From IMG/VR virus record IMGVR_UViG_3300008954_000002, positions 97,099-161,098 of that record: a DNA stretch of 64,000 nucleotides. One strand, 5' to 3'. The notes under the pieces are model-generated. The model was not told the origin of the DNA, made no database searches, and saw only the letters and a program-made list of their open reading frames with translations. A program made the position numbers and the translations under genes. This stretch comes from a virus. Positions 1 to 64,000 of this stretch are shown piece after piece. How positions within the stretch are numbered: the stretch's first letter is position 1; each line of letters starts with the position of its first letter.

Positions 1-2
1 AT

Positions 3-2414
3 TTGTAGCAAGCCTAAGAACTCTGCATAGCCATTAATATAGCTTACTTCAGAAGGAGCCTTGGTATTAGCACTATAGCCAAACAGTCCTGGGCTAACGA
101 CCACACTGCCCCGCACAATATAATCTCTTGATAGGGCAAGAGCCCTATTGCTACCTGCGAAGCTGCTAGGACGAACCACACCTAGTCCAGTTCTAACATC
201 TATTAGATCTAAAAACTGTCCTCCTGCGATATCTTCTACAATGTCTGTAAGTGTTTCTGCAACTAAAGCATCTTTCGCTATACGTACCCCTAAAGGTCTT
301 ACGCCGTCCATAATAAGATCAAACGAATTGTTACCAACCTTATTAGTGCCTTGATATTGAAACTTGACAGTAACAACTTGACCAGCAGTTAGTCCCTCAT
401 ATAGATGCAAAATACCGTTAACAGTATCTAAGAAGTAAGTGTTGCTACTAGTAAGTGATGCTCTATCATTAACCTTGGTTAGAGTAAGCCCTAGAAAAAC
501 AATACTTCCATCTATTATGTTTCTATGTCCAAGATCAATCCTGCTAACTCCTCTTGGCAACACCATCGTCTTGTTGGATATTGAGCTGTTAAGACCTTCA
601 ATTCTTATCCGCTCTTTTGTAGCATCAAAGAGATGCTCCATTTCATGGTAATAGCCATCTGACTTTTCTGTCAAAAGCATCCTCTCGGGATCCATGCTTG
701 CCTTAATTGTTGAATTCGGATCTAGGCCACCAATAAAAGTGACTTCTGTATACTTCTCACGAAACATATACTTGCCGTTGCCGAGGCTATTTTCATCTGA
801 CACTCTCTCCCATTCAAGGCCATTCACCCAGATATGGATCTCATCTGGATCTATGTCTTCCTCAATAATATCAATAGGAAATGGCAGAGTTGCAGAAGGT
901 GAAGAACCATTGCGGCCCAATACTATTGCATCTCGCATTTTGCTGGCACGGGTTAGCAGGTTGGGCTGCAGTACGAAGACCTCATTATTATAGGGCTGAT
1001 CTACAAGGGGTATCCTTGCAGGAGAGAATAGTTTGGAAACACCCCTTACTATTGAATCTGTATCATACGCAATATCATCTTCAGTATATGAGTTAACTAA
1101 TCGAAAAGCATCATCATTCCGGCTAAGCTGTAGCCGCCACATATAGCTCTCTTCATTGCCATTAAGTACTACGCTTGTACCCTCTGAGCTTGGGATGCCA
1201 AGTACATCTGTTTTCCATGACTCGCCTCCGTCAAAGGAGACATCAAGAGCTGCTTTGAATAAGCTTGCAGAACCAGGAAAGACATCTGCATGTGAACTAC
1301 AGGCAAACAAGTTCCTTGGCAACTTGTCTTCAACACTACCAATTCCACCAGATGGCTGATACTTTGCTTGGTTAAAATAAAGATTCTTTATACCAATAGA
1401 GTACCGGCTGCGCTCTACACTCCGCATATCTCTTGTTAGAGAGCGAATAATATACGAATGCTCTTGCTTGAGCTTCACAACAACTTCCTGACATTTAACC
1501 GGAAGAAAAGTTACTGCCCATTGTATATCATTCCCAACAGTCTTGACTGTCCAGAACTCTTCAGGCACTGTGCCTCTTACTAAGTCACGTAGAGAAAGCT
1601 CTTGTTCTCCACCTGCATTAAACAGAACATCGACTATTTCAAAGCTTACACCTGTGCCTAAAGCCGCAGGAGCAATAATAAATTCATTTATTATTGTGGG
1701 CATACTAAACTCACAAAACACACTTAGCGTTAGAGGGCCAGTATCTAGCTTTTCATATTCAAACCAAGTGTCTGGATTTCCGTCCAACATAAAGCTAGGC
1801 CTTATGTTGTTAGTAGTTATATCCTCGTCAGAATTGCCAGGCTGCCCATTGCTGCTAGCGGCAATCTTGATCTTATGGGGAATCTTCTTAGACGAAGAGA
1901 TTTTTGGAAGCGTTAGCACTCCCTGCATAGTATCTACCCAACATCTGCTACCTGTACCATGAGCAGTGTTAAGCTTATCTAGATTTAAGAAACCCTCTGC
2001 TACTACATGCTTGAATAGGTTGTCGTCCCATAGAGCAAGAACAGCCTTCTTCTGCTTAGCTCTCCTAAGCCTACCAGTTAACTCTAACAAGGCAAGCTGT
2101 TGATTGTTGTATAGCTCCAAATACATCTGGGTTAATGCTTTCAGCTTAGTAATATTGGCTACTAGAAACTGGCTAGCCCTATCCTGATCGTCAACAAAAT
2201 CACCTACAACAGGGTGAGCAAACTGAGTAACTGACTCAAGCTCATATGAAAGATCTAACAGTTTTCTAAAAGTAGAAAATGTGTCGGCCTCGATCTCGAT
2301 TCGTTCACTTAGTGTATTCGCTAGATTCCACTGAGCTGCAAACGCTTGCAACAAGATCCTATACCCAGCAAGTTCCGGCAAATATTTACGGGAAAGAAGA
2401 GAATTTATAGACAT
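3..2414 (-). CDS. Virion structural (baseplate/tail-associated) protein, 3'-truncated by the window edge, >=804 aa; absent from the ORF track
   Basis: ATG at 2414 overlaps the TAA of the upstream gene (TAATG). Manual translation gives MSINSLLSRKYLPELAGYRILLQAF...GVLTLPK...MLDGNPDTWFEYE. Both ends of the frame were read without a stop, and the track lists no terminated ORF in this frame. Resembles the 662-aa neighbour. Confidence 0.8.
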   Translation of the reverse strand, partial: MSINSLLSRKYLPELAGYRILLQAFAAQWNLANTLSERIEIEADTFSTFRKLLDLSYELESVTQFAHPVVGDFVDDQDRASQFLVANITKLKALTQMYLELYNNQQLALLELTGRLRRAKQKKAVLALWDDNLFKHVVAEGFLNLDKLNTAHGTGSRCWVDTMQGVLTLPKISSSKKIPHKIKIAASSNGQPGNSDEDITTNNIRPSFMLDGNPDTWFEYEKLDTGPLTLSVFCEFSMPTIINEFIIAPAALGTGVSFEIVDVLFNAGGEQELSLRDLVRGTVPEEFWTVKTVGNDIQWAVTFLPVKCQEVVVKLKQEHSYIIRSLTRDMRSVERSRYSIGIKNLYFNQAKYQPSGGIGSVEDKLPRNLFACSSHADVFPGSASLFKAALDVSFDGGESWKTDVLGIPSSEGTSVVLNGNEESYMWRLQLSRNDDAFRLVNSYTEDDIAYDTDSIVRGVSKLFSPARIPLVDQPYNNEVFVLQPNLLTRASKMRDAIVLGRNGSSPSATLPFPIDIIEEDIDPDEIHIWVNGLEWERVSDENSLGNGKYMFREKYTEVTFIGGLDPNSTIKASMDPERMLLTEKSDGYYHEMEHLFDATKERIRIEGLNSSISNKTMVLPRGVSRIDLGHRNIIDGSIVFLGLTLTKVNDRASLTSSNTYFLDTVNGILHLYEGLTAGQVVTVKFQYQGTNKVGNNSFDLIMDGVRPLGVRIAKDALVAETLTDIVEDIAGGQFLDLIDVRTGLGVVRPSSFAGSNRALALSRDYIVRGSVVVSPGLFGYSANTKAPSEVSYINGYAEFLGLLQ

Positions 2415-4402
2415 TACTGAGTACTCCCAGCAGTATCCCAAACACCAGTATAGCGCCGTGGCTTGAGAGGCTTGTCTTCTTTAGCCTCTTGCACTAGCAA
2501 AGTATACTCTCTTAATACAGAAGTTAGATATGGATGCAATGAACTAGTCCTAGTAATTAAAATAGTCTGTAGTGTACCCGTTGTATTACGTAGCTCTTGG
2601 TCGAAGGTCACTCTACCATTGTGAAGGCTTACTTGGCCGCAAGTGCTAAGCCCTTGGTTCTTGTACACTCTATATTCTATCCAGTAAATAGCTGTAGGAT
2701 CTCTATCTGTTAGCCGTATATAGAATCGTCCTGCCTTGGCTTGTTTATGTAAGTCGTCAAAACTACTGTCAATAGGCCATATACTAATATATGTAGAACC
2801 GTTATCTATTGATATGGAGTAATCTGTTCCGAAAGCGAGTAAGGTGCCATTCCTATATATACTCATGGGATCGACAACTTCTGTCGCAGTAGCTGCCCAT
2901 CGCAAATCTGGGAATAGCTTAACCCTACAATCGGTACCAATAGGAGATAAAAACTCTACTTGAGTTGGATAGGCGTCAGGCACTGGGATAATACTATCCA
3001 GTACTACTGCTCCAGTCTGATTGCTAACAAGCCTTCCTCCCACATATGCCTCCTGAAAGATCTGATTGCCAGATCCTTCTCCAGGAGTATATACAATATT
3101 GGTACCATAGGCACTGATATTGCTGGTGGGCAATATAGCCTCACTTTCTTTTACAAGAGAGAGCCCAATTGGTGAGGATACCTCAATGGGTAAGCTCCTA
3201 AAAATACCTTTATTCTCATAAGCTACAATAAGAAACCTAATAGTATCAATAGAGAAATCATATACTCTGCCTGAAACTTCTTCGGTTGCATCTGAGTCCA
3301 TACGGGTTGTCCACCCACCAAGAGAGTCAACTAGCTTATTGATATTAGCAACTCTATGATCTCCTACGAGTACAGTACTCTTAGTTACAGGAGCGTATTG
3401 CTCAAATGTTAAGCTCACATATTTTGCATATACTGGCTCTGTTAGCAAAGTAGTAGATGTTTCAGCAGATATACGTATAAAGCTTAGTGAGATTTCTTCT
3501 CCAGCCTCATCGATATAGGTGATATCTTTTATATGCACAGAAGACGCTCCCAGTGGAGTAATATCTATCTGATTAAAGAAAACCGTATTCGCAAGCTCTA
3601 CCTGAAGGGTACAGGTGGCTACACAATTATGTGGAAAGCTATCATATCCAAGAGCATCAGCAGTTCTTAGCTTATACTTTCTAGAGCTGCTGTCATGCTC
3701 TCGTCTTATAATTACATGTCTAAAAGTCTTGTTCTTGAGAAAGATATTACGGGGAGAGGTAGAAAGTATTGGCTTTCTAGTGTCGCCAAAGTCAGTACTC
3801 TCACTTATCAGGTATGCATCACGTATAGGCAACTCTGTTAGCCCGCCTCTTTCTAGATGTGCTCCCCTAATAGGAAGGGTTAATCCTGCATTGGGCAACA
3901 CTGTCATTAAAAACCGCTCTGGATATGCAAAGGATGTTTTAAAATCTTCTATCCAGGATCTGTCCTTGTACTGTAGTTGAAAATCCATCCTTCTTGAAAA
4001 GGCATTAAGATGCACTTTTGTCCAGCTGCCAAGCAACTTGATATTAGCTTCATCAACCTCGTTGTCTAAAGCAATGACCTCTCTTTGTAAGCTACGTAAT
4101 CTTGCAAAAGTATCCTTAGCTGTCATCTTTATGAGTTCTGACAGCGTATTGCATTGGACGTTATTGACTGCTACTTGATACTTTCTGTCCTTCAGGTAGA
4201 TGCTCTGAAATATAGACGCAACAGGCGCTCCTGAGCGCATAACGGGTGGAGTAAGACTAGAAGAGTTACCTATATAGTCGCTAGCTAAGACATCTAGCTT
4301 CGTATTCTTTTGGTACAGGTGGGCATTGTCAGCAACACGTTTTCTGGCTGCATCAAACATACTCCTCGTAAAAGAAACATTGTTTCTAAATCTTGAAGAC
4401 AT
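2414..4402 (-). CDS. Virion structural protein (662 aa), putative baseplate/tail accessory; probable paralog of 3..2414
   Basis: Long ORF in the tail module. Helical N-terminus followed by a beta-rich region. Short motifs shared with the downstream ORF. Confidence 0.6.
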   Translation of the reverse strand: MSSRFRNNVSFTRSMFDAARKRVADNAHLYQKNTKLDVLASDYIGNSSSLTPPVMRSGAPVASIFQSIYLKDRKYQVAVNNVQCNTLSELIKMTAKDTFARLRSLQREVIALDNEVDEANIKLLGSWTKVHLNAFSRRMDFQLQYKDRSWIEDFKTSFAYPERFLMTVLPNAGLTLPIRGAHLERGGLTELPIRDAYLISESTDFGDTRKPILSTSPRNIFLKNKTFRHVIIRREHDSSSRKYKLRTADALGYDSFPHNCVATCTLQVELANTVFFNQIDITPLGASSVHIKDITYIDEAGEEISLSFIRISAETSTTLLTEPVYAKYVSLTFEQYAPVTKSTVLVGDHRVANINKLVDSLGGWTTRMDSDATEEVSGRVYDFSIDTIRFLIVAYENKGIFRSLPIEVSSPIGLSLVKESEAILPTSNISAYGTNIVYTPGEGSGNQIFQEAYVGGRLVSNQTGAVVLDSIIPVPDAYPTQVEFLSPIGTDCRVKLFPDLRWAATATEVVDPMSIYRNGTLLAFGTDYSISIDNGSTYISIWPIDSSFDDLHKQAKAGRFYIRLTDRDPTAIYWIEYRVYKNQGLSTCGQVSLHNGRVTFDQELRNTTGTLQTILITRTSSLHPYLTSVLREYTLLVQEAKEDKPLKPRRYTGVWDTAGSTQ

Positions 4403-4900
4403 TTATTCCACCACTATGTTGACAAATAGCCTTCTTGTACTTACTCCTGAAGGGGTCTCAACTCCAACCATAAACTTCCCTGTACTGCTTGCAGCCAGAA
4501 AGCCTGTCTGAGTGACACCGGCACTATCTACTCCAGATGGCAACAGAATTCTACTGCTATAGCCAGCGCCTACACTCCTGGTTATATACGTCCATGTAGC
4601 ACCATCGTCAAAGCTGATCTTCATTCCTCCTGCACTTGTGCTGTCACTAGCAGAAGCGGTGCCCCAAGTAAGTAGATCCTGGTAGTCTTTGCTAGGTGTG
4701 TTCTGGGCAGGGTTATCTACCCCTCCAACATTGGAAGCAGCCACTATGTATAACCCCAAGCCAGTAAGCTCATCGGCACCATAGTTAGTAACTCTAACGT
4801 GTCTTGTGCCTATGCTTGTGATTACATCAGTTGCAATCTGGTACGGATCATATATTGTTTCTTGCTCTTCATCAGAAAATCTAATATCACTAGTAGACAT
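4403..4900 (-). CDS. Small beta-rich virion protein (165 aa)
   Basis: Coupled to the upstream gene by a TAATG overlap at 4900. Ser/Thr/Gly-rich beta-type sequence. Confidence 0.55.
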   Translation of the reverse strand: MSTSDIRFSDEEQETIYDPYQIATDVITSIGTRHVRVTNYGADELTGLGLYIVAASNVGGVDNPAQNTPSKDYQDLLTWGTASASDSTSAGGMKISFDDGATWTYITRSVGAGYSSRILLPSGVDSAGVTQTGFLAASSTGKFMVGVETPSGVSTRRLFVNIVVE

Positions 4901-7023
4901 TACATCACCATTATGCCAAGCATATTACCAATTGGAAACTCATTAGAACTTTCAACTACTCTAACACCATAATAGTATATTTCTCCACTACTTAGAGCTG
5001 TATCAGTATAAGTTACATTGCCCTCAGCAGGAGATACTATTGCTGTAATTAGAGCCCATTCATCAAGGGGATTCTGTCGGCGGTATATATTGTACGTCAG
5101 ATCTGGCCCTTCCCAAGTCATATTCAATTCTGCTTGGGTAGCCAGAAGAGACTGTCCAGTAAGTTCTACTTGGGGATAGCTCCAGTGAATTACTCCATAT
5201 CCCATCTGGGGAATATAACTATTTAATAGCTCTTCGGCTCTTGTAGGCGACAGGACTCCTCCAAACTCTTCCAAGAGGGTGATGGGCGCCCTAATGAGCA
5301 TCACAGTGTTCTGAGGGAACTCTTGGCCAGTAGCACCATATCCTAGTCTAGATTGTAAAACTCTCTGGTTTGTTCTGATAGCATCTTCGAAATACTCCTC
5401 TTTGATGACATTGCCATCTCTGCGCACATCTACTACAAAGGAGTCTTCTGTTACAGCATTGTCTAGTACTAATACTTCTGCCAATATACAGTAGCCATGT
5501 GAATTAGAATAGTTAGCAGTATAATTGTGTACAAATGTATTTGTATTAGAAACAGAACGATACTGAGTACCTATTAAGGTGCTTGGATTAGCAGTTCCGT
5601 CAGCCTCTGTTAGCTGAAAATTAGGGTGCGATCTACCTAGCCCTTGGGAGGCGTATGCAATTACACCATCCTTATCAACCCCAAGAACATGGATGGCTTT
5701 ATCATCACTATCTATATTTGGAATCATGTAATAGACCCACATATAGTCTAATGCTCGCTTATTCTGTAGAGGGTTTAAAGTTATGCCTGTATGCTCATAA
5801 TCACTAGCTTCATAGTAATAAGTAGCATAGAAGTTCCAATTAGGATCTATCTCTACGCCTAATGAAACAAATCCACCCTTGTTATCCCAAGAAGATATTG
5901 CATCGCCCTCTATAAAGACATCTGTATCTGAGTATCGAGTACCATCTAAACTACTGTCTGTAGTTATGACCCTAATAAGTACATCATCCTCGTCTAGTAT
6001 GAAGAGTTGGAAGTGCATTTTATCATCAGGGCTAATGGCTAGGTCATTTCTGGTGGCCACTAGAGTGCTTCTATTAACCCATAGCATCTTTCTGTAAGGA
6101 GAATATATATACGGCTTGTAAGGAGAAAATGCTTGTCTATCATACTCTGGCAATGAGTATCGCCTTAAAGAGCCATTTACTACCGCAGTGAAACTCCCAT
6201 TAGTAAATCGCAAATGCCAAGCATCCTCAGGATCCCTCCCAAAGGGCATTAGTGGTTTAATAGTAGAAGCTTCAATCGGCTTCATATACCAAGTTCCGCC
6301 ACCATTCATATGAAAGGTATAGCCTGAGCTATTTTCTTCTCTAGTATAAAGCGGGTAGGCAGTTGTAACCTTTCCGTAATTCGCACCTTCTAGAATGACA
6401 TCTTCCCAAGTAGCCTCTCTAGCTACAGGTACTGGATTGAGCATTTCATGACTAGTGGCTACATCACCAGTCGCAGGATCTTCCTGTACAGAGCTTATAA
6501 AATATAGTCTATAAGCACCAGTGTCTGGATTAAAGAAGTTCTTATAGTTTGTATATACTACATCCTTATCAGAAGTATTTACATCTACAATATAGCCGCT
6601 AGTAATCTCTTTAACTGCACCATCAGTTACAACATTGAGAGATACTTCTATTGTGTTCTTTGGCAAGACATGTCTAAAAAAGATCGGGCGCCTTCTACCG
6701 AATGTATCTGTACCTAAGATATTTGTAACAGCTACTTCTTTATACTGGCTAGTAAATGACATGGAGTATATTTCCATCCATCCTGTATCAGTTCCAGAGT
6801 GTTCAAATACATTAGCAGCAACAGTATGAGATGCATCTACTATCTGTAGGTTTTTCCAAGAATCTAATTCTTCACTTTCGTAATAAGCTATAGGCACAGA
6901 AGTTTCTGCAATGTTATCTGTATAGATAAATCGTTCTGTGTACTTATGTACATGAGCAGTAACAGGTAGAATTTGATCCTGCTTAGGCCCATTTATAATG
7001 AGCTCTAAAGTAGCACTACTCAT
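4900..7023 (-). CDS. Virion structural protein (707 aa) with C-terminal fibronectin type III-like domain
   Basis: The C-terminus AELNMTWEGPDLTYNIYRR...TYTDTALSSGEIYYYGVRVV fits the FN3 pattern (W...Y.IYR...Y.D..L..G..YYY.V). Confidence 0.6.
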   Translation of the reverse strand: MSSATLELIINGPKQDQILPVTAHVHKYTERFIYTDNIAETSVPIAYYESEELDSWKNLQIVDASHTVAANVFEHSGTDTGWMEIYSMSFTSQYKEVAVTNILGTDTFGRRRPIFFRHVLPKNTIEVSLNVVTDGAVKEITSGYIVDVNTSDKDVVYTNYKNFFNPDTGAYRLYFISSVQEDPATGDVATSHEMLNPVPVAREATWEDVILEGANYGKVTTAYPLYTREENSSGYTFHMNGGGTWYMKPIEASTIKPLMPFGRDPEDAWHLRFTNGSFTAVVNGSLRRYSLPEYDRQAFSPYKPYIYSPYRKMLWVNRSTLVATRNDLAISPDDKMHFQLFILDEDDVLIRVITTDSSLDGTRYSDTDVFIEGDAISSWDNKGGFVSLGVEIDPNWNFYATYYYEASDYEHTGITLNPLQNKRALDYMWVYYMIPNIDSDDKAIHVLGVDKDGVIAYASQGLGRSHPNFQLTEADGTANPSTLIGTQYRSVSNTNTFVHNYTANYSNSHGYCILAEVLVLDNAVTEDSFVVDVRRDGNVIKEEYFEDAIRTNQRVLQSRLGYGATGQEFPQNTVMLIRAPITLLEEFGGVLSPTRAEELLNSYIPQMGYGVIHWSYPQVELTGQSLLATQAELNMTWEGPDLTYNIYRRQNPLDEWALITAIVSPAEGNVTYTDTALSSGEIYYYGVRVVESSNEFPIGNMLGIMVM

Positions 7024-9630
7024 CTACTTGATACCTATTGCGCAGAGTGGCTTCCCAAAAGTCTGTCCATCAGCTAGTTCTATTGTCTCCCAAACAGTGC
7101 CAATTGCCTTCCTATATTCTTCGAATGATATATCAGAAGCAGGCCTTGCAACACAGTATGGTTCATTGTCTACAGGCAAGATATAGTCTCCCTCGGTAGA
7201 ATTGCCCTTTACTATTACAGGTAGCTGACCAATAAAAGATATAACTTCTCCAGCATAGGAACACTTTAGCAAGCTATCGCGCCACACCGGATCTCTTAAC
7301 TGCTCCAGTGTCTTTTTTAGTTCACCTGTTGGTTCCTTTTGATAGCGAGCTTCTGTATCTTCTATTAAGCGAGCAAGAGTATTATCATTGTCTAGATCTC
7401 TAACAAGCTTAATTTGAGCATTGCCAACACAGAGTGCTCTATTAGTTACTAGCATGGGAGTCCCTGGGCCATACCGATAAATGCGACACTCTCTTACATA
7501 AACAAGTCTGCCCTCTTCAAGACCCCAGCTGCCTCTTTCTATAATGCTTGATAGACACTCTTCTCTTGTAGATTCCCACTCGTCAAGATCCCCGATCATA
7601 AGCCATTCACCAAAGTCAGCTGCTCCGCTTACGTACTGAACAGCACCATGAAAGTTGGTGACTATAGGATCTGGCTTTAGGGAGCTGTTAGTGAGAATAT
7701 TAAGAAGAAAACTAGACCAATTCATTTGAGTAGATGCAGCAGAGTCCTGTATCGCACCATTAGAATTCGTAGTAACAAAGGCCTTGTTACCATTATACGC
7801 TCCAGTAATAGCCCCAACGCCAACATAACTCCCAGTGTTCTTGGCATACATAGATACAAAACGATTACTAGGACCAAGCCCTGCAGAGCCACTAGTTTCA
7901 GTTCCAAGCAAAAGTTCTAAAGCATCTGCTTGAACAGTTGTATTAAGATTCTCAATCGTTACAGCATGCCCTTGTCTGTCTGCAACTATCGTTGTTTTAC
8001 CTGAAACAGTAGCAGCTATATTTACGTTGCCAGTAGTAGCAGTTATATTGACAGTATTGTTGGCAGCTATGTTTGCAAGGTCGCTAGCATATATGAAAAC
8101 ATCATCAGCAGCAGTTAGAGTTATATCATCAGCAGCAGTTATACGCGCATCAGTACCTGCGTCTATATCTACTTCACTAGAAGCATCTATAGTTACATCA
8201 CCGCCTTCATTCTTTATTGTTAATCCAGTAGAAGGATTGTCATAAATATAAGGTGCAGAAGCATCTGTAAAATACCCAAAACGCAACTTGAAGCTTGAGC
8301 CTCCTACAGACTGGAGATAATTGCCTGCTGTAGCTAAAGTAGTATCACCTGTATCTGTGTACTTAGAACCTATAACAAGATCCCCACGCATACAGTTGGC
8401 ATCATTTATATTGCCTAAATCTGTTGTACGAAAACCATCTCTATGCAAGTACTGCGGAAAGTAATTGCCCGCACCTGCCGAAAGAGTAAAAGCTCCAGAC
8501 GCTCCTGCAACACTAGTAGCCCCGTCTAAATCTGCAACATTAATAGGAGATTCACCATGAGCTCGATTGTGAGAATGTGTGAACAACTTCTTTCGTATGT
8601 CATCAATAGAAGTTGTTATGTCTGTACCTATAGTTAGTATAGAATAACTATCACTGAGTGGAAGCTCTACACTGCCTATGTTGAGAACCTTTTCAGAGTT
8701 GTACCTATAGACAGCGTCTGTATAAGTTTCATTGGTTGTGTTATTCCTAAGGTATATAAACCCTTCTGGAATCACATCACCAGTAATAAAACTATCTGTT
8801 AATACTGCAGGTAGAAGCAGCTGGACTCCCGTATTCACATCATTTGATTCGGTAAGAACAGAACTTGTATCTCCATAATTAGCTTGCTGATGAGTGACCA
8901 CCGGCAAAGTTAAGTGATAGGTTCCATCTGCCTGTTGCGCAAGGGTTATTTTCGCAGTAGAATTCTCATTGACTTGGTTAGGATCTGGAATCTCATTAAA
9001 GCTAGCGCCTAGATAAGCAGGCCCACCTCGCCACTTGTTTGAGTTGATAGCATACTTACATGTGGTACTGCTTGTAGTAGCGGAAACCGTACTAACTGTT
9101 CCAGTACTATCAACATGATAGTCTCCTGCATTGCCAAGTAAACCAAGCGGGACTGCATTGCCAAATACTGTTGTGTCAGAAAAGGTAATAAATTGACCAG
9201 TAGAATCAATATTTGCAGTAGTATCAGGAACATACCGCAGGGTGAACTGATGTACGCCTACAGGAACTGCTTCACCATCAATAACATTCTCGCCTGCACT
9301 TGAGTCTAGGTGTCCTAGAATCATCGGATTTAAGTTTGAGGCAGGGCCAATTAGTCTAGCCAAGTTAGTAATACTTAGAGGTCTACCGTTTGCGCCTTGG
9401 AGCGAAAGACTTGTATTGTTGTTTGCTCTTCCCCAGCGTTGGGTTAGATATGTACCCGAGGAGCTTGAGTAAGGATGGCTCTCGCTTAGGATATCACCTA
9501 CTGCCTTCTCAAGCTCGTAGAGCCCCCTTCTAACTTGAACACCAATTGCATTAAACTTGTCTGCAGAAGGCTGCTCACCAGCAACAAACTCTGGAACAAC
9601 ACCAATACCGCTTTTCTTTTTATCTGCCAT
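7024..9630 (-). CDS. Tail fibre/spike protein (868 aa) with triple-beta-helix-like repeats and a C-terminal intramolecular chaperone (peptidase G2-like autocleavage) domain
   Basis: Roughly 8-residue repeats (DVTIDASS/EVDIDAGT/DARITAAD/DITLTAAD/DVFIYASD), a PQYLHRDG motif, and a C-terminal ADFGEWL...VGNA...IGQLPVIVKG...GDYILP pattern. Confidence 0.6.
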   Translation of the reverse strand: MADKKKSGIGVVPEFVAGEQPSADKFNAIGVQVRRGLYELEKAVGDILSESHPYSSSSGTYLTQRWGRANNNTSLSLQGANGRPLSITNLARLIGPASNLNPMILGHLDSSAGENVIDGEAVPVGVHQFTLRYVPDTTANIDSTGQFITFSDTTVFGNAVPLGLLGNAGDYHVDSTGTVSTVSATTSSTTCKYAINSNKWRGGPAYLGASFNEIPDPNQVNENSTAKITLAQQADGTYHLTLPVVTHQQANYGDTSSVLTESNDVNTGVQLLLPAVLTDSFITGDVIPEGFIYLRNNTTNETYTDAVYRYNSEKVLNIGSVELPLSDSYSILTIGTDITTSIDDIRKKLFTHSHNRAHGESPINVADLDGATSVAGASGAFTLSAGAGNYFPQYLHRDGFRTTDLGNINDANCMRGDLVIGSKYTDTGDTTLATAGNYLQSVGGSSFKLRFGYFTDASAPYIYDNPSTGLTIKNEGGDVTIDASSEVDIDAGTDARITAADDITLTAADDVFIYASDLANIAANNTVNITATTGNVNIAATVSGKTTIVADRQGHAVTIENLNTTVQADALELLLGTETSGSAGLGPSNRFVSMYAKNTGSYVGVGAITGAYNGNKAFVTTNSNGAIQDSAASTQMNWSSFLLNILTNSSLKPDPIVTNFHGAVQYVSGAADFGEWLMIGDLDEWESTREECLSSIIERGSWGLEEGRLVYVRECRIYRYGPGTPMLVTNRALCVGNAQIKLVRDLDNDNTLARLIEDTEARYQKEPTGELKKTLEQLRDPVWRDSLLKCSYAGEVISFIGQLPVIVKGNSTEGDYILPVDNEPYCVARPASDISFEEYRKAIGTVWETIELADGQTFGKPLCAIGIK

Positions 9631-9635
9631 AATAA

Positions 9636-12245
9636 TTAATCCATGTCAAATTGAACATTAAATGTATTGATTCCTTCAGCTTTTGGATTGATTGTAAGAA
9701 AGTTGCTTCCACCAATACCAGCACCTATATTGTGACTCTCGGTCGCAAATCTAAAGCCATAAGGAATTGGTAGCGCTCCATCAGAATCTACACCTTTCAG
9801 ATGAGGGGGCAGATCTAGACGCAACCTAAGACTATTAGATCTTATTAAGCGACCAGAAACTGGGTCTTTACCGTATGCATAAAGACTTACCATATCAGAA
9901 GTTACAACCATGTAACCACCCAAATTATTATCTCTATCTGTTGCGTTTGGAAGTGGAAGAGTTCTGCCTGCAAACACTAGGCGAGTCGAAGAGACTTCAG
10001 TAGGCCTAACAGGAAAGTAAGCTCCTGTAACAGAGACCCCGCTACTGTCTACATATTGAGGGTGAGGACTTCTGCCATAAATAGGATGTTCAACATCAGT
10101 ATTCCATTCGTAAAGGATAACTCTTGCACCATCTAAGAAATCTGTGTTGAACTCTTGAGCTCCACGCTCTATAAGCCAGCATCGAGCATTATTAAAATTG
10201 GTTGAAGACCCAGTTGGAAAATTGATCGAATCAAAGCTATTAACAGTAGAGCTAAAGATTAGCGTTTGAGTATTGCTGCCAACATTAGCAAAAGCGCCTA
10301 CTATTTCTCTTGTATGCGTAATACCATCATCACATACTATATGTGCTGTTCCACCTATATAAGTAGAATCTACATCACGAATATAGCCGTCAATAGTTAT
10401 TGATGAGCGCCCTATCACAGTAATGCTATTGTCATACTGAGGATCGTTTTCGCCAATTGTGACTGGAAACTCAGTACCCTTAGTGCCCAATATCTTGTCA
10501 TGCTTTAACACTTGATAAACAACAATATCTTTAGCAGTAATGCCGGGCGGTATGGTTTCATCCATATCGAAGATAGTGTCACCACTGCTGTGGGTAACGC
10601 TATAGACATCCTTTAATACAGATGCCCAATCATATGGTGCATTGTATAGTGCATATATCTGACCAGCAGAATTGCTAAGTGCAGTATATTGACTAAGCGT
10701 ACTGTTCAGACTTCCTACATTGCTTTCTAAAACAATTGTAAGCTCTATATCCTCTACAGAGTTTCCCATAGAGTCGTAAGCAGTAGCTATTAGTCGTGCT
10801 GTATCTGTCCCATAACGAATAGGCCCATATAGCTCGCCACCTATGCTACCAACTTCAGGGCCAACAGCTAGAGTAATCTCTGAGAGGTGTGCCTCAACAG
10901 GTGAGATTTGTATTACGTTATTAGTTTCAACGTTGCTTATAGCCTTGATGTCAAGAAAGCCAGTCTTGTTTGCCGTTCTAGAACAATCGCTTAGAACCTC
11001 ATACTCTACTCGTGGAGTAGCAGTATAAGATGCATATATAGTCTGGCTAGACTTAGTGCCTTGACCATGCTGTATGTCGCTTACAATAGTGCCTGCATTA
11101 TGAATGGCTGCTACTGTGTTGTTGTAGCCGCGCACACAATCATAAAAACGATTACGGCTCTTTCCATAGTAAAGTATATACTCGTTCTCTATAACAAGAA
11201 TGCCCTGATTAGGGTAGGAGGCAAATACATCATCATCTATATAGCACTCTACTTCAGTAGTCTCGGGATCAAGACCAAGCTTTAGGTATAGGTCTGGCGC
11301 TTGATATCCACCTAAGCGAACAATACCTAAATCATAATCAACAGAGTAGGCTTGCTCACTAGGTTCACTAAAGTTGAGAGTAGCTACTTCTTTAAGCTTT
11401 GTTACTACGCCTGAAGAATTTATAGCATACATCTCTACAGAGTCGTTAACCACTGGAAAGAAATTTAAGTATACGTCTCTTCCTTCAGGGTTTCCCTGAT
11501 CTTTGTTTTCTAAAAACTTATCAGCAGTCTCTGCGTTAATCTCACCAGCAAATCCATTATCAATAGTTAGATCTTGATTTGTGTATATGTAATCAATACC
11601 ATCTTTCTTTACAAGAGTGTACTCATACTTTCTGTCAGAAAGGCTACTCCACAGAACGTTGCCATCATCGTCAGTAGTACTTAGCCTACTATTACCATTG
11701 GTATCTAGGCTACCGGTAAATTCATCTACATAATTGAGCTTATGATAAGCTCTGCGTATCATATTTGCATCTCTATGAAAAAGAGCTACCTCAATAGAAG
11801 ACAGCATGCAATCAGAACGCAACTCATGAACCATGACGCCATTGCTATTTAGTAAAGGGTCTATTCTCTGACTTATAGAATGATCAGAAAATAATCTGCG
11901 CTCATTCCAGTAAGTTGAGTAATGTCCGCACTCTACCAATGGTGTCCAAGTGAGTGAATCAGAAACAGGATGTTCCACTATGCTAAGAAACTGGAGACCA
12001 TCTATAGCTCCTGACTGCCAGTGATTTAGTTGGGTACCATCTTTGAGCCCTGCCGCATGCCCACCTATATACGTATTGTATCGGGTAGAAGATAAATCCT
12101 TATCCTCTATCCGACGCTTATCCCATTGCCAACCTTTTATCTCTTCCTCAACAGAATAGACCCCTGTTAAGGGTACATAGTCCTTAGAAGTGCTAACTAC
12201 ACTCTGCACGGACAATAATATATCTTCATACTTAGGGGTGGGCAT
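9636..12245 (-). CDS. Virion structural/baseplate-associated protein (869 aa) with an Ig-like (Big_1-type) segment
   Basis: ARLIATAYDSMGNSVEDIELTIVL...SNSAGQIYALYNAP resembles invasin-type Ig repeats. Also YSVDYDLGIVRLG. Lies downstream of the baseplate wedge genes. Confidence 0.55.
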   Translation of the reverse strand: MPTPKYEDILLSVQSVVSTSKDYVPLTGVYSVEEEIKGWQWDKRRIEDKDLSSTRYNTYIGGHAAGLKDGTQLNHWQSGAIDGLQFLSIVEHPVSDSLTWTPLVECGHYSTYWNERRLFSDHSISQRIDPLLNSNGVMVHELRSDCMLSSIEVALFHRDANMIRRAYHKLNYVDEFTGSLDTNGNSRLSTTDDDGNVLWSSLSDRKYEYTLVKKDGIDYIYTNQDLTIDNGFAGEINAETADKFLENKDQGNPEGRDVYLNFFPVVNDSVEMYAINSSGVVTKLKEVATLNFSEPSEQAYSVDYDLGIVRLGGYQAPDLYLKLGLDPETTEVECYIDDDVFASYPNQGILVIENEYILYYGKSRNRFYDCVRGYNNTVAAIHNAGTIVSDIQHGQGTKSSQTIYASYTATPRVEYEVLSDCSRTANKTGFLDIKAISNVETNNVIQISPVEAHLSEITLAVGPEVGSIGGELYGPIRYGTDTARLIATAYDSMGNSVEDIELTIVLESNVGSLNSTLSQYTALSNSAGQIYALYNAPYDWASVLKDVYSVTHSSGDTIFDMDETIPPGITAKDIVVYQVLKHDKILGTKGTEFPVTIGENDPQYDNSITVIGRSSITIDGYIRDVDSTYIGGTAHIVCDDGITHTREIVGAFANVGSNTQTLIFSSTVNSFDSINFPTGSSTNFNNARCWLIERGAQEFNTDFLDGARVILYEWNTDVEHPIYGRSPHPQYVDSSGVSVTGAYFPVRPTEVSSTRLVFAGRTLPLPNATDRDNNLGGYMVVTSDMVSLYAYGKDPVSGRLIRSNSLRLRLDLPPHLKGVDSDGALPIPYGFRFATESHNIGAGIGGSNFLTINPKAEGINTFNVQFDMD

Positions 12246-12269
12246 ACAAACAGCCTTCAGTGCAGAACA

Positions 12270-13151
12270 TTATTTCCCCCACTGAAGTGGGTGGACAGAG
12301 AGAATTTCATTAACTATCTTAGCACCATAGGGCTTCAGTAACAATCTCTCCTCTTCACCTTTTGTATCCTCCAATAAGTTATCTTTTAGCAGATGGTCTA
12401 TATCCCCGTCATTGAGAGGCACTGCCTTAATAGGCTGCCACCACACTGTATAGGGGAAATCTCTATACGAGAATGTGCAATCACCTGCAGCTAGGTCTCG
12501 GCTCCACAAAACGCCATTAGTCTTATCAATGAAATAATCGCCTGGCTCACTTAAGCTCTCTTGAGTTGAGACCACATTGTCAAATATTTGAGGCAGTGTA
12601 AACAGGATATCTCTGATATACCTCTGCTCTAAATTTACCATGCCACTGGGACCAAGAGAGCGCCTATAGACCTGTCCATCTGTATTGCCATAAGCTAGAT
12701 TCCAAGATCTTAGATACTCATAGCCACTAGCCAATACGCTTGTAGATAGAAATGTAAGACTATTTAAAGCATTATAAACTTGATAAAGAAAGTAGCCGGC
12801 ACCCCTCTCCCATATGTTTAGCTCTAAATCCAGAACATTGTTATTGTAATCAGACCACACATAGATATGTGTAGAGTTGATCTCCACTCTAGGGTCTGCT
12901 GCTATGGGCTCTCCACTTGAATCAAGTACTAGATCTATTGAGAACATTCTCTGCTCAAACTGTCCAACAGTTCTATTAAGTGTTTTGATATAGTCTTGTT
13001 CCGACGCACCGGGTGGCTTTCTTGCTTGCAGTAAAAGCCTGTTTCTATAGCTAGGCAGAGACTCTTCTGGGAGTCTTGGCATCGACAGGTGAAGCCCAAG
13101 CTCATCAAACGGTACTGCAGATGGATAACTATCCGGCGTATATTTAGCCAT
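12270..13151 (-). CDS. Baseplate wedge protein (gpI-like N-terminus), 293 aa
   Basis: FDELGLHLSMPRLPEESLPSYRNRLL matches the D..G....R...ES...YR.R motif of wedge proteins. Lies downstream of the J-like gene. Confidence 0.55.
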   Translation of the reverse strand: MAKYTPDSYPSAVPFDELGLHLSMPRLPEESLPSYRNRLLLQARKPPGASEQDYIKTLNRTVGQFEQRMFSIDLVLDSSGEPIAADPRVEINSTHIYVWSDYNNNVLDLELNIWERGAGYFLYQVYNALNSLTFLSTSVLASGYEYLRSWNLAYGNTDGQVYRRSLGPSGMVNLEQRYIRDILFTLPQIFDNVVSTQESLSEPGDYFIDKTNGVLWSRDLAAGDCTFSYRDFPYTVWWQPIKAVPLNDGDIDHLLKDNLLEDTKGEEERLLLKPYGAKIVNEILSVHPLQWGK

Positions 13152-14721
13152 ACTGAATTTCTACCTCATCATAAGTTTCTCTTACTATAATCTCATTCAT
13201 ATCTACATCAGCAAAATAAATATCAGCCACAAGATCATACGACGCATATTGGCTACCCTTTACTACACAAAGCTCTCCATCATCAGAGAAGAAGATGCCG
13301 TCTGGGCTGCTAATCCCAGTAATTAAATCTTTAATAGCTGTAAGGTGGTCACAAAGAATACCAATATGGCTAACTGCACCACTTACTTTGAAAAGATCAT
13401 GCTCACAATAAAAGTCCCATTGCCCTAGCTCGTCAAACGTAGAAGAAAAAGTAATATCATTCCATGAAGTCTCTGGCAGGCTGTCTAGCGCATTACCCTT
13501 CCACTTGTAGACTCCGCTTGCCCAACTACCATCTGCCTGCAGATATGTAACAACACCTGAAGGCGAGCTACGCCTTATCTTGACCTCCTCTACCGGAGCC
13601 CTAAGAGCACGAAACCAAGTCCTTAAAGTTATGGCTTCTCCCAAGTAGGTTCTAGACTTAAGAGACACAATATCCATATAGGTTTCTTCAGTCTCCTCTG
13701 AGGCTGAGGGAGAAAACTCACCAGGTGAATGCTCATATACGTGGATAACACCACTATCGTCTACGACATATAGACGACCATCAGATGGAGAGACTGCTAA
13801 ATCAACAGCACTGTAGGCTGCAGCGTTAGCATCATACAAGCGTTGTGTTGTTATTGTTTGAAAGTTGAGATCATCATCAATACTTACAGCTCCGCCTCGA
13901 CGGTAGCTGCGACCAGAAGTAAATCTCTGAGTAAAGGATTCCATTGCACTGTCACTATTAATGTTAACTAACTGTAGAAATAGCGGGCTTTCTATATCAG
14001 GCAACACTCCCGCTTTAAACTTATCTTTAATAAAACTAAAACCATGGCCATATGAATATATGTTTACATCCCCATTGAATCCGTCCCAATAAACTTCTGT
14101 AAGCTCACTAAAAACATTCTGTGTCCGATATGCTCCATCGTCACTGACTGAAATCACTTCAGTAATTTCTACTTGATTGGGATCAAAGCCTTGGAGAACA
14201 ATCCTAGAGTGTCCTCCAAAAAATGGCCTGTCATACCTATTGTAGTAGGTATTTGAGTTAACAACTTCTATCACAAGACGATCATAATTATCTATTGCTT
14301 TTATAGTATTTGATGTACTATCGAATACCAACCAGTTAGCTATTGAGACATCTGCAATCTTTGACAACCTAGTTGGCACAGGGTAAAGAAAGTCGCTAGT
14401 AGTATCTACTCTCTCTAAAGTGTAAACAGTTGTGCCTGTTGTGCCAGTAACTGTTGGATAGTTAGATATAACAAGGCGGTCGCCTTTCACTTCTAGGGGA
14501 AATTCATCTGCCTCTGTAAGTTCAATCCTGTTGAAATATCCACGCCCATGATCGTCCGTTAACAGAGACAAGAGATTACTCAGCTTGACCCTGTTGACTT
14601 GATCAACTTCAAACAACTCGGCCCAAGATGAAAGTACTCTTTGGCCTGCCGAAGATGGATCTGCCCTAATCTTAGACCATGTCGGATATCTATTTGCAAA
14701 TCGTTGTGTTAGATAAGGCAC
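13144..14721 (-). CDS. Putative baseplate protein (525 aa) with beta-propeller-like blades
   Basis: Directly follows baseplate J. AVDLAVSPSDGRLYVVD and SPDGIFFSDDGELCVV look like propeller blades. GTG start overlaps a TAG. Confidence 0.5.
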   Translation of the reverse strand: MPYLTQRFANRYPTWSKIRADPSSAGQRVLSSWAELFEVDQVNRVKLSNLLSLLTDDHGRGYFNRIELTEADEFPLEVKGDRLVISNYPTVTGTTGTTVYTLERVDTTSDFLYPVPTRLSKIADVSIANWLVFDSTSNTIKAIDNYDRLVIEVVNSNTYYNRYDRPFFGGHSRIVLQGFDPNQVEITEVISVSDDGAYRTQNVFSELTEVYWDGFNGDVNIYSYGHGFSFIKDKFKAGVLPDIESPLFLQLVNINSDSAMESFTQRFTSGRSYRRGGAVSIDDDLNFQTITTQRLYDANAAAYSAVDLAVSPSDGRLYVVDDSGVIHVYEHSPGEFSPSASEETEETYMDIVSLKSRTYLGEAITLRTWFRALRAPVEEVKIRRSSPSGVVTYLQADGSWASGVYKWKGNALDSLPETSWNDITFSSTFDELGQWDFYCEHDLFKVSGAVSHIGILCDHLTAIKDLITGISSPDGIFFSDDGELCVVKGSQYASYDLVADIYFADVDMNEIIVRETYDEVEIQYG

Positions 14722-15950
14722 TAGACACGTTCCACAAAACTAATCTCAAGGGACCCTAATGAAGCATACTCATCATCTTCAAGGGTATATGTAGTTCCAA
14801 GAAGGAGACTCCGCTCTGAGGTAGTCCCCGAGATAACTTTCCTGACATATATAGCTTTGAAAATATTTGCTCCTGACCTCCTATCTAGAAGGCCAACAAC
14901 ACTGGGAGCGTTTGCCAATATCATTTCTTTTAAAGCAGCAAAATCAACAAGATTGGTAACTGGACTTTGACGAGAAAGGAACTGACTTATTACTCGTCGG
15001 ACATCTCTTTTAAGAGCAGTTCTGCTGGCAGCTGTAACAAGCCCCTTTGCCTGCACTTCTACCTCTATGTCAAAAGATACATCTATCCCTGGAATCGCTA
15101 TCAGCTCCATACCTGGAACCTGTATAACATTGAGTCGCTCTTGAGTTCTCTTTGCAAGGTCTGTATTACTAATCCCCCCTGCACCGAACACTATCACTGC
15201 GCATGTGCCAATGCCATAGTATCCAGGGATAGGCTTTGCTCTTAAGACTCCAGGCACAGTCATTGACCTTAAGCTAATATTGGCCACATTAGTAGTAGCA
15301 AGAGTTCCGAACATATTAGATATGCGAAACCTAAGACTATCATCTGTTTCTAGATTTCTACCGTTAACAATAGGATACCGATTAGTAACCCTTAAGGTCC
15401 CATTGGAAACATCAGCATAAGATGTGAAGCTATGTGTAGTGAGCGCATGTGAAGCTATGTTATGTGTAGCACCCATAGTGGCAGCTCTTGCAGAGCAATA
15501 TACAAAGTTGGCACCTGCAGCACCTGTGTATTCTGCAGTGGTAATATATTTGATAACAGTATCATCTTGAGAGTTAGATACAGTTATCTCAGTTCCTTCT
15601 GGGATAACGATTGATGCACCATTGTTAATCGTGCCAAAAGTTGTATCTGTAAAGAACATTAAACTGCGCTCAGTCCAATCTACCTGTGCATAAGTGGGCG
15701 GTAATCTTGATACACCATACGTAGTTCCAAGACGTTCCAGCGCTTTCCCAATGGCTGACCCTACTTGTAGATCCGCCACGGTTCTTCTAAGAGAGTTCTG
15801 TGTTATATATATTTCAGATACAAGAGAATCAGTAAGCGATCTAACTGTTGAGTCATAACTCCAGTTGGTAATACCAGCTCGTCGCTCTAAGTTGGTTCTG
15901 AACCCCTTAGTAAGTGTTGTTAAGTTTTTAACGTTCGGTACTTTAGCCAT
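14721..15950 (-). CDS. Baseplate J-like wedge protein (P2 gpJ / T4 gp6 family), 409 aa
   Basis: AIGKALERLGTTYGVSRLPPTYA, IPEGTEI, NGRNLETDDSLRFRI and VPGVLRA are characteristic gpJ motifs. Follows the gp25-like gene. Confidence 0.85.
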   Translation of the reverse strand: MAKVPNVKNLTTLTKGFRTNLERRAGITNWSYDSTVRSLTDSLVSEIYITQNSLRRTVADLQVGSAIGKALERLGTTYGVSRLPPTYAQVDWTERSLMFFTDTTFGTINNGASIVIPEGTEITVSNSQDDTVIKYITTAEYTGAAGANFVYCSARAATMGATHNIASHALTTHSFTSYADVSNGTLRVTNRYPIVNGRNLETDDSLRFRISNMFGTLATTNVANISLRSMTVPGVLRAKPIPGYYGIGTCAVIVFGAGGISNTDLAKRTQERLNVIQVPGMELIAIPGIDVSFDIEVEVQAKGLVTAASRTALKRDVRRVISQFLSRQSPVTNLVDFAALKEMILANAPSVVGLLDRRSGANIFKAIYVRKVISGTTSERSLLLGTTYTLEDDEYASLGSLEISFVERV

Positions 15951-16378
15951 TAAACCACCCTAGGGACAAGCTTATTATCTCTTAAATCATAGCTGAATTG
16001 TATGACAAGTGGAGCTTCCCTCGAAAAGGGAACATTAATTGTAAGCAATATTAGCAGTTCAGTATTAGATAATGGAAGTATAGTCACTTTTAAGTGTCGT
16101 GCATCTATTACTCCTTCCCGAGTAAGCGCAGTTTTTAGCTGGGCTTCAACTATAGATGCAGTCTCTCTTGTGTTAGGCATACCTGCAAAAGTTGATAGTG
16201 ATGCGCCCAACTGCTTATGTAGTGGCCAATCTCCTTCAGTAGACTGTAGTATTTTAAGAACAGTCTGTCGTAGCAGTCTCCTGTCATCATTAGATACTGC
16301 TTTCAGATCTCCCTTGTCTGCGTCTATTCGAATATCGCCGTTGTTGCTAAACCAAAGATCAGTCTTATGTGTGGGCAT
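15950..16378 (-). CDS. Baseplate wedge / sheath initiator protein, gp25/gpW-like (142 aa)
   Basis: LRQTVLKILQSTEGDWPLHKQLGASLSTFAGMPN pattern, appropriate size, and position just before gpJ. Confidence 0.75.
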   Translation of the reverse strand: MPTHKTDLWFSNNGDIRIDADKGDLKAVSNDDRRLLRQTVLKILQSTEGDWPLHKQLGASLSTFAGMPNTRETASIVEAQLKTALTREGVIDARHLKVTILPLSNTELLILLTINVPFSREAPLVIQFSYDLRDNKLVPRVV

Positions 16379-16382
16379 GTTG

Positions 16383-16742
16383 CTATCCTACCAAGGCAGT
16401 AAGGGCCATGGCAGCTTTAGCCAAGGTTGGCAAGTTTTCAAACATAGCTACATTGGGAAGCTGTCTTGGAGGAGCATAAAAAGAAGCTAACATGCTCATG
16501 GGCCAAGGCGTATCTCTTACAAAGGAGACATATGCTGGACTCAATGTCCCAAGGGTAACATTGGAAGGTGTACCCCCGTAGAGAGAGATACCCTTACCAG
16601 TCACTTGCAGAAATGCACTATTAGAGGCAGCGACAACTACCTCTTTTTCTCGCAAAGCAAGAAAAGTACTTGAATCATCCCAAGGATCTAGCTGCCATAT
16701 CTTTTGTTTAGTACCCATGCTTATTCTTCCTTTTTGTTCCAT
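16383..16742 (-). CDS. Hypothetical protein, possibly a baseplate spike component (real start may be the ATG at 16718)
   Basis: Lies between the hub and gp25-like genes and has short beta-strands. The function call is positional only. Confidence 0.35.
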   Translation of the reverse strand: MEQKGRISMGTKQKIWQLDPWDDSSTFLALREKEVVVAASNSAFLQVTGKGISLYGGTPSNVTLGTLSPAYVSFVRDTPWPMSMLASFYAPPRQLPNVAMFENLPTLAKAAMALTALVG

Positions 16743-17224
16743 GATTCATTGGCAATAGCTGCCGCATTTGTAGGCATGTTGCCTACTAGTCCATCCATAC
16801 TATACATTGCAGTAACTAAATCTGAACTCTTTACAGCTGCTCCTCCGGGAGTAGAAAACGAATCACGTATTCTTGCTACTGCAGAATGTTCTAGATTTGA
16901 CATATGATCTCCATGAGCAACAACAGTGCAAAACTTACCTATCAGGTTAGCTGGATTGCCATGAGTCATATTAAGTTCAGCTACAGAAGACTCAGAACGT
17001 ACTACTGCCTCTTGGCCGCTAGGCAGTCTGACTCTTAGCCATACGCCAGTCACTTGCCTACCGTCTTCCGGCTCTTCTGTGTCTTCGTCAGCAGGACCAC
17101 GAACTGCAAGTATCTCACATGGCTCTATATGTTTAAGACCGGGCCTATGAGTACTGATAGGCTCTGTTTGCTTGAGTATGGTTTCTTGCAGCCTTGTAGC
17201 AAACCTACCTTTACGCTCTCTCAT
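16721..17224 (-). CDS. Hypothetical protein (167 aa), possibly an OB-fold spike base
   Basis: AGGAG SD upstream. Immediately follows the hub gene. The function call is positional only. Confidence 0.35.
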   Translation of the reverse strand: MRERKGRFATRLQETILKQTEPISTHRPGLKHIEPCEILAVRGPADEDTEEPEDGRQVTGVWLRVRLPSGQEAVVRSESSVAELNMTHGNPANLIGKFCTVVAHGDHMSNLEHSAVARIRDSFSTPGGAAVKSSDLVTAMYSMDGLVGNMPTNAAAIANESWNKKEE

Positions 17225-17234
17225 TCTCTTCTCC

Positions 17235-20200
17235 TTACTCTGGTATTCCCGTCATTCGATTGGCTCTTAGTCCAGTCCAAGGCGTCCGCCATATTGCATC
17301 TTTCCAAGCGGTCCATTCTCTTGTCACGTCATCGATACCCCACATAGTATCATCTATTATATTGGTTACATCTCCAAAGATATTGCGCCAAATAGCCATT
17401 GGGTCACCTTGTTGTAGGCCAGACACAATTGGTCTACCACCCTTTGTCAAAGGAACAACAGCTACTGTCTCTTCTTGAAGACACTTAGCGAAAAGAATAG
17501 GACCTGCAACAAGCCAGCTAGCGCCTAGGTTATTAAAGACATTATCCAGCTTGTTCCATGCCCAAGTGCCTCCCTTTGCAGTTCCCCCAATCCCTATTGC
17601 TTTAGCAATGCGTGAGCTCCAGATACCGTTAGCAGCTGAGATACCTACCTTTCCAAGCGCTGCACTTGCAAGCCCTCTAGTCCCAAAAGCTAAACCCGTA
17701 GTTACTCCACCGACAAGCAATGCTGCTGTAAGACTTGCCATGTTGTGGCCTGGCAGTCTACCTTCTGTAAAACCACCTGTTATATCTGGATCGTCTGGAA
17801 GCATTTCGCTCATAAACTCTTCGAAATCAAATCCCTCTTGAAAGATGCCTCCATACTTCTTAGCTAAGCGCGCCTTGTAGTCGGGATCGGTAACTGCCGA
17901 CTCCCACCAGTGACTACTCCCACCCCCATCTCTAGGAATACCATCAGGGCCTACAGTGCCTGTGCCTTGCTCTTTGTCTCTAACGGCCATACAGTATAGC
18001 TTTAGTCCTTCTAGAACAGGCCAAGTAGAAATTTCATTAGCAAAGACTACTGCGTTAGGCTTTATCTCAGTTAAGAAACCTGTTTCATATGAAAACATAT
18101 GTACTACTTGCTCTACCTCAATAGGGCCAAACATATCATTATAGTCATCTAGTAGATAGCAGATATCCCAAGGCTTGATCCTAGGGTTGCCTAGCACTAG
18201 CAACTCACCACGGTACATCTTTTTAAGACCATACATGAGCGAGCTCATACCATATCGCATTGCGGCTTTCTTCCCAATGACATTCGAGAAAGATACTGGC
18301 AGTACGTTTAGGTCTGGCTCTTTAATAAAAGAGCTTGCCTTCATAGGAAGTGTTTTGCTAACTAACCGATCTCTATCATGATACAAAACAGAGACTGCGT
18401 TAACAACATTGTGCTCTGAACCCATGATGTTGTTGGATACAATATCTGTTTCAGATCTAAGCATATGGTAACGCCTAAAGGGTACAAATCTATTTTCAAG
18501 ACCTTTAAGATACTCTTCCATTACCTCATTAGTAAAGCGTAAGTTTAGATGGTCAAGAGAAGCACTTGCAGCGTATGACTCTGGCTTCTTTACATAAGAT
18601 TGGAAATTCCCATCTACATCTGATATATCTTCAATATTATTAGGGTTGAAAGGATTAAAAGATTCGCCTAACTCGACATAAGATTCTGGCAAACTGCTAC
18701 TAGAATCAATTCTTTCTTTAATCTCAAAGGAAAAAGCATCTTCTATTTTCTTCAAAGCAACTGCACCATAAAGCTTTTCGTAGATATCTCTATTAATGTT
18801 GCCATCTTCTAAATGCTCTCTAAGAGTGTTCATCCTATCTACAAAGTTATTAGTTGCGGGCTTAGACCAATACCTTTGACCTGGAACACCAAAGAACATT
18901 GTATACCTAAGAGATGTACCATAAGGTCTTGGTCCATATATCCAGCCAGGATGCCTTAGAGACATCTCATGGAATAAATCCCATATAGTAGAGTTCTGTA
19001 CTTGGTAAAGGCATTCACTTGGCAGCAATTGTTTGTTAGTTTGCCATTTGTCAGGTTGAGTCCATGCATCGTACCATTCACCTACCTTATCGGCTGTACC
19101 TGGGACACCCATAAGAGCTCCTGCAAAGCCTCCAGCGACCACAGCACCAAGGCGTTTTATAGTACTCCACTCCCAAAACTCAAACTCTAGGGTCATGTAA
19201 TCCTTAGGATTGGGAGGGTAAAGGTTATCGTCTTGAGGGCTTAAGAAGAGCGATGCTTTCTTTCTAGTGTAATTGCGTTTGACTTCGCCAATCGTAATAT
19301 CATAACCCCAACCTAGTACATCAGCTGCAGCCTGCAACCCAATACTTGCTGCAGTCGCAGCTAGAAAAGCTCGACTATTAATAGCAAGTACTCTTCCAAA
19401 GATATTAAAGCCACTGCCAGCGATCTGCTGTGCCCCTTGGAAAAAGGTAAGCCCACCAAGATTTGCACCTGAATATCCGAGCACTAGACCTCTGACTCGT
19501 GATGTCTCACTTTTGGCAAGGGTAGTAAATGCTGTTTCTATTTCTGCAAACACTGCTGTCTTTTCAGCCTTCGTGGTAGTTCCAGCAAGTTTTGTAAGCA
19601 ATGGTCTCAGCCCTGCCTTCCTAATGCTCTCAGAAGAAACACCCCCACTATGGAGAAACTTATTCACTACGCTGCCCCTGCTACCGCCCTTGGCCATGCC
19701 TATAGCCGCACCTATTCTTTGGTTGATACCTTTAGCTGTGACAGCTAGATTCTTGCCAGCAAATCCTCCCCATGTTGAGCCTCCTCCTATCTTTGCAGCT
19801 GCTCCACCCATTAGTCTGCTTACTATCCCTTTAGATGCGCCTGCAGCCGCGCCTGCTCTGCCCATAGGAGTTATAGAAAGCGCTGCAATACCAATTGCTA
19901 TGCCTGTAGATATAACTGGATGAGTCTTCATAAACTTCATCATTTTTCCTGTGAAGCTAAACCAACCCCAGAAATCTTTTTCTGAATAGTCTACAAAATC
20001 CAGCCTAGCGTCTTTAGACTCTCCGTACTGAAAGAGTTGTCCTATTTTCCATCTACCAAAATGAAGGACTTCTGGCTGCAACATCATAGAGCTTAAAAGC
20101 TTATGAGTGGTTTCGAATACTAGTGCTTCATCATTCTCGCCATAGCGACCATCATTTCTGCCTTTGATATCAGCTGTTAGCTCGACTCCAAAAGATTGTA

Positions 20201-23200
20201 CAGTCAGCTCGCATAGATCACCCTGACTGTTCCACATGACATCCACTACTCTGCCAGAGATAAGCACTTCTAACATATTAGGATCATTAGAATATCCAGC
20301 CCTAAGTTGAATATTCATTCCAGGGCGCATTACTACGGCAGAGAATGGTTGGTGTCTACCGTCCTCTACCTCGGGAACATTGTTATGCGCTTGAGTGCTG
20401 TCGTTTAACTCCTTTATCTTTGCAGCTCTTTCTCTATCAAAGTAATCTAAATCGACAACGGCTTCTCTTTTAGTGCCGTCTAGAGAGCCAGATACATTTT
20501 GCAAAACAATAGTTGCTGTATCAGCTGCACTTTCTCTACTCTGAACAACAGTAAATTCTTTTACTCCATTATAAGTATAGAAATCATCAAAATTAAGAAG
20601 CCTGCTATTGAGCTCATCTTCCTCAATAAGCATTAATTTAAAGGTTGGGTATGCACGCCTTAGGGTAAGCTTCTCAGAGATGATGTCATGAGCAGAATCA
20701 TTAGTAAGGTTTTTGAGCGATTCAGGATCAAAGGCATGTGTATACGTATCCATCGCGGCAAGTCTAGTATCTTCAACAGAGTCTACTGTATTAGTAGCTG
20801 TCTCATCAGTGAGATACTCTCCTAAGTAACCAGCTTTAGAGCCAAACATCGCCTCACTTTTAGCAACTTTCTGAACAAGATCCCGATATACATTTGCATC
20901 TACTCTCGCTTGATCACTGCCAAGGATTCCATCTGTAAGCGAAAGGTAGGGAATAAGTGGCTTAAGTCCGCCCTCAGTCGATATTGTCTTAAGCCTTGCC
21001 AGAACTGTCTTTGCATTATCTCTTGCCTTCTCCTGCTCTTTGGTACCTCTAGGCATATTCTTAATTTGCTCTGATAGCTTTTTGATCTGTTTCTCTACAT
21101 TGGCAGATCGCTGTACGAAGCTGTCTGGATCCCAAAAAGCAACCTCCATAGGGTTGAGCTCTGCCTCTTTCAGGTAATCCCACCTGCCCCCTATCTTGGT
21201 AAGAGAATCTACATCATCAGTTCCGGTTGGATGATGAACTAGTGCAGACATAATAGGCGATTGAGCAGTAGCTCCCGTAGTGAGCCCCTTGTCATCTTTG
21301 CTGCGTATGCCTGAACCCTGCATCTTCTTGAGATGGTCATAAGAGCCGTTTATCTGTGCAGCTAAATTGTCTTGTAAGTCTTCTACAATTGCTGCGCTTA
21401 CTGCACCTGGAGCATCTTCGTAAATGCTCCACATATAAAAGTCTGGATTAGTAGCATGTAGACGATCTGGATAGTAAGGGTGAGCAGGCAAATCCATATC
21501 TGGGTAACATTGAATACCAGACCAATTTGCAACGCCACCACTAAGATCAGTTGTAGCCAACTCTTCTAGCCCAAACAGTGATAGCAAAGGCATGTTGCTT
21601 AGCAATCTATCTGCTAGATCAACCAATCCAGAGCGTATCTTTTTAATCTTGTTTTCTTCATACTGGATTGAGGTCTTTATAGGGGGCAATGTAGTCCGCT
21701 GATAAGTATAGTTGCCTTGCTCAACGCTACCTTCAGATTGTAGATAACGTGGCGGTAACGACCACCATGCAAGGGCTGCTAAGTGCCCTTTAAAGCCTAA
21801 AAAGCTAGTATCTTCAACACTCTCTATGAACTTTTTAAAGGGAGCCAGTATAGTATCTGAAGCACTCATTAGAATCTGATCATGCAGCGGCATGATGTCA
21901 TTAATATATAGTTGGACTACAGTCTCAACATCAGCCTCTGCTTCCTTTCTATTGTTATCTATTGTGGTTGTTCCTTCTCCTGCCCAAAAGGGAACATCAG
22001 TGCTACCGTCACTGTCTATAGAGCCAATAAAATGGTCAAACATAGTGGGCTTATCATTTCTTCTCAAGATCTGCTGCCACTGGCTGCCGTCTCCTCTTCT
22101 GCTCTCCATAGGCGTAAGGAAGTTGACTGCACTATCTACAGCCAATGCTGTGTTATCGATAGCGCCAAAAGCTATGCGTTTGATACCCCTCCATGGGCCA
22201 CTCATTACAACAGAAGTGGTGTGTTTAATGCCTACATATCCAAACCCAAGGCCATCATCAAGTCGTGCCTTGAACTCTGCCTGTGTGCTCCACGGGTTGA
22301 CTCCTAAAGATTTTATCTCAGCAGGAGCATAAGCGCCAAGGTTCTTGCTTAGCCAAGCGCCAACACTGTCAGCTTTTAACCAATCGCCATATCTCCACTT
22401 AACATAAGCATACATCCAGTAGCCAAAACGCTGCCACATCTCTTGCTCTAGATTAGGAAGATTGTATAGCTGTTCTTTAAAGTGTTCTTCAGTAACTGCT
22501 CCTGGAACATTAGGTTCTGATACAAGACAGTTAGCTTCCTGAATAAGTCCAAGTAAGAAAGCGTGGTAGTGTCTGACAATTTCTATATCTACATCTTGTA
22601 GTCTTGGGTTTGCATAATGAAATTGAGTTACATCTACAAAGGAGGCGTCAACAAGAGTCGCTTTAATAGCTCTACTCTCAATATCTTTAATAATTCGTGC
22701 AGATTCTGCCATGCTGTGCGCTTGATCTATGCCTCCAAGTGAAAGAGCAGCTCTAGGAGTCCCAAGCGGATCAACAGGATCAATATAGCCTGCAGCTTCT
22801 AGCTGAGCAGTAGTCAACTCAATATCACTAGTTAAGTCACCCCCTGTCCTATCCAAGTAGTCTGCCATAATGCTTTTGTTAATTACATACGCATCTTGTT
22901 CCGTATCCTGAATTAACTCTCGTATCCCAGCATCAGAATTCCCAACATCATATAGATCGGCACCCCTACCTGGCACTTGGTACTGCTTAGCTCTTTCAAA
23001 AGCCTCATCACCGAAACTAGTTCTTATTTCTTTCTCTGTCATCATGAAGCTATCGCTACCATCTGCTCTTATAAATGGAGCAGCACCTACAGCTTCAAAC
23101 ATGTTGACTTGTTTTAAAGCAGTCTCACCAAAGAGCTGAGAGTAGAACTTGTCTTGACCAGTTACAGATATGTCTTGGTCAAAGACAGCCACTCTTGACG

Positions 23201-26123
23201 CATACCTCTCGGATATGCCAGCATCCATACGACCTCTCATTAGTTGTTCTGGCATGTTCTCCGAGTCAAACTCAAACTGTACCTCGTTTGCATTTTGCAA
23301 GAGTAATGCTGCAATACCTTCTTCTGTAAGCTCTAGGTTGGCTAATGCGTGCAGTACTTTCTTGCGTCGATCATCGATATCAGGCGAAGCGGTCGGTACA
23401 GCAATGATCTCTTCTTGTACATAAGGATTAGTTTCACTTACTTCAAAAACCATTGAGGATAGGCCAGGATTCCCTTCCTTTGTTTCGCAAGTAGCCCGAG
23501 TGATACACGAACGCTTACGTAGTGCTGATTGATTACTTTCATTAATCTTGTAATCGGAGTCACTATATGTGCCGAACAATCTAGTAATAAAGTTGTCTGT
23601 ACACAATGCATGCCCATCAAGTACGGGTCTAAATGCACGAGCATTATGCTGTAGCTTCTGACGCATTTCCTCCATAGATCTGCCGGGCAAAGGTATGCCT
23701 GTTAGCTTGTCATCTATTAAGGCAAACTCCATCATGTAGGATGGCTCAGTTGAGCCAAGATGCTGATGCGTAGGAAACTCAGAACCTAGAATTGGAATGC
23801 TGGCAATGTTGTGCCGCATACCGCCTGCAACGCCAATGAGTACAGCACCATCTCTAAGCAGAATCTTTTTAGTATTGAGAGCGCCATACTCTTCAGTGCC
23901 ACTTACATCGGACCAGTCAAGGTCATCATTGCCTGTGAGTATCGACAAGGTAATAGTACGACGCCAAACATTTACTACATCGCTGCGAGCGTCATAGTAC
24001 ATGAAGCCAAGATTTGCTAAGTCTTTGTAATCGTTAAGTATCCCTTCTGCTTCTTCTTGAGTTAACCCTATGCTATCAAGCTGATCCTCGGTTAGCAGAG
24101 TCTCCTCTTGTCCATCTGGCTCTACTACTGTAATAGCTGCTGCTTCTCCAAGCTCTGGATCTGCGGTTGTCGGAGTACTGGTAGTGCTTGAGCTGGGATA
24201 TGGGGCATTCTTCTTGGCAAGCTTTTGATCTTCAGAAGTCATGCCCTGGATTACATCCTGCATATATTGCGTATTAGGAGTTTGCCCATCGCGGGCATTT
24301 AGCCACGGAACAGGATTGAAAGGCATCTCCGACGTATTCTCTTGTAACTCAAAATGTAGGTGAGCCCCGGTTCCATAGGTTCCAGACAAGCCTATGGGTT
24401 GTCCTCTCGTTACTACAGCTCCCTTGTTAACATCCGTCTTAGATAGGTGTCTATACACACTTGTCATATTGAGATCAGAGTGGAGTATATACAAGACGCT
24501 ACCCGTAGCAGAGACTACTGTTCCATCCTCAACTGCATATATAGGTGTTCCCTCTGGGATAGGGATGTCGATCCCTTCGTGAGGTCTTTGCACATGCGCA
24601 GCGGGGTGATCCCAACGCCAAGAGAAATGATCAGATAGTCTAAAAGCATTTGGATCATCGTCAACTAGGCAAGGCCTATGCAGTATTAACTTGTGCATGT
24701 CCTTGCGCCGCCACTGGCTTAGCCGAGTGTGACGACCTTCTCCAGGAGCATAGGTTCTACGTTTATGTTGTCCGCGTATCTCTATAGCAGGCAGAGATGA
24801 GGTAGCGCCAGTTCTTTCTTTGCTTTGAGTTTCAACTGCTGCCTCTTGTAACTTCTTCTGCGCATCGCTGAGCTTGGCAATAATATCTGGGGTAAGGTTG
24901 AGAGTTCTATAATCTTCGTAATGAAAGATAGTTCTCTTCATTGTTGAGAGGAATGTCGACACCCATCGTTGCCTAAGTACTGGAGGTACTCCTCCAGTGT
25001 GAAGTCCAGTCACATATCCGGTAGCCTCGTCCATGGAGGTAAAGGAGGCAACGCTTTTATATAGAAGACCTGCACCTGTAGTAGAGCCACCCGGAAATTC
25101 AAAAATGTCTTGGTAGACATCAATCCCAAAGTTATCATATAAGGACTTTGCCTGTAGCGAGTTAATAAATCTTACATAGATGTTGGATAGGGCGGGCGTC
25201 ACTACCCATGCACTAGCTTGCATCCTGCTTGGGAGTGGTAGCAGATCAAAGACGCGACCAGCATGAGTTCTCTCCATGTCGTGTAGGGTCATAGTCTTTG
25301 AAGAGCTTCGTTCAATAGCTTCAAGAACAACGCTAAATGTTTCACGGGCTGGGTCTTCTTGGCGAGGACCCTCTTCCCCTGCCCTGTATTGGCTTTGGTT
25401 AAAGTTAGAGAAACCCTCTACACCTCTAATGATTGTTGGTAGCCATCCCTTCTCTCTCCCTTCGTCTTCGCTCTTCTCTGTGTACCATGAGTTAGCTTCC
25501 TTTTCATGCCCAACCATACTCTCTATGAAAGGGCCAATCCAAACAGGGATACTATATCTAACTGTATCTGTCACCGCAGACGAAGAGGACCCCTTAGATC
25601 CTGCACTAGGCACTTTTATGCTTTCTGTTGCCCACTCTCTTCTAAAAAGGAAGTTGACAGCATAGGGAGCATAATTAAACCAGCGCAGATCTATCTCGCA
25701 TGCAAAAGTGCCTGGCGTTCCCTTCATAGGAGAGACATTGATAGAAGACATTGTAAAGGCCATTTGCTGCCAGACTTCCCAGCGTGGGACAATAGTCTCA
25801 CGTAGATAGTCGTTCTCAATCCAACAGAAGGGAGAGTGCTTGAACTGGACTATCAGCCTGTGCAGAGACAATAGCATGTCTGGTGTAAAGATAATATTAA
25901 GGCTTACCTGTACAAGCCCATGCCCGCTAGGAACTTTAGTAGAGACTCTTGAGCGTAGGGTGTTCCATTGCCAATACATATCCTCCTTACGAACAGAGAT
26001 CTGAGTAGGCGGAATTACTAGCTCTATGTCGTTGATGGTAAATACAGCATTAGGATCCGATGCGTCTTTACCATCCCGATATTCCCAGCTGCGGTCGGCT
26101 GCGCCTCTAATAATACCTGCCAT
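17235..26123 (-). CDS. Giant tail-tip protein (2962 aa): M23 peptidoglycan endopeptidase domain plus baseplate hub (gp27/VgrG-like) region
   Basis: M23 motifs HEGIDIPIPEGTPIYAVEDG, YRHL and GAHLHFEL at about nt 24340-24585. Hub-like motifs RPGMNIQLRAGYS...ISGRVVDV and YRGELLVLGNPRIKPWD...VEQVVHMFS..GFLTEI. Confidence 0.75.
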   Translation of the reverse strand: MAGIIRGAADRSWEYRDGKDASDPNAVFTINDIELVIPPTQISVRKEDMYWQWNTLRSRVSTKVPSGHGLVQVSLNIIFTPDMLLSLHRLIVQFKHSPFCWIENDYLRETIVPRWEVWQQMAFTMSSINVSPMKGTPGTFACEIDLRWFNYAPYAVNFLFRREWATESIKVPSAGSKGSSSSAVTDTVRYSIPVWIGPFIESMVGHEKEANSWYTEKSEDEGREKGWLPTIIRGVEGFSNFNQSQYRAGEEGPRQEDPARETFSVVLEAIERSSSKTMTLHDMERTHAGRVFDLLPLPSRMQASAWVVTPALSNIYVRFINSLQAKSLYDNFGIDVYQDIFEFPGGSTTGAGLLYKSVASFTSMDEATGYVTGLHTGGVPPVLRQRWVSTFLSTMKRTIFHYEDYRTLNLTPDIIAKLSDAQKKLQEAAVETQSKERTGATSSLPAIEIRGQHKRRTYAPGEGRHTRLSQWRRKDMHKLILHRPCLVDDDPNAFRLSDHFSWRWDHPAAHVQRPHEGIDIPIPEGTPIYAVEDGTVVSATGSVLYILHSDLNMTSVYRHLSKTDVNKGAVVTRGQPIGLSGTYGTGAHLHFELQENTSEMPFNPVPWLNARDGQTPNTQYMQDVIQGMTSEDQKLAKKNAPYPSSSTTSTPTTADPELGEAAAITVVEPDGQEETLLTEDQLDSIGLTQEEAEGILNDYKDLANLGFMYYDARSDVVNVWRRTITLSILTGNDDLDWSDVSGTEEYGALNTKKILLRDGAVLIGVAGGMRHNIASIPILGSEFPTHQHLGSTEPSYMMEFALIDDKLTGIPLPGRSMEEMRQKLQHNARAFRPVLDGHALCTDNFITRLFGTYSDSDYKINESNQSALRKRSCITRATCETKEGNPGLSSMVFEVSETNPYVQEEIIAVPTASPDIDDRRKKVLHALANLELTEEGIAALLLQNANEVQFEFDSENMPEQLMRGRMDAGISERYASRVAVFDQDISVTGQDKFYSQLFGETALKQVNMFEAVGAAPFIRADGSDSFMMTEKEIRTSFGDEAFERAKQYQVPGRGADLYDVGNSDAGIRELIQDTEQDAYVINKSIMADYLDRTGGDLTSDIELTTAQLEAAGYIDPVDPLGTPRAALSLGGIDQAHSMAESARIIKDIESRAIKATLVDASFVDVTQFHYANPRLQDVDIEIVRHYHAFLLGLIQEANCLVSEPNVPGAVTEEHFKEQLYNLPNLEQEMWQRFGYWMYAYVKWRYGDWLKADSVGAWLSKNLGAYAPAEIKSLGVNPWSTQAEFKARLDDGLGFGYVGIKHTTSVVMSGPWRGIKRIAFGAIDNTALAVDSAVNFLTPMESRRGDGSQWQQILRRNDKPTMFDHFIGSIDSDGSTDVPFWAGEGTTTIDNNRKEAEADVETVVQLYINDIMPLHDQILMSASDTILAPFKKFIESVEDTSFLGFKGHLAALAWWSLPPRYLQSEGSVEQGNYTYQRTTLPPIKTSIQYEENKIKKIRSGLVDLADRLLSNMPLLSLFGLEELATTDLSGGVANWSGIQCYPDMDLPAHPYYPDRLHATNPDFYMWSIYEDAPGAVSAAIVEDLQDNLAAQINGSYDHLKKMQGSGIRSKDDKGLTTGATAQSPIMSALVHHPTGTDDVDSLTKIGGRWDYLKEAELNPMEVAFWDPDSFVQRSANVEKQIKKLSEQIKNMPRGTKEQEKARDNAKTVLARLKTISTEGGLKPLIPYLSLTDGILGSDQARVDANVYRDLVQKVAKSEAMFGSKAGYLGEYLTDETATNTVDSVEDTRLAAMDTYTHAFDPESLKNLTNDSAHDIISEKLTLRRAYPTFKLMLIEEDELNSRLLNFDDFYTYNGVKEFTVVQSRESAADTATIVLQNVSGSLDGTKREAVVDLDYFDRERAAKIKELNDSTQAHNNVPEVEDGRHQPFSAVVMRPGMNIQLRAGYSNDPNMLEVLISGRVVDVMWNSQGDLCELTVQSFGVELTADIKGRNDGRYGENDEALVFETTHKLLSSMMLQPEVLHFGRWKIGQLFQYGESKDARLDFVDYSEKDFWGWFSFTGKMMKFMKTHPVISTGIAIGIAALSITPMGRAGAAAGASKGIVSRLMGGAAAKIGGGSTWGGFAGKNLAVTAKGINQRIGAAIGMAKGGSRGSVVNKFLHSGGVSSESIRKAGLRPLLTKLAGTTTKAEKTAVFAEIETAFTTLAKSETSRVRGLVLGYSGANLGGLTFFQGAQQIAGSGFNIFGRVLAINSRAFLAATAASIGLQAAADVLGWGYDITIGEVKRNYTRKKASLFLSPQDDNLYPPNPKDYMTLEFEFWEWSTIKRLGAVVAGGFAGALMGVPGTADKVGEWYDAWTQPDKWQTNKQLLPSECLYQVQNSTIWDLFHEMSLRHPGWIYGPRPYGTSLRYTMFFGVPGQRYWSKPATNNFVDRMNTLREHLEDGNINRDIYEKLYGAVALKKIEDAFSFEIKERIDSSSSLPESYVELGESFNPFNPNNIEDISDVDGNFQSYVKKPESYAASASLDHLNLRFTNEVMEEYLKGLENRFVPFRRYHMLRSETDIVSNNIMGSEHNVVNAVSVLYHDRDRLVSKTLPMKASSFIKEPDLNVLPVSFSNVIGKKAAMRYGMSSLMYGLKKMYRGELLVLGNPRIKPWDICYLLDDYNDMFGPIEVEQVVHMFSYETGFLTEIKPNAVVFANEISTWPVLEGLKLYCMAVRDKEQGTGTVGPDGIPRDGGGSSHWWESAVTDPDYKARLAKKYGGIFQEGFDFEEFMSEMLPDDPDITGGFTEGRLPGHNMASLTAALLVGGVTTGLAFGTRGLASAALGKVGISAANGIWSSRIAKAIGIGGTAKGGTWAWNKLDNVFNNLGASWLVAGPILFAKCLQEETVAVVPLTKGGRPIVSGLQQGDPMAIWRNIFGDVTNIIDDTMWGIDDVTREWTAWKDAIWRTPWTGLRANRMTGIPE

Positions 26124-29100
26124 TAGTCACCCATCAGTCTGTCAATATAGTTAGGAGTCAGTGGTCTCCTAGTGTCATTAATTCGTATTGAGCCAGAACC
26201 TCTAATGCCTGCAAGAAAATCCATAGAAGCTCTTACTCCACTAGTAGAGGGTACCTCACCTCTAATTTGATAAGCGTTTTGTCTTGAGAAATAAGTTTCT
26301 CCAGTGTTTACAGGCCTATGCATCATATCATTGTGTGGTCCCCCACCCAAGCTTTCTGGGGTGGGCATGTTGTCTTCTCTTGGTGCAAACAGCTCTCCTC
26401 TTCGTATAGCTGTTGCTACTCCAGAGTCCATTACTTCACCAGCAGACAACATTGGAGTAGGTGAATATCCTTCACTTCCCATAACTCCTTTAAGTGCTAA
26501 AGTAATACCTACACCTGCAGCTACGGGACCAAGGAATCGTTTGTCTAGCTTCTGTGTAGCGCTTGTAATGCGATTAGTGGTTGCAGCTATCTCATCCATG
26601 GTGCCTGCAAGACCAGTAGTAGTCTCAAGGGCAAGTCCTGCTTCCATAGCATGTCTTTGTTCGACCTGAAGAGCAAAGGCTCTCCGTGTTGCAGCTTTCT
26701 CACCTTTGAACATTTGGGCATTCTGATAGGCAGTCCCACTAAATTCTGCACCTGTCTCGTGTACATAGCGCGCAGCCATACGGCCAGACTCAACTAAGGA
26801 GCCAACACTAACCGCTCTGCCTTCTTGCAGCAGTGACTTGTTGAGCTGCTGCATTATTTTGGCTTCTTCTCCGGTACCGCCCAGCCCCCCCAGTTGCTGG
26901 GCTAGCATATCTTTATTGAAGCCAGTAATTCTAAGACCTTCCTTCGTATTTATGGCTGAGCCTTCAAAGATGTCTTCTAGAACTTTCTGGTACTTAAGTG
27001 AGCCTGCTTCAGATCCACCAGTTCGGATCATCTCATTAGTAGCTTCAATAAGATCTCCTGCCATATTTTTATAATGTGCATGGTGTTTGGCTTTGATTGC
27101 TACAATCTCTTCTATAGCAGTAAGACCAGCTAGCCCCTGCTGGGCAGCACTATATCCCATCTCTGCAGAAGTTTGTACTGTCCCCAACCTAAGCTTGTTA
27201 AGCGCCACATCAATTCTGCCAATGTCTTTAGCAGTAGCTTCTTTCATAACCTCATGATAGCGAGCTTCTTGAGGTGAGAGCTCACCTAATGCGCTTACTT
27301 CCATTTGAGCAGTCTTCTTGATAACTTCTGAAGCCTCCTCCATGATAGCGCCTACTTCAGCCCTATACCTAAGGGCTTCATTTGAAAACATCTCTTTTGC
27401 TGCAGAGGATTTCTGGAAGTAACCACTAGTGCCTTTCTTTGCAGAGGGAAAGAACAGCTGATAGTTATCGCCATCAAAGTCACCAATCATTCCAGCAGCA
27501 AAACTAAGGTTTAGCTTTATGCCCTTCTTCCTGTTGTTGTAGTGGACATCTACTTCAAAGTTGGGAATATAAACCTTGCCTCCGCCCTCTGTCGGTGCCA
27601 AAGCACTTATGTTTCTAGCCATGCTCTGGAAGAAGTCACCCATTGCTCCCCCTGCCTTCCGTCTAAGCCCTTTCTCTGTGCCAGGAAGCGCCATCCGTCT
27701 CATCTCTTGGAAGCTAGATGGCCTCCTACCTGTAGCAGCCTCAAACCTAGCAAGAGCAGCTTTACCTTCTGGAGTGCCTCTAGTGAACTTGCCAAACATT
27801 ACATCCGCCCGACCTGTTTCAGGTGCATATCTGAATGTCTGGGCAGGGGCTACATGCCCTGGGCCAAGCACTGGATCTCGACCTAGGATAGTTTCAGTTC
27901 CCTCTGTAAGTCTCGCTTCCATTCCAAGGAAGTAAGACTGGAATCGAGATCCCATTTCTTCCATGGCAGCACCCTTAGCTTTCCCACCTGTCATACCTAC
28001 CGCCTCATAAGAAGCAGTAGCTCCACCCATGTATCCACGCATTGAATCTAGAAAGCGTTGTGTATCGGCAAAAACCGCACTGCCACTAGAGCGCTTAAAA
28101 GCAAGCTGGGTCCGTGACAACTGTGCCTTGGTAAGCTCAGTGGTTGGAAATTCACCTGCTATCTGAAGACTAGCACCCAACCCATAGGAAGAGCCTCTAA
28201 GCTTTCCTCTTAGGACACTATTGTAAGTATTCCCAAATAGCTCACTAATGCCTGCCTTCCATTCGCGCAGTAAGTCGGCGTTTGCACCCGCGTCCACAGA
28301 CTGCCTAATGGTATTCAAGTTGTCGGATAGAAGATGTATCTTTCGTGTGTACTCCCCATGTATTGGCTTTGGTCCCTCAGCAGTTTTAATTTCAACACCC
28401 CTCATAAGTGCCATAGTGTTACCGCCAGCAATTCTAATTTGTCGAGTTCCAAGTGCAGCTTCTGCAGCTCTTCCTGTCTTATCTCTTACTCCACCAAGGT
28501 CAAGTATAAAGCCTTCCTTATGCTGTGCAAGCAATTCGGTCATGGCTCGTGTATCACGCGATCCTTCGAGAAAGGCGTCTACGCCTATAGTAGTAAGCTT
28601 TTGGGATGCTTTATATCCAGCAACTACTCCCTCTCGTCCACTAAGCGTGAGCTGCATCTTGGAAAGATCCTGAACAATCTTCAAGTGTTCAGCTGCTCCT
28701 CTTTTACGAGCAAGAACCATAGCCATAAAGTCGTTGGCCTCATTAGCGGGCATTCCGAGATTAGCTACTTGATGCTGAAGGAACTGGTAATAGCGCGGCT
28801 CTATAGAAGACTCTGCTGATCGAAGTATCTGAGAAAGTGGACCTGGAGTAATAGTATCAGCACCAAGAGCTGTTCCTCTCTTAGCTGATGCGATAATTTT
28901 CCCAGCAAGAGGCCCTGCTTCTCCTTTGATAAGGTTAGCCACTGCTGTCTGTGCTTCACCCTTTGCACCAAACCCATATAAGTCTGCGTGCTTGTAAAGC
29001 CCAGCCATAACCATGCCCATCTGCCCGGTTCTTGCTTCTGCATTAGGCAGTGCAAGCATTTTCTTCAAGGTAAGGCTTGCCATGTTCTCAAGATAAGCCC

Positions 29101-31390
29101 GGTCTCTAGCTACCTTTGACATGCCCTTATAGGCTGCGTCAGGGAGAGCGTCCTTATCCTTATTAATGGTGTTGAATAAACTATTCCAAGTTTTGTCTTT
29201 TGTTCCATAGCCCGCCATGAGACCCATACCGGTAACCATCTGTCTAGCTACTGCTCCTGAACCCTTCTTGAGCATGCCTCCACCAGAGAGCATTGTCTGT
29301 TCTGCTCCAAGCCCCAGCGCTTGGACCTCGCTAAGAACCCCGGCTCTACCCAGCATCTCGCGTTGCATTTCCGGTGTCATTCCCTTAGTAAAAGATTTTG
29401 TAAGTGTCGAGAAGGCTTTGGCAGAACTCGTATCTATAACTACGCTGCCACCAAAATGAATCCTAGGTGTACCCATAACATTAGAGGCACTCTCAAATGC
29501 AAGATTAAGCTCTTGCATGCCTGTGTAATGTGCAAGCTCTGCTCCTTGCCCTATCTGAGAAAGAGTATTGCCGTACTTGCCAAAGAACTTAGCTATCTCT
29601 TTCTCACCACTCACACTAATCTTACCTGCTCCAGAAGACCAAGCAGTCTGTCCTTCAAGAAGCTCATTGAGCAGCTGGGTAGATGGAAGATCCAATGCCG
29701 CAACGTCCAGTACAGACTTCTGTATTGCTTGCCTAACTCTTGCCTTGCCTCCAAGCCAAGCTTCACCTGGCCCAAGAGAAAAGACATTCTTACCACTAAG
29801 ATCCATGACGATAGCTTTATTCATACCACCTGTTAGACCATTAGACCACCCTACGTTTTGGCCAAACTGCTGAAAGGTTCTTGATGAGCCGAGTGTACTT
29901 TCTACTGGATTTGCAGGCTGGACAAACATGCCTTCCCTACCAGTAACCTGCCTAATACGCATTGTTGCTGGTAGTGTACCTCGATCTGTTAATCCAAGTG
30001 GTGTAATTTGGCTTAGAGGACTGTTGGCACCTAGTCCAATTCGCGTCCAAGAGCCTCCGCCGGGAAGCCGCTTTACTTCATGGCTGCCACCAATATCAAA
30101 AAGACCTCCCTCTGCATACGCAAAATACTTTCTAAGCTCAGTCTGTGCCTTTAGATCAAGAGCGTCCCACCCAGCGATAGTCATGCTTGAATGACTAATA
30201 GCTTGTTGTGCTAACAGGTGCCCCCTCATAGGAGAAGAACCCGGTATTGATACAGCCCTGCTTTGCGATGTGCCAAAGCTCCGTTGGAATTTGCCAACAG
30301 TATCTGCATTAATCTTGCTTGCATTGCCGCCAACAGCTTTCAGTCTATTGAGAAAGTCATTGGCAAAGAAATCAGTTACACTCCCGATGGCACCTGCCTT
30401 CTTAAGGCGACCGATACTATTTTGATCCCAGACTGCTGCACCAGGAGCACCCGTCTTTCTAAATTCGTTTAACAGCTTTGTTGCATCTGCAAATAAAATA
30501 TCAGCACTATACTGTGCAGTACTTTGAGCACCTACTCTAAAAACAGGAACGCCACTTGGGCTGTTCAGGCTTAGAGGTATGCTTGCTCTGAAGGTACTAC
30601 GGTTGCGCCCCTTGTTATATATGTGGGCATAAAGATCATCTCCTTGCCCCTGCATAATCCTGACCTCGCCAGTGCCCCTCATTGCTTTCTCAAATTGCCC
30701 CTTCCATGCTGCTATCTTGGGAGATAGTTCTCCTGAGAACTCAGTGAAATTAGGGTTGAGTCCTCTTAGATTATACGTAGGAGCCTGTAGCTGCTCTCGC
30801 ATTCCTTGGTTTCTACCCAGCAAACGATGGAATGTAGCTTGGGCTTCTGGAGTGCCACTCTCTAAAACCGTATTCACAGTACTCTGTACTATTTTGGCTG
30901 CATCCTCAGTAAGCTGAGCCTCTCCATTTCGCATAAGCTCTATCAATTTGCTTTTAATATCTTGAGCTTTTGCTGTAGAAATACCTGAAGTAGCATCATC
31001 AACAGCTTCAACAATTGTACTCAGAATTGCATTGCGAGATTCAACGCCTTCACCAAGCATTCTTGTAATGCTATCCTTGGAGGGGTTAATTAAATCTTCA
31101 GCAAACTTCTGAAACTTTACTTGGTTAATCTCCTCTCTAGCTGCACGCGCTCTTTTTAGGGAATTCCCGATACTGGCATTAGAGTCTCTAAACCCATGTG
31201 TCTTAAGCCCCAACAGAGAGCCAGGCGTATTACTCTTGAGCGCAGCAACCCCTACACCAACACCTACTGCTATAGGTGCTACACCAACAACTTGCTCAAT
31301 AAAATTGCGACTAGTATCGCCAACCTCCTGAGTGCTGAAATCTGTTCTTTGGGATTTGCCAAACAATCTAAGAAGAGGGTCAATTGCCAC
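26123..31390 (-). CDS. Putative single-chain two-barrel (DPBB) DNA-dependent RNA polymerase, probably virion-associated (1755 aa)
   Basis: DFDGD at aa 1304-1308 (nt 27467-27481) within KGIKLNLSFAAGMIGDFDGDNYQLFFP, colinear with beta' [27 protein letters not shown]. Upstream TILGRDPVL resembles beta' VLLNRAPTL. Candidate lysine pair K658/K665. GTG start with GGAG SD. Confidence 0.7.
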   Translation of the reverse strand: MAIDPLLRLFGKSQRTDFSTQEVGDTSRNFIEQVVGVAPIAVGVGVGVAALKSNTPGSLLGLKTHGFRDSNASIGNSLKRARAAREEINQVKFQKFAEDLINPSKDSITRMLGEGVESRNAILSTIVEAVDDATSGISTAKAQDIKSKLIELMRNGEAQLTEDAAKIVQSTVNTVLESGTPEAQATFHRLLGRNQGMREQLQAPTYNLRGLNPNFTEFSGELSPKIAAWKGQFEKAMRGTGEVRIMQGQGDDLYAHIYNKGRNRSTFRASIPLSLNSPSGVPVFRVGAQSTAQYSADILFADATKLLNEFRKTGAPGAAVWDQNSIGRLKKAGAIGSVTDFFANDFLNRLKAVGGNASKINADTVGKFQRSFGTSQSRAVSIPGSSPMRGHLLAQQAISHSSMTIAGWDALDLKAQTELRKYFAYAEGGLFDIGGSHEVKRLPGGGSWTRIGLGANSPLSQITPLGLTDRGTLPATMRIRQVTGREGMFVQPANPVESTLGSSRTFQQFGQNVGWSNGLTGGMNKAIVMDLSGKNVFSLGPGEAWLGGKARVRQAIQKSVLDVAALDLPSTQLLNELLEGQTAWSSGAGKISVSGEKEIAKFFGKYGNTLSQIGQGAELAHYTGMQELNLAFESASNVMGTPRIHFGGSVVIDTSSAKAFSTLTKSFTKGMTPEMQREMLGRAGVLSEVQALGLGAEQTMLSGGGMLKKGSGAVARQMVTGMGLMAGYGTKDKTWNSLFNTINKDKDALPDAAYKGMSKVARDRAYLENMASLTLKKMLALPNAEARTGQMGMVMAGLYKHADLYGFGAKGEAQTAVANLIKGEAGPLAGKIIASAKRGTALGADTITPGPLSQILRSAESSIEPRYYQFLQHQVANLGMPANEANDFMAMVLARKRGAAEHLKIVQDLSKMQLTLSGREGVVAGYKASQKLTTIGVDAFLEGSRDTRAMTELLAQHKEGFILDLGGVRDKTGRAAEAALGTRQIRIAGGNTMALMRGVEIKTAEGPKPIHGEYTRKIHLLSDNLNTIRQSVDAGANADLLREWKAGISELFGNTYNSVLRGKLRGSSYGLGASLQIAGEFPTTELTKAQLSRTQLAFKRSSGSAVFADTQRFLDSMRGYMGGATASYEAVGMTGGKAKGAAMEEMGSRFQSYFLGMEARLTEGTETILGRDPVLGPGHVAPAQTFRYAPETGRADVMFGKFTRGTPEGKAALARFEAATGRRPSSFQEMRRMALPGTEKGLRRKAGGAMGDFFQSMARNISALAPTEGGGKVYIPNFEVDVHYNNRKKGIKLNLSFAAGMIGDFDGDNYQLFFPSAKKGTSGYFQKSSAAKEMFSNEALRYRAEVGAIMEEASEVIKKTAQMEVSALGELSPQEARYHEVMKEATAKDIGRIDVALNKLRLGTVQTSAEMGYSAAQQGLAGLTAIEEIVAIKAKHHAHYKNMAGDLIEATNEMIRTGGSEAGSLKYQKVLEDIFEGSAINTKEGLRITGFNKDMLAQQLGGLGGTGEEAKIMQQLNKSLLQEGRAVSVGSLVESGRMAARYVHETGAEFSGTAYQNAQMFKGEKAATRRAFALQVEQRHAMEAGLALETTTGLAGTMDEIAATTNRITSATQKLDKRFLGPVAAGVGITLALKGVMGSEGYSPTPMLSAGEVMDSGVATAIRRGELFAPREDNMPTPESLGGGPHNDMMHRPVNTGETYFSRQNAYQIRGEVPSTSGVRASMDFLAGIRGSGSIRINDTRRPLTPNYIDRLMGD

Positions 31391-31405
31391 AAGTTACTCC
31401 AATGA

Positions 31406-34400
31406 TTACATAGCTCTAGCGAGTAAACTTAGTATATCTGATTCTCTTGAATCATTATAGTGCAGTTGGGCTTGAGTCTGCCCACCCCAATAGCCATGCA
31501 CACTCATATCTCTAGAGCCTCGCTGGTGCTCAGACCTAGGCAAGTTATACATAAGCTCTCCTATGGAGTCTCTATGAAGGGGATGATCTTGGTAGAGGAA
31601 ATCAGTTGAGCCTTCTAGGTAGGGCTTGCGAGCGAGCATTCTCACATCCCTTTGCCAGCCACCATACTCATGAACATCTCTACCAAGATCATCCGTATAT
31701 TTGATCTTGATATCTCTTAAATCTACATCTGCATTATGCCCTATCCAGTCTTCGGAAGGCAAAGGCTTATCATAGAAATATCCTTGCAGCTCATTAAAAC
31801 GACTCGCTAAGTAAGCTTCATTAACCTGTGTTGCAGAGCCTGCATGCAACCCAGGATCGCCCCTATCCATTCTTTCCCATACTGTCTGATAGAGGTGGGC
31901 CTGATCCGTAGGAACCATTTCAAGGATTCTTTGCCTATCTTCTCCCTGTGCAAAAGTGAATGCATCATAAAACTTCTTTTCTCCCTCTGGCATTGCTGCA
32001 TAGATGCCAAGCGGATTACCTTGAGGGTTGACACCAAAGCGAGTTTGCTGAGCCCTATAAAGGGCCTGACGCTTCTCATTGCCCTGAGACTTTTGAGCAA
32101 TTGTCATCCACTTCATAAACTCTAGCTTGTCAAAATACTCATCGGTCTGACGCGTCTCTTCTACATGACCGGGGATTCCCCTATAGCCCATAAGATTAGC
32201 AGCCTGATAAGCAGCTGGCCTAAACCAGTCACGTACTGGCTTGTCCCAAAACGCCATATTCGTGCCGTACAAATTTGTCCTTTCATATTCCTCTATAGCG
32301 TCTCTATTCCCCATCAGCTTAGACATAGGTCTAAAGCCGAAAGGCATCATATACTCAGCGGGTTCAACAATAGCTCTAAGCGATCTTTGTCCAACATGCC
32401 AAGCAGCTTGTGTAGCTTCAGAAAGCAGTGGAACTTCAATTGCGTTATCATGAGTTGGTAAGAAACCGTCACCGATTAGCTTCTTATTAAGTCTTGTATC
32501 AATAAGATCAATGAAGTCGTTTGTATTCCTGCCTGTCAATCCAGCGGCACGAGCTTTATATATCTGAGCTCTTGTGGTTCTAAACTCAGGTGACCAATCT
32601 GCCACATCAGCTAGGATGGCATATCGATAAGCTATTGGATACTTTTCAGGATCAACTCCACGCAGCTCTGGATGTATAGCTTGGTACCCAGCCCCAGGCA
32701 ATCTTACATCAGCATCAGGAATAGTTCTGTACGGATCACCCATCTTGTACCTTTGGGGCAACCATGAAGGCATGGTATTTAAGATAGGATTATATTCGTC
32801 AACCTCTGGTCTTATTCTAGGCAGAAAGCGCCTTGCAAGCTCTGAGGTAAAGAAGGCACCCCCCAAGTCCATACCCCAGAAGGCCTCTCTAAGATCGGTA
32901 ATGGAACTTGCACTAGACAATACAGAGCGCTGACTGAAGAATGTCTCTGAGCCAGTCAGCTTCTTTGTTATCACATTGGAAAGAAATCCTGTTAATCCTT
33001 CCATCTCTCTAAAGCGATAACTTGATGCACCTGCTACAAAGCCAGGCGTATATGGGGACATTGGCTTGCCTGGCGTTAGCCCGCCAAGCTCATAGTTAGG
33101 ACCCTTATACTCAGGGGCATGAGCGAACTCTAACTGGTCTCCTTGGCCTGTACGAACCCAGTCTGGGACATGCATGAGTTTGGGCGGCTTAATAACTCGT
33201 CCAATAGTTGCCGCTAGAGCAGGCCCAATCATTGGGACGTCTTCAAATGCACTACCCGTAATTGTATGGGGCCTATTCCAATAGTTTCTTCTCTCAAGCT
33301 CATAAGTAAAGTTCTTTCGTAAGAACTTCCCAAGAGGACTAATGCTGTCTTCATCCTCTCCCCAGCGTGCTCTCTCTGAAGCCCTGCTTCTCCAAAGAGC
33401 AAACCGGTGAGGTCTCATATACTTTGTTTCACCTCCCTCAATATCTCCACCACCACCTTCCCAGAACCGACTTGCTCTTACTTCAATCTGTTGCTTCCCA
33501 GAGTATATGTCCATGAGATCGCTGGGGTTCTCTAGGCTGCCAATACCACCAGTAGTAAGCAATCTGTGAGCTGCTGCGCCGGCGGCAAACAATACTCCTA
33601 AGCGACCGATACGAGGCTTAAATCCAGTCTCCTCAAAAAGTCTTGTAAGATACTCTTGACCTACAAGCTCCTTGCTTAAATTTGCTCCAAAGAACCCGTG
33701 CATGGCACGGCTGCTAAATGATTCTGCGACTCTCGCTGCTCTAGCTACAAAACCTGTCCTTCCAGAATAGTGTTTGTCTATCCGTTTTAACGATTGCTGT
33801 AGGGAAGCATTGAGTGGGTTATTTTCAAGAAAGGCTTTATCTTGTGCAGTAGCTCCACTTCGTTCAAGCTGGAGCCTATCCATAAGAGCACCCCATCGCC
33901 CTTGTTCTTTGGCAGACTTCTGCATAGCAAAGAACAGCCGATTTCTTCTAACTGTTTTGGGTAGCTTGCCCTCCATGATTTGATTAGCTTTTTCTGCAGA
34001 GACATAGCCTTCATTAATTGCTACATTATGGACACTGCTCCAATACCTATCTCTAGCAGAGAGGCCAACAATTCCAGCACCCTTGACACTGCTTGCTTCT
34101 AGTGCAGCCTTTTGGAAACCAATCCTGCCATCAAGAATTCCACTTAGTCGGAAGGGTTCCTGTCCATACCTTTCAACAAGATGTGCAGGCAAACCTAAAT
34201 ACCCAGCAGCAGCCAATGATAAGCCGGCAAAGGCACTAGTCTTCCAATCGGTTATCCCTGGGGCAAAACCCTCCAGTGTCCTTCGGTATATATTAAGCCC
34301 AGTAAATTTCCCAACGGCAGCTAGACCTACTTGGCCAGTTGCCCAAGTATCAGCAATACCTTGTCCAGTACCCTTGTCAAAACCAGGCAATAGCATTTGC

Positions 34401-35569
34401 CCAAAGAAAGCACCTACGCCTACCATCATGGAGGCGCGCTGACTTCCTCCAAACTTCTTAGTAAGTGCAGCGGCACCTGCTGCCATTCCTCCTGACACAA
34501 GTGCATGCCCAGGAAGTCCACCCTGCCTTCTTATCCAGTCTAGCTGCTTAACAGCCAGAATAGCACCACCAACCTGTGCCCCCTTAATGCCAAACCGTGT
34601 AAACATCTCCATGCCTGTTCCAGGACGAACAGCAAGTGACATTCCAAGATGCTTTTCAAACGATTGTGCTACACCACCTAAGAGTGGCAGCTGATCCATC
34701 GTTGTTCCAATAAGCCTATTAAGTCTTTGAGCTCCAAAAGCATAGAGCGATCTGAAATAAGTACTTCTATTAGATAGATCAGAAAGGTTTCGTAGCGGAC
34801 CTCCAACTGAAGGCATTGGCATGAAGCGAGAAATCTCTCCAGATACCGAGTCAGAGAATACTCTTCTAAATTGGTTAGGAGACCACTCTTTAAAAAACCC
34901 GCCAGCCTGCAGAACCGATTGGTAAGCAGGAGTCATCTTGGGTTGCTTGAGGCCTACTTGTGCAGCTTGGGCAACGTCTTTAGCTGATACTGGAGTAGTC
35001 TCAAATAAAGAAGCAGCGCTGGATACTAGTTCCCAAAGGCCTTTAGTTCCTTTGCGTGCAAAAAGACTACCTCTAGCGGCTGAGCGGGCATCTCTCTCAA
35101 AGAGGAGCTCGAACCCTTCGTCGCCAAACCCTCTGTTGATGCCTAACTTGTCAAAAGTCTCCCCACCAAAGAACTTCCTAACAACTTGCTCTGTCTCACC
35201 AGCGCCAAGAACATCTTTGCCCCAGTGCACTCCAACTACATCTCTAGTTAAGAGCTTACCTCCTGGCCCCATAAACTGTTGAGCAGCATACTTCTTAGCT
35301 CCCTGCATCCCCGAAGATACAAAGGGCGACATCCATTCGGCAGCACCAAAGGTATTGCCAAAACTCCATGGGGTGCTAGACGCAGCATGTCTTACTATTC
35401 TTTGAAGATCATCAATAACTCGACCGCCACTAGTAAGCGGACGTGTAGTTGCATAAAGCCCAGCTCCACCTAAGGCAGCGGTGATAGCAAGATTGAAAGC
35501 TCTCCCTGAGGGGGGATTCCACGGAGTGGCTTCCTCAGAAGTCCACCTATGCCCAGGGTGATAAGCCAC
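31406..35569 (-). CDS. Tape-measure-like / ejected virion protein (1387 aa)
   Basis: First long ORF after the tube and chaperone genes. Helical, Gly/Ala-rich and basic, with several hydrophobic segments (e.g. LAITAALGGAGLYA, ASMMVGVGAFFGQMLL, AFAGLSLAAAGYLGL). Confidence 0.55.
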   Translation of the reverse strand: MAYHPGHRWTSEEATPWNPPSGRAFNLAITAALGGAGLYATTRPLTSGGRVIDDLQRIVRHAASSTPWSFGNTFGAAEWMSPFVSSGMQGAKKYAAQQFMGPGGKLLTRDVVGVHWGKDVLGAGETEQVVRKFFGGETFDKLGINRGFGDEGFELLFERDARSAARGSLFARKGTKGLWELVSSAASLFETTPVSAKDVAQAAQVGLKQPKMTPAYQSVLQAGGFFKEWSPNQFRRVFSDSVSGEISRFMPMPSVGGPLRNLSDLSNRSTYFRSLYAFGAQRLNRLIGTTMDQLPLLGGVAQSFEKHLGMSLAVRPGTGMEMFTRFGIKGAQVGGAILAVKQLDWIRRQGGLPGHALVSGGMAAGAAALTKKFGGSQRASMMVGVGAFFGQMLLPGFDKGTGQGIADTWATGQVGLAAVGKFTGLNIYRRTLEGFAPGITDWKTSAFAGLSLAAAGYLGLPAHLVERYGQEPFRLSGILDGRIGFQKAALEASSVKGAGIVGLSARDRYWSSVHNVAINEGYVSAEKANQIMEGKLPKTVRRNRLFFAMQKSAKEQGRWGALMDRLQLERSGATAQDKAFLENNPLNASLQQSLKRIDKHYSGRTGFVARAARVAESFSSRAMHGFFGANLSKELVGQEYLTRLFEETGFKPRIGRLGVLFAAGAAAHRLLTTGGIGSLENPSDLMDIYSGKQQIEVRASRFWEGGGGDIEGGETKYMRPHRFALWRSRASERARWGEDEDSISPLGKFLRKNFTYELERRNYWNRPHTITGSAFEDVPMIGPALAATIGRVIKPPKLMHVPDWVRTGQGDQLEFAHAPEYKGPNYELGGLTPGKPMSPYTPGFVAGASSYRFREMEGLTGFLSNVITKKLTGSETFFSQRSVLSSASSITDLREAFWGMDLGGAFFTSELARRFLPRIRPEVDEYNPILNTMPSWLPQRYKMGDPYRTIPDADVRLPGAGYQAIHPELRGVDPEKYPIAYRYAILADVADWSPEFRTTRAQIYKARAAGLTGRNTNDFIDLIDTRLNKKLIGDGFLPTHDNAIEVPLLSEATQAAWHVGQRSLRAIVEPAEYMMPFGFRPMSKLMGNRDAIEEYERTNLYGTNMAFWDKPVRDWFRPAAYQAANLMGYRGIPGHVEETRQTDEYFDKLEFMKWMTIAQKSQGNEKRQALYRAQQTRFGVNPQGNPLGIYAAMPEGEKKFYDAFTFAQGEDRQRILEMVPTDQAHLYQTVWERMDRGDPGLHAGSATQVNEAYLASRFNELQGYFYDKPLPSEDWIGHNADVDLRDIKIKYTDDLGRDVHEYGGWQRDVRMLARKPYLEGSTDFLYQDHPLHRDSIGELMYNLPRSEHQRGSRDMSVHGYWGGQTQAQLHYNDSRESDILSLLARAM

Positions 35570-35571
35570 CC

Positions 35572-36234
35572 TTACCCTCTGCCAGCTGCTGATAGCTTCC
35601 TAAGCTGTCCCCTAGATAGGTTGCCAGCCTCAGCCTCTTCAAGAGCAAGAGGACCCATTGCGCGACGAATATGGGCATTCTCTTTCTTGAAGTTAATGTC
35701 AGGGCCACTAGGTTGTCTTTGCATATCCTCTGAAGACTTAATCTCTTTAAGGTTTAGCCTTTCGTAATCAGGCCTCTGCTTGCTTAGGACATTCTCTGCT
35801 ACTGCAAAATGCTTTAACAAAGTCATCCTATCCCAAGCATCCATCTCATCTAAAGTGTATTTAAAAACGCTTAGAATGGCTGCTCTCATATACTCAAATA
35901 CAGTGTCTTGTGGATACACTGTTCTCATTGCTGCAATGTCATGTACGAGAGAATCTGAATCACAATCTCCAGAGAGATACATAACTAGATTCCCAATACT
36001 TATTGCTATACCAGCAGGAAGAGTGTCGGGTAAAGCATTGTAGTTGCCAATATAGCAGCGCTCAAATACAGACTCGGCAATAGTGAACGGGGACACAAGG
36101 CCCCCGTCCCTAATACTGCGAAAGACTTTGTACTCTTTAAGAGTTAGAAGCCTGTATGAAAACGATACATTATAATCAGGGATGTGTGTACGATATACAT
36201 TCCCGTCTGCATCTAAGATTGCGTCTACGTTCAT
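35572..36234 (-). CDS. Putative tail assembly chaperone (220 aa)
   Basis: Positioned between the tube genes and the tape-measure-like gene. Contains a YRLLTLKEY motif. Confidence 0.5.
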   Translation of the reverse strand: MNVDAILDADGNVYRTHIPDYNVSFSYRLLTLKEYKVFRSIRDGGLVSPFTIAESVFERCYIGNYNALPDTLPAGIAISIGNLVMYLSGDCDSDSLVHDIAAMRTVYPQDTVFEYMRAAILSVFKYTLDEMDAWDRMTLLKHFAVAENVLSKQRPDYERLNLKEIKSSEDMQRQPSGPDINFKKENAHIRRAMGPLALEEAEAGNLSRGQLRKLSAAGRG

Positions 36235-36243
36235 GACGCCTCA

Positions 36244-37122
36244 TTAGAGTGAAGTTGTGAGTAGCATCGCCTGCTGAGGAGTAAGGAAGTAAGAGTTGAG
36301 TAGGATAACTTGGTAAAGACTATCCATAACTCCTGCCCTAGAATTATAGAAGAACTCTAGAGTGAGGGGGCGAGGCCACAATACAGAATGCTGCACAACC
36401 TTCTCCTTTAGTGTGTCTTCAAGATCAGTGCCTGCACTGCCTGCTTCTTGCATCTTGGCAATTACTTCCTGAATCTTCTTCCACTGTCCACGCTTTAGAT
36501 GAGTAAAGATATAAACATCACCTTCACCAAGCGCTAATACGTGGACGCCATTCTCACCATACTCAATCTTCCACTTAGCAATTTGTGCTTCGGTGGGAGC
36601 GCCTTCTGTATTTCCGAGCAGTTCCATTATCTGCTCACGCATACCGTCTCCCACATCAAGGCCCTCAGCACTAGTGTCGGTGGCAACTGGCTGTGTTCCT
36701 TTCAGAGTAGTAAGCTGCTGTTCTAGTGCGGCAAGTTCTGCGTCTAAGCTATCGTGAGTAACAGTTTCTTGGACGGGCATAGTGCTCCTTTTCTTCTCTT
36801 CTATAATCTCTGCTCTTGCTTCATCAGAGCCAACGCGAGATACACTTCTTGGTACTCGCTGAGTAGCAGTTTTTATCTGCTTCCTAGCTTTGTTTCGTGG
36901 GGGTGGTGTAGGGGCTGTAGTCTGTGGAAGCGTCTGTGCAACAACTTCTGCCGATTCTTCCAATGCATAAGTCTCTGACAACTCTTCATTGAGCAGTTCC
37001 ATGTTGTCAAGAATGTCATCAGTTCCAATAGAGATGCCATCAAGGGCCTCTACTTGCTCTTGGCTAACAGTGCCTCCAACAGCAATAGTGTGTGGGTCTG
37101 TTTTTTGTACAGATATGCTCAT
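36244..37122 (-). CDS. Putative tail assembly chaperone (292 aa; possible internal start at 36780)
   Basis: Position, plus QIAKWKIEYG..VHVL...YIFTHLKRGQWK...VLWP of the type seen in tail chaperones. Acidic, disordered N-terminus. Confidence 0.55.
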   Translation of the reverse strand: MSISVQKTDPHTIAVGGTVSQEQVEALDGISIGTDDILDNMELLNEELSETYALEESAEVVAQTLPQTTAPTPPPRNKARKQIKTATQRVPRSVSRVGSDEARAEIIEEKKRSTMPVQETVTHDSLDAELAALEQQLTTLKGTQPVATDTSAEGLDVGDGMREQIMELLGNTEGAPTEAQIAKWKIEYGENGVHVLALGEGDVYIFTHLKRGQWKKIQEVIAKMQEAGSAGTDLEDTLKEKVVQHSVLWPRPLTLEFFYNSRAGVMDSLYQVILLNSYFLTPQQAMLLTTSL

Positions 37123-37137
37123 TTAATTTAAACTCCG

Positions 37138-37758
37138 TTATGAGAGTACCGTAGTTTCTAAGTCTCGTGCAAAGAATGGGTACTCTTCTAGTATAACATT
37201 TTCATCTATTTGTATAGCGGATCCTCTGCCAATAAGATAGGCAGATATTAACGTTGTTTTATATTTACCACCAAATACTATATCTATGTTTATATTATGT
37301 AAATCTAATGGGTCTGCGTTAGCATGAGTAACTGCTCGCCCTGGCTCCTCGCCCCACCATTTGTTTTTAAGAGACTTAGTATACTCTTCCCAGGCTTCAC
37401 TATCCGTATCTGCTGATGTTGCTAAAGCAGTAACACTGCTACTAGTTACATTCTCAAAGAAGGCAGGGTCTGAAAAAGTATCACTAGGATCAGCTGTAGC
37501 CGGAACCCCACTATTGGTTTTCCCAGCAATAATAGCACCATACAGATAGTTAGGATGCACCCAGTTTATTGCAATACTACCTTGTATGATTCTTTGTCCA
37601 GGAGCTACCGCATCAAAGAGTCTAGAAGAGTATCCATATATAGGTACGCTTGAATCTATTAGATTGTAAGAGATAGCAGCTGCTTCAATTAGAGCTTGGC
37701 CTTCAACAGCTAGAAGAATATTAGCCCCACAAAAGTATTCGTATCCATAAGAAGGCAT
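37138..37758 (-). CDS. Tail tube-like protein (tube initiator/paralog), 206 aa
   Basis: YFCGANI...AISYNL....PIYGYSS..FDAVAPGQRIIQGSI...ILEEYPFFARD aligns by eye with the tube protein at 38807..39448. Confidence 0.65.
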   Translation of the reverse strand: MPSYGYEYFCGANILLAVEGQALIEAAAISYNLIDSSVPIYGYSSRLFDAVAPGQRIIQGSIAINWVHPNYLYGAIIAGKTNSGVPATADPSDTFSDPAFFENVTSSSVTALATSADTDSEAWEEYTKSLKNKWWGEEPGRAVTHANADPLDLHNINIDIVFGGKYKTTLISAYLIGRGSAIQIDENVILEEYPFFARDLETTVLS

Positions 37759-37759
37759 A

Positions 37760-38734
37760 CTAGTCTGACTCGATGGTTACATCTACTTCATCTCTCTTGG
37801 GTACTGATGCATTAGTATTGTTTTCTACTGGAAAGAGATCAAGTACGCCAACATTCCTGCTTTCTTCATATGCTTTCATAAAGATACTGCGCTCCTCACT
37901 CCTGGTGATAAGATGTTCAGGAACATTAAAATGATGCTGTGAAAACTCAGCTAAGTCCTCTGCTACAAACTGATACACAATCTCAGTAACCATATCATTT
38001 ACTGATGTAACAATACCCTCAGTCATAAGCTGAACGCCCTTAAGCATAAGAGCTGCCCCACCAGCCTGCAAGCCACTCGGAGAAGTTCTAGGAACCTCTG
38101 ATTGATATATCAGCAATACATTAAAAGGCGACAGCATGGTCGCCAATTTAATATCAGTCCTATCTGTTGGCTGCAGCTTGTCACTTCCGGCAATAGCCCC
38201 TATACCCCTAGAGCCATCTATATAGTCTATAGACCAAGGTATCTTTGCGCCATCATCTTTAAGCATTAAAGTTTCTAAAGGGTGACCTTCTACAACTGTG
38301 AAAATCATAGAGCCAGCTATAGTTCTAACAGAACTAGCAAAGCCTTTTACTCCACGATAGCCTAACGCTCTTGCAGCCCCTCTAGGCTCATGTACAGAGA
38401 AGGATACAGTATGAATAGATTCTAAGGGCCAAGGGCCAGTATCTTGTAGTGCGTTCTGCAGTTCCTTTACTCTACCCTCTGCAGCTTGGGCTTCTATTCT
38501 GTGTCTATTAACTTCGCGCATACCACGTTCAACAAGCTGATGATCCTCTCCAGCAGAAGAGCGTTGTCTAGCCAGGGACAACGCAGCTATTCCGAGTCGG
38601 ATGTTGCTATCTTTTCTATCTGCTTGTTCTGAAAGTTCTGCTGACTTTTCGTTGAAATCCTCTATGCTGTGTGGAAACCATGCACTAGCTCTTACATCTG
38701 CACCAGAATAAGAATAGCGCCATTGGTTAGACAT
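37760..38734 (-). CDS. Tail tube-like protein (paralog) with a coiled-coil insertion, 324 aa
   Basis: YSYSGADVRA...IHTVSFSVHE...RTIAGSMIF...EGIVTSVNDMVTEIVYQFVA, compared with tube SFSGVDIRA...LQAISYAVQRE...RGIAGTLIS...EGSGFSIDDIVIENQMTYV. Confidence 0.65.
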   Translation of the reverse strand: MSNQWRYSYSGADVRASAWFPHSIEDFNEKSAELSEQADRKDSNIRLGIAALSLARQRSSAGEDHQLVERGMREVNRHRIEAQAAEGRVKELQNALQDTGPWPLESIHTVSFSVHEPRGAARALGYRGVKGFASSVRTIAGSMIFTVVEGHPLETLMLKDDGAKIPWSIDYIDGSRGIGAIAGSDKLQPTDRTDIKLATMLSPFNVLLIYQSEVPRTSPSGLQAGGAALMLKGVQLMTEGIVTSVNDMVTEIVYQFVAEDLAEFSQHHFNVPEHLITRSEERSIFMKAYEESRNVGVLDLFPVENNTNASVPKRDEVDVTIESD

Positions 38735-38745
38735 AAAGAGACTCC

Positions 38746-38789
38746 AAAAAGGAAAGGTGGAGGGCGACTAGGAGCCGCCACTCACACCT
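38746..38789 (-). terminator. Intrinsic terminator downstream of the tail tube gene
   Basis: The minus strand reads AGGTGTGAGTGGCGGCT-CCT-AGTCGCCCTCCACCT-TTCCTTTTT, a bulged GC-rich stem followed by a T-rich tail. Confidence 0.65.
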
Positions 38790-38806
38790 GTTTGTTTGCT
38801 TAGGTA

Positions 38807-39448
38807 TTAGGATGCAGCAGAGTAGGCTCCACTACCGGGTAGCTCCCACTCGCCAAGCTTTCTCCATGGGAGGACAGCCCGACACACATAAGTCATCTGG
38901 TTCTCAATAACAATATCATCAATTGAAAATCCAGAACCTTCATTAAGAATCTCAACGCCATAGATGCGCATTGTAGCAGCTTTACCATATTCATTAACTG
39001 CAACAATAGAAATATCAAAAGGAGGAATCTGGTCTACATACCATGGGCTCTGTGCAGAATAGTTGTCATTTATATGATGCTCATTGAAAGCTGGCTCTGC
39101 GTCTGTTAGATCTCCTGCTGTGCTCACATCTTGTAGATTGAAATTAGATACATTAGGATAAATTTCATTATCATCTGCAAGAAATAGCTTGTCAGCCCAA
39201 GGGGCGCTATGCAATAGGTGCTCATCAAGCATAAGCGAGATAAGTGTACCTGCGATACCACGCTTCCCTCTAGAGAAGGAAAGTGGATCTACCCTACCCA
39301 TTACGTAGATAGGGGCTTTTTCTCTCTGGACTGCATATGAGATAGCTTGAAGCTGACCAATAGGTTCGCCATCAACAATAGCTCTAATGTCTACTCCAGA
39401 GAAACTCGTATATGTACGAGATAGCTCTAGTGAACTTTGAGTTGCCAT
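38807..39448 (-). CDS. Major tail tube protein (213 aa)
   Basis: Directly follows the sheath gene. Strong SD (TAAGGAG) and a downstream terminator. Motif TYTSFSGVDI...REKAPIYVMG...SFSRGKRGIAG. Confidence 0.8.
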   Translation of the reverse strand: MATQSSLELSRTYTSFSGVDIRAIVDGEPIGQLQAISYAVQREKAPIYVMGRVDPLSFSRGKRGIAGTLISLMLDEHLLHSAPWADKLFLADDNEIYPNVSNFNLQDVSTAGDLTDAEPAFNEHHINDNYSAQSPWYVDQIPPFDISIVAVNEYGKAATMRIYGVEILNEGSGFSIDDIVIENQMTYVCRAVLPWRKLGEWELPGSGAYSAAS

Positions 39449-39466
39449 TTTATATTCTCCTTATTA

Positions 39467-41551
39467 TTAGAGCTCGCTCTCATCTGCAGCCAAGCTAGTC
39501 TCGACTGTAATAGATTCAACTGAGAACGGAGGAATCATTTTTAGTTTAATTGTCAGACGTCCCATAATCTTATCAGCTCTGGTGTAGCTTAGTGAGACTA
39601 CTGCTCCTTGGTTGAAACCAGCTTCTCTCTCTGCCTTTAGGAATCCGTCAATAGCTGTCTGAAGAGAAATCAGTCTAGTGCTAGAGAACTCTTTGCCAAT
39701 GTAGTTCTTGGCAATTTCTCTGATACCAGTGATCTCTCTGTTAACAGAACGGATAGTAGAGAGTCTACTATAGTCACTGTCTGGGTGGGCAGCTGTCTTG
39801 ACCGAAACAAGAATATTGCCTAGCCCTTCTTCTCGACGCACACCAACCATACGAATCTTAGCCAGATCATTAACAGTTGGCAGCATTAGTCTTGTCGGGT
39901 CAGATATTGCCCTTAGAAGACCGTTGACACCAATAGGCTCTTCCTTCTCAGAAATTTGAGTAAGCTTACCTGCAAGTGAGCCAGATAGGTTCCCTTGGTA
40001 GGTGCTGCCACCGTTATAACTATTGGTATGTACTGGGTACTCATAGCAAACCAGTAAGTGTCTTCCAATATCGACTGGCTTATTATTACTGTCTACGGCT
40101 TCATCATTTTCGTTAACACCATAAACAAACTTGCTGGGGAGAGCTCCACCCTTAGTCTTGATAAGCCCACCATAAGCAAATCCGTTAGCAGCGCTGCCTT
40201 CATCTAGCTGTGCATTGCGATAAGCAGCTTCACCAGCTAAGAACTTGTCTCCAAGCAGTCCTACGCCATTGTCTGTAGAGGAACTAATACCTGTTTGTAG
40301 ACCAATAGCAGAGTAGTCAGGAAGTGCTCCTGCCCAGCTTTGTACATCTGACCGACTGTATCCATCAGGTTCTTTTACAGAGACAACGCCTAACATAGTA
40401 GACCATACTGTAGACGCAGTGTTGCAGAACGTGGCTAGCTGATGTCCAAAGTTGACTTCACGGAACTCGTTGGCGCCTGCAGCATTGAAAGCAGTATAGA
40501 CTGCAGCAGGAACATCATCTCCAGTCAAAGTATTATGCCCAATAACATTAGCAGAGGCTAGCGCAGTGTTGTCTGACAAAAAAGTATAAATTTTCCCCTT
40601 ATACAAGTATTGCCATGCATACCCAAGCCAGTCGTCTGCATCACCACTAGCAGGTGCGGCCTTGACAGCACTTGCCCCTGTAATGCCGGCAAGATCGGCA
40701 CCTGTAAGCAGGGTAGTTAAAGAAGCCCAATTCTGACCCACTTGATCTGTAAGTAGGTTTGAGTCATCAAAAAAGACACCAGAAGGAATGACAATATCAC
40801 CATCTCTGTAATCTAACATTTGATATGCATACTCAAGAGCAGCATAGCGCTCGGGCAGAGACATGGAGGCACCGTCTGAGCCAGCTACTCTTGTTCCAGT
40901 ATAGGCAGCAGCACCAGTACCCCAAGTTATATCACTAAAGACAACGTCAGCAGTGCCTATCTGTGCAAGTGTGGGTGCTCCTATGCCAACGCCTGTAGCC
41001 CAAGTATAGCTATCGCCATCTACTTCGTCTACATCTCCCAGAGTCTCACCAAGGAAAGTGCTACTTAGCTCTACCTGAACAATGCCCAAATCAAGAGCAA
41101 GCTTTTCATCTGAGTCATATACAAAGGCCTTGTCAGTGTCGTCCCAGATGATCACTCGTGTGCTACCGCCACTTTGCGTAAGCACTAGCTTATACCTGCT
41201 TAGAATATTATCGTCTCTATACTCAGGCGTTATGGTGAGCGCGCCGCCAACATCGTTTCCGGTACTATCTTGTGCTTGTATAACAATGCTTCCCTGTGTT
41301 CCGCCAATGCGCATAAGAGCAACATTATCTGCTCCTTGTGCAATAGCTTCCCACATGGGTTTCATCATTTCAGATGTAGCACCAAATTCCTTTTCGGCTG
41401 CATTGGTGCCTGATACTTGGTACACTTCATAAGTAAGTCCTTGTGAAGCAGCACCAAGAATTAAAATACGGGGTTGTGTTGAAGCTGCATTCGTTGCGAA
41501 TGCGCCATCTACATAAGTAGCGCCAACCCCCGGAATACTATCATAAGGCAT
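39467..41551 (-). CDS. Tail sheath protein (694 aa)
   Basis: N-terminal IPGVGATYVD...ILILGAA and C-terminal RLSTIRSV...YIGK...LQTAIDGFL...LTIKLKMIPPFSVESITV, typical of contractile sheaths. Strong AGGAGG SD. Confidence 0.85.
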   Translation of the reverse strand: MPYDSIPGVGATYVDGAFATNAASTQPRILILGAASQGLTYEVYQVSGTNAAEKEFGATSEMMKPMWEAIAQGADNVALMRIGGTQGSIVIQAQDSTGNDVGGALTITPEYRDDNILSRYKLVLTQSGGSTRVIIWDDTDKAFVYDSDEKLALDLGIVQVELSSTFLGETLGDVDEVDGDSYTWATGVGIGAPTLAQIGTADVVFSDITWGTGAAAYTGTRVAGSDGASMSLPERYAALEYAYQMLDYRDGDIVIPSGVFFDDSNLLTDQVGQNWASLTTLLTGADLAGITGASAVKAAPASGDADDWLGYAWQYLYKGKIYTFLSDNTALASANVIGHNTLTGDDVPAAVYTAFNAAGANEFREVNFGHQLATFCNTASTVWSTMLGVVSVKEPDGYSRSDVQSWAGALPDYSAIGLQTGISSSTDNGVGLLGDKFLAGEAAYRNAQLDEGSAANGFAYGGLIKTKGGALPSKFVYGVNENDEAVDSNNKPVDIGRHLLVCYEYPVHTNSYNGGSTYQGNLSGSLAGKLTQISEKEEPIGVNGLLRAISDPTRLMLPTVNDLAKIRMVGVRREEGLGNILVSVKTAAHPDSDYSRLSTIRSVNREITGIREIAKNYIGKEFSSTRLISLQTAIDGFLKAEREAGFNQGAVVSLSYTRADKIMGRLTIKLKMIPPFSVESITVETSLAADESEL

Positions 41552-41575
41552 GTTAACCTCCTAAAATTCTTGTTT

Positions 41576-42358
41576 TCATGCGCCCGTCACATCACTAAAA
41601 TCTGTTTGTGAGAGTCCTAATTCAAACTCAATGGTCTTGAGCATTGGATGTAGTTTTACTTCAAACTCTCTAAAACGAACAAAGAAATTGACGGGTCTGT
41701 AAAAAAGACGCTGTCCTCCACTTGTCATATAAGTATCAGGACCACGATCACGCCAAAAGAATCTTTCGACGCCTTGGACTTCAAAGGCCCAAGAGTGATT
41801 TATAAATAATTTTTCTAACCATAAAGCTCTGCTATTAGCAAGCTTATTGCTCTTGCCCCAGCAAGTGAACTCAATAGAATGATCTACAGGTCTTGACTCA
41901 ACCACAACCACTTTGCTTGGGTTGAGTGCAGACACAAGATCATAATAATAGGTAGACTTTCGCTGGGGTCTACCAGTCCCCTTTGTATTCATCTTGCCAG
42001 GCTCTCTTTTAAGAACTCTGTACGCAATTGTTTCGTTTCCATAGTTGTCGAAAGGCTCTGGTGGGTACTCCTCTATTAATCTGACCCGCTTTGAAGCGTC
42101 CACTCCGCTTCTAACTTGAGCATCTGTAATTAAGTTACTGGCTATATTAAAGAATCTCGGCAGACTCATTGCCGTAACATTAGGCAAGAAGTGTGTTGCA
42201 TCAAACTCATAAGGGTTTGTCATCTCGACAGGAAGCTCGTACTTGTGCACAACCTTTCCTTGATCCACAATTGCAATTGTAAACACAGCCTCTTTATTAG
42301 AGGCTAACAAGTCTTTTGAAAGAGACTCTGACAAATGTGAAACTTCTGTATCAGACAT
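41576..42358 (-). CDS. Putative tail terminator/completion protein (260 aa)
   Basis: Immediately upstream of the sheath gene. IEFTCWGKSNKLANSRALWLEKL resembles tail-terminator folds. Confidence 0.5.
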   Translation of the reverse strand: MSDTEVSHLSESLSKDLLASNKEAVFTIAIVDQGKVVHKYELPVEMTNPYEFDATHFLPNVTAMSLPRFFNIASNLITDAQVRSGVDASKRVRLIEEYPPEPFDNYGNETIAYRVLKREPGKMNTKGTGRPQRKSTYYYDLVSALNPSKVVVVESRPVDHSIEFTCWGKSNKLANSRALWLEKLFINHSWAFEVQGVERFFWRDRGPDTYMTSGGQRLFYRPVNFFVRFREFEVKLHPMLKTIEFELGLSQTDFSDVTGA

Positions 42359-42361
42359 GGC

Positions 42362-42931
42362 TTATGGTCTTATTGCATCCTGCTCTCGACAATAAATGGC
42401 GAGATACTCTATTCTTCCTCGATCAGATCTGTAATCAACTATAGTTTGTGGCTTATATATTGCTTCTCTTGTGTATGGTACTACTGGATCTCCCTCACTA
42501 TCAAGCCGAGGTTCTATGATTTTGTCCTGGTAAGATAGGTTGGTATCATAACGCATATAGAAAACTTTATAATCAACTCTAATCGTACCAGGCGCCAAAC
42601 CTCTAACTCGGTTCGCCTGTCCACCATCGGCACCAACATAAGTAGAATAAGCTACGCCCCAAGCCTCTGACCAGTAGAATCCTTCCCCTAAACAGAAGGG
42701 ACACTCAGATTCCATATCTGGTTCTCCCGTTGTTGCATCTACGCAAGTGCAAGGCATTAAGCTATTGTTGGAATCACGATTCATTCTTCTTATTAAAATC
42801 TTATTACCATGCGGTATAGATGTGGCCCCTCCTAAGATCAAGTCGTCAAATTCTGTTCTTAGATCTATCTCATTGGATTGGCTAGAGCTATTGCTTCTAG
42901 CTGTAGGATATAGCTTTCTTTTGAATGCCAT
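42362..42931 (-). CDS. Putative head closure/neck protein (189 aa) with a CxC...CxxC motif
   Basis: PCTCVD...ECPFCLGEGF. Lies in the neck region. Confidence 0.5.
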   Translation of the reverse strand: MAFKRKLYPTARSNSSSQSNEIDLRTEFDDLILGGATSIPHGNKILIRRMNRDSNNSLMPCTCVDATTGEPDMESECPFCLGEGFYWSEAWGVAYSTYVGADGGQANRVRGLAPGTIRVDYKVFYMRYDTNLSYQDKIIEPRLDSEGDPVVPYTREAIYKPQTIVDYRSDRGRIEYLAIYCREQDAIRP

Positions 42932-42933
42932 AC

Positions 42934-43995
42934 CTAATCCAAGTCTTCAAAACGGAACTTATATCGGGACTCACCACTCTCAATAGTTTTCTTATTTACT
43001 GTAGGCTGATCAAACGTGGTCTCTCTTGGAGATCTCCACAGTCTGCCTACCTTTCTTCCCCCTGAGGTCTTCGCTCCTTTCACAGCGTAGGTAGGGGCTA
43101 AGCCCTGTCCTCTAACGATAGCCCCGCCAGCATTAACAACACGCTCCCATTCAGACCTATTAGCTTTCAAATCGTCAATAATGTATTTGAAGTTATCATT
43201 GTTCTTGATAAGAAGATCGCCAAGCGACTTAGTCTTCCCACCTAGGTCTGCTGGCAGTAACAATACTCTGAGTGCTGCATCATAGATGGCAAACTTAGTT
43301 TTAGCTAGACTGAGATTCTTGCCATCTTGATTCTTAGTGTTCCCTACAAGCTCATCTGCTTCCAGTGATGACCAATGTATAAACAAGCTAAGCGTTTCAT
43401 CAGGCACACCGTCTATCCATCCACCACATTCCAGCCTAATAAGATCGGGAGATGCATAGTAAGGACTGTACTCAGTAGAGAAAGACAGTTGTGTTTCTTC
43501 GCCAAGTGTATTGCCACTAGTGTCTGCAATATCTTCGTCTAGCAAAATGACTACAAGTGTATTTCCGTCTATGCTTTGGGTTTTGATCTTCCCAAGTTCT
43601 GCAACAGAAAAAGAGAGCTGTGCAACAATAGGCATACCCCCTGTCTGCGCAACCCAAATATCTGCCCAGCCACCTATATCGTCGTCATCAATAGTGGTGC
43701 TCCATGAAGGCACAGTGTATATGTACTCATAGAAGCCAGTGGCTATGCGCGTAACGCTAGCTGAAGCAACAGTTACCGTAGCTTCAGAGAATAATCCTGT
43801 TGTAGATGGATCTGCACCATAGGATGTAATGTCAGCAGCAAGCTGTGTTGCGTTAGCTGCTAAGTTGGAGCCACTATATATGTGTATAGCAAGAGTATTG
43901 GCATCTGGGTCTACCGGCTCCCCACAAGAGTCACTAAAGATGGCACGGAGCACTATGTCTTGGCCAGCCGGAACACAATCTCTTTGGTAAGCCAC
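42934..43995 (-). CDS. Putative head-tail adaptor/neck protein (353 aa)
   Basis: Position between the capsid and tail genes. Ig-like N-terminus and an adaptor-like YYASPDLIR...KTKSLGDL region. Confidence 0.45.
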   Translation of the reverse strand: MAYQRDCVPAGQDIVLRAIFSDSCGEPVDPDANTLAIHIYSGSNLAANATQLAADITSYGADPSTTGLFSEATVTVASASVTRIATGFYEYIYTVPSWSTTIDDDDIGGWADIWVAQTGGMPIVAQLSFSVAELGKIKTQSIDGNTLVVILLDEDIADTSGNTLGEETQLSFSTEYSPYYASPDLIRLECGGWIDGVPDETLSLFIHWSSLEADELVGNTKNQDGKNLSLAKTKFAIYDAALRVLLLPADLGGKTKSLGDLLIKNNDNFKYIIDDLKANRSEWERVVNAGGAIVRGQGLAPTYAVKGAKTSGGRKVGRLWRSPRETTFDQPTVNKKTIESGESRYKFRFEDLD

Positions 43996-44003
43996 AGACC
44001 CTC

Positions 44004-45119
44004 CTACAACTCAATAGTTAGTGTATCACCCGATACAGATAACTTCTTATGTAGCTCTACAGGTTCACTAGAATTAGTTCCCATAGATGTATTGAAATGT
44101 CCAGACACTGGATAAGCGAGTACAGTTACTGCACCGTCTGTTACGGTAGTACTATTCAAAGCGCCAGAAAACTTAACCTTAATTTCTCTAGAATTCTTAG
44201 AGCTCTGATGCACAGCACCATCCTCTGGAGACATCGACACGACCGTTAGTGCAGTTGCAGCAGATGTCAGTGCAGACTCTGTACCAATAATTGAAGTGCT
44301 TGCCGTGGATGGAACCTCTACAATAGAACCACTGCCAGTGCTAAAGTTAAAGGTATAAGAGCTAGCTAAGTAATCTGTTCCGTATACATTAGCAGTATAC
44401 TGATCGTCTAAGACGAAAGCAGAACCAGTAAACCTGATTTGCACCCCATCTTCTAATCGTCTATATCTGCGAGAAGTAAGCTTGCCAGTTGTTGCAGAAG
44501 GCTCTCCAGCAGAGCTGTACCACCACTTATATTTTGCAGTACCAATATCTCCCGCTGTTGTAATCTTTACTAGAATCTGATCATCAGCACTTCCTGTATA
44601 ACCACCTGTAATAGCAATGCCAGCAGTTGTACTAGTTGCAGAAGAAGCATCTATATCGAAAACAGTTCTAGAAGAAATACCCCTAGAGGTTCCCGATTCT
44701 GCATTGCCGACTACATAGACCTTATAGTCTGCATCGGGTGCAAGTGGCTGACTTGGTGTAACAACCAACTTGTGCCTGTAGGCATTTGAGCCGTCACCGG
44801 CCTGCTCGGCAGCAAGCGTCAAGAGAGCGGGGCTTACTTCAGCACCATTGCCGTCTACATACGTTAGCGAATATGTACACGCTACAAGCCCAGTTAGCGA
44901 AGGACTTGTCAGGTAGTAGGGATTGTTCCCTAGCTTATCGATCCAGAGGGCACTATCAGGGCCAGAGGTTCTGTCAAAGTCAGGACCATAGATAACAACA
45001 TTTGCCTTGGCACTAAATAAATCAACGCCAGTAGTAAATGTTATATTGACATCTGCCCCAACTGGGATTCCTGTAGAATCATCATTAGGGTATATCGAGC
45101 TTATCTCTGGGGCTGCCAC
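44004..45119 (-). CDS. Virion protein with SbsA/Big_5-type Ig-like domains (371 aa)
   Basis: PEISSIYPNDDSTGIPVGADVNITF...LVVTPSQPLAPDADYKVYV...YTFNFSTG, and a second repeat LTVVSMSPEDGA...IKVKFS. Confidence 0.65.
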   Translation of the reverse strand: MAAPEISSIYPNDDSTGIPVGADVNITFTTGVDLFSAKANVVIYGPDFDRTSGPDSALWIDKLGNNPYYLTSPSLTGLVACTYSLTYVDGNGAEVSPALLTLAAEQAGDGSNAYRHKLVVTPSQPLAPDADYKVYVVGNAESGTSRGISSRTVFDIDASSATSTTAGIAITGGYTGSADDQILVKITTAGDIGTAKYKWWYSSAGEPSATTGKLTSRRYRRLEDGVQIRFTGSAFVLDDQYTANVYGTDYLASSYTFNFSTGSGSIVEVPSTASTSIIGTESALTSAATALTVVSMSPEDGAVHQSSKNSREIKVKFSGALNSTTVTDGAVTVLAYPVSGHFNTSMGTNSSEPVELHKKLSVSGDTLTIEL

Positions 45120-45279
45120 TTTCAGTATCCTCGTCGGTAAGGGTCTCTAATACTATCTTAGGCCTAATAGTTATGAACTCGCCTTCATCTACAACAGCCG
45201 CTGAATAAGGGTTCTTTGGATCTGGAGTATGCAGAAAGGCATCTGTTTCCTCAAGGGTCTCTTTTGAAAACCAGCCCAT
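45085..45279 (-). CDS. Small acidic hypothetical protein (64 aa)
   Basis: GGAG SD 6 nt before the ATG. Fills the gap after the capsid terminator and is on the operon strand. Confidence 0.5.
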   Translation of the reverse strand: MGWFSKETLEETDAFLHTPDPKNPYSAAVVDEGEFITIRPKIVLETLTDEDTESGSPRDKLDIP

Positions 45280-45294
45280 AGTATCTCCGCAAGC

Positions 45295-45329
45295 AAAGAG
45301 GGGCGAGACTCTGTGAGAGCCCCGCCCCC
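45295..45329 (-). terminator. Terminator-like hairpin downstream of the major capsid gene
   Basis: The minus strand reads GGGGCGGGGCTC-TCACA-GAGTCTCGCCCC followed by TCTTT. The T-tract is weak, so it is probably partial. Confidence 0.55.
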
Positions 45330-45360
45330 AATAACTAAACGTTTCCTCTATCCCAGTTCA

Positions 45361-46656
45361 CTAAACTACAGCAGTGCTGCGGTTAATAGCGGCTGCGTTA
45401 CCAGTAACACTTACTGCACCATCAAAGTGGTTCTGTGCCATGACAACGTTCTTGAAGACGCCAACGCCTTGGCCTTCGTGTGCGACAGCAAAGCCATAGC
45501 GTTCACGAATCTTGACCTTCACCACTTCGACACTTTCATCACGCCACTCAACAGTAGTTGGATCCTCATCTACAAGATGGAAACCAACGTTACCGCCAGA
45601 GAGAAGCATAATGTCGCCAGTTTGGTTACTGGGATCATATGTCATAAGAGGTGACACTAGAACCCGGAATCCAAACGGGAAGTAGCTAGGAATGCTGGGA
45701 GCTGAGTTAGCTCTGTTAGACCTACCTGCAAGACCAGTGGGGCTTGCACCAGAAGTAGTACCACCCGGTACTACAGAGTGGCCAGCACTTGGGCCTCTGC
45801 CACCTTGTGCACCATTGTCCCAAGGATTCTGAGGACCGGGGTTGCCACTCCAAGGATTGAAGTAAGCTCCACCACCATGCGCAAGCAGCATCGCTCGTAG
45901 TACAGGATCCTGTAGGAACTTGTAGTAGAAGAGCGGGTGCATTAGAAGCGTATCAGGCGGGAAGCCTTCCTCAGACATGTGAGCCATGCCCTGCATTAGG
46001 TCTTCCATAGATAGGGAGCCATTGGCAGCCATAGCAATATCCCGGCCAGTGCAAACACCATATAGAGAATCAGAAGGAGTTGCGTTGTCCATTAGGACAG
46101 TTCCGAGTGAACGGAGGAATGCAACAGCTTTCTGCTCCTTGTGGCGTACAAGAGCCTGCCCCATTAGGCGCAGGTTAATAGCCATGATGTCCCATGTGGA
46201 GTAGCGGAGCGCTTCATCAGTGAAAGCAGCTGCGATACCAGACTTGCCAATCCATGCTGTGCTTACAGCACCGCCGATCTGGAAGTTGACCTCAGGATAA
46301 GTTCCGTGCTCCTGGATGTCCTGTGCATAGACAGCACCCATTGCTCCAGCTAGAACCTGAGTGTTAAGCCCTTTAGACTGAACACGGTTGAAGAGGGAGG
46401 TAACCACCATCAGAGGCTCAACAGGTTCTCTAATGAGAATCTCTGTAGCCTTCTGAAGGAGGGGAGTGATTTCGGAACTACGAACTAGGTCTCTGTTCTT
46501 TGGTGAGATTGTCTCTGCGAAAGACGACCATTCTACTTTATCGTCGCTATCAGGGAGCTGTCCTCTATTGAGGAATAGGTCAGCTACATAATGAGCTGCC
46601 GCATCTTCATTGGAAGGCAGTGTGATATCACGACCATCTGCTAGTTTCAAGTTCAT
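45361..46656 (-). CDS. Major capsid protein (HK97 fold), 431 aa; start revised from 46710 to 46656
   Basis: TAAGGAG SD precedes the ATG at 46656 (MNLKLADG). Motifs EHGTYPE, KSGIAAAFTDEALRYSTWDI, PDTLLMHP and KIRERYG, and position after the protease and decoration genes. Confidence 0.85.
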   Translation of the reverse strand: MNLKLADGRDITLPSNEDAAAHYVADLFLNRGQLPDSDDKVEWSSFAETISPKNRDLVRSSEITPLLQKATEILIREPVEPLMVVTSLFNRVQSKGLNTQVLAGAMGAVYAQDIQEHGTYPEVNFQIGGAVSTAWIGKSGIAAAFTDEALRYSTWDIMAINLRLMGQALVRHKEQKAVAFLRSLGTVLMDNATPSDSLYGVCTGRDIAMAANGSLSMEDLMQGMAHMSEEGFPPDTLLMHPLFYYKFLQDPVLRAMLLAHGGGAYFNPWSGNPGPQNPWDNGAQGGRGPSAGHSVVPGGTTSGASPTGLAGRSNRANSAPSIPSYFPFGFRVLVSPLMTYDPSNQTGDIMLLSGGNVGFHLVDEDPTTVEWRDESVEVVKVKIRERYGFAVAHEGQGVGVFKNVVMAQNHFDGAVSVTGNAAAINRSTAVV

Positions 46657-46666
46657 GATAATCTCC

Positions 46667-48097
46667 TTATTGAACCTTGATATTGACAATAGCGATCTGA
46701 TCGGACACATCCTCTGGACTCAGAGTAAGAAGGTCGCTAAGGCCTTGTGTAGCTGTACCAGGCATCTGTGCCGATGCTGAGAAGCTAGAGCCGCTGAATG
46801 CGGTTTCTACGCGGTCAAGTAGTCCCTTGGGCTCACGAACCAGTGCTAAGACACGGCCAAGTATACCAGCCATATTTGTAGCAGCAGTTACGGAAGCAGG
46901 AGCAAGGTTACTGTTTGAATCGTAAGATACGAAATCTCCGGGACGGAGAGCACCATCAATATGAATCATACGATCCATAACGTCGGCAGCAGTAAATCCT
47001 ACAGGATTGGTAACAGTGTAGTAATAATAGGTGAGGCTAGTAGCAGCACCGGTAGGATCGGTTGCTCCATCTGCAGAATACACAAGTAGCAAGCCACCAT
47101 CCACATCGATAAAATAATCTCCTGCAGCATTTAGAGCCGAGGGGCTATTCTTCTGATTCAGAAGGTACTCTGCGGCTCTTGCCGAACTAGACTCTGCCCA
47201 AAGAGACAGAGCATTATTCCCTGCAAGCGGTGTATTCGCAAGTGCCCACCCAACAACAGTATCGCCAGCAGAAATGACACCGTCATATCGGCTCAAACCT
47301 GCAAGCAGTGTAGACGTTAGAAAAAGGGAAGCTGCTCCAGCCATACCGGGCGACGGGAAAGTAGTCCCTGTGGTAGTGCCTGCTACCCAACCAGTTGCCC
47401 CATGAATATCGATATTAGTAGCTGCAGCATGAGTAAGGTTAGGTACTCTCATTTGTACGTCAGTAAAGAACTGTACAAGGTGCTGCTTCTGGTAGTTGTG
47501 AAAGTTGAGTCCAGCAGACGCACCAGCAAGAACATTGTCTTCGAACTGATCGCCAGCCCAGAGGAATACATCATATGCACAAACCCCAACTGGATGTGAA
47601 ATAAATGACTGGATAACTAGTGCCACATCAGCATCAGTGGCTGCTACGAAAGAACTTCCGTTGCCCCAATTGCCTGCAGCAAAGTCATCTTCTCGGACAA
47701 GGCCACGAGCAAGGAGGCCAGAGGCAACTGCTGATGCAGTACGAGTGCCGGCAGCAGTGACTGCATCACCTGTGACAATGTCAATAACACCGGCAGATAC
47801 ATCGGCGGCAGCATATGTGACCCAGATATCAGCGGCAGCTACACGATCAGCATGACGATAACCAGAAGGACATACTCGCCCCTCTGAATCTAGAGAAACT
47901 ACCTTGCCGCTTGAGATGACAAAACTGTCATCGCTAGCTTCGCCCGTCCATACGATAGGCAGCCATGCGGCAGGCTTCCACTCACCAGCAGGTGAGCTAA
48001 CCCCACCGCTAGGTGCCTGGACGACATTATTTGGTGTGATGTTGTCGAAAACATCGTCACGAGTCTTAAAACTCGCTGTATATCTTTTTACAGACAT
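46667..48097 (-). CDS. Capsid decoration/cement protein (476 aa)
   Basis: Between the protease and MCP genes. Strong TAGGAG SD, Ala/Gly/Thr-rich, with VISSGKVVSLD...PVGV...LRPGDFV motifs. Confidence 0.55.
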   Translation of the reverse strand: MSVKRYTASFKTRDDVFDNITPNNVVQAPSGGVSSPAGEWKPAAWLPIVWTGEASDDSFVISSGKVVSLDSEGRVCPSGYRHADRVAAADIWVTYAAADVSAGVIDIVTGDAVTAAGTRTASAVASGLLARGLVREDDFAAGNWGNGSSFVAATDADVALVIQSFISHPVGVCAYDVFLWAGDQFEDNVLAGASAGLNFHNYQKQHLVQFFTDVQMRVPNLTHAAATNIDIHGATGWVAGTTTGTTFPSPGMAGAASLFLTSTLLAGLSRYDGVISAGDTVVGWALANTPLAGNNALSLWAESSSARAAEYLLNQKNSPSALNAAGDYFIDVDGGLLLVYSADGATDPTGAATSLTYYYYTVTNPVGFTAADVMDRMIHIDGALRPGDFVSYDSNSNLAPASVTAATNMAGILGRVLALVREPKGLLDRVETAFSGSSFSASAQMPGTATQGLSDLLTLSPEDVSDQIAIVNIKVQ

Positions 48098-48111
48098 GGA
48101 TTAACTCCTAA

Positions 48112-49755
48112 TTAATAATTTGATGGATGAAAGCCGCGTGGCAGGTAGCGTGATTTACTCTCAAGGTAGTTCTCCGCTGTGATTGCCCCGTCTGCTTCTT
48201 TGATCTCATTGTATTGATCAATAATCTTCTTTTCATAATCTCCAAGAGCCTTCTTGCCATCTCCTGGTGTAGAGCTGTCAGCAGAACTAACAGATGGGTT
48301 CTTCACCTCGACGACCTTCTTTGACTCTAAAACTGTTTCTTCTTCAGAATCGCTTGACTTAATACTATCAAACCAAGCATTCATAACTTCAAGTCGTTCT
48401 GTATCTATAGTATCAGAAAAACTCTTTTCGAGAAGCTCTGCGTGAGCACTAAGTACTGCAGCCAGCCTGTCTTCTATCTCGCTAATGCATCTAAGAGCAG
48501 ATATGTAATCTGCCTTGTCCACTACTTCTTTTTGGGTTTCTTCTTCGACTTCTTCTTCCGAGGCTTTGGTGGTGACGGATACTGTGTCGTCTTGAACTTC
48601 ACTTGTTTGTGTATCGCCATCTTCCTCTTTTGCCCCTACGTTGAGCATACCTAGCTCTGTTAGTTTAGCTATTACAGCATTAACAACACCACCAAGGTCT
48701 TCATTGTCAGTATCTTCAGTAGTTATAGTTTCTTCTGTTTCGCTAACTATCTCATTGTCTTCTTCGGAGTCTACAGCGCCTGCTTCAACAGTTGTTTCAG
48801 CAGTCTCTTCCTCTACAGACTCGTTGTCTTCATTGACAGCTTCGGTTGAATCTTCAGTGGCCTCAACTTCTTCTGCTGTGGCTTCTTCATCTGTAGTCTC
48901 AACTGTAGCTACAGTTGTTGCTTTTTGCATACTGTTCTCCGTAAAACTGAAAGTAGAATCAGTTAAATAAATAGTGCTTAAGTCTACATGACAAGCATCT
49001 TGACCTTCAAGAGCATTGTGGCCAGTCATTTCCATGGATAGCACTTGTGATAGATCGTCTGCAGGCATATTCACTACTGAACCTTCCATAACTTTGAAGG
49101 TGCCAGTAATGAAGACACATACTTCTCCATCATAAATCCGTCCATGTCGGTGCTCACAGATGTCACCCTTAGTCCAGTCTTCATCGCAGATACTGCAAAC
49201 ATGTCGGTCAGTAGTACTGCCGGCAGAGAATGTTATATATCTGCCGTCGAGGAATTTCTCTATAGCTTCCTTATCTGTGATACGAGCCTGCACTCTCATA
49301 CGGCCAAGCCCAGGCCACTCATCATTGGTGAGCAGACCATGCTTTTTCATTGCCTTGTATATTTTCTTGGGTTGATCACTCTGAAAGGCGTGCTTGACTT
49401 CCATAAAGGCATTGATATCAGTAAAGAAACCTAATGCTTCAGAAGAAAGGTCTTGCCATTCAGCGTGTATAAATCTTCCTACTGGATCCTCATGCCCGTC
49501 ATGATGAAGCAAAATGGGCTTTGGATACGGACTTAAAACTGTATCAACACCATCTTGCTGACCCTTTGTAGGGTAGATTCGGTTATTAATTCTTCTGCCC
49601 GAATGGCTAAGATCATAGGTGACAAGCAGCCCTTGCGAATCGTCACTGCCCACATAATTGTCTATAAGAGTAATCTTTTCCCTTTTTGTAAGGGAAGACA
49701 AAGATGCATCTGGCTGAACCTTAAAATAGTCAATAAGCTTAATGCTATTTTCCAT
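48112..49755 (-). CDS. Prohead protease fused to an acidic scaffold region (547 aa)
   Basis: N.RIY, PYPKPILLHHD...PVGR, DGRYITFSAGS and EGSVVNMPAD (HK97/herpes-type protease His/Ser pattern), with a CSIC...CEH Zn-like insert. Very acidic C-terminal half. Follows the portal gene. Confidence 0.8.
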   Translation of the reverse strand: MENSIKLIDYFKVQPDASLSSLTKREKITLIDNYVGSDDSQGLLVTYDLSHSGRRINNRIYPTKGQQDGVDTVLSPYPKPILLHHDGHEDPVGRFIHAEWQDLSSEALGFFTDINAFMEVKHAFQSDQPKKIYKAMKKHGLLTNDEWPGLGRMRVQARITDKEAIEKFLDGRYITFSAGSTTDRHVCSICDEDWTKGDICEHRHGRIYDGEVCVFITGTFKVMEGSVVNMPADDLSQVLSMEMTGHNALEGQDACHVDLSTIYLTDSTFSFTENSMQKATTVATVETTDEEATAEEVEATEDSTEAVNEDNESVEEETAETTVEAGAVDSEEDNEIVSETEETITTEDTDNEDLGGVVNAVIAKLTELGMLNVGAKEEDGDTQTSEVQDDTVSVTTKASEEEVEEETQKEVVDKADYISALRCISEIEDRLAAVLSAHAELLEKSFSDTIDTERLEVMNAWFDSIKSSDSEEETVLESKKVVEVKNPSVSSADSSTPGDGKKALGDYEKKIIDQYNEIKEADGAITAENYLESKSRYLPRGFHPSNY

Positions 49756-49760
49756 CTATA

Positions 49761-51695
49761 TTACTCCGAAGAACCATTCGTTAATTTTGATAAGTTATTT
49801 ATACTTATGTTGTGGTTAGAAATACAAGCTTTGCTTGGTATTTCACGTAGATGTCTGGCATAGGTGTCTTCGTGCCCTTTCACTTCGGCACCAGTCTTGA
49901 GTCCACAATTAAAGGATTGGTTCTTGTAGAGGGTATCAAGTTCTTGGAATCGCCAATTCATGCTATTGATTATGCTTGTAGAACTCAAACCCATAGATTT
50001 AAGTTCTATAACTCTGCTGTCTATTGCTCTGCTGATAGTTTCAGCAGCTCGGGTATATTCTTTTTCAAGAGTTTCAAAGTACATCATATACTGGGACACT
50101 TCACCGGTGTCAAGGTAGACGAGCAAACCCTCTATATAAGAGTCTTTAATATCATTGGTAAACTTGGGGCTGGGCCTAACTCCGTGCTGGTTTGAAGGCC
50201 TAGCCGTAGCTGCAGAAGCTCGCTTGGAGCCTTCGGAGGCTGCGTTTGGAGGCCTCCCTGTGCTACGCGGAGATACCTCTGCCTGCTGTTGTTTCTTGAC
50301 CCCCTGCGTAGTGATGCTTGATGTAGATGATTCTGCAAGTGCTTCATCAGCAGCAGGATTGCCAAGCAGTTTTAGCATAGCGAGAGGCTCTTCATACAGT
50401 TTGAAGTAGCTGCCCTCTCTCTGCTCTTCATCTAGGGGCTCTAGCCCAAGCTGTTTTCTTGCTTCGTTTTCAGTAACAAGCTTGTTGGCCCATAGCTGTA
50501 TTGTTTGGTTTTCAAGCCTAGTGCGCGCTTCCTTATCTACAATCCCAAACCTTATCTCAACCTTATCTTCTGGCAAGACAATATCGCTAGATATAGGACC
50601 CTCTTTTAGAAGTTCATCAAGCACATAGAACTCAATAAATGTTTTTAGCACATGTTGGAGCGCTTCAACATCCTGAACTGCCCCGGCAGAAAGTGTTTGT
50701 GCAGTAGATCGATTAGCTGTGTCGCCGTCTCCCATATCTACACTGGATATACCTAACCCTGCAAAGACACGTTTCTTGAAGTAGTCAAGGTATCCTTCAA
50801 CTCTTAGAGCACGGCCCTCGGAACCAATAGCTTGGATCTGATGTCTGTGGTCCGAGACATAGATACCGCCAGCAGGCATATATTCGATAGTACTCTTGAC
50901 AACATCCGTCTCTTTCAGACCGTCAGGGCCATACCGCTCAGGCATACTATCTGAACCCACCTGATAGTGGAACAATGGGTACAAGCTCGACTCGATAAGC
51001 TCTTCAACATTTTCTTCAAGCCTGCGCAACAAGGCAATATCATCGAGCACAGGCAGAACCTCTGGTGTGCCAATAGCAAATCCAGGCTTACGGTTTATAT
51101 AAAAATGTATTACATCTTTAGGTCTGAACTCTTTCTTTTGGCCCGAGGGAGTCTCTTGAAGAATCTTCTTGATCTCACCATTAGGCTTAGTCTTGAACTG
51201 TAGGGTTTCAAACGGAAGAACAAAATAGCCCGCCACAGGATCTAGTTCATTGCCTGCAACATCAGTCCTAACCTTGCCAGAAGAAGCTTCTTGATCGCGT
51301 ACCTTTACCCACATGCAATTTGAATAACGCATGAGATCATGAGCAGTCTGTGTCAAGAGAACATCAAACGGAAGATTAGTGGCAACTTCAATACCACCAA
51401 TTCTATCTTTTACATAAGCAAGTGTCGCTTCGTTCTTGCCAACAAGTTCCCATCCTGCAACTAAAAATCTATTTGTTTTCTTTTGGAGAGCCCGGAATAA
51501 ATAACTGTCCGTGTCTTGTGCTATCTGAATTTCTTCTAGATCGTATTCAGGTCTAAACCATTGTCCTCGATGTCTCTCTGTATATGAGAGCACCTTGTTC
51601 CTGACGCTTTTGACACTGCCTGCACCGCCAACTTTCTTTGGCTTGTCATGCAGATCAATGGCATCTAAAGCCAATCTAAACAGTTCAGAGTTCAT
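49761..51695 (-). CDS. Portal protein (644 aa)
   Basis: Located between the terminase and protease genes. FRPKDVIHF...FAIGTP...DDIALLRRLEE, VFAGLGISSVDMGDGDTANRSTA and NEARKQLGLEPL are portal-type motifs. Confidence 0.8.
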   Translation of the reverse strand: MNSELFRLALDAIDLHDKPKKVGGAGSVKSVRNKVLSYTERHRGQWFRPEYDLEEIQIAQDTDSYLFRALQKKTNRFLVAGWELVGKNEATLAYVKDRIGGIEVATNLPFDVLLTQTAHDLMRYSNCMWVKVRDQEASSGKVRTDVAGNELDPVAGYFVLPFETLQFKTKPNGEIKKILQETPSGQKKEFRPKDVIHFYINRKPGFAIGTPEVLPVLDDIALLRRLEENVEELIESSLYPLFHYQVGSDSMPERYGPDGLKETDVVKSTIEYMPAGGIYVSDHRHQIQAIGSEGRALRVEGYLDYFKKRVFAGLGISSVDMGDGDTANRSTAQTLSAGAVQDVEALQHVLKTFIEFYVLDELLKEGPISSDIVLPEDKVEIRFGIVDKEARTRLENQTIQLWANKLVTENEARKQLGLEPLDEEQREGSYFKLYEEPLAMLKLLGNPAADEALAESSTSSITTQGVKKQQQAEVSPRSTGRPPNAASEGSKRASAATARPSNQHGVRPSPKFTNDIKDSYIEGLLVYLDTGEVSQYMMYFETLEKEYTRAAETISRAIDSRVIELKSMGLSSTSIINSMNWRFQELDTLYKNQSFNCGLKTGAEVKGHEDTYARHLREIPSKACISNHNISINNLSKLTNGSSE

Positions 51696-51696
51696 C

Positions 51697-53283
51697 TTAT
51701 CCCCTGCCTACATGGCTTTCTAAGTCTTGCAGCCATTGCTCAAGCAATACTTCTTTGCCCTCCACTCGATTACGGTCGGAAGGGCATAAAGGTATTTCTC
51801 TATCATTTATAAGTATAGCTGGTCTGTCTTCTGCCATTGATACTGTTGTTCCAGGGTACTGTGAAGAGATAGCATTTAACAATTTACTATGTTCCGCTTT
51901 ATTATCAAGCTCTTTGCACCAGTCTTTAATATTTATACCTTGCTGTTTCATTTTCATGACCAACAAGACAAGGCTGATTATGTCCATCAATAGCAATAAC
52001 ATACCACTATTCTTTAATTGAAAGCCAAGTCCATTGCTCATAAAGGCGTTGAGACTCTTTAAAGAATACATAACCATAGCAAAGAGTTCTTCTACATACT
52101 TCCTTGCATCCCTAAGGGCAAGGATTGTGGTCTGCAGAACATCGGGAGGATGAAAGTCCCGCTGTTCTAAAGCTGCCTCAAGAGTACTATTGGCTTGCAG
52201 TACAAAGCCTGTCTTGGTTCCACCTGAGCCACTTGCTGCTTTTTCGAAAGAACCTATAGCGGTGGAGCTAGGGGCCTTGAGGGCTTCAGCTACCTTCTTG
52301 CTGAAGGTGGTCTGCCCCTCGGCATGTACAGCAGAAGCTTTATATACAACTTCGCTATTTGGTGTAATCGTAACGCTATCAGCAGGTGCAGAGACTGACC
52401 TACCAAGCGCTTGCCCTGCAGCAAGAGCTGTGTTCCAAGTATCTGCAGACTGATTAATAAGTTGCTCTCCCATTTCTAAGGCACCGAGAATGCAGTCAAT
52501 TGGAGCCAATACAATAGATTGTATTTGATTTACCAGCGAAGCAAGAGAGTCTACTATCATCTTTAAAAGGGGCCCAATAATAGCTGTCCAATCGAGCTTT
52601 AGCTCTAACCCAAAAGTAATATACTTTCTCAAAAGCAGCTTAATCGATACAAGCATTGTTACCAAATCAGGTATACATACAAGATTGAGCCCGTCAAAAA
52701 ACTTACACAAATCTTCTAGCATCCCATATGGATCGATCCTAGCCGACAGCCCTTCTATTGAAGACTCCATATCGGTGAGGAGTTCTTGTAGAGGAAGAAC
52801 AAGATTGACAGACGGCAACTCCCAGTTTAGCTCCATTCTGAGATCGCAGCCAAAGCACTCTTCCATATTCGTACTATTTAAAACTTCTGGATCGAGCCCA
52901 AGCCAGTCTCCTATTGCTTCCCATGGATCGGTTTCCCAGCCAGCAATTGGCACTTGCGGAGTAGTGAAATTCGACTGCACTGGCTCTAGCTCTACAGTGT
53001 TGGGCGCACAAGATGAATCGTCTGCACTAGATGTATTGCTTTGCTTTGCGTAGGACTCTTCAGGAGTCTCACCAACTCCACTAAGGTTTTCAGTGTGCTT
53101 CTTTGCAAGCATCTCTAACGTCTTCTGGCTGCTCTCTGCTATTTGCCTGCATGCATACAGCGGACTCAAGGAAGCAACTAATGCACCCGCTCTAGTCTCT
53201 GAACGGATAGCAGCCTTCTCATAGGTATCTATGATTAAACTTAGGTTAGCACCCTTATACTCTGGCGGGGTTCTTCTGCCCAC
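51697..53283 (-). CDS. Hypothetical protein (528 aa), helical with hydrophobic segments and several Cys
   Basis: Long coupled ORF on the operon strand. Hydrophobic segments IPDLVTMLVSIKLLL and GMLLLLMDIISLVLLVM. Confidence 0.6.
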   Translation of the reverse strand: MGRRTPPEYKGANLSLIIDTYEKAAIRSETRAGALVASLSPLYACRQIAESSQKTLEMLAKKHTENLSGVGETPEESYAKQSNTSSADDSSCAPNTVELEPVQSNFTTPQVPIAGWETDPWEAIGDWLGLDPEVLNSTNMEECFGCDLRMELNWELPSVNLVLPLQELLTDMESSIEGLSARIDPYGMLEDLCKFFDGLNLVCIPDLVTMLVSIKLLLRKYITFGLELKLDWTAIIGPLLKMIVDSLASLVNQIQSIVLAPIDCILGALEMGEQLINQSADTWNTALAAGQALGRSVSAPADSVTITPNSEVVYKASAVHAEGQTTFSKKVAEALKAPSSTAIGSFEKAASGSGGTKTGFVLQANSTLEAALEQRDFHPPDVLQTTILALRDARKYVEELFAMVMYSLKSLNAFMSNGLGFQLKNSGMLLLLMDIISLVLLVMKMKQQGINIKDWCKELDNKAEHSKLLNAISSQYPGTTVSMAEDRPAILINDREIPLCPSDRNRVEGKEVLLEQWLQDLESHVGRG

Positions 53284-53591
53284 TATTCATCGTCCAGATT
53301 AATAAGGTCACGATAAGCAATGCTGCCATCAAGACCGTTGTCCAAGTAATGCTTGTACTCTAGTCCTCTTGTATAGGCTCCTGTATTAGACGTGTAGTCT
53401 ATGCCGTCTACATAAGTGTCTATCTCTCTAAGCCTATCCATCACCTCAGTCATTACTCGTATGAAATCATCCCTGTGCACAAAGTCTCTACCTATTTTCA
53501 TAAATAGTTTCTCGTAGTCTTCCTCACGCCCTTGAGGCCCACCGTCCTCCTCGGGCTCTTCACCACGCATAGACATCTTTAGAAAACCCAT
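53283..53591 (-). CDS. Hypothetical protein (102 aa)
   Basis: On the operon strand, with a TAGTG overlap into the next gene. Confidence 0.55.
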   Translation of the reverse strand: MGFLKMSMRGEEPEEDGGPQGREEDYEKLFMKIGRDFVHRDDFIRVMTEVMDRLREIDTYVDGIDYTSNTGAYTRGLEYKHYLDNGLDGSIAYRDLINLDDE

Positions 53592-53600
53592 AGATAGTTC

Positions 53601-54116
53601 CTAGTCTTGGAATATATCAGAGGACTCTTCTTCATGGAAATCATTTCTCATTTTAAGAGCTCTTTTATACATTTCGTATGTAATAGTAGTCGGCTTTGCC
53701 ATACCAAAATCGAGAGCACCTACTATCCTGCTCCCTGCGTTGCCAAACACGTCCTTAATTGCCCTTCTGACCTTTGGCTTTCTGTCTAGGGTAACGCTAA
53801 AGCTAGGATTCGTTTCAGCAAGTAAGTCATCGATGCGCTGTTCAGTTTTGTTTATAACTTCTTGAACACGTCTAGCTGTAGACAGTGCGGCCTGTCTAAT
53901 CTCTTCTGTTACTTCAGCTTCCTCATCTGTAAGAGGCACTACAGGACCCTTAGGAATAATAGGCTGAGCCAGTAATTTCTGGAGTACTTCTACCTTTCTT
54001 TCAAGATTACTCTTGTCAGAGAAGTAAGCTTTAAGGTCATTTTCCTCTGGATTATACTCTGGCTGTTTTAGATCTCTAAACGGATTATGCCCATCTTCGC
54101 CATATTTAAAACCCAT
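53601..54116 (-). CDS. Hypothetical protein (171 aa)
   Basis: On the operon strand, TAATG-coupled to the upstream gene. Confidence 0.55.
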   Translation of the reverse strand: MGFKYGEDGHNPFRDLKQPEYNPEENDLKAYFSDKSNLERKVEVLQKLLAQPIIPKGPVVPLTDEEAEVTEEIRQAALSTARRVQEVINKTEQRIDDLLAETNPSFSVTLDRKPKVRRAIKDVFGNAGSRIVGALDFGMAKPTTITYEMYKRALKMRNDFHEEESSDIFQD

Positions 54117-54550
54117 TAAGCACCAACACTTCTTACATAGTAGCGTATTCTAAGTTGCATATTCTCTCTTATCTGAGCAAGCTCTCCACCAGGACAGTAT
54201 ATTCGTACCCAGATAGGATGCTGTGCAAAAGTATCTGCTGCTTGAGTAGTGCCAATATCAGGTATTCCGATACTGTCACTAGAGCGCACTAGATCCCACT
54301 CAGCTTCAGTAGGACGTCGCCTTCCATACATCAGCTTGATGCCCCACCCACTAGTACCAAACTCACCTGTATCGTTATATCCACCAGTTACTTCTGGTGT
54401 GATAGTAATATCTGTATAGTAGTATGCAGGATCATGATTCCGAATATAAAAGATTTGCTCATGTGCAGCACCTAAGTAACCGTCATGAAAAGATCTTAAC
54501 GGATTCGCAGTAAATGCATCTAGGTTTTCATCGTAAAGAGTTAGTGCCAT
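54116..54550 (-). CDS. Small beta-rich putative virion protein (144 aa)
   Basis: On the operon strand. EQIFYIRN...PIWVRIYCPGG suggests a beta-sandwich. Confidence 0.5.
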   Translation of the reverse strand: MALTLYDENLDAFTANPLRSFHDGYLGAAHEQIFYIRNHDPAYYYTDITITPEVTGGYNDTGEFGTSGWGIKLMYGRRRPTEAEWDLVRSSDSIGIPDIGTTQAADTFAQHPIWVRIYCPGGELAQIRENMQLRIRYYVRSVGA

Positions 54551-54558
54551 AGTTGTGC

Positions 54559-55224
54559 CTAAAATCCATTGCCTCTATGCTGGTTGAAGCCTCTAGCGTG
54601 AGAAGGTTGCCTACTGCCACCTAAGAAGAAGCCCCCAAGGCCGGCACCTGAGAAGGCAGCAGCTCTAGCACTCATTGTTGCGCCAGAAGCCCAGTTGCCA
54701 AAACTCTCTGCATACCCGTTAGCCATTAACTTTTCATTGCTTTGAATACTCTTGCCAAGGCCTCTAACATTAGCAGTAGTAATAAGACTCCTTGCACCAT
54801 AACCCACACCCATACCCATTACAGCTCCCTGACCAAACTCACCACCAGTTACAGCAGATGCTCCGCCTCCTACAAGGCCCATGAGCGCCATACCACCTAA
54901 TCCCTGTGCATTCAATGCTCCACTAGTAGCTTCGGATACTGCATCTGCCATAGGGCCACTAGCAGGAGCGGGGCGAGAAGGTATTGCGCCTGGACCACGA
55001 TCAGGAGCGGGGCGAGAAGGTATTGCGCCTGGACCACGATCAGGAAAGAGTAAGGCTTGCTCACCGCTTCCAGTCTTTCCCCACATTTGAGGGGCACCCG
55101 GCTTTACTCTAGTAGCAAAGCCAAAGGACAATTGCTCGCCCTGCCCTGTACCAGCAACTTTATCTATAGCTCGGCTACTCGTCCCTCTAAGCTTACCAAG
55201 CCTACTCATCATTGCTCTAACCAT
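54559..55224 (-). CDS. Gly-rich (glycine-zipper-like) basic protein (221 aa), possible internal virion/ejection protein
   Basis: GLGGMALMGLVGGGASAVTGGEFGQGAVMGMGVG GxxxG run. GAGG SD upstream. Confidence 0.5.
   Translation of the reverse strand: MVRAMMSRLGKLRGTSSRAIDKVAGTGQGEQLSFGFATRVKPGAPQMWGKTGSGEQALLFPDRGPGAIPSRPAPDRGPGAIPSRPAPASGPMADAVSEATSGALNAQGLGGMALMGLVGGGASAVTGGEFGQGAVMGMGVGYGARSLITTANVRGLGKSIQSNEKLMANGYAESFGNWASGATMSARAAAFSGAGLGGFFLGGSRQPSHARGFNQHRGNGF
54963..55045. repeat. Perfect 39-bp tandem duplication (2.1 copies) encoding PDRGPGAIPSRPA twice
   Basis: caggagcggggcgagaaggtattgcgcctggaccacgat occurs at 54963-55001 and 55002-55040, followed by cagga. Confidence 0.95.
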
Positions 55225-55227
55225 TGT

Positions 55228-57498
55228 CTACCTCTTTTTACCAATGTTGCCTCTACCACGAGAGCGTACTCTAGGACCAACACGATGTGGCTTAGACATA
55301 CTTTTTACCTCATTGATACCCTCTAAGTCCATCTCATGACCTCTAGTATGATTAGAATGAGAAGCAAGTCCTTCGAATATACTCTGGTGTGCATCTGGTT
55401 CTCTAGTACGTCCTATATCTCCTCTACTCTTGCGGAAGTGTTTTCCAGACAAGGTTTCTTCCGCCTGATACTTTTGCTTAACAAGCCTATCTACTTCGGG
55501 ACCCTCTCCTCTGACTATCTGCAATACACTAGGAAATCCAGGGAGACCTCTTGCCCTAGCTTCGTTAAACATTTCTTTTGCTTCTGCTTTGGGAGACATA
55601 TAAGAACCTTCTCCTGAAGACTTATTGATAAACTTTGGTCTGGAAATGGGAAGTTGATTACCACTATATACTGACACCTCAAGAGATAGTCCTGCAAGTG
55701 CCAACATTAATGCATCTAGTCTATGATCGCCAACACGAACATTCTCTGGACCATACACAGGCTTTCCTGTAGTAGGCGCTGTTCTTAGGATAACATAATT
55801 CATTAGTTGTTTAGTTAGGTCCTCATCGCTCTCAGGATATACGATAAGTTCATCTTGAAGAATCCTAACAGCATTCTCAACAAGGTAGTGCTTGCCCGCT
55901 TTCTTGATAATAGTTCCATCAATAGGATCTCTCAGTTCAATTGTCTTTGAAAAGTTAAAGGCTACTAAGCGATCAGAAAGCCTCACAGATTGTTCTTCTA
56001 TCTCGTTTCTATTTTCTTTTCTCTTCAGTCTATGAGCATAGAGAAGTAAGTCTTCGATGATTGTGTGACCATAACCTTCATCAGCATAGATCCAATCAGG
56101 CTTCCACTTGTGGTTGAGCCGTACCACTTCTTCCATCCAGCGTTTAGCTGAGAATTTAGAAGCTGGAATATTAATTGCCTCTCTACCATACCACTTGCCT
56201 GTAGAAGTAGAATAAGAGAGTACATAGAACTCAGTACCTGCATTCTTGTTCCAATCAATACCTATACAGGTAAGCATATTGGCTGGCTCAGTGACACCTA
56301 GTGATGTTCTTAGGAACTCTTGGCTGGCTGTTTGGTCATAGGTATAGTCTGCCCGAGCTGCATGTATCCATGAAGGACGAAAGACTCCATAGTTACCCTC
56401 AACGAACTGAGCCATGTACTCAGCCTCAAAACCCTCCTCAGTAGTTTCAGATTCTATCTCTTCTTTTACGCTATCCCAATGAGGAAGTACCGTAGATGGG
56501 TAATAATCTTCTTTGAAATCCGCACGCTCTAGTGCGTAGTTGTAGAATTTGCCTCGCTTCCCGATAGGAGTTGAAGTGGCCATCAGCACCACGCCTGGCC
56601 TTGTGAGCAAGATTGGTGTAATAACTTTATCCAGAATATCATCTGGGATCATATCCATTTCATCGAGATAGATAATGTCTGCTGAGCCGCCTCGAATTGT
56701 ACCACCACCCGAACCATCAGACTTGACTCCAAGCCCAGACACGAATCCCTTAATTGAAGTACCGCTTTTTAGTTCCATCTTATAGGTGGGAGTTTTAATG
56801 TACAGACTATCTCCTGTACCAGTGGTAACCTCTCTTCTAAGTTCAACGTTTCTCTTGATGAAGGCCTCCATTTCATCAAAGATAACAGTTAGTTGAGATT
56901 GATAAGGTGTAATGATTAAGATCTCAGGACCATGACTTACAGGGTTGCCTTCTGCGTCTAAACCACGGCTTACTTTCAGGTTGAAAGCATAGTAAACAAG
57001 CCTCAATGCCATTATAAAAGATTTCCCAGAGCGCCTCCCCCACCTGCATACATTTCTAAGACTAGTGCAACGCAGCAGTTCCTTTTGATAATTTCGTATG
57101 CGCCAGTTCTCATCGCTATCATCAAAACCAAACATCAGCTCTGCCCAAGCTACAGGATCGACTGTAGAGAGAAGAAGCTTTCTTGCTCTATCATAAGGAA
57201 TGTCATTAGCAGCACTAAGACGCTTTATCTTTTCCTTGGAGCCATTAGGTAATCCTCTGGGGATAAAGTTGCAGCTTACCTTAAAGGCACTTTCATTTTT
57301 CTTAGTTCTTTTATATTTCTCTATCTGTCGTATCTGACAATTGATACAAGTTCTATGGACATCAGTTTTTATTCCATACTCTTCTTTATAGTGTTCAGCA
57401 AGAGCAGGATCGGGTTTCGCAGCAGGGTCCTGATGTGTATATCCATACTCATTAGTAGTATAGAGTTCACTAAGTAACTCTTTGATAGTGGGACTCAT
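55228..57498 (-). CDS. terL: Terminase large subunit (756 aa)
   Basis: RNYQ Q-motif, Walker A WGRRSGKS, Walker B IIYLDE, motif III ATSTP, FEAEYMAQF, and RNase H-like nuclease motifs IGIDWN, YADEG and DHRLDA. Confidence 0.93.
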   Translation of the reverse strand: MSPTIKELLSELYTTNEYGYTHQDPAAKPDPALAEHYKEEYGIKTDVHRTCINCQIRQIEKYKRTKKNESAFKVSCNFIPRGLPNGSKEKIKRLSAANDIPYDRARKLLLSTVDPVAWAELMFGFDDSDENWRIRNYQKELLRCTSLRNVCRWGRRSGKSFIMALRLVYYAFNLKVSRGLDAEGNPVSHGPEILIITPYQSQLTVIFDEMEAFIKRNVELRREVTTGTGDSLYIKTPTYKMELKSGTSIKGFVSGLGVKSDGSGGGTIRGGSADIIYLDEMDMIPDDILDKVITPILLTRPGVVLMATSTPIGKRGKFYNYALERADFKEDYYPSTVLPHWDSVKEEIESETTEEGFEAEYMAQFVEGNYGVFRPSWIHAARADYTYDQTASQEFLRTSLGVTEPANMLTCIGIDWNKNAGTEFYVLSYSTSTGKWYGREAINIPASKFSAKRWMEEVVRLNHKWKPDWIYADEGYGHTIIEDLLLYAHRLKRKENRNEIEEQSVRLSDRLVAFNFSKTIELRDPIDGTIIKKAGKHYLVENAVRILQDELIVYPESDEDLTKQLMNYVILRTAPTTGKPVYGPENVRVGDHRLDALMLALAGLSLEVSVYSGNQLPISRPKFINKSSGEGSYMSPKAEAKEMFNEARARGLPGFPSVLQIVRGEGPEVDRLVKQKYQAEETLSGKHFRKSRGDIGRTREPDAHQSIFEGLASHSNHTRGHEMDLEGINEVKSMSKPHRVGPRVRSRGRGNIGKKR

Positions 57499-57500
57499 GC

Positions 57501-58382
57501 TTACCTATAGTTAGAGAAGTAATTGCGGGAGGAGTGCAAATATGTCGCCTCCATTCCCAAAGATTGACGCGCGTTCATATGTGAGTTTCTCATAGCCTCC
57601 ACAGACCTAGCTCTCATAGTCATTGCGTTGCGTGTCATAAAGGCAGAAGTATCTCCAGCAGTGTCAATTGAATGGCGAGCTGCCCCTCGTCTATAGCCAG
57701 TCTTCACCAAGCTAAACGCCCCCTTCCCTACAAGTACCGCCCCACCTATTACTGCACCTGCTGCTAGCGCTCTTGGACCGGCTGCCAGCCACGAACCCGA
57801 ACCTATAGTAGCTGCACCCATAGCACCACCTACATAGCCGCCCATAAGTGAGCCAGGGGTTCCCAGCACAGATTGTCCAAGATTAGCTCCTATGCCAGCA
57901 CCAAGCATTACCCCTATGCTGCCGGGCATACCACGACTACGATATCTGAACTGGCCTACCTTGCCCCCATGCTTTCCCCCACCTGCTTGGCGCACATGGC
58001 TCCACCGCTGCATCCCGCTCATTACTCCTATGTCGTAAGCAAGAGCATCTTTTGCTCCAACAACACCGCCCTCACCACCGTCTGCACCTGTCCACCCTCG
58101 GTACATAAAATACCCACTAAGAGCTGGTCCAAAGAGACTGCCAAGAGTCTTTCCAATCCCAGGGTCCCCCACCTTGCCCCTGCCTCTTGGAAAACTAGGA
58201 GGTCCACCCAGTCCAGTTCCACGAGATATGTCCCACTTGGTATTGCCCCACTTGGTGTGGCGAGTATCACTCCAGTCGCTAAATCCTTCTCCATACTCGG
58301 GAGCAAGAGTATAGAATCCAGCAGTATTTAGAAATCCACCATGGACATAGTTCTGAAGATTTAATAGTGCGCTTTTAACCAT
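57501..58382 (-). CDS. Gly-rich (glycine-zipper-like) basic protein (293 aa), possible internal virion/ejection protein
   Basis: Long GxxxG run GSIGVMLGAGIGANLGQSVLGTPGSLMGGYVGGAMGA. Sits between the nuclease fusion and terL. Confidence 0.5.
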   Translation of the reverse strand: MVKSALLNLQNYVHGGFLNTAGFYTLAPEYGEGFSDWSDTRHTKWGNTKWDISRGTGLGGPPSFPRGRGKVGDPGIGKTLGSLFGPALSGYFMYRGWTGADGGEGGVVGAKDALAYDIGVMSGMQRWSHVRQAGGGKHGGKVGQFRYRSRGMPGSIGVMLGAGIGANLGQSVLGTPGSLMGGYVGGAMGAATIGSGSWLAAGPRALAAGAVIGGAVLVGKGAFSLVKTGYRRGAARHSIDTAGDTSAFMTRNAMTMRARSVEAMRNSHMNARQSLGMEATYLHSSRNYFSNYR

Positions 58383-58384
58383 GC

Positions 58385-61300
58385 CTACATCCTGTGGTGA
58401 CCAATCGGGCTGTTAAACATCTGATGGTTCTGGTGCCTTTGACCAGCAGCCATCTTGCTTCTAAGATTTCTTCTACGTACCCCATACATTTCATATGCTT
58501 CTAACTTGCGCTTACCCCACATACTGTTGGTAGTGCTAAGCTGATCCAATGACATAGATTTATCATAGTTGCCATACCCAGTGCCACTACTTAGCTTTCT
58601 GTCATAAGTGCTACCATGAGTCGATGTAAGTGAACCAGTGTCTTGAAGTAACTGTTCCATGTAGGTTGTGTGTGGGGCTTTTGGCGCATAGTGCATAGGC
58701 ATTGAACTTCTAGCATCGTCACTAAAGCCAAGCTTGCCTATTCTTGCTCCAATCTCTGCAGCAGCTATGCTATCTGCAGTGCTATAGAAACCCTGTGCTT
58801 GTGCGTTCATCATCAGTGCGCCACCTGACATGGTGGCGCTATTCTTTACTAGTTTATTTGTATTGGCAAAGGTTGCCCACGTAATTCTGCTACCAGCTGC
58901 ATCGGTAACATCATAAGCAGCTTGGAAGAAAGGCTCAGACCACATACCTGCTTGAGCACCATGGGCAGTCTTCTCAATTCTACCAAGAGAATGGTAATCA
59001 ATCATTGGCTCAGTACCCTTCTTATAGAAAGGAAGTGCCCCAGCCATACCACGCCTAACTAACTCAAAGTTAAGGTTCTGCCCATCACCAATGACGGCAC
59101 CTACCATACGGCCATAGGTTACATTCGTAGGATCAAAGACAAGATCAAGCTTACCTGTCTTGCCTATCATGGCTTCTAAAGCTACTCTTGCAGCCTCGCC
59201 CTTAGGCTGGCTTTGCATAGAGGAGCCCTTAAGATTAAATATACCATTGCCGTGTACTATTTCAGGAGCATCAATACCTGCAAGGCGGAAGCTGAATCCC
59301 CTGTTGGCCCCAAAGAAACTTGCTATTGCACCACGTATACCACCCCGCTGAACAACAATAGTGTCAGCATCTTCTACTTTTACCTTCCAGTTTCCTTCAG
59401 ACAAACTTACTTTCTGGAGACCAGCTCCCTGTAACCCTGCATAGTTGGATGGATCTGCTCTTTGAACATCTTGTGTCAAGAAGGAATGTCCCGACGTATT
59501 GACCCCAAGCGAAGGCCATATCTGTTGCACCTTACCAAAGAGACCATTCACAGGATCGTAATGCTTAGCACCAAAAGAAGAACGCAAGTATTTCTCCCTT
59601 GCATCTAGAAGCTCTTGTTGCTCAAACACATGACTAGAATATACAGGCCCTCTATAAGGAGATCCAAAATCAGTAAATGCTCTCTTGCCCATAGCTGCGA
59701 TACCAGTAGGAGACATCCCTGCTCGCTTTGTCTTCCTAGGATCTCTAGTTCCGTAAAACTCTCCTTGTCCCTCAAGCCATACTTGGTAGTTCATGGTGCG
59801 GAGAGATTCAGGACCTCCTCGCTGATGTCTTGGACCATTCTTAATAACATCCATAACGCCAAGCGCACCCATTCCTGCAGCAAAGGCTGCTAGTGTTCTT
59901 CCCCCACTAGGAATCTTAGCCAATCGCTCAGTCATACTGCTTGTTCTACCTAGCCCTACCCTCTTTAGAGCAGAGGGGAGCTTGGGCAGCTCATGCATAC
60001 CATGCTGTCCTAAAAACTTAGTTATAGCTTTATCGTCTTGTGTGAGTATCTGCTTAATATAGTTATGCTCTAGATCTCTTCCGTGCCGGCTTAGATATTG
60101 GGCACTTAGGTTCTGCAGCGCATCGGCGCTTGCGACCTCCACACCATGCGCCCCCTCTCTAAGTCCTCCGCCTTTAGAAAGAGCATCAATCATAGACCTT
60201 GATACATCATCTATGTCTGTGTGCGTATATCTGCCAGAAGCTTTTATATCTTCTACTATATCTGCAATATCATAGATGGGTCTGGTTTGTGCTGCTTGCC
60301 TTGTTACATGCTCTGTCTCGCCTGCTCTAGACACAAGCTCTAGTGGAACAGCTTTGCGCACACCAGTTGTGCGGTGTGCTACCCCTTCTGTTGCAAGATC
60401 CTGAAAGGCTCTATCAAGTTGCTGGATAACCTGAGCCTTCTCTCCCTGCTTGTATAAGATATCTTGTAGAGCTTGGTACCTTACTTCCTTGGCTAGTGGC
60501 CCCGTGCCACCCTTCTCATACATGCGAATGAGTGCTCTACCATGCTCAGTACCTTCTGCTATATGCTGCAGATCTGCAGTTCTGGCAACAGCATTTCTTA
60601 AGATAGAGGCCTCTGTAATGGCATCTTCTAAAGACCTGTGCCATTCTCTTGCTCCAAAAGCCTTTGCTGCTGCACGGCCCTCTAGTTCTGTAGCCCCAAA
60701 AAGCCTAGCAGCAATATCCATTGAGGACCCATATCTGCCAGCAGGCATAGTAGACAAGCCTAGCTCTACTGCATATGACTGTCGTGCCTTTAATACATCG
60801 ATTATATCTCGTACATCGCCTGCACCCGTATGCTTTAGATATGCTTTCCAGACAGGCTTCCAATCCCCAGTAACACTTGCTTCTGCTCTAGCTGCTATTG
60901 CTTCAGGCCCAGTGACGTAAGTAGGAGCAGACGATAAGGGATTTCTCCACGGCAAAGCGGCTAGCATAGGGTGGGTTTGCCTTACCTTACGTATGGCTTG
61001 TTTCTCATTCATTCCCTCGGCAACAAGCTTGTCTATTAGGGGCTGCTGTTCAGCAGAGATGTGAGCCCCAATCTGAGCCGCTTCAAAATTGGCATTAGCT
61101 ATCCATGTAACATTCTGGCTCATCTTTTTAACTAGTTCAGAATCGGCAGAGAGTACACGCTCTAAAGTAGTGAGTTCAGTCTTGTAGCTTGCTAGTTTAG
61201 AACCAAAGGCCTGTAAGTCTAAGATACGCTGTTCTCTACTTACTCCCGGCGTCCCTCGGTTAAGCATATCTCCAAGAGGACCTTCTGGAGTAGTAAGCTG

Positions 61301-61723
61301 GTCATAGATCCACTTATCTTTCTGCTTGATACTCTCTAACGCCCCGGCAAGCCTACCCTCAGGCACATCCTTGAAAGCTCTCCTTAGCTGTTCAGCTGCT
61401 TCCTTGCCTCTACCGCCTGTAGTAGAGCCCTTAAGCATAAGTGCTTTAGCTACAACAACATCATCCCATGTAGCTGCCTTTCCTAGGAACTTAAGCCCAG
61501 GGTGGAATACGTGCTTGTCTGTAGCAGTGCTAGAAAGCTGTGTAAGATCTTGAGCCCTGTTACTCTTGCCCAAGATCATATTGGGAGCTATCTTCCACTC
61601 AGTAGCTTCCTGTGTAGCTAAGCTATACAGGGCCATCTCTACGGTACCAGAACCCTCTCTAAGCCCTAGGGTCTCAATATCAAGAATTAATGCATTCTGT
61701 AGTAACGAATGGTGTGAAGGCAT
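58385..61723 (-). CDS. Multidomain protein (1112 aa): N-terminal DEDDh (DnaQ-like) exonuclease plus C-terminal staphylococcal nuclease (SNase) domain
   Basis: ExoI LILDIETLG (D15/E17), ExoII-like ANANFE (E214), VRDIIDV, and ExoIII HRSLEDA (H362/D367). SNase motifs VEDADTI, FRLAGIDAPE, YGRMVG, NFELVRRGMA and AGMW at about nt 58930-59390. Confidence 0.75.
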   Translation of the reverse strand: MPSHHSLLQNALILDIETLGLREGSGTVEMALYSLATQEATEWKIAPNMILGKSNRAQDLTQLSSTATDKHVFHPGLKFLGKAATWDDVVVAKALMLKGSTTGGRGKEAAEQLRRAFKDVPEGRLAGALESIKQKDKWIYDQLTTPEGPLGDMLNRGTPGVSREQRILDLQAFGSKLASYKTELTTLERVLSADSELVKKMSQNVTWIANANFEAAQIGAHISAEQQPLIDKLVAEGMNEKQAIRKVRQTHPMLAALPWRNPLSSAPTYVTGPEAIAARAEASVTGDWKPVWKAYLKHTGAGDVRDIIDVLKARQSYAVELGLSTMPAGRYGSSMDIAARLFGATELEGRAAAKAFGAREWHRSLEDAITEASILRNAVARTADLQHIAEGTEHGRALIRMYEKGGTGPLAKEVRYQALQDILYKQGEKAQVIQQLDRAFQDLATEGVAHRTTGVRKAVPLELVSRAGETEHVTRQAAQTRPIYDIADIVEDIKASGRYTHTDIDDVSRSMIDALSKGGGLREGAHGVEVASADALQNLSAQYLSRHGRDLEHNYIKQILTQDDKAITKFLGQHGMHELPKLPSALKRVGLGRTSSMTERLAKIPSGGRTLAAFAAGMGALGVMDVIKNGPRHQRGGPESLRTMNYQVWLEGQGEFYGTRDPRKTKRAGMSPTGIAAMGKRAFTDFGSPYRGPVYSSHVFEQQELLDAREKYLRSSFGAKHYDPVNGLFGKVQQIWPSLGVNTSGHSFLTQDVQRADPSNYAGLQGAGLQKVSLSEGNWKVKVEDADTIVVQRGGIRGAIASFFGANRGFSFRLAGIDAPEIVHGNGIFNLKGSSMQSQPKGEAARVALEAMIGKTGKLDLVFDPTNVTYGRMVGAVIGDGQNLNFELVRRGMAGALPFYKKGTEPMIDYHSLGRIEKTAHGAQAGMWSEPFFQAAYDVTDAAGSRITWATFANTNKLVKNSATMSGGALMMNAQAQGFYSTADSIAAAEIGARIGKLGFSDDARSSMPMHYAPKAPHTTYMEQLLQDTGSLTSTHGSTYDRKLSSGTGYGNYDKSMSLDQLSTTNSMWGKRKLEAYEMYGVRRRNLRSKMAAGQRHQNHQMFNSPIGHHRM

Positions 61724-61728
61724 CTGCT

Positions 61729-62514
61729 CTAGTCGTCTAATAAGATTTCGTCGTCTTCTGCTATTAGCTCTACTTCTTCAACTTCTAACTGGCCCAATGC
61801 CTCCCGCAATTTAGTTATTTCAGCCAACACCCTACTCTCGTTACCAACTCCACCAACTTTAGCAGCCCAATCTGCTTTAGCTTTCCGCGTTTCCATAAGG
61901 TTGGTAAGCCATTTATCTCTCCTACGCTCAAGCTTTTCTAGAACTTCTAAAGCCGGGTGCAACTTAGCAACTTCTGCAGCCTGACCATTCTCATTAAACC
62001 CTATTATGTCTACCCGCATAAAGTCCCGGCCCTGCCCCCCTCTGTCTCCTACGCCTAAGATCATTAATGCTCTATTCTTATACAGGTCTAACAACGCCAA
62101 CTCATTAACAATAGACATCTCAATAGGGTTCTTAGGGTCTACATTGAGATGTTCCATATACTCAATAATCTTCTGTCTCATGTAGAACTTCTCTAAGATA
62201 CACTCTCTACCAATCGGATAGTCGGTGTCATTACCATATACTAAAGCCCCTGTTGTCTCATCTCTTTCAGGTATAGGGCACCTTTCTACAAACACACACT
62301 TTACAGGTCCAAGACACATGGTTGGAGCTACAGCGTGTAAGCCGTGACTCATACTGTGTACAGAGTTTCTTATTCTTAGTTGTTTATTGGGGGAAAGCCG
62401 GTCTAGATAGTTGACATAGTCTTCTTCTACTTCCGCTATTTCAGCTATTGCTTCTTCCTTAGTAGGTACTAAATCTAGCCCGACCTGCTTTGTATCTTTT
62501 TTAGACATAGCCAA
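61729..62514 (-). CDS. Putative terminase small subunit (about 260 aa; ATG at 62508 is an alternative start) with a Cys cluster
   Basis: Near the start of the packaging cluster. Helical, with HPALEVLEKLERRRDKWLTNLMETRKAK resembling P27-type TerS and a Cys motif MCLGPVKCVFVERC...REC. Confidence 0.5.
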   Translation of the reverse strand: MAMSKKDTKQVGLDLVPTKEEAIAEIAEVEEDYVNYLDRLSPNKQLRIRNSVHSMSHGLHAVAPTMCLGPVKCVFVERCPIPERDETTGALVYGNDTDYPIGRECILEKFYMRQKIIEYMEHLNVDPKNPIEMSIVNELALLDLYKNRALMILGVGDRGGQGRDFMRVDIIGFNENGQAAEVAKLHPALEVLEKLERRRDKWLTNLMETRKAKADWAAKVGGVGNESRVLAEITKLREALGQLEVEEVELIAEDDEILLDD

Positions 62515-62547
62515 TAGAAGTAAAAGTAAGGGGTAATGGGCCGCTGT

Positions 62548-62811
62548 TTAGGGAGTTAACTCAGTCTCTTTAGGGAGGGAGTTAAGCGCAGTGTCAATAG
62601 TATCTTTAAGTGATTCTAGATAGTTGCGAAGAGTTGCTTCTTCGCTCTCTCCGAATTGTTTAGTGACTATAGCATATCTACAGGAAGTGCCTAGTTCAGA
62701 TCTATCAACAAGATACTTGTAGCGGTAGTAGTGGAACTGTAGTAGTGATTCTACTTCTTGGTGAAGTGAATGTAGAGACGAGGAATAAGTATAGAGTAGA
62801 TCTTCTGTCAT
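62548..62811 (-). CDS. Hypothetical protein (87 aa), first gene of the minus-strand cluster
   Basis: ATG-initiated ORF on the operon strand with a weak SD. Confidence 0.45.
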   Translation of the reverse strand: MTEDLLYTYSSSLHSLHQEVESLLQFHYYRYKYLVDRSELGTSCRYAIVTKQFGESEEATLRNYLESLKDTIDTALNSLPKETELTP

Positions 62812-62884
62812 TCTAAGCCTTTAGAAAAGAAAGCAGTAGGTGGCCGGCTATATAGAGACTAAAATTAGTTGGAAAATATTTCTC

Positions 62885-62914
62885 ATAATACAAATTATAC
62901 ACTCTTGGTTTCAA
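62885..62914 (-). promoter_or_regulatory. Possible sigma70-like promoter upstream of the structural cluster
   Basis: The minus strand reads TTGAAA-N18-TATTAT, with a TATAAT inside the spacer, about 75 nt upstream of the 62811 ATG. Confidence 0.3.
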
Positions 62915-63028
62915 GGCCGGATCATAAATAGGAATAGCCGCGTCATATTCAGCTTCTAAGCAGGGGGTAGAGTTCTCTTAGGGAATAGGGCTGGGGAAAC
63001 TTGGGCGCGAGCTTGAGAGATGAATAAG

Positions 63029-63147
63029 AGACAAAATATATAGGAAGGTTGGGGGCGACACATCACACCCCTATAGGGAACAGTAGTACATATAGGAGAT
63101 GTGGGCCAGCATACGTATTTAGACAAGATATATAGGAGATTGTGGGG
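63029..63147 (+). repeat. Short direct repeats in the divergent non-coding region
   Basis: AGACAA(A/G)ATATATAGGA at 63029-63045 and 63121-63137. The ATATAGGA core plus a G-rich tail also occurs at 63090-63105. Palindrome CCCTATAGGG at 63069-63078. Confidence 0.7.
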
Positions 63148-63207
63148 TGGTTATAGTTAATAGTAGATCGGAACCTATTGTTCGGAGCCTACCGGGGTAA
63201 AGTATGC

Positions 63208-63245
63208 TTTTTTATTTTAATGGTGTTCAATGGAGGACACCATTA
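63208..63245 (+). promoter_or_regulatory. Cassette leader 1: T-rich motif plus hairpin
   Basis: TTTTTTATTTTAATGG, then the stem TAATGGTGTTC (63218-63228) / GGACACCATTA (63235-63245). Confidence 0.55.
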
Positions 63246-63262
63246 CCCGTCAAGGAGGCGGT

Positions 63263-63346
63263 ATGTACTATAGGTACTATGGAGCCATCCAACTCCTCAG
63301 GCTTAGTGCCTGGGGAGTTGTGGTGATCACCCTGCTTGTTGTGTGA
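63263..63346 (+). CDS. Small hydrophobic peptide, 27 aa (MYYRYYGAIQLLRLSAWGVVVITLLVV); not in the ORF track
   Basis: AAGGAGG SD at 63252-63258, ATG at 63263, TGA at 63344-63346, followed by a terminator. Confidence 0.6.
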   Translation: MYYRYYGAIQLLRLSAWGVVVITLLVV

Positions 63347-63362
63347 GCAACAAGCAGGGTTT

Positions 63363-63404
63363 GAGAGGAGGCTTAGTCGTAAGGCTAGGTCTCCTCTCTT
63401 TTTT
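63363..63404 (+). terminator. Intrinsic terminator, cassette 1
   Basis: GAGAGGAGGCTTAGTC-GTAA-GGCTAGGTCTCCTCTC-TTTTTT: a 16-bp stem with G-U pairs and a GNRA loop. Confidence 0.85.
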
Positions 63405-63466
63405 AATGGCTAGCATACGTGTGAGATGTATGCGACCAAGACTCTTATTCCTGTGGAGGTAATACT

Positions 63467-63637
63467 ATGGGACTATATGAGTACTTTCTCTCCAAGGTGG
63501 AGGAGATGAGGGCGTCGGCCCTCCCTCCCCTCGGGGAGAGCCCCTCCAGTGAGGAACTGGAGGAGCTCACCTTTGAGGCCCTAGAGGTCACAGAGGTGAG
63601 CGCGCGGACACTTGTCGAAGTGGAGGAGCTTCGGTAG
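63467..63637 (+). CDS. Small acidic protein, 56 aa (MGLYEYFLSKVEEMRASALPPLGESPSSEELEELTFEALEVTEVSARTLVEVEELR); not in the ORF track
   Basis: GGAGGT SD at 63455-63460, ATG at 63467, TAG at 63635-63637. Flanked by a leader hairpin and a terminator. Confidence 0.7.
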   Translation: MGLYEYFLSKVEEMRASALPPLGESPSSEELEELTFEALEVTEVSARTLVEVEELR

Positions 63638-63648
63638 GTGTCCGCATT

Positions 63649-63685
63649 GGGGAGGACAGGTCTTAGGGCTTGTCCTCCCCTTTTT
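63649..63685 (+). terminator. Intrinsic terminator, cassette 2
   Basis: GGGGAGGACAGGTC-TTAG-GGCTTGTCCTCCCC-TTTTT. Confidence 0.85.
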
Positions 63686-63744
63686 ATTTCAGTGGTTAGC
63701 ATGTACCTGATGTATATGCGACCATTAACAATAAGGAGAATACC

Positions 63745-63840
63745 ATGACTATGGCAATCTTCTGCCTGTTCACATACGTGAACCTGGCAGTTGGATTCTC
63801 TCTTGGCGCGGTGATCGTCAAGAGAGATCTCGTAGGATAA
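63745..63840 (+). CDS. Small hydrophobic peptide, 31 aa (MTMAIFCLFTYVNLAVGFSLGAVIVKRDLVG); not in the ORF track
   Basis: TAAGGAG SD at 63732-63738, ATG at 63745, TAA at 63838-63840, followed by a terminator. Confidence 0.65.
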   Translation: MTMAIFCLFTYVNLAVGFSLGAVIVKRDLVG

Positions 63841-63848
63841 GTAGATAG

Positions 63849-63885
63849 GGAGCCTCTTACACTTCGGTGTAGGGGGCTCCTTTTT
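63849..63885 (+). terminator. Intrinsic terminator, cassette 3
   Basis: GGAGCCTCTTACAC-TTCG-GTGTAGGGGGCTCC-TTTTT with a cUUCGg tetraloop. Confidence 0.85.
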
Positions 63886-64000
63886 ATTTTAATGGCTAGT
63901 AGTAGCCAGTGTGCACCCGTTACCTGGGACAAAGGCGTAAGCCGGTATAGGGACGGTGTTGTAGGGTTTAAAGACCCAGTCCTATGTAGACGATCTATAG

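Follow-up and report, generated by a model that had tools for sequence, protein, structure and literature searches.

Candidate virion RNA polymerase promoters joined to terminator U-tracts in the pre-early gene array of a marine phage

The leaders of eight short gene units in a phage genome are probably pre-early promoters of a virion RNA polymerase (RNAP). These promoters overlap the U-tracts of terminators, their transcripts would begin (+1) at an invariant A, and the mRNAs would carry a 5'-terminal stem-loop. As a whole, the element would be a compound terminator/promoter junction of pre-early transcription units.

Results

Eight copies of one element are arranged head to tail

The window, by which we mean the whole 64,000-nucleotide stretch that was analysed, covers C1:97099-161098 and ends at the end of the record, a circularly assembled phage of 161,098 bp with a 119-bp exact end overlap; the array therefore resumes at the record start. 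An earlier note on this DNA, made from the sequence alone, had described four leaders, and coordinates read directly from the window sequence placed all four where the note had them, on the + strand. The core TTTYARTGG occurs four times in the window, always on the + strand and all within 700 bp. More copies had been expected next to the window, and four were found in the adjacent locus L004 (record positions 1226, 1463, 1810 and 4763), which brings the total to eight unique copies in ~6.1 kb, all on the + strand, across the record junction. Every copy follows the consensus C-TTTTTATTT-Y-A-R-TGG. A GC-rich intrinsic terminator lies directly upstream of seven of the eight copies, and a hairpin of unrelated sequence lies downstream of all eight, its 5' edge locked to R-T-G. 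The anatomy of a unit is a GC-rich hairpin with T5-A-T3, then Y-A-R-T-G-G, a free-sequence stem-loop, an SD and one gene. Eight such units stand head to tail, the seventh of which encodes a QDE-1/YonO-like RNA polymerase (nvRNAP). With a PWM built from the eight genomic copies, only those eight sites matched in 2 x 161 kb, and block shuffles yielded 0.19 matches on average and 2 at most; because the core was among the selection rules for this PWM and for the set of 50 sites described below, the logos of both are in part circular.

Leaders and cassettes in the window

The first leader, and no other, is preceded by a conserved box, TTCGGAGCCTACCGGGG (63181..63197, + strand), which is unstructured. 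GGAGCCYACCSSGG is kept in this box in an alignment of five relatives, and it may serve as an upstream element of the promoter, or as a signal for the genome end or for entry. RNAalifold detected no conserved helix upstream of the first leader in the five-relative alignment, and an upstream hairpin was no longer taken to be required for every leader.

Leader 1 (63208..63223), like all features of the array on the + strand, reads T6-A-T4-AATGG (TTTTTTATTTTA-ATGG), with no terminator in front and a predicted +1 at A63219. It is followed by 5' hairpin 1 at 63219..63244 (10 pairs including one G.U, -12.3 kcal/mol) and by the cassette 1 ORF at 63263..63346, which encodes 27 aa with a hydrophobic C-terminus behind the SD AAGGAGG at 63252-63258. 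The unit closes with intrinsic terminator 1 (63363..63398; 16 pairs), whose T-tract runs into leader 2 (63399..63409), the short form T6-AATGG (TTTTTTA-ATGG) with a predicted +1 at A63405. The bulged 5' hairpin 2 (63407..63438, -12.1 kcal/mol), a relative of which in L011/L012 carries compensatory changes, precedes an acidic 56-aa ORF (cassette 2, 63467..63637) and intrinsic terminator 2 (63649..63680, 14 pairs). Leader 3 (63681..63695), T5-A-T3-CAGTGG (TTTTTATTTCA-GTGG), has its predicted +1 at A63691; behind it come 5' hairpin 3 (63691..63726; 15 pairs including three G.U, -15.6 kcal/mol), the cassette 3 ORF for a single hydrophobic helix of 31 aa (63745..63840), and intrinsic terminator 3 with a UUCG loop (63847..63882). 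Cassettes 1-3 agree with the earlier description of a leader followed by a strong SD, one tiny ORF and a strong terminator, the tiny ORFs being taken as coding from their SD and start codon only.

Leader 4 (63881..63895), T5-A-T4-AATGG (TTTTTATTTTA-ATGG) with a predicted +1 at A63891, has the same sequence as record positions 1-15, which the 119-bp overlap accounts for. Its 5' hairpin (63893-63908) opens a conserved and structured RNA that is poor in ORFs and ~270-550 nt long (63893..64000 in the window); this RNA crosses the record end into L004. The identity of this RNA to that of L011 is 84%, versus 67-69% for coding DNA. Rfam at the gathering threshold gave no family in the array and only two tRNAs, at 19.8 kb of L004.

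The element is conserved in relatives

The element recurs in seven relatives with an nvRNAP identity of 30-61% and a GC content of 46-54%. Together with the genome analysed here they hold 50 non-redundant copies, all on the sense strand and none on the opposite strand under the same rule. All but three of these lie between the structural/early divergence point and a position just past the nvRNAP gene; the outliers are L014 20895, L012 328, which is upstream of the first leader, and L016 22967, which came from a looser scan. The A-R-T/C-G core is invariant across the relatives down to 30% polymerase identity. Further copies and conservation, whose absence the earlier note would have counted against its reading, are thus both present, as eight genomic copies and as recurrence in the seven relatives. 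A leader always precedes the nvRNAP gene, at a spacing of 83-85 nt in five genomes, and the leaders would therefore be read by a polymerase that exists before phage gene expression.

Terminator tail and core can be separated

The three predicted intrinsic terminators of the window have 14-16 pairs and a directly attached T-tract, and more are present in L004. At sequence level, the distance from the end of the terminator stem to the invariant A is 7-11 nt in the window. As had been noticed before, no terminator stem stands upstream of the first leader, and the same arrangement is found in four relatives (L011, L012, L014 and L016): in all five genomes it has the full T-tract and AAYG yet no terminator. 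In some copies of L011/L012, the terminator tail TTTTATTT and the core CTTTAATGG lie ~8 nt apart, and at terminator-only sites outside the array (record 5246, 7569 and 9988) T5-A-T3 is present and ARTGG absent. The terminator-less first leader, the split copies and the ARTGG-less terminator sites therefore indicate that tail and core are separable. Because terminators outside the array likewise carry T5-A-T3 behind them, what had been called the leader belongs in part to the terminator and not to the promoter.

Hairpins are locked in position and free in sequence

The downstream hairpins open at (A/R)TGG and close at CCA(T), with RNA MFE values of -7.2 to -15.6 kcal/mol. Those reported in the earlier note as TGG..CCA repeats were found again at each of the four leaders, as was the bulged stem common to leaders 2 and 3 (TAGCAT../..ATGCGA). 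Anchored hairpins average -8.3 kcal/mol, compared with -5.1 kcal/mol for dinucleotide shuffles (p = 1.5e-9). Their 5' edge peaks at R-T-G, and the hairpin starts 0-3 nt after the invariant A in 42 of the 50 copies. They comprise 6-15 pairs and loops of 3-9 nt, are often bulged, and have no conserved stem or loop bases. The 1x1 mismatches inside Watson-Crick helices were G.T in nine cases and A.C in one, so the template strand would carry C.A mismatches, and the proposal that G-U pairs favour RNA-level structure is supported. Mismatch types were counted instead of comparing sense and antisense hairpin energies, a comparison biased by hairpin choice. The hairpin may thus be a 5'-terminal stabilising stem-loop, with a distance to the 5' end that depends on the predicted start.

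Two phage polymerases and no sigma factor

The leader at record 1810 precedes P0001, the nvRNAP, which has a QDE-1-like fold. Its model (pLDDT 86.9) matched QDE-1 structurally with E = 2e-14 and also matched P74-26 gp62 and PDB 8f72 ('Phage P32 gp64') at 1e-7 to 7e-9, and Pfam gave a sub-threshold RdRP match (E = 0.0023). The candidate virion RNAP, of 1755 aa, is encoded on the - strand at 26123..31390, in the tail module between the tail sheath and baseplate (wedge) genes, and has an invariant GDFDGD near residue 1304. A model of its core (pLDDT 65, and <50 in the DFDGD region) was compared with known structures by VIA-align: the top nine matches were all RNAP second-largest subunits (Z 8.8-10.7), followed by clamp regions of the largest subunit (beta-prime), in a beta/beta-prime-like order; Foldseek with the same model gave no match at E <= 0.001. 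The model thus makes the protein a candidate for a very divergent two-barrel RNAP of the tail module that is not T7-like. From its gene position and the analogy with phage P23-45, it would be packaged in the virion.

By sequence, PHROGs matched neither polymerase, and tblastn of both against 50,697 phage records gave no match. PDB sequence searches with P0001, its family profile and the 1755-aa family profile returned nothing meaningful, and hhalign found no relation between the two polymerase families (probability 0.3). A search of the genome for PF00940 (T7-like RNAP) found none, a result also obtained with the control genomes. No sigma-70 r2 or r4 domain was found in the genome, and the earlier remark that no -35/-10 pair is evident was confirmed for sigma-70-like pairs on the + strand of 61000-64000. 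The -35 position falls inside variable terminator stems, and the TTTCAG copies lack key -10 bases. The sigma-70 promoter reading was rejected, given the absence of such a + strand pair and of the -10 bases in the TTTCAG copies.

Discussion

The proposed junction

The earlier note had considered phage-RNAP-specific early promoters with an RNA-level 5' stem-loop, and our results support that proposal, with initiation predicted from sequence. The copies are confined to one strand and one region and persist in relatives down to 30% polymerase identity, with a hairpin that is locked in place and free in sequence; the genome encodes two phage RNAPs, neither a sigma factor nor a sigma-70 promoter was found, and the motif resembles the P23-45 promoter. 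The pyrimidine tract and the invariant A would form the promoter of a polymerase already present at infection, most likely the 1755-aa tail-module two-barrel RNAP, delivered with the DNA. Transcription would start at the invariant A or the next purine, so that the RNA would begin 0-3 nt before the stem-loop, and the 5'-terminal hairpin would guard the short mRNAs from 5'-end-dependent decay. The upstream transcript would end in TTTTTAT, ~4-6 nt before the next start, and terminator tail and promoter would thus share the T-tract, as mapped in P23-45. Once made, the nvRNAP would take over at a second motif class, which sets in at the end of the array and consists of ATAAATAAATA and a CTTAC-loop hairpin.

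Comparison with known systems

To our knowledge, P23-45 is the only studied phage with this polymerase pair, in which a tail-delivered two-barrel RNAP starts a two-polymerase cascade. The virion RNA polymerase of this Thermus phage, gp96, is fused to the tape measure and, as in its relatives, uses AT-rich pre-early promoters (Chaban et al., Nat Commun 2024, PMC10770324). Mapped in P23-45 by ONT-cappable-seq and ChIP-seq, they have the sequence TTATTCYTTTA, whose last A is +1, and precede pre-early genes including the nvRNAP gene. Two pairs of sites in P23-45 give the spacing: TTS1 (340) comes before TSS2 (346), and TTS8 (3399) before TSS11 (3405; PMC10770324 Supplementary Data 1). The TTS lies 6 nt before the next TSS, and the terminator tail is therefore inside the next promoter. 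The intergenic sequences of P23-45 read hairpin-cTTTTATTCCTTT|ATG, and among relatives of P23-45 motifs of this class are confined to genomes with the tail-module RNAP.

Like P23-45, the phage described here has a pair of highly divergent two-barrel RNAPs, a candidate encoded in the tail module and a QDE-1/YonO-like enzyme encoded among the first genes, and its small same-strand genes form a run that diverges from the structural module. The P23-45 promoter and the candidate promoter here are T-rich and end in A (TTATTCYTTTA there, TTTTTATTTYA here), with a TTTTATT core and a similar format (cTTTTATTCCTTT-A there, C-TTTTTATTT-Y-A here); seven pyrimidines separate the A of TTA from +1 in P23-45 compared with four here, and a chance T-rich resemblance is possible. 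In both, the terminator tail overlaps the next promoter, here at the sequence level, and a different motif class serves the second polymerase, GC-rich in P23-45 and, as proposed, AT-rich with a hairpin here. Unlike P23-45, the present phage has a contractile tail and an RNAP gene separate from that of a 2962-aa peptidase-bearing giant protein, with no fusion. Its predicted +1 is followed by R-T-G-G, an obligatory 5' stem-loop and an SD in a leader of 30-85 nt, whereas P23-45 mRNAs are leaderless and start at the A of ATG, from promoters that were mapped there and are predicted here.

Other phages show parts of this arrangement. The jumbo phages phiKZ and AR9 have AT-rich phage-specific early promoters and a virion-delivered two-barrel enzyme (AR9: PMC5312081). 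They resemble the present phage in their many short early transcription units, but their enzymes are split multisubunit beta/beta-prime sets and their motifs differ. We know of no obligatory 5' hairpin or terminator overlap described for their promoters. Early transcripts made by gp66 of the crAss-like phage phi14:2 have no common upstream motif (Drobysheva et al.; bioRxiv 10.1101/2020.03.07.982082). This enzyme is likewise a giant two-barrel RNAP of early genes with a DFDxD-type motif, virion-packaged in that phage; in phi14:2, both middle and late genes use host RNAP, whereas here a sharp motif is present and a second phage RNAP is encoded. As regards the hairpin, the conserved initiating nucleotides of T7-group late promoters (phi10 leader) form the base of a 5'-terminal hairpin, and the E. 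coli ompA mRNA is stabilised by a 5' hairpin with very few unpaired 5' nucleotides. Those cases involve another polymerase family and promoter, while here the hairpin is found in every unit and abuts a terminator.

Alternative explanations

A bolder and rather doubtful reading joins both halves of the element, with the fusion as a hand-over device for the very few injected polymerases and the hairpin also pulling the nascent chain off the template. RNA would be released in TTTTTAT and synthesis would restart 4-6 nt downstream without the enzyme leaving the template, and one injected molecule could serve all eight cassettes in turn. By pulling the RNA away, a hairpin at +1 to +3 would aid a two-barrel enzyme that is minimal, has little clamp and is without good elements for RNA displacement, a task that N4 covers with host SSB. 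If this were true, T-rich promoters that start at an A would be an ancient feature of two-barrel RNAPs delivered by the tail, from Thermus siphoviruses to marine myoviruses.

The leaders could instead be processing junctions, at which a host RNase E-like enzyme cuts one or a few long early transcripts in the U-rich stretch, leaving a 3' hairpin on the upstream fragment and a 5' hairpin on the downstream one. The anatomy, an AU-rich single strand between stable stem-loops, fits this explanation, which would also predict sense-strand (RNA-level) hairpins at a fixed distance from the U-tract. We nevertheless consider it unlikely. By their form (8-16 pairs, UUCG loops, a directly attached T-tract), the hairpins upstream are canonical intrinsic terminators, and with eight of them in a row hardly any read-through would reach the nvRNAP gene. 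RNase E sites are far less sequence-specific than the A-R-T/C-G core, which is kept in relatives with 30% polymerase identity. The first leader has neither a gene nor a hairpin upstream to be cut off, and the analogous sites of P23-45 are primary (capped-enriched) 5' ends.

Still less probable is that the leaders are host RNAP promoters of an atypical kind, -10-only or UP-rich, and that the phage polymerases come into play afterwards. In favour of this, the host's enzyme is the one with which most phages begin, and TATTTT and TTTAAT resemble a -10 hexamer. Against this, the strongest conservation lies at and after the predicted start and not in a hexamer at a fixed distance; the variable terminator stem occupies the -35 position, the scan gave no promoter-like site on the + strand of 61000-64000, and the TTTCAG copies have neither the A-11 nor the T-7 equivalent. 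Moreover, the motif is identical in relatives of 46 to 54% GC, which probably infect different hosts, and the genome has a tail-module RNAP whose expected task would be early transcription.

The earlier note had also raised hairpin promoters like those of the N4 virion RNAP, in which the TGG...CCA repeat would be extruded from supercoiled DNA and recognised by an injected polymerase. The two phages are alike in a short early region at one genome side, inverted repeats at promoters and an injected polymerase (proposed here), and the repeats do lie beside a conserved motif, before early genes, in a phage with a probable virion RNAP. In N4, however, the hairpin acts on the template strand and has its centre at -11, before +1; bases of its stem and loop are conserved, and the polymerase that uses it is T7-like (PMC4496689). 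N4 promoters also need gyrase and SSB. The hairpin features of N4 are not matched here: the repeat follows the conserved motif on its downstream side, has between 6 and 15 pairs with no conserved bases, and favours the sense strand, and the candidate enzyme is two-barrel by its structural matches. In P23-45, the comparable promoters are without a hairpin. This very improbable reading was rejected.

Likewise rejected, and even less probable, is that the leaders are terminators alone, with a long U-tract common to duplicated terminators and incidental hairpins downstream; T5-A-T3 does follow terminators outside the array and leaders 2 and 3 do resemble duplicates, but leader 1 is terminator-free in five genomes, ARTGG is missing from terminator-only sites, the core is separable from the tail, and the hairpins are position-locked and stronger than shuffles.

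Significance and cassette turnover

With the leaders read as virion-RNAP promoters, the array would show the logic of P23-45 in a widespread, uncultured family of marine contractile-tailed phages of 150-190 kb. The candidate promoter that it offers is sharply delimited and comes with a terminator, a 5' hairpin and a predicted +1, all of which could be tested in vitro with the 1755-aa protein; defined templates are needed for studying promoter recognition by minimal RNAPs. A compact orthogonal terminator/promoter/5'-hairpin module would be a useful part for synthetic biology, and the motif could be used to annotate early regions and the likely first-entering genome end in related metagenomic phages.

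The further suggestion that the units are modules for shuffling genes fits the data: a leader marks the start or end of two homology blocks, and tblastn with the tiny ORFs of cassettes 2, 3, 5 and 6 gave no match in eight related loci. As an evolutionary corollary, the units would be exchangeable cassettes whose tiny ORFs change while the polymerase, leaders and terminators persist. Members of the phage family were found in Tara Oceans and other marine assemblies.

An array of gene units at the strand switch

The two ends of the record overlap exactly over 119 bp, so it is a circular assembly, with the array sitting at the record end. Genes in window 1-62811 are all on the minus strand, including those for terminase, portal, tail sheath, baseplate and three giant proteins; the coding strand switches at ~62.8-63.2 kb, and the first plus-strand feature after the switch is the array. 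The window sequence bore out an earlier description of four leaders (a T-tract and ARTGG, then a hairpin; 63209, 63399, 63681 and 63881), three tiny ORFs led by SD sequences and three strong terminators. The expectation of more copies in adjoining sequence also held, with four found at record 1226, 1463, 1810 and 4763 (L004, the locus at the record start). The array thus totals 8 unique units over ~6.1 kb and is closed by a terminator (5210-5254) in which the T5-A-T3 tail is present and ARTGG absent. A PWM from the 8 sites gave no other match on either strand of the genome (mean in shuffles, 0.19). The array is a genuine, clearly defined feature. Units 1 to 3 encode a 27-aa peptide, a 56-aa acidic protein and a 31-aa peptide; unit 4 carries a long conserved ORF-poor RNA and then a 195-aa protein; units 5 to 8 encode a 43-aa peptide, an 87-aa Cys-rich protein, the 936-aa P0001 (nvRNAP) with GDDDGD, and a 129-aa protein.

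Two polymerases and the comparison with P23-45

The predicted fold of P0001 (pLDDT 86.9) matched QDE-1 (E 2e-14), plant RDR2 (E about 1e-8), P74-26 gp62 (E 7e-9), PDB 8f72, titled 'Phage P32 gp64 - RNA polymerase' (E 1e-7), crAss gp66 (E 5e-4) and P23-45 gp96 (E 6e-4). Because the best structural matches were QDE-1, RDR2 and phage RNAPs, P0001 is, as modelled, a two-barrel RNAP of the YonO/QDE-1 type. The 1755-aa protein (window 26123-31390, minus strand) carries GDFDGD, invariant across a family of 12. Its core model was only moderate (pLDDT 65), and the best nine of 48,161 chains were all second-largest RNAP subunits (plastid, vaccinia, Pol I, ASFV, bacterial, Pol III, Pol IV, phiKZ and AR9; Z 8.8-10.7). 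The next segment of the core matched largest-subunit clamp regions, which ranked after the second-largest subunits. The gene lies between tail sheath and baseplate wedge and adjoins a gene whose 2962-aa product contains an M23 peptidase domain. In P23-45, polymerase and metallopeptidase-bearing tape measure form one 5002-aa protein, gp96, whereas here they are neighbouring genes. A search of the genome for sigma-70 domains found none.

Both neighbours of the 1755-aa gene are on the minus strand: the 2962-aa protein (window 17235-26123) has M23 peptidase and endolysin-like parts, and the 1387-aa protein (31406-35569) was assigned to no family.

In the Thermus phage P23-45, ONT-cappable-seq and ChIP-seq tied the virion RNAP gp96 to an AT-rich motif and the nvRNAP gp64 to one that is GC-rich (PMC10770324). 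The gp96 promoter is TTATTCYTTTA with +1 at the last A (PMC10770324 Supplementary Data 1), and it precedes ORF77 to ORF59, including ORF64, the nvRNAP gene (PMC10770324). Transcript ends and starts are mapped there as close pairs (TTS1 340 to TSS2 346; TTS8 3399 to TSS11 3405; PMC10770324). Its intergenic regions read hairpin-cTTTTATTCCTTT|ATG, and those of the marine phage hairpin-cTTTTTATTTYA|RTGG. Both have this format, the TTTTATT core and the terminator overlap, as well as an A start that is a prediction for the marine phage, in which the pyrimidine spacer has 3 nt fewer. P23-45 transcripts are leaderless, whereas those of the marine phage are predicted to have leaders and so to offer a place where a 5' hairpin fits. 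By contrast, early transcripts of phi14:2 had no common motif (bioRxiv 10.1101/2020.03.07.982082).

The P23-45 pre-early region (L020, minus strand 5200-12200) has the same layout as the marine phage: it diverges from the terminase/structural module and holds small genes with 30-80 nt spacers made of a hairpin and a T-rich promoter.

We consider it probable that the leaders are promoters of a tail-delivered RNAP, for which the 1755-aa protein is the candidate. Initiation would fall at the invariant A or at the purine that follows, with the promoter fused to the preceding terminator, yielding mRNAs with a 5' hairpin that may stabilise them. What the data show are the anatomy, distribution and conservation of the leaders, the RNA-strand bias and the polymerase folds; initiation at the leaders, the enzyme that reads them, its packaging and stabilisation by the hairpin are inferred. 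The leaders could instead be junctions processed by an RNase, which is unlikely, or host promoters, which is less likely still. Early promoters of the P23-45 virion-RNAP type are known; new here are the obligatory 5' stem-loop and the broad family of uncultured marine phages.

Conservation of the leaders in marine phages

P0001 had 16 homologues, every one from marine assemblies, and comparative loci were taken around eight of them. Gene order is conserved: terminase, a 294-aa protein, a ~1100-aa SNase-domain protein and a ~260-aa protein lie on one strand, and small genes and nvRNAP on the opposite strand. T-rich sequence with TTTYA(A/G)(T/C)G(G/A) occurred in many copies in each related locus, on the sense strand only, and the non-redundant sites number 50. 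All but three copies lay from the divergence point to a little beyond the nvRNAP gene (the exceptions are L014 20895; L012 328, which precedes the first leader; and L016 22967, from a looser scan). The nvRNAP gene was always preceded by a leader, 83-85 nt away in five genomes.

A 1112-aa protein (window 58385-61723, minus strand) with a C-terminal staphylococcal-nuclease domain adjoins the genes on the terminase side and keeps its position in L011, L014 and L016; possibly this protein, too, is injected.

The 5' hairpin is selected on the sense strand

The sequences after the leaders are unrelated, yet nearly all pair. Anchored hairpins had a mean of -8.3 kcal/mol vs -5.1 for dinucleotide shuffles (p = 1.5e-9), and the eight in this genome a mean of -10.4 kcal/mol. 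The outermost stable pair peaked at R, T and G of ARTGG and dropped sharply beyond; a hairpin of at least 5 kcal/mol began 0-3 nt past the invariant A at 42 of the 50 sites. Hairpins that are related differed by double compensatory changes, for example window leader 2 from L011 8569, and record 4763 from L012 9514. G-U pairs had been taken as a sign of RNA-level structure, and single mismatches within Watson-Crick helices agreed, with 9 G.T vs 1 A.C. This bias indicates, at the level of sequence comparison, that the hairpin is selected on the sense strand, i.e. in RNA. A DNA hairpin of the N4 type, also a stem-loop at the promoter, is accordingly a very improbable reading.

Terminator tail and core are separable

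The first leader had been noted to lack an upstream terminator stem, and the same was true of the first leader in each of the five genomes compared; upstream of it lies a conserved unstructured box, GGAGCCYACCSSGG. In several L011 and L012 units, ~8 nt separate the terminator tail (TTTTATTT) from the core (CTTTAATGG), and terminator-only sites lack the core. These arrangements argue that the element is two overlapping signals, not one; that the leaders are bare terminator tails, for all their usual overlap, is hardly credible.

Three direct repeats, ATATAGGAR..TGKGGG, occupy the divergent region ahead of the first leader (63038, 63090 and 63130; window 63036-63147). The full repeat is absent from the rest of the genome, and an ATATAWAGGA-like box has the same relative place in L011, L012, L014 and L016. 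Possible roles of the repeats are those of an origin, a signal for packaging or entry, or a further promoter.

Unit turnover and the structured RNA of unit 4

In blastn against L011 and L012, one homology block ended exactly at a leader TGG (own-region 5071-5213 vs L011 5715-5875), and a second began inside the terminator preceding leader 4. Relatives share nvRNAP, the 129-aa protein and a portion of the 195-aa protein, but the tiny cassette 2 and cassette 3 ORFs had no tblastn counterpart in eight related loci. These comparisons fit the suggested shuffling of modules by recombination, as an exchange of units at conserved junctions, but two junctions are no proof.

The 129-aa protein (L004:4814-5203, plus strand) directly follows the QDE-1-like polymerase. 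Of the eight related loci searched, six have the protein in this position, at 27-51% identity, and the other small early proteins are not so conserved; one of the polymerases may use it as a cofactor.

After leader 4, an ORF-poor stretch stands in place of a gene (window 63891-64000, continuing into L004:1-330, to about 570). It has 84% identity to L011 vs 67-69% for coding DNA, and RNAalifold on three genomes predicted 77 pairs, with compensatory changes in 10. Among them is a long-range helix that joins the 5' GGCTAST to a conserved AAGTAGCC ~260 nt downstream and competes with the local 5' hairpin. The stretch had no Rfam match.

A second motif class downstream

A second class consists of (C/T)ATAAATAAATA and, about 2-20 nt further on, a hairpin whose stem varies and whose loop is of the CTTAC type. 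Its sites are all on the plus strand, at record/L004 5302 (directly after the array end), 7597, 9052 and 14339 and at record 38111. These sites are candidate promoters for the QDE-1-like polymerase: nvRNAP, the product of unit 7, would read them once made. Site 9052 lies directly behind a terminator tail (TTTTTATAAATAAATAAG), and ATAAATAAATAA occurs at the same place in relatives (L011 about 14660 and 17650; L009 about 13950).
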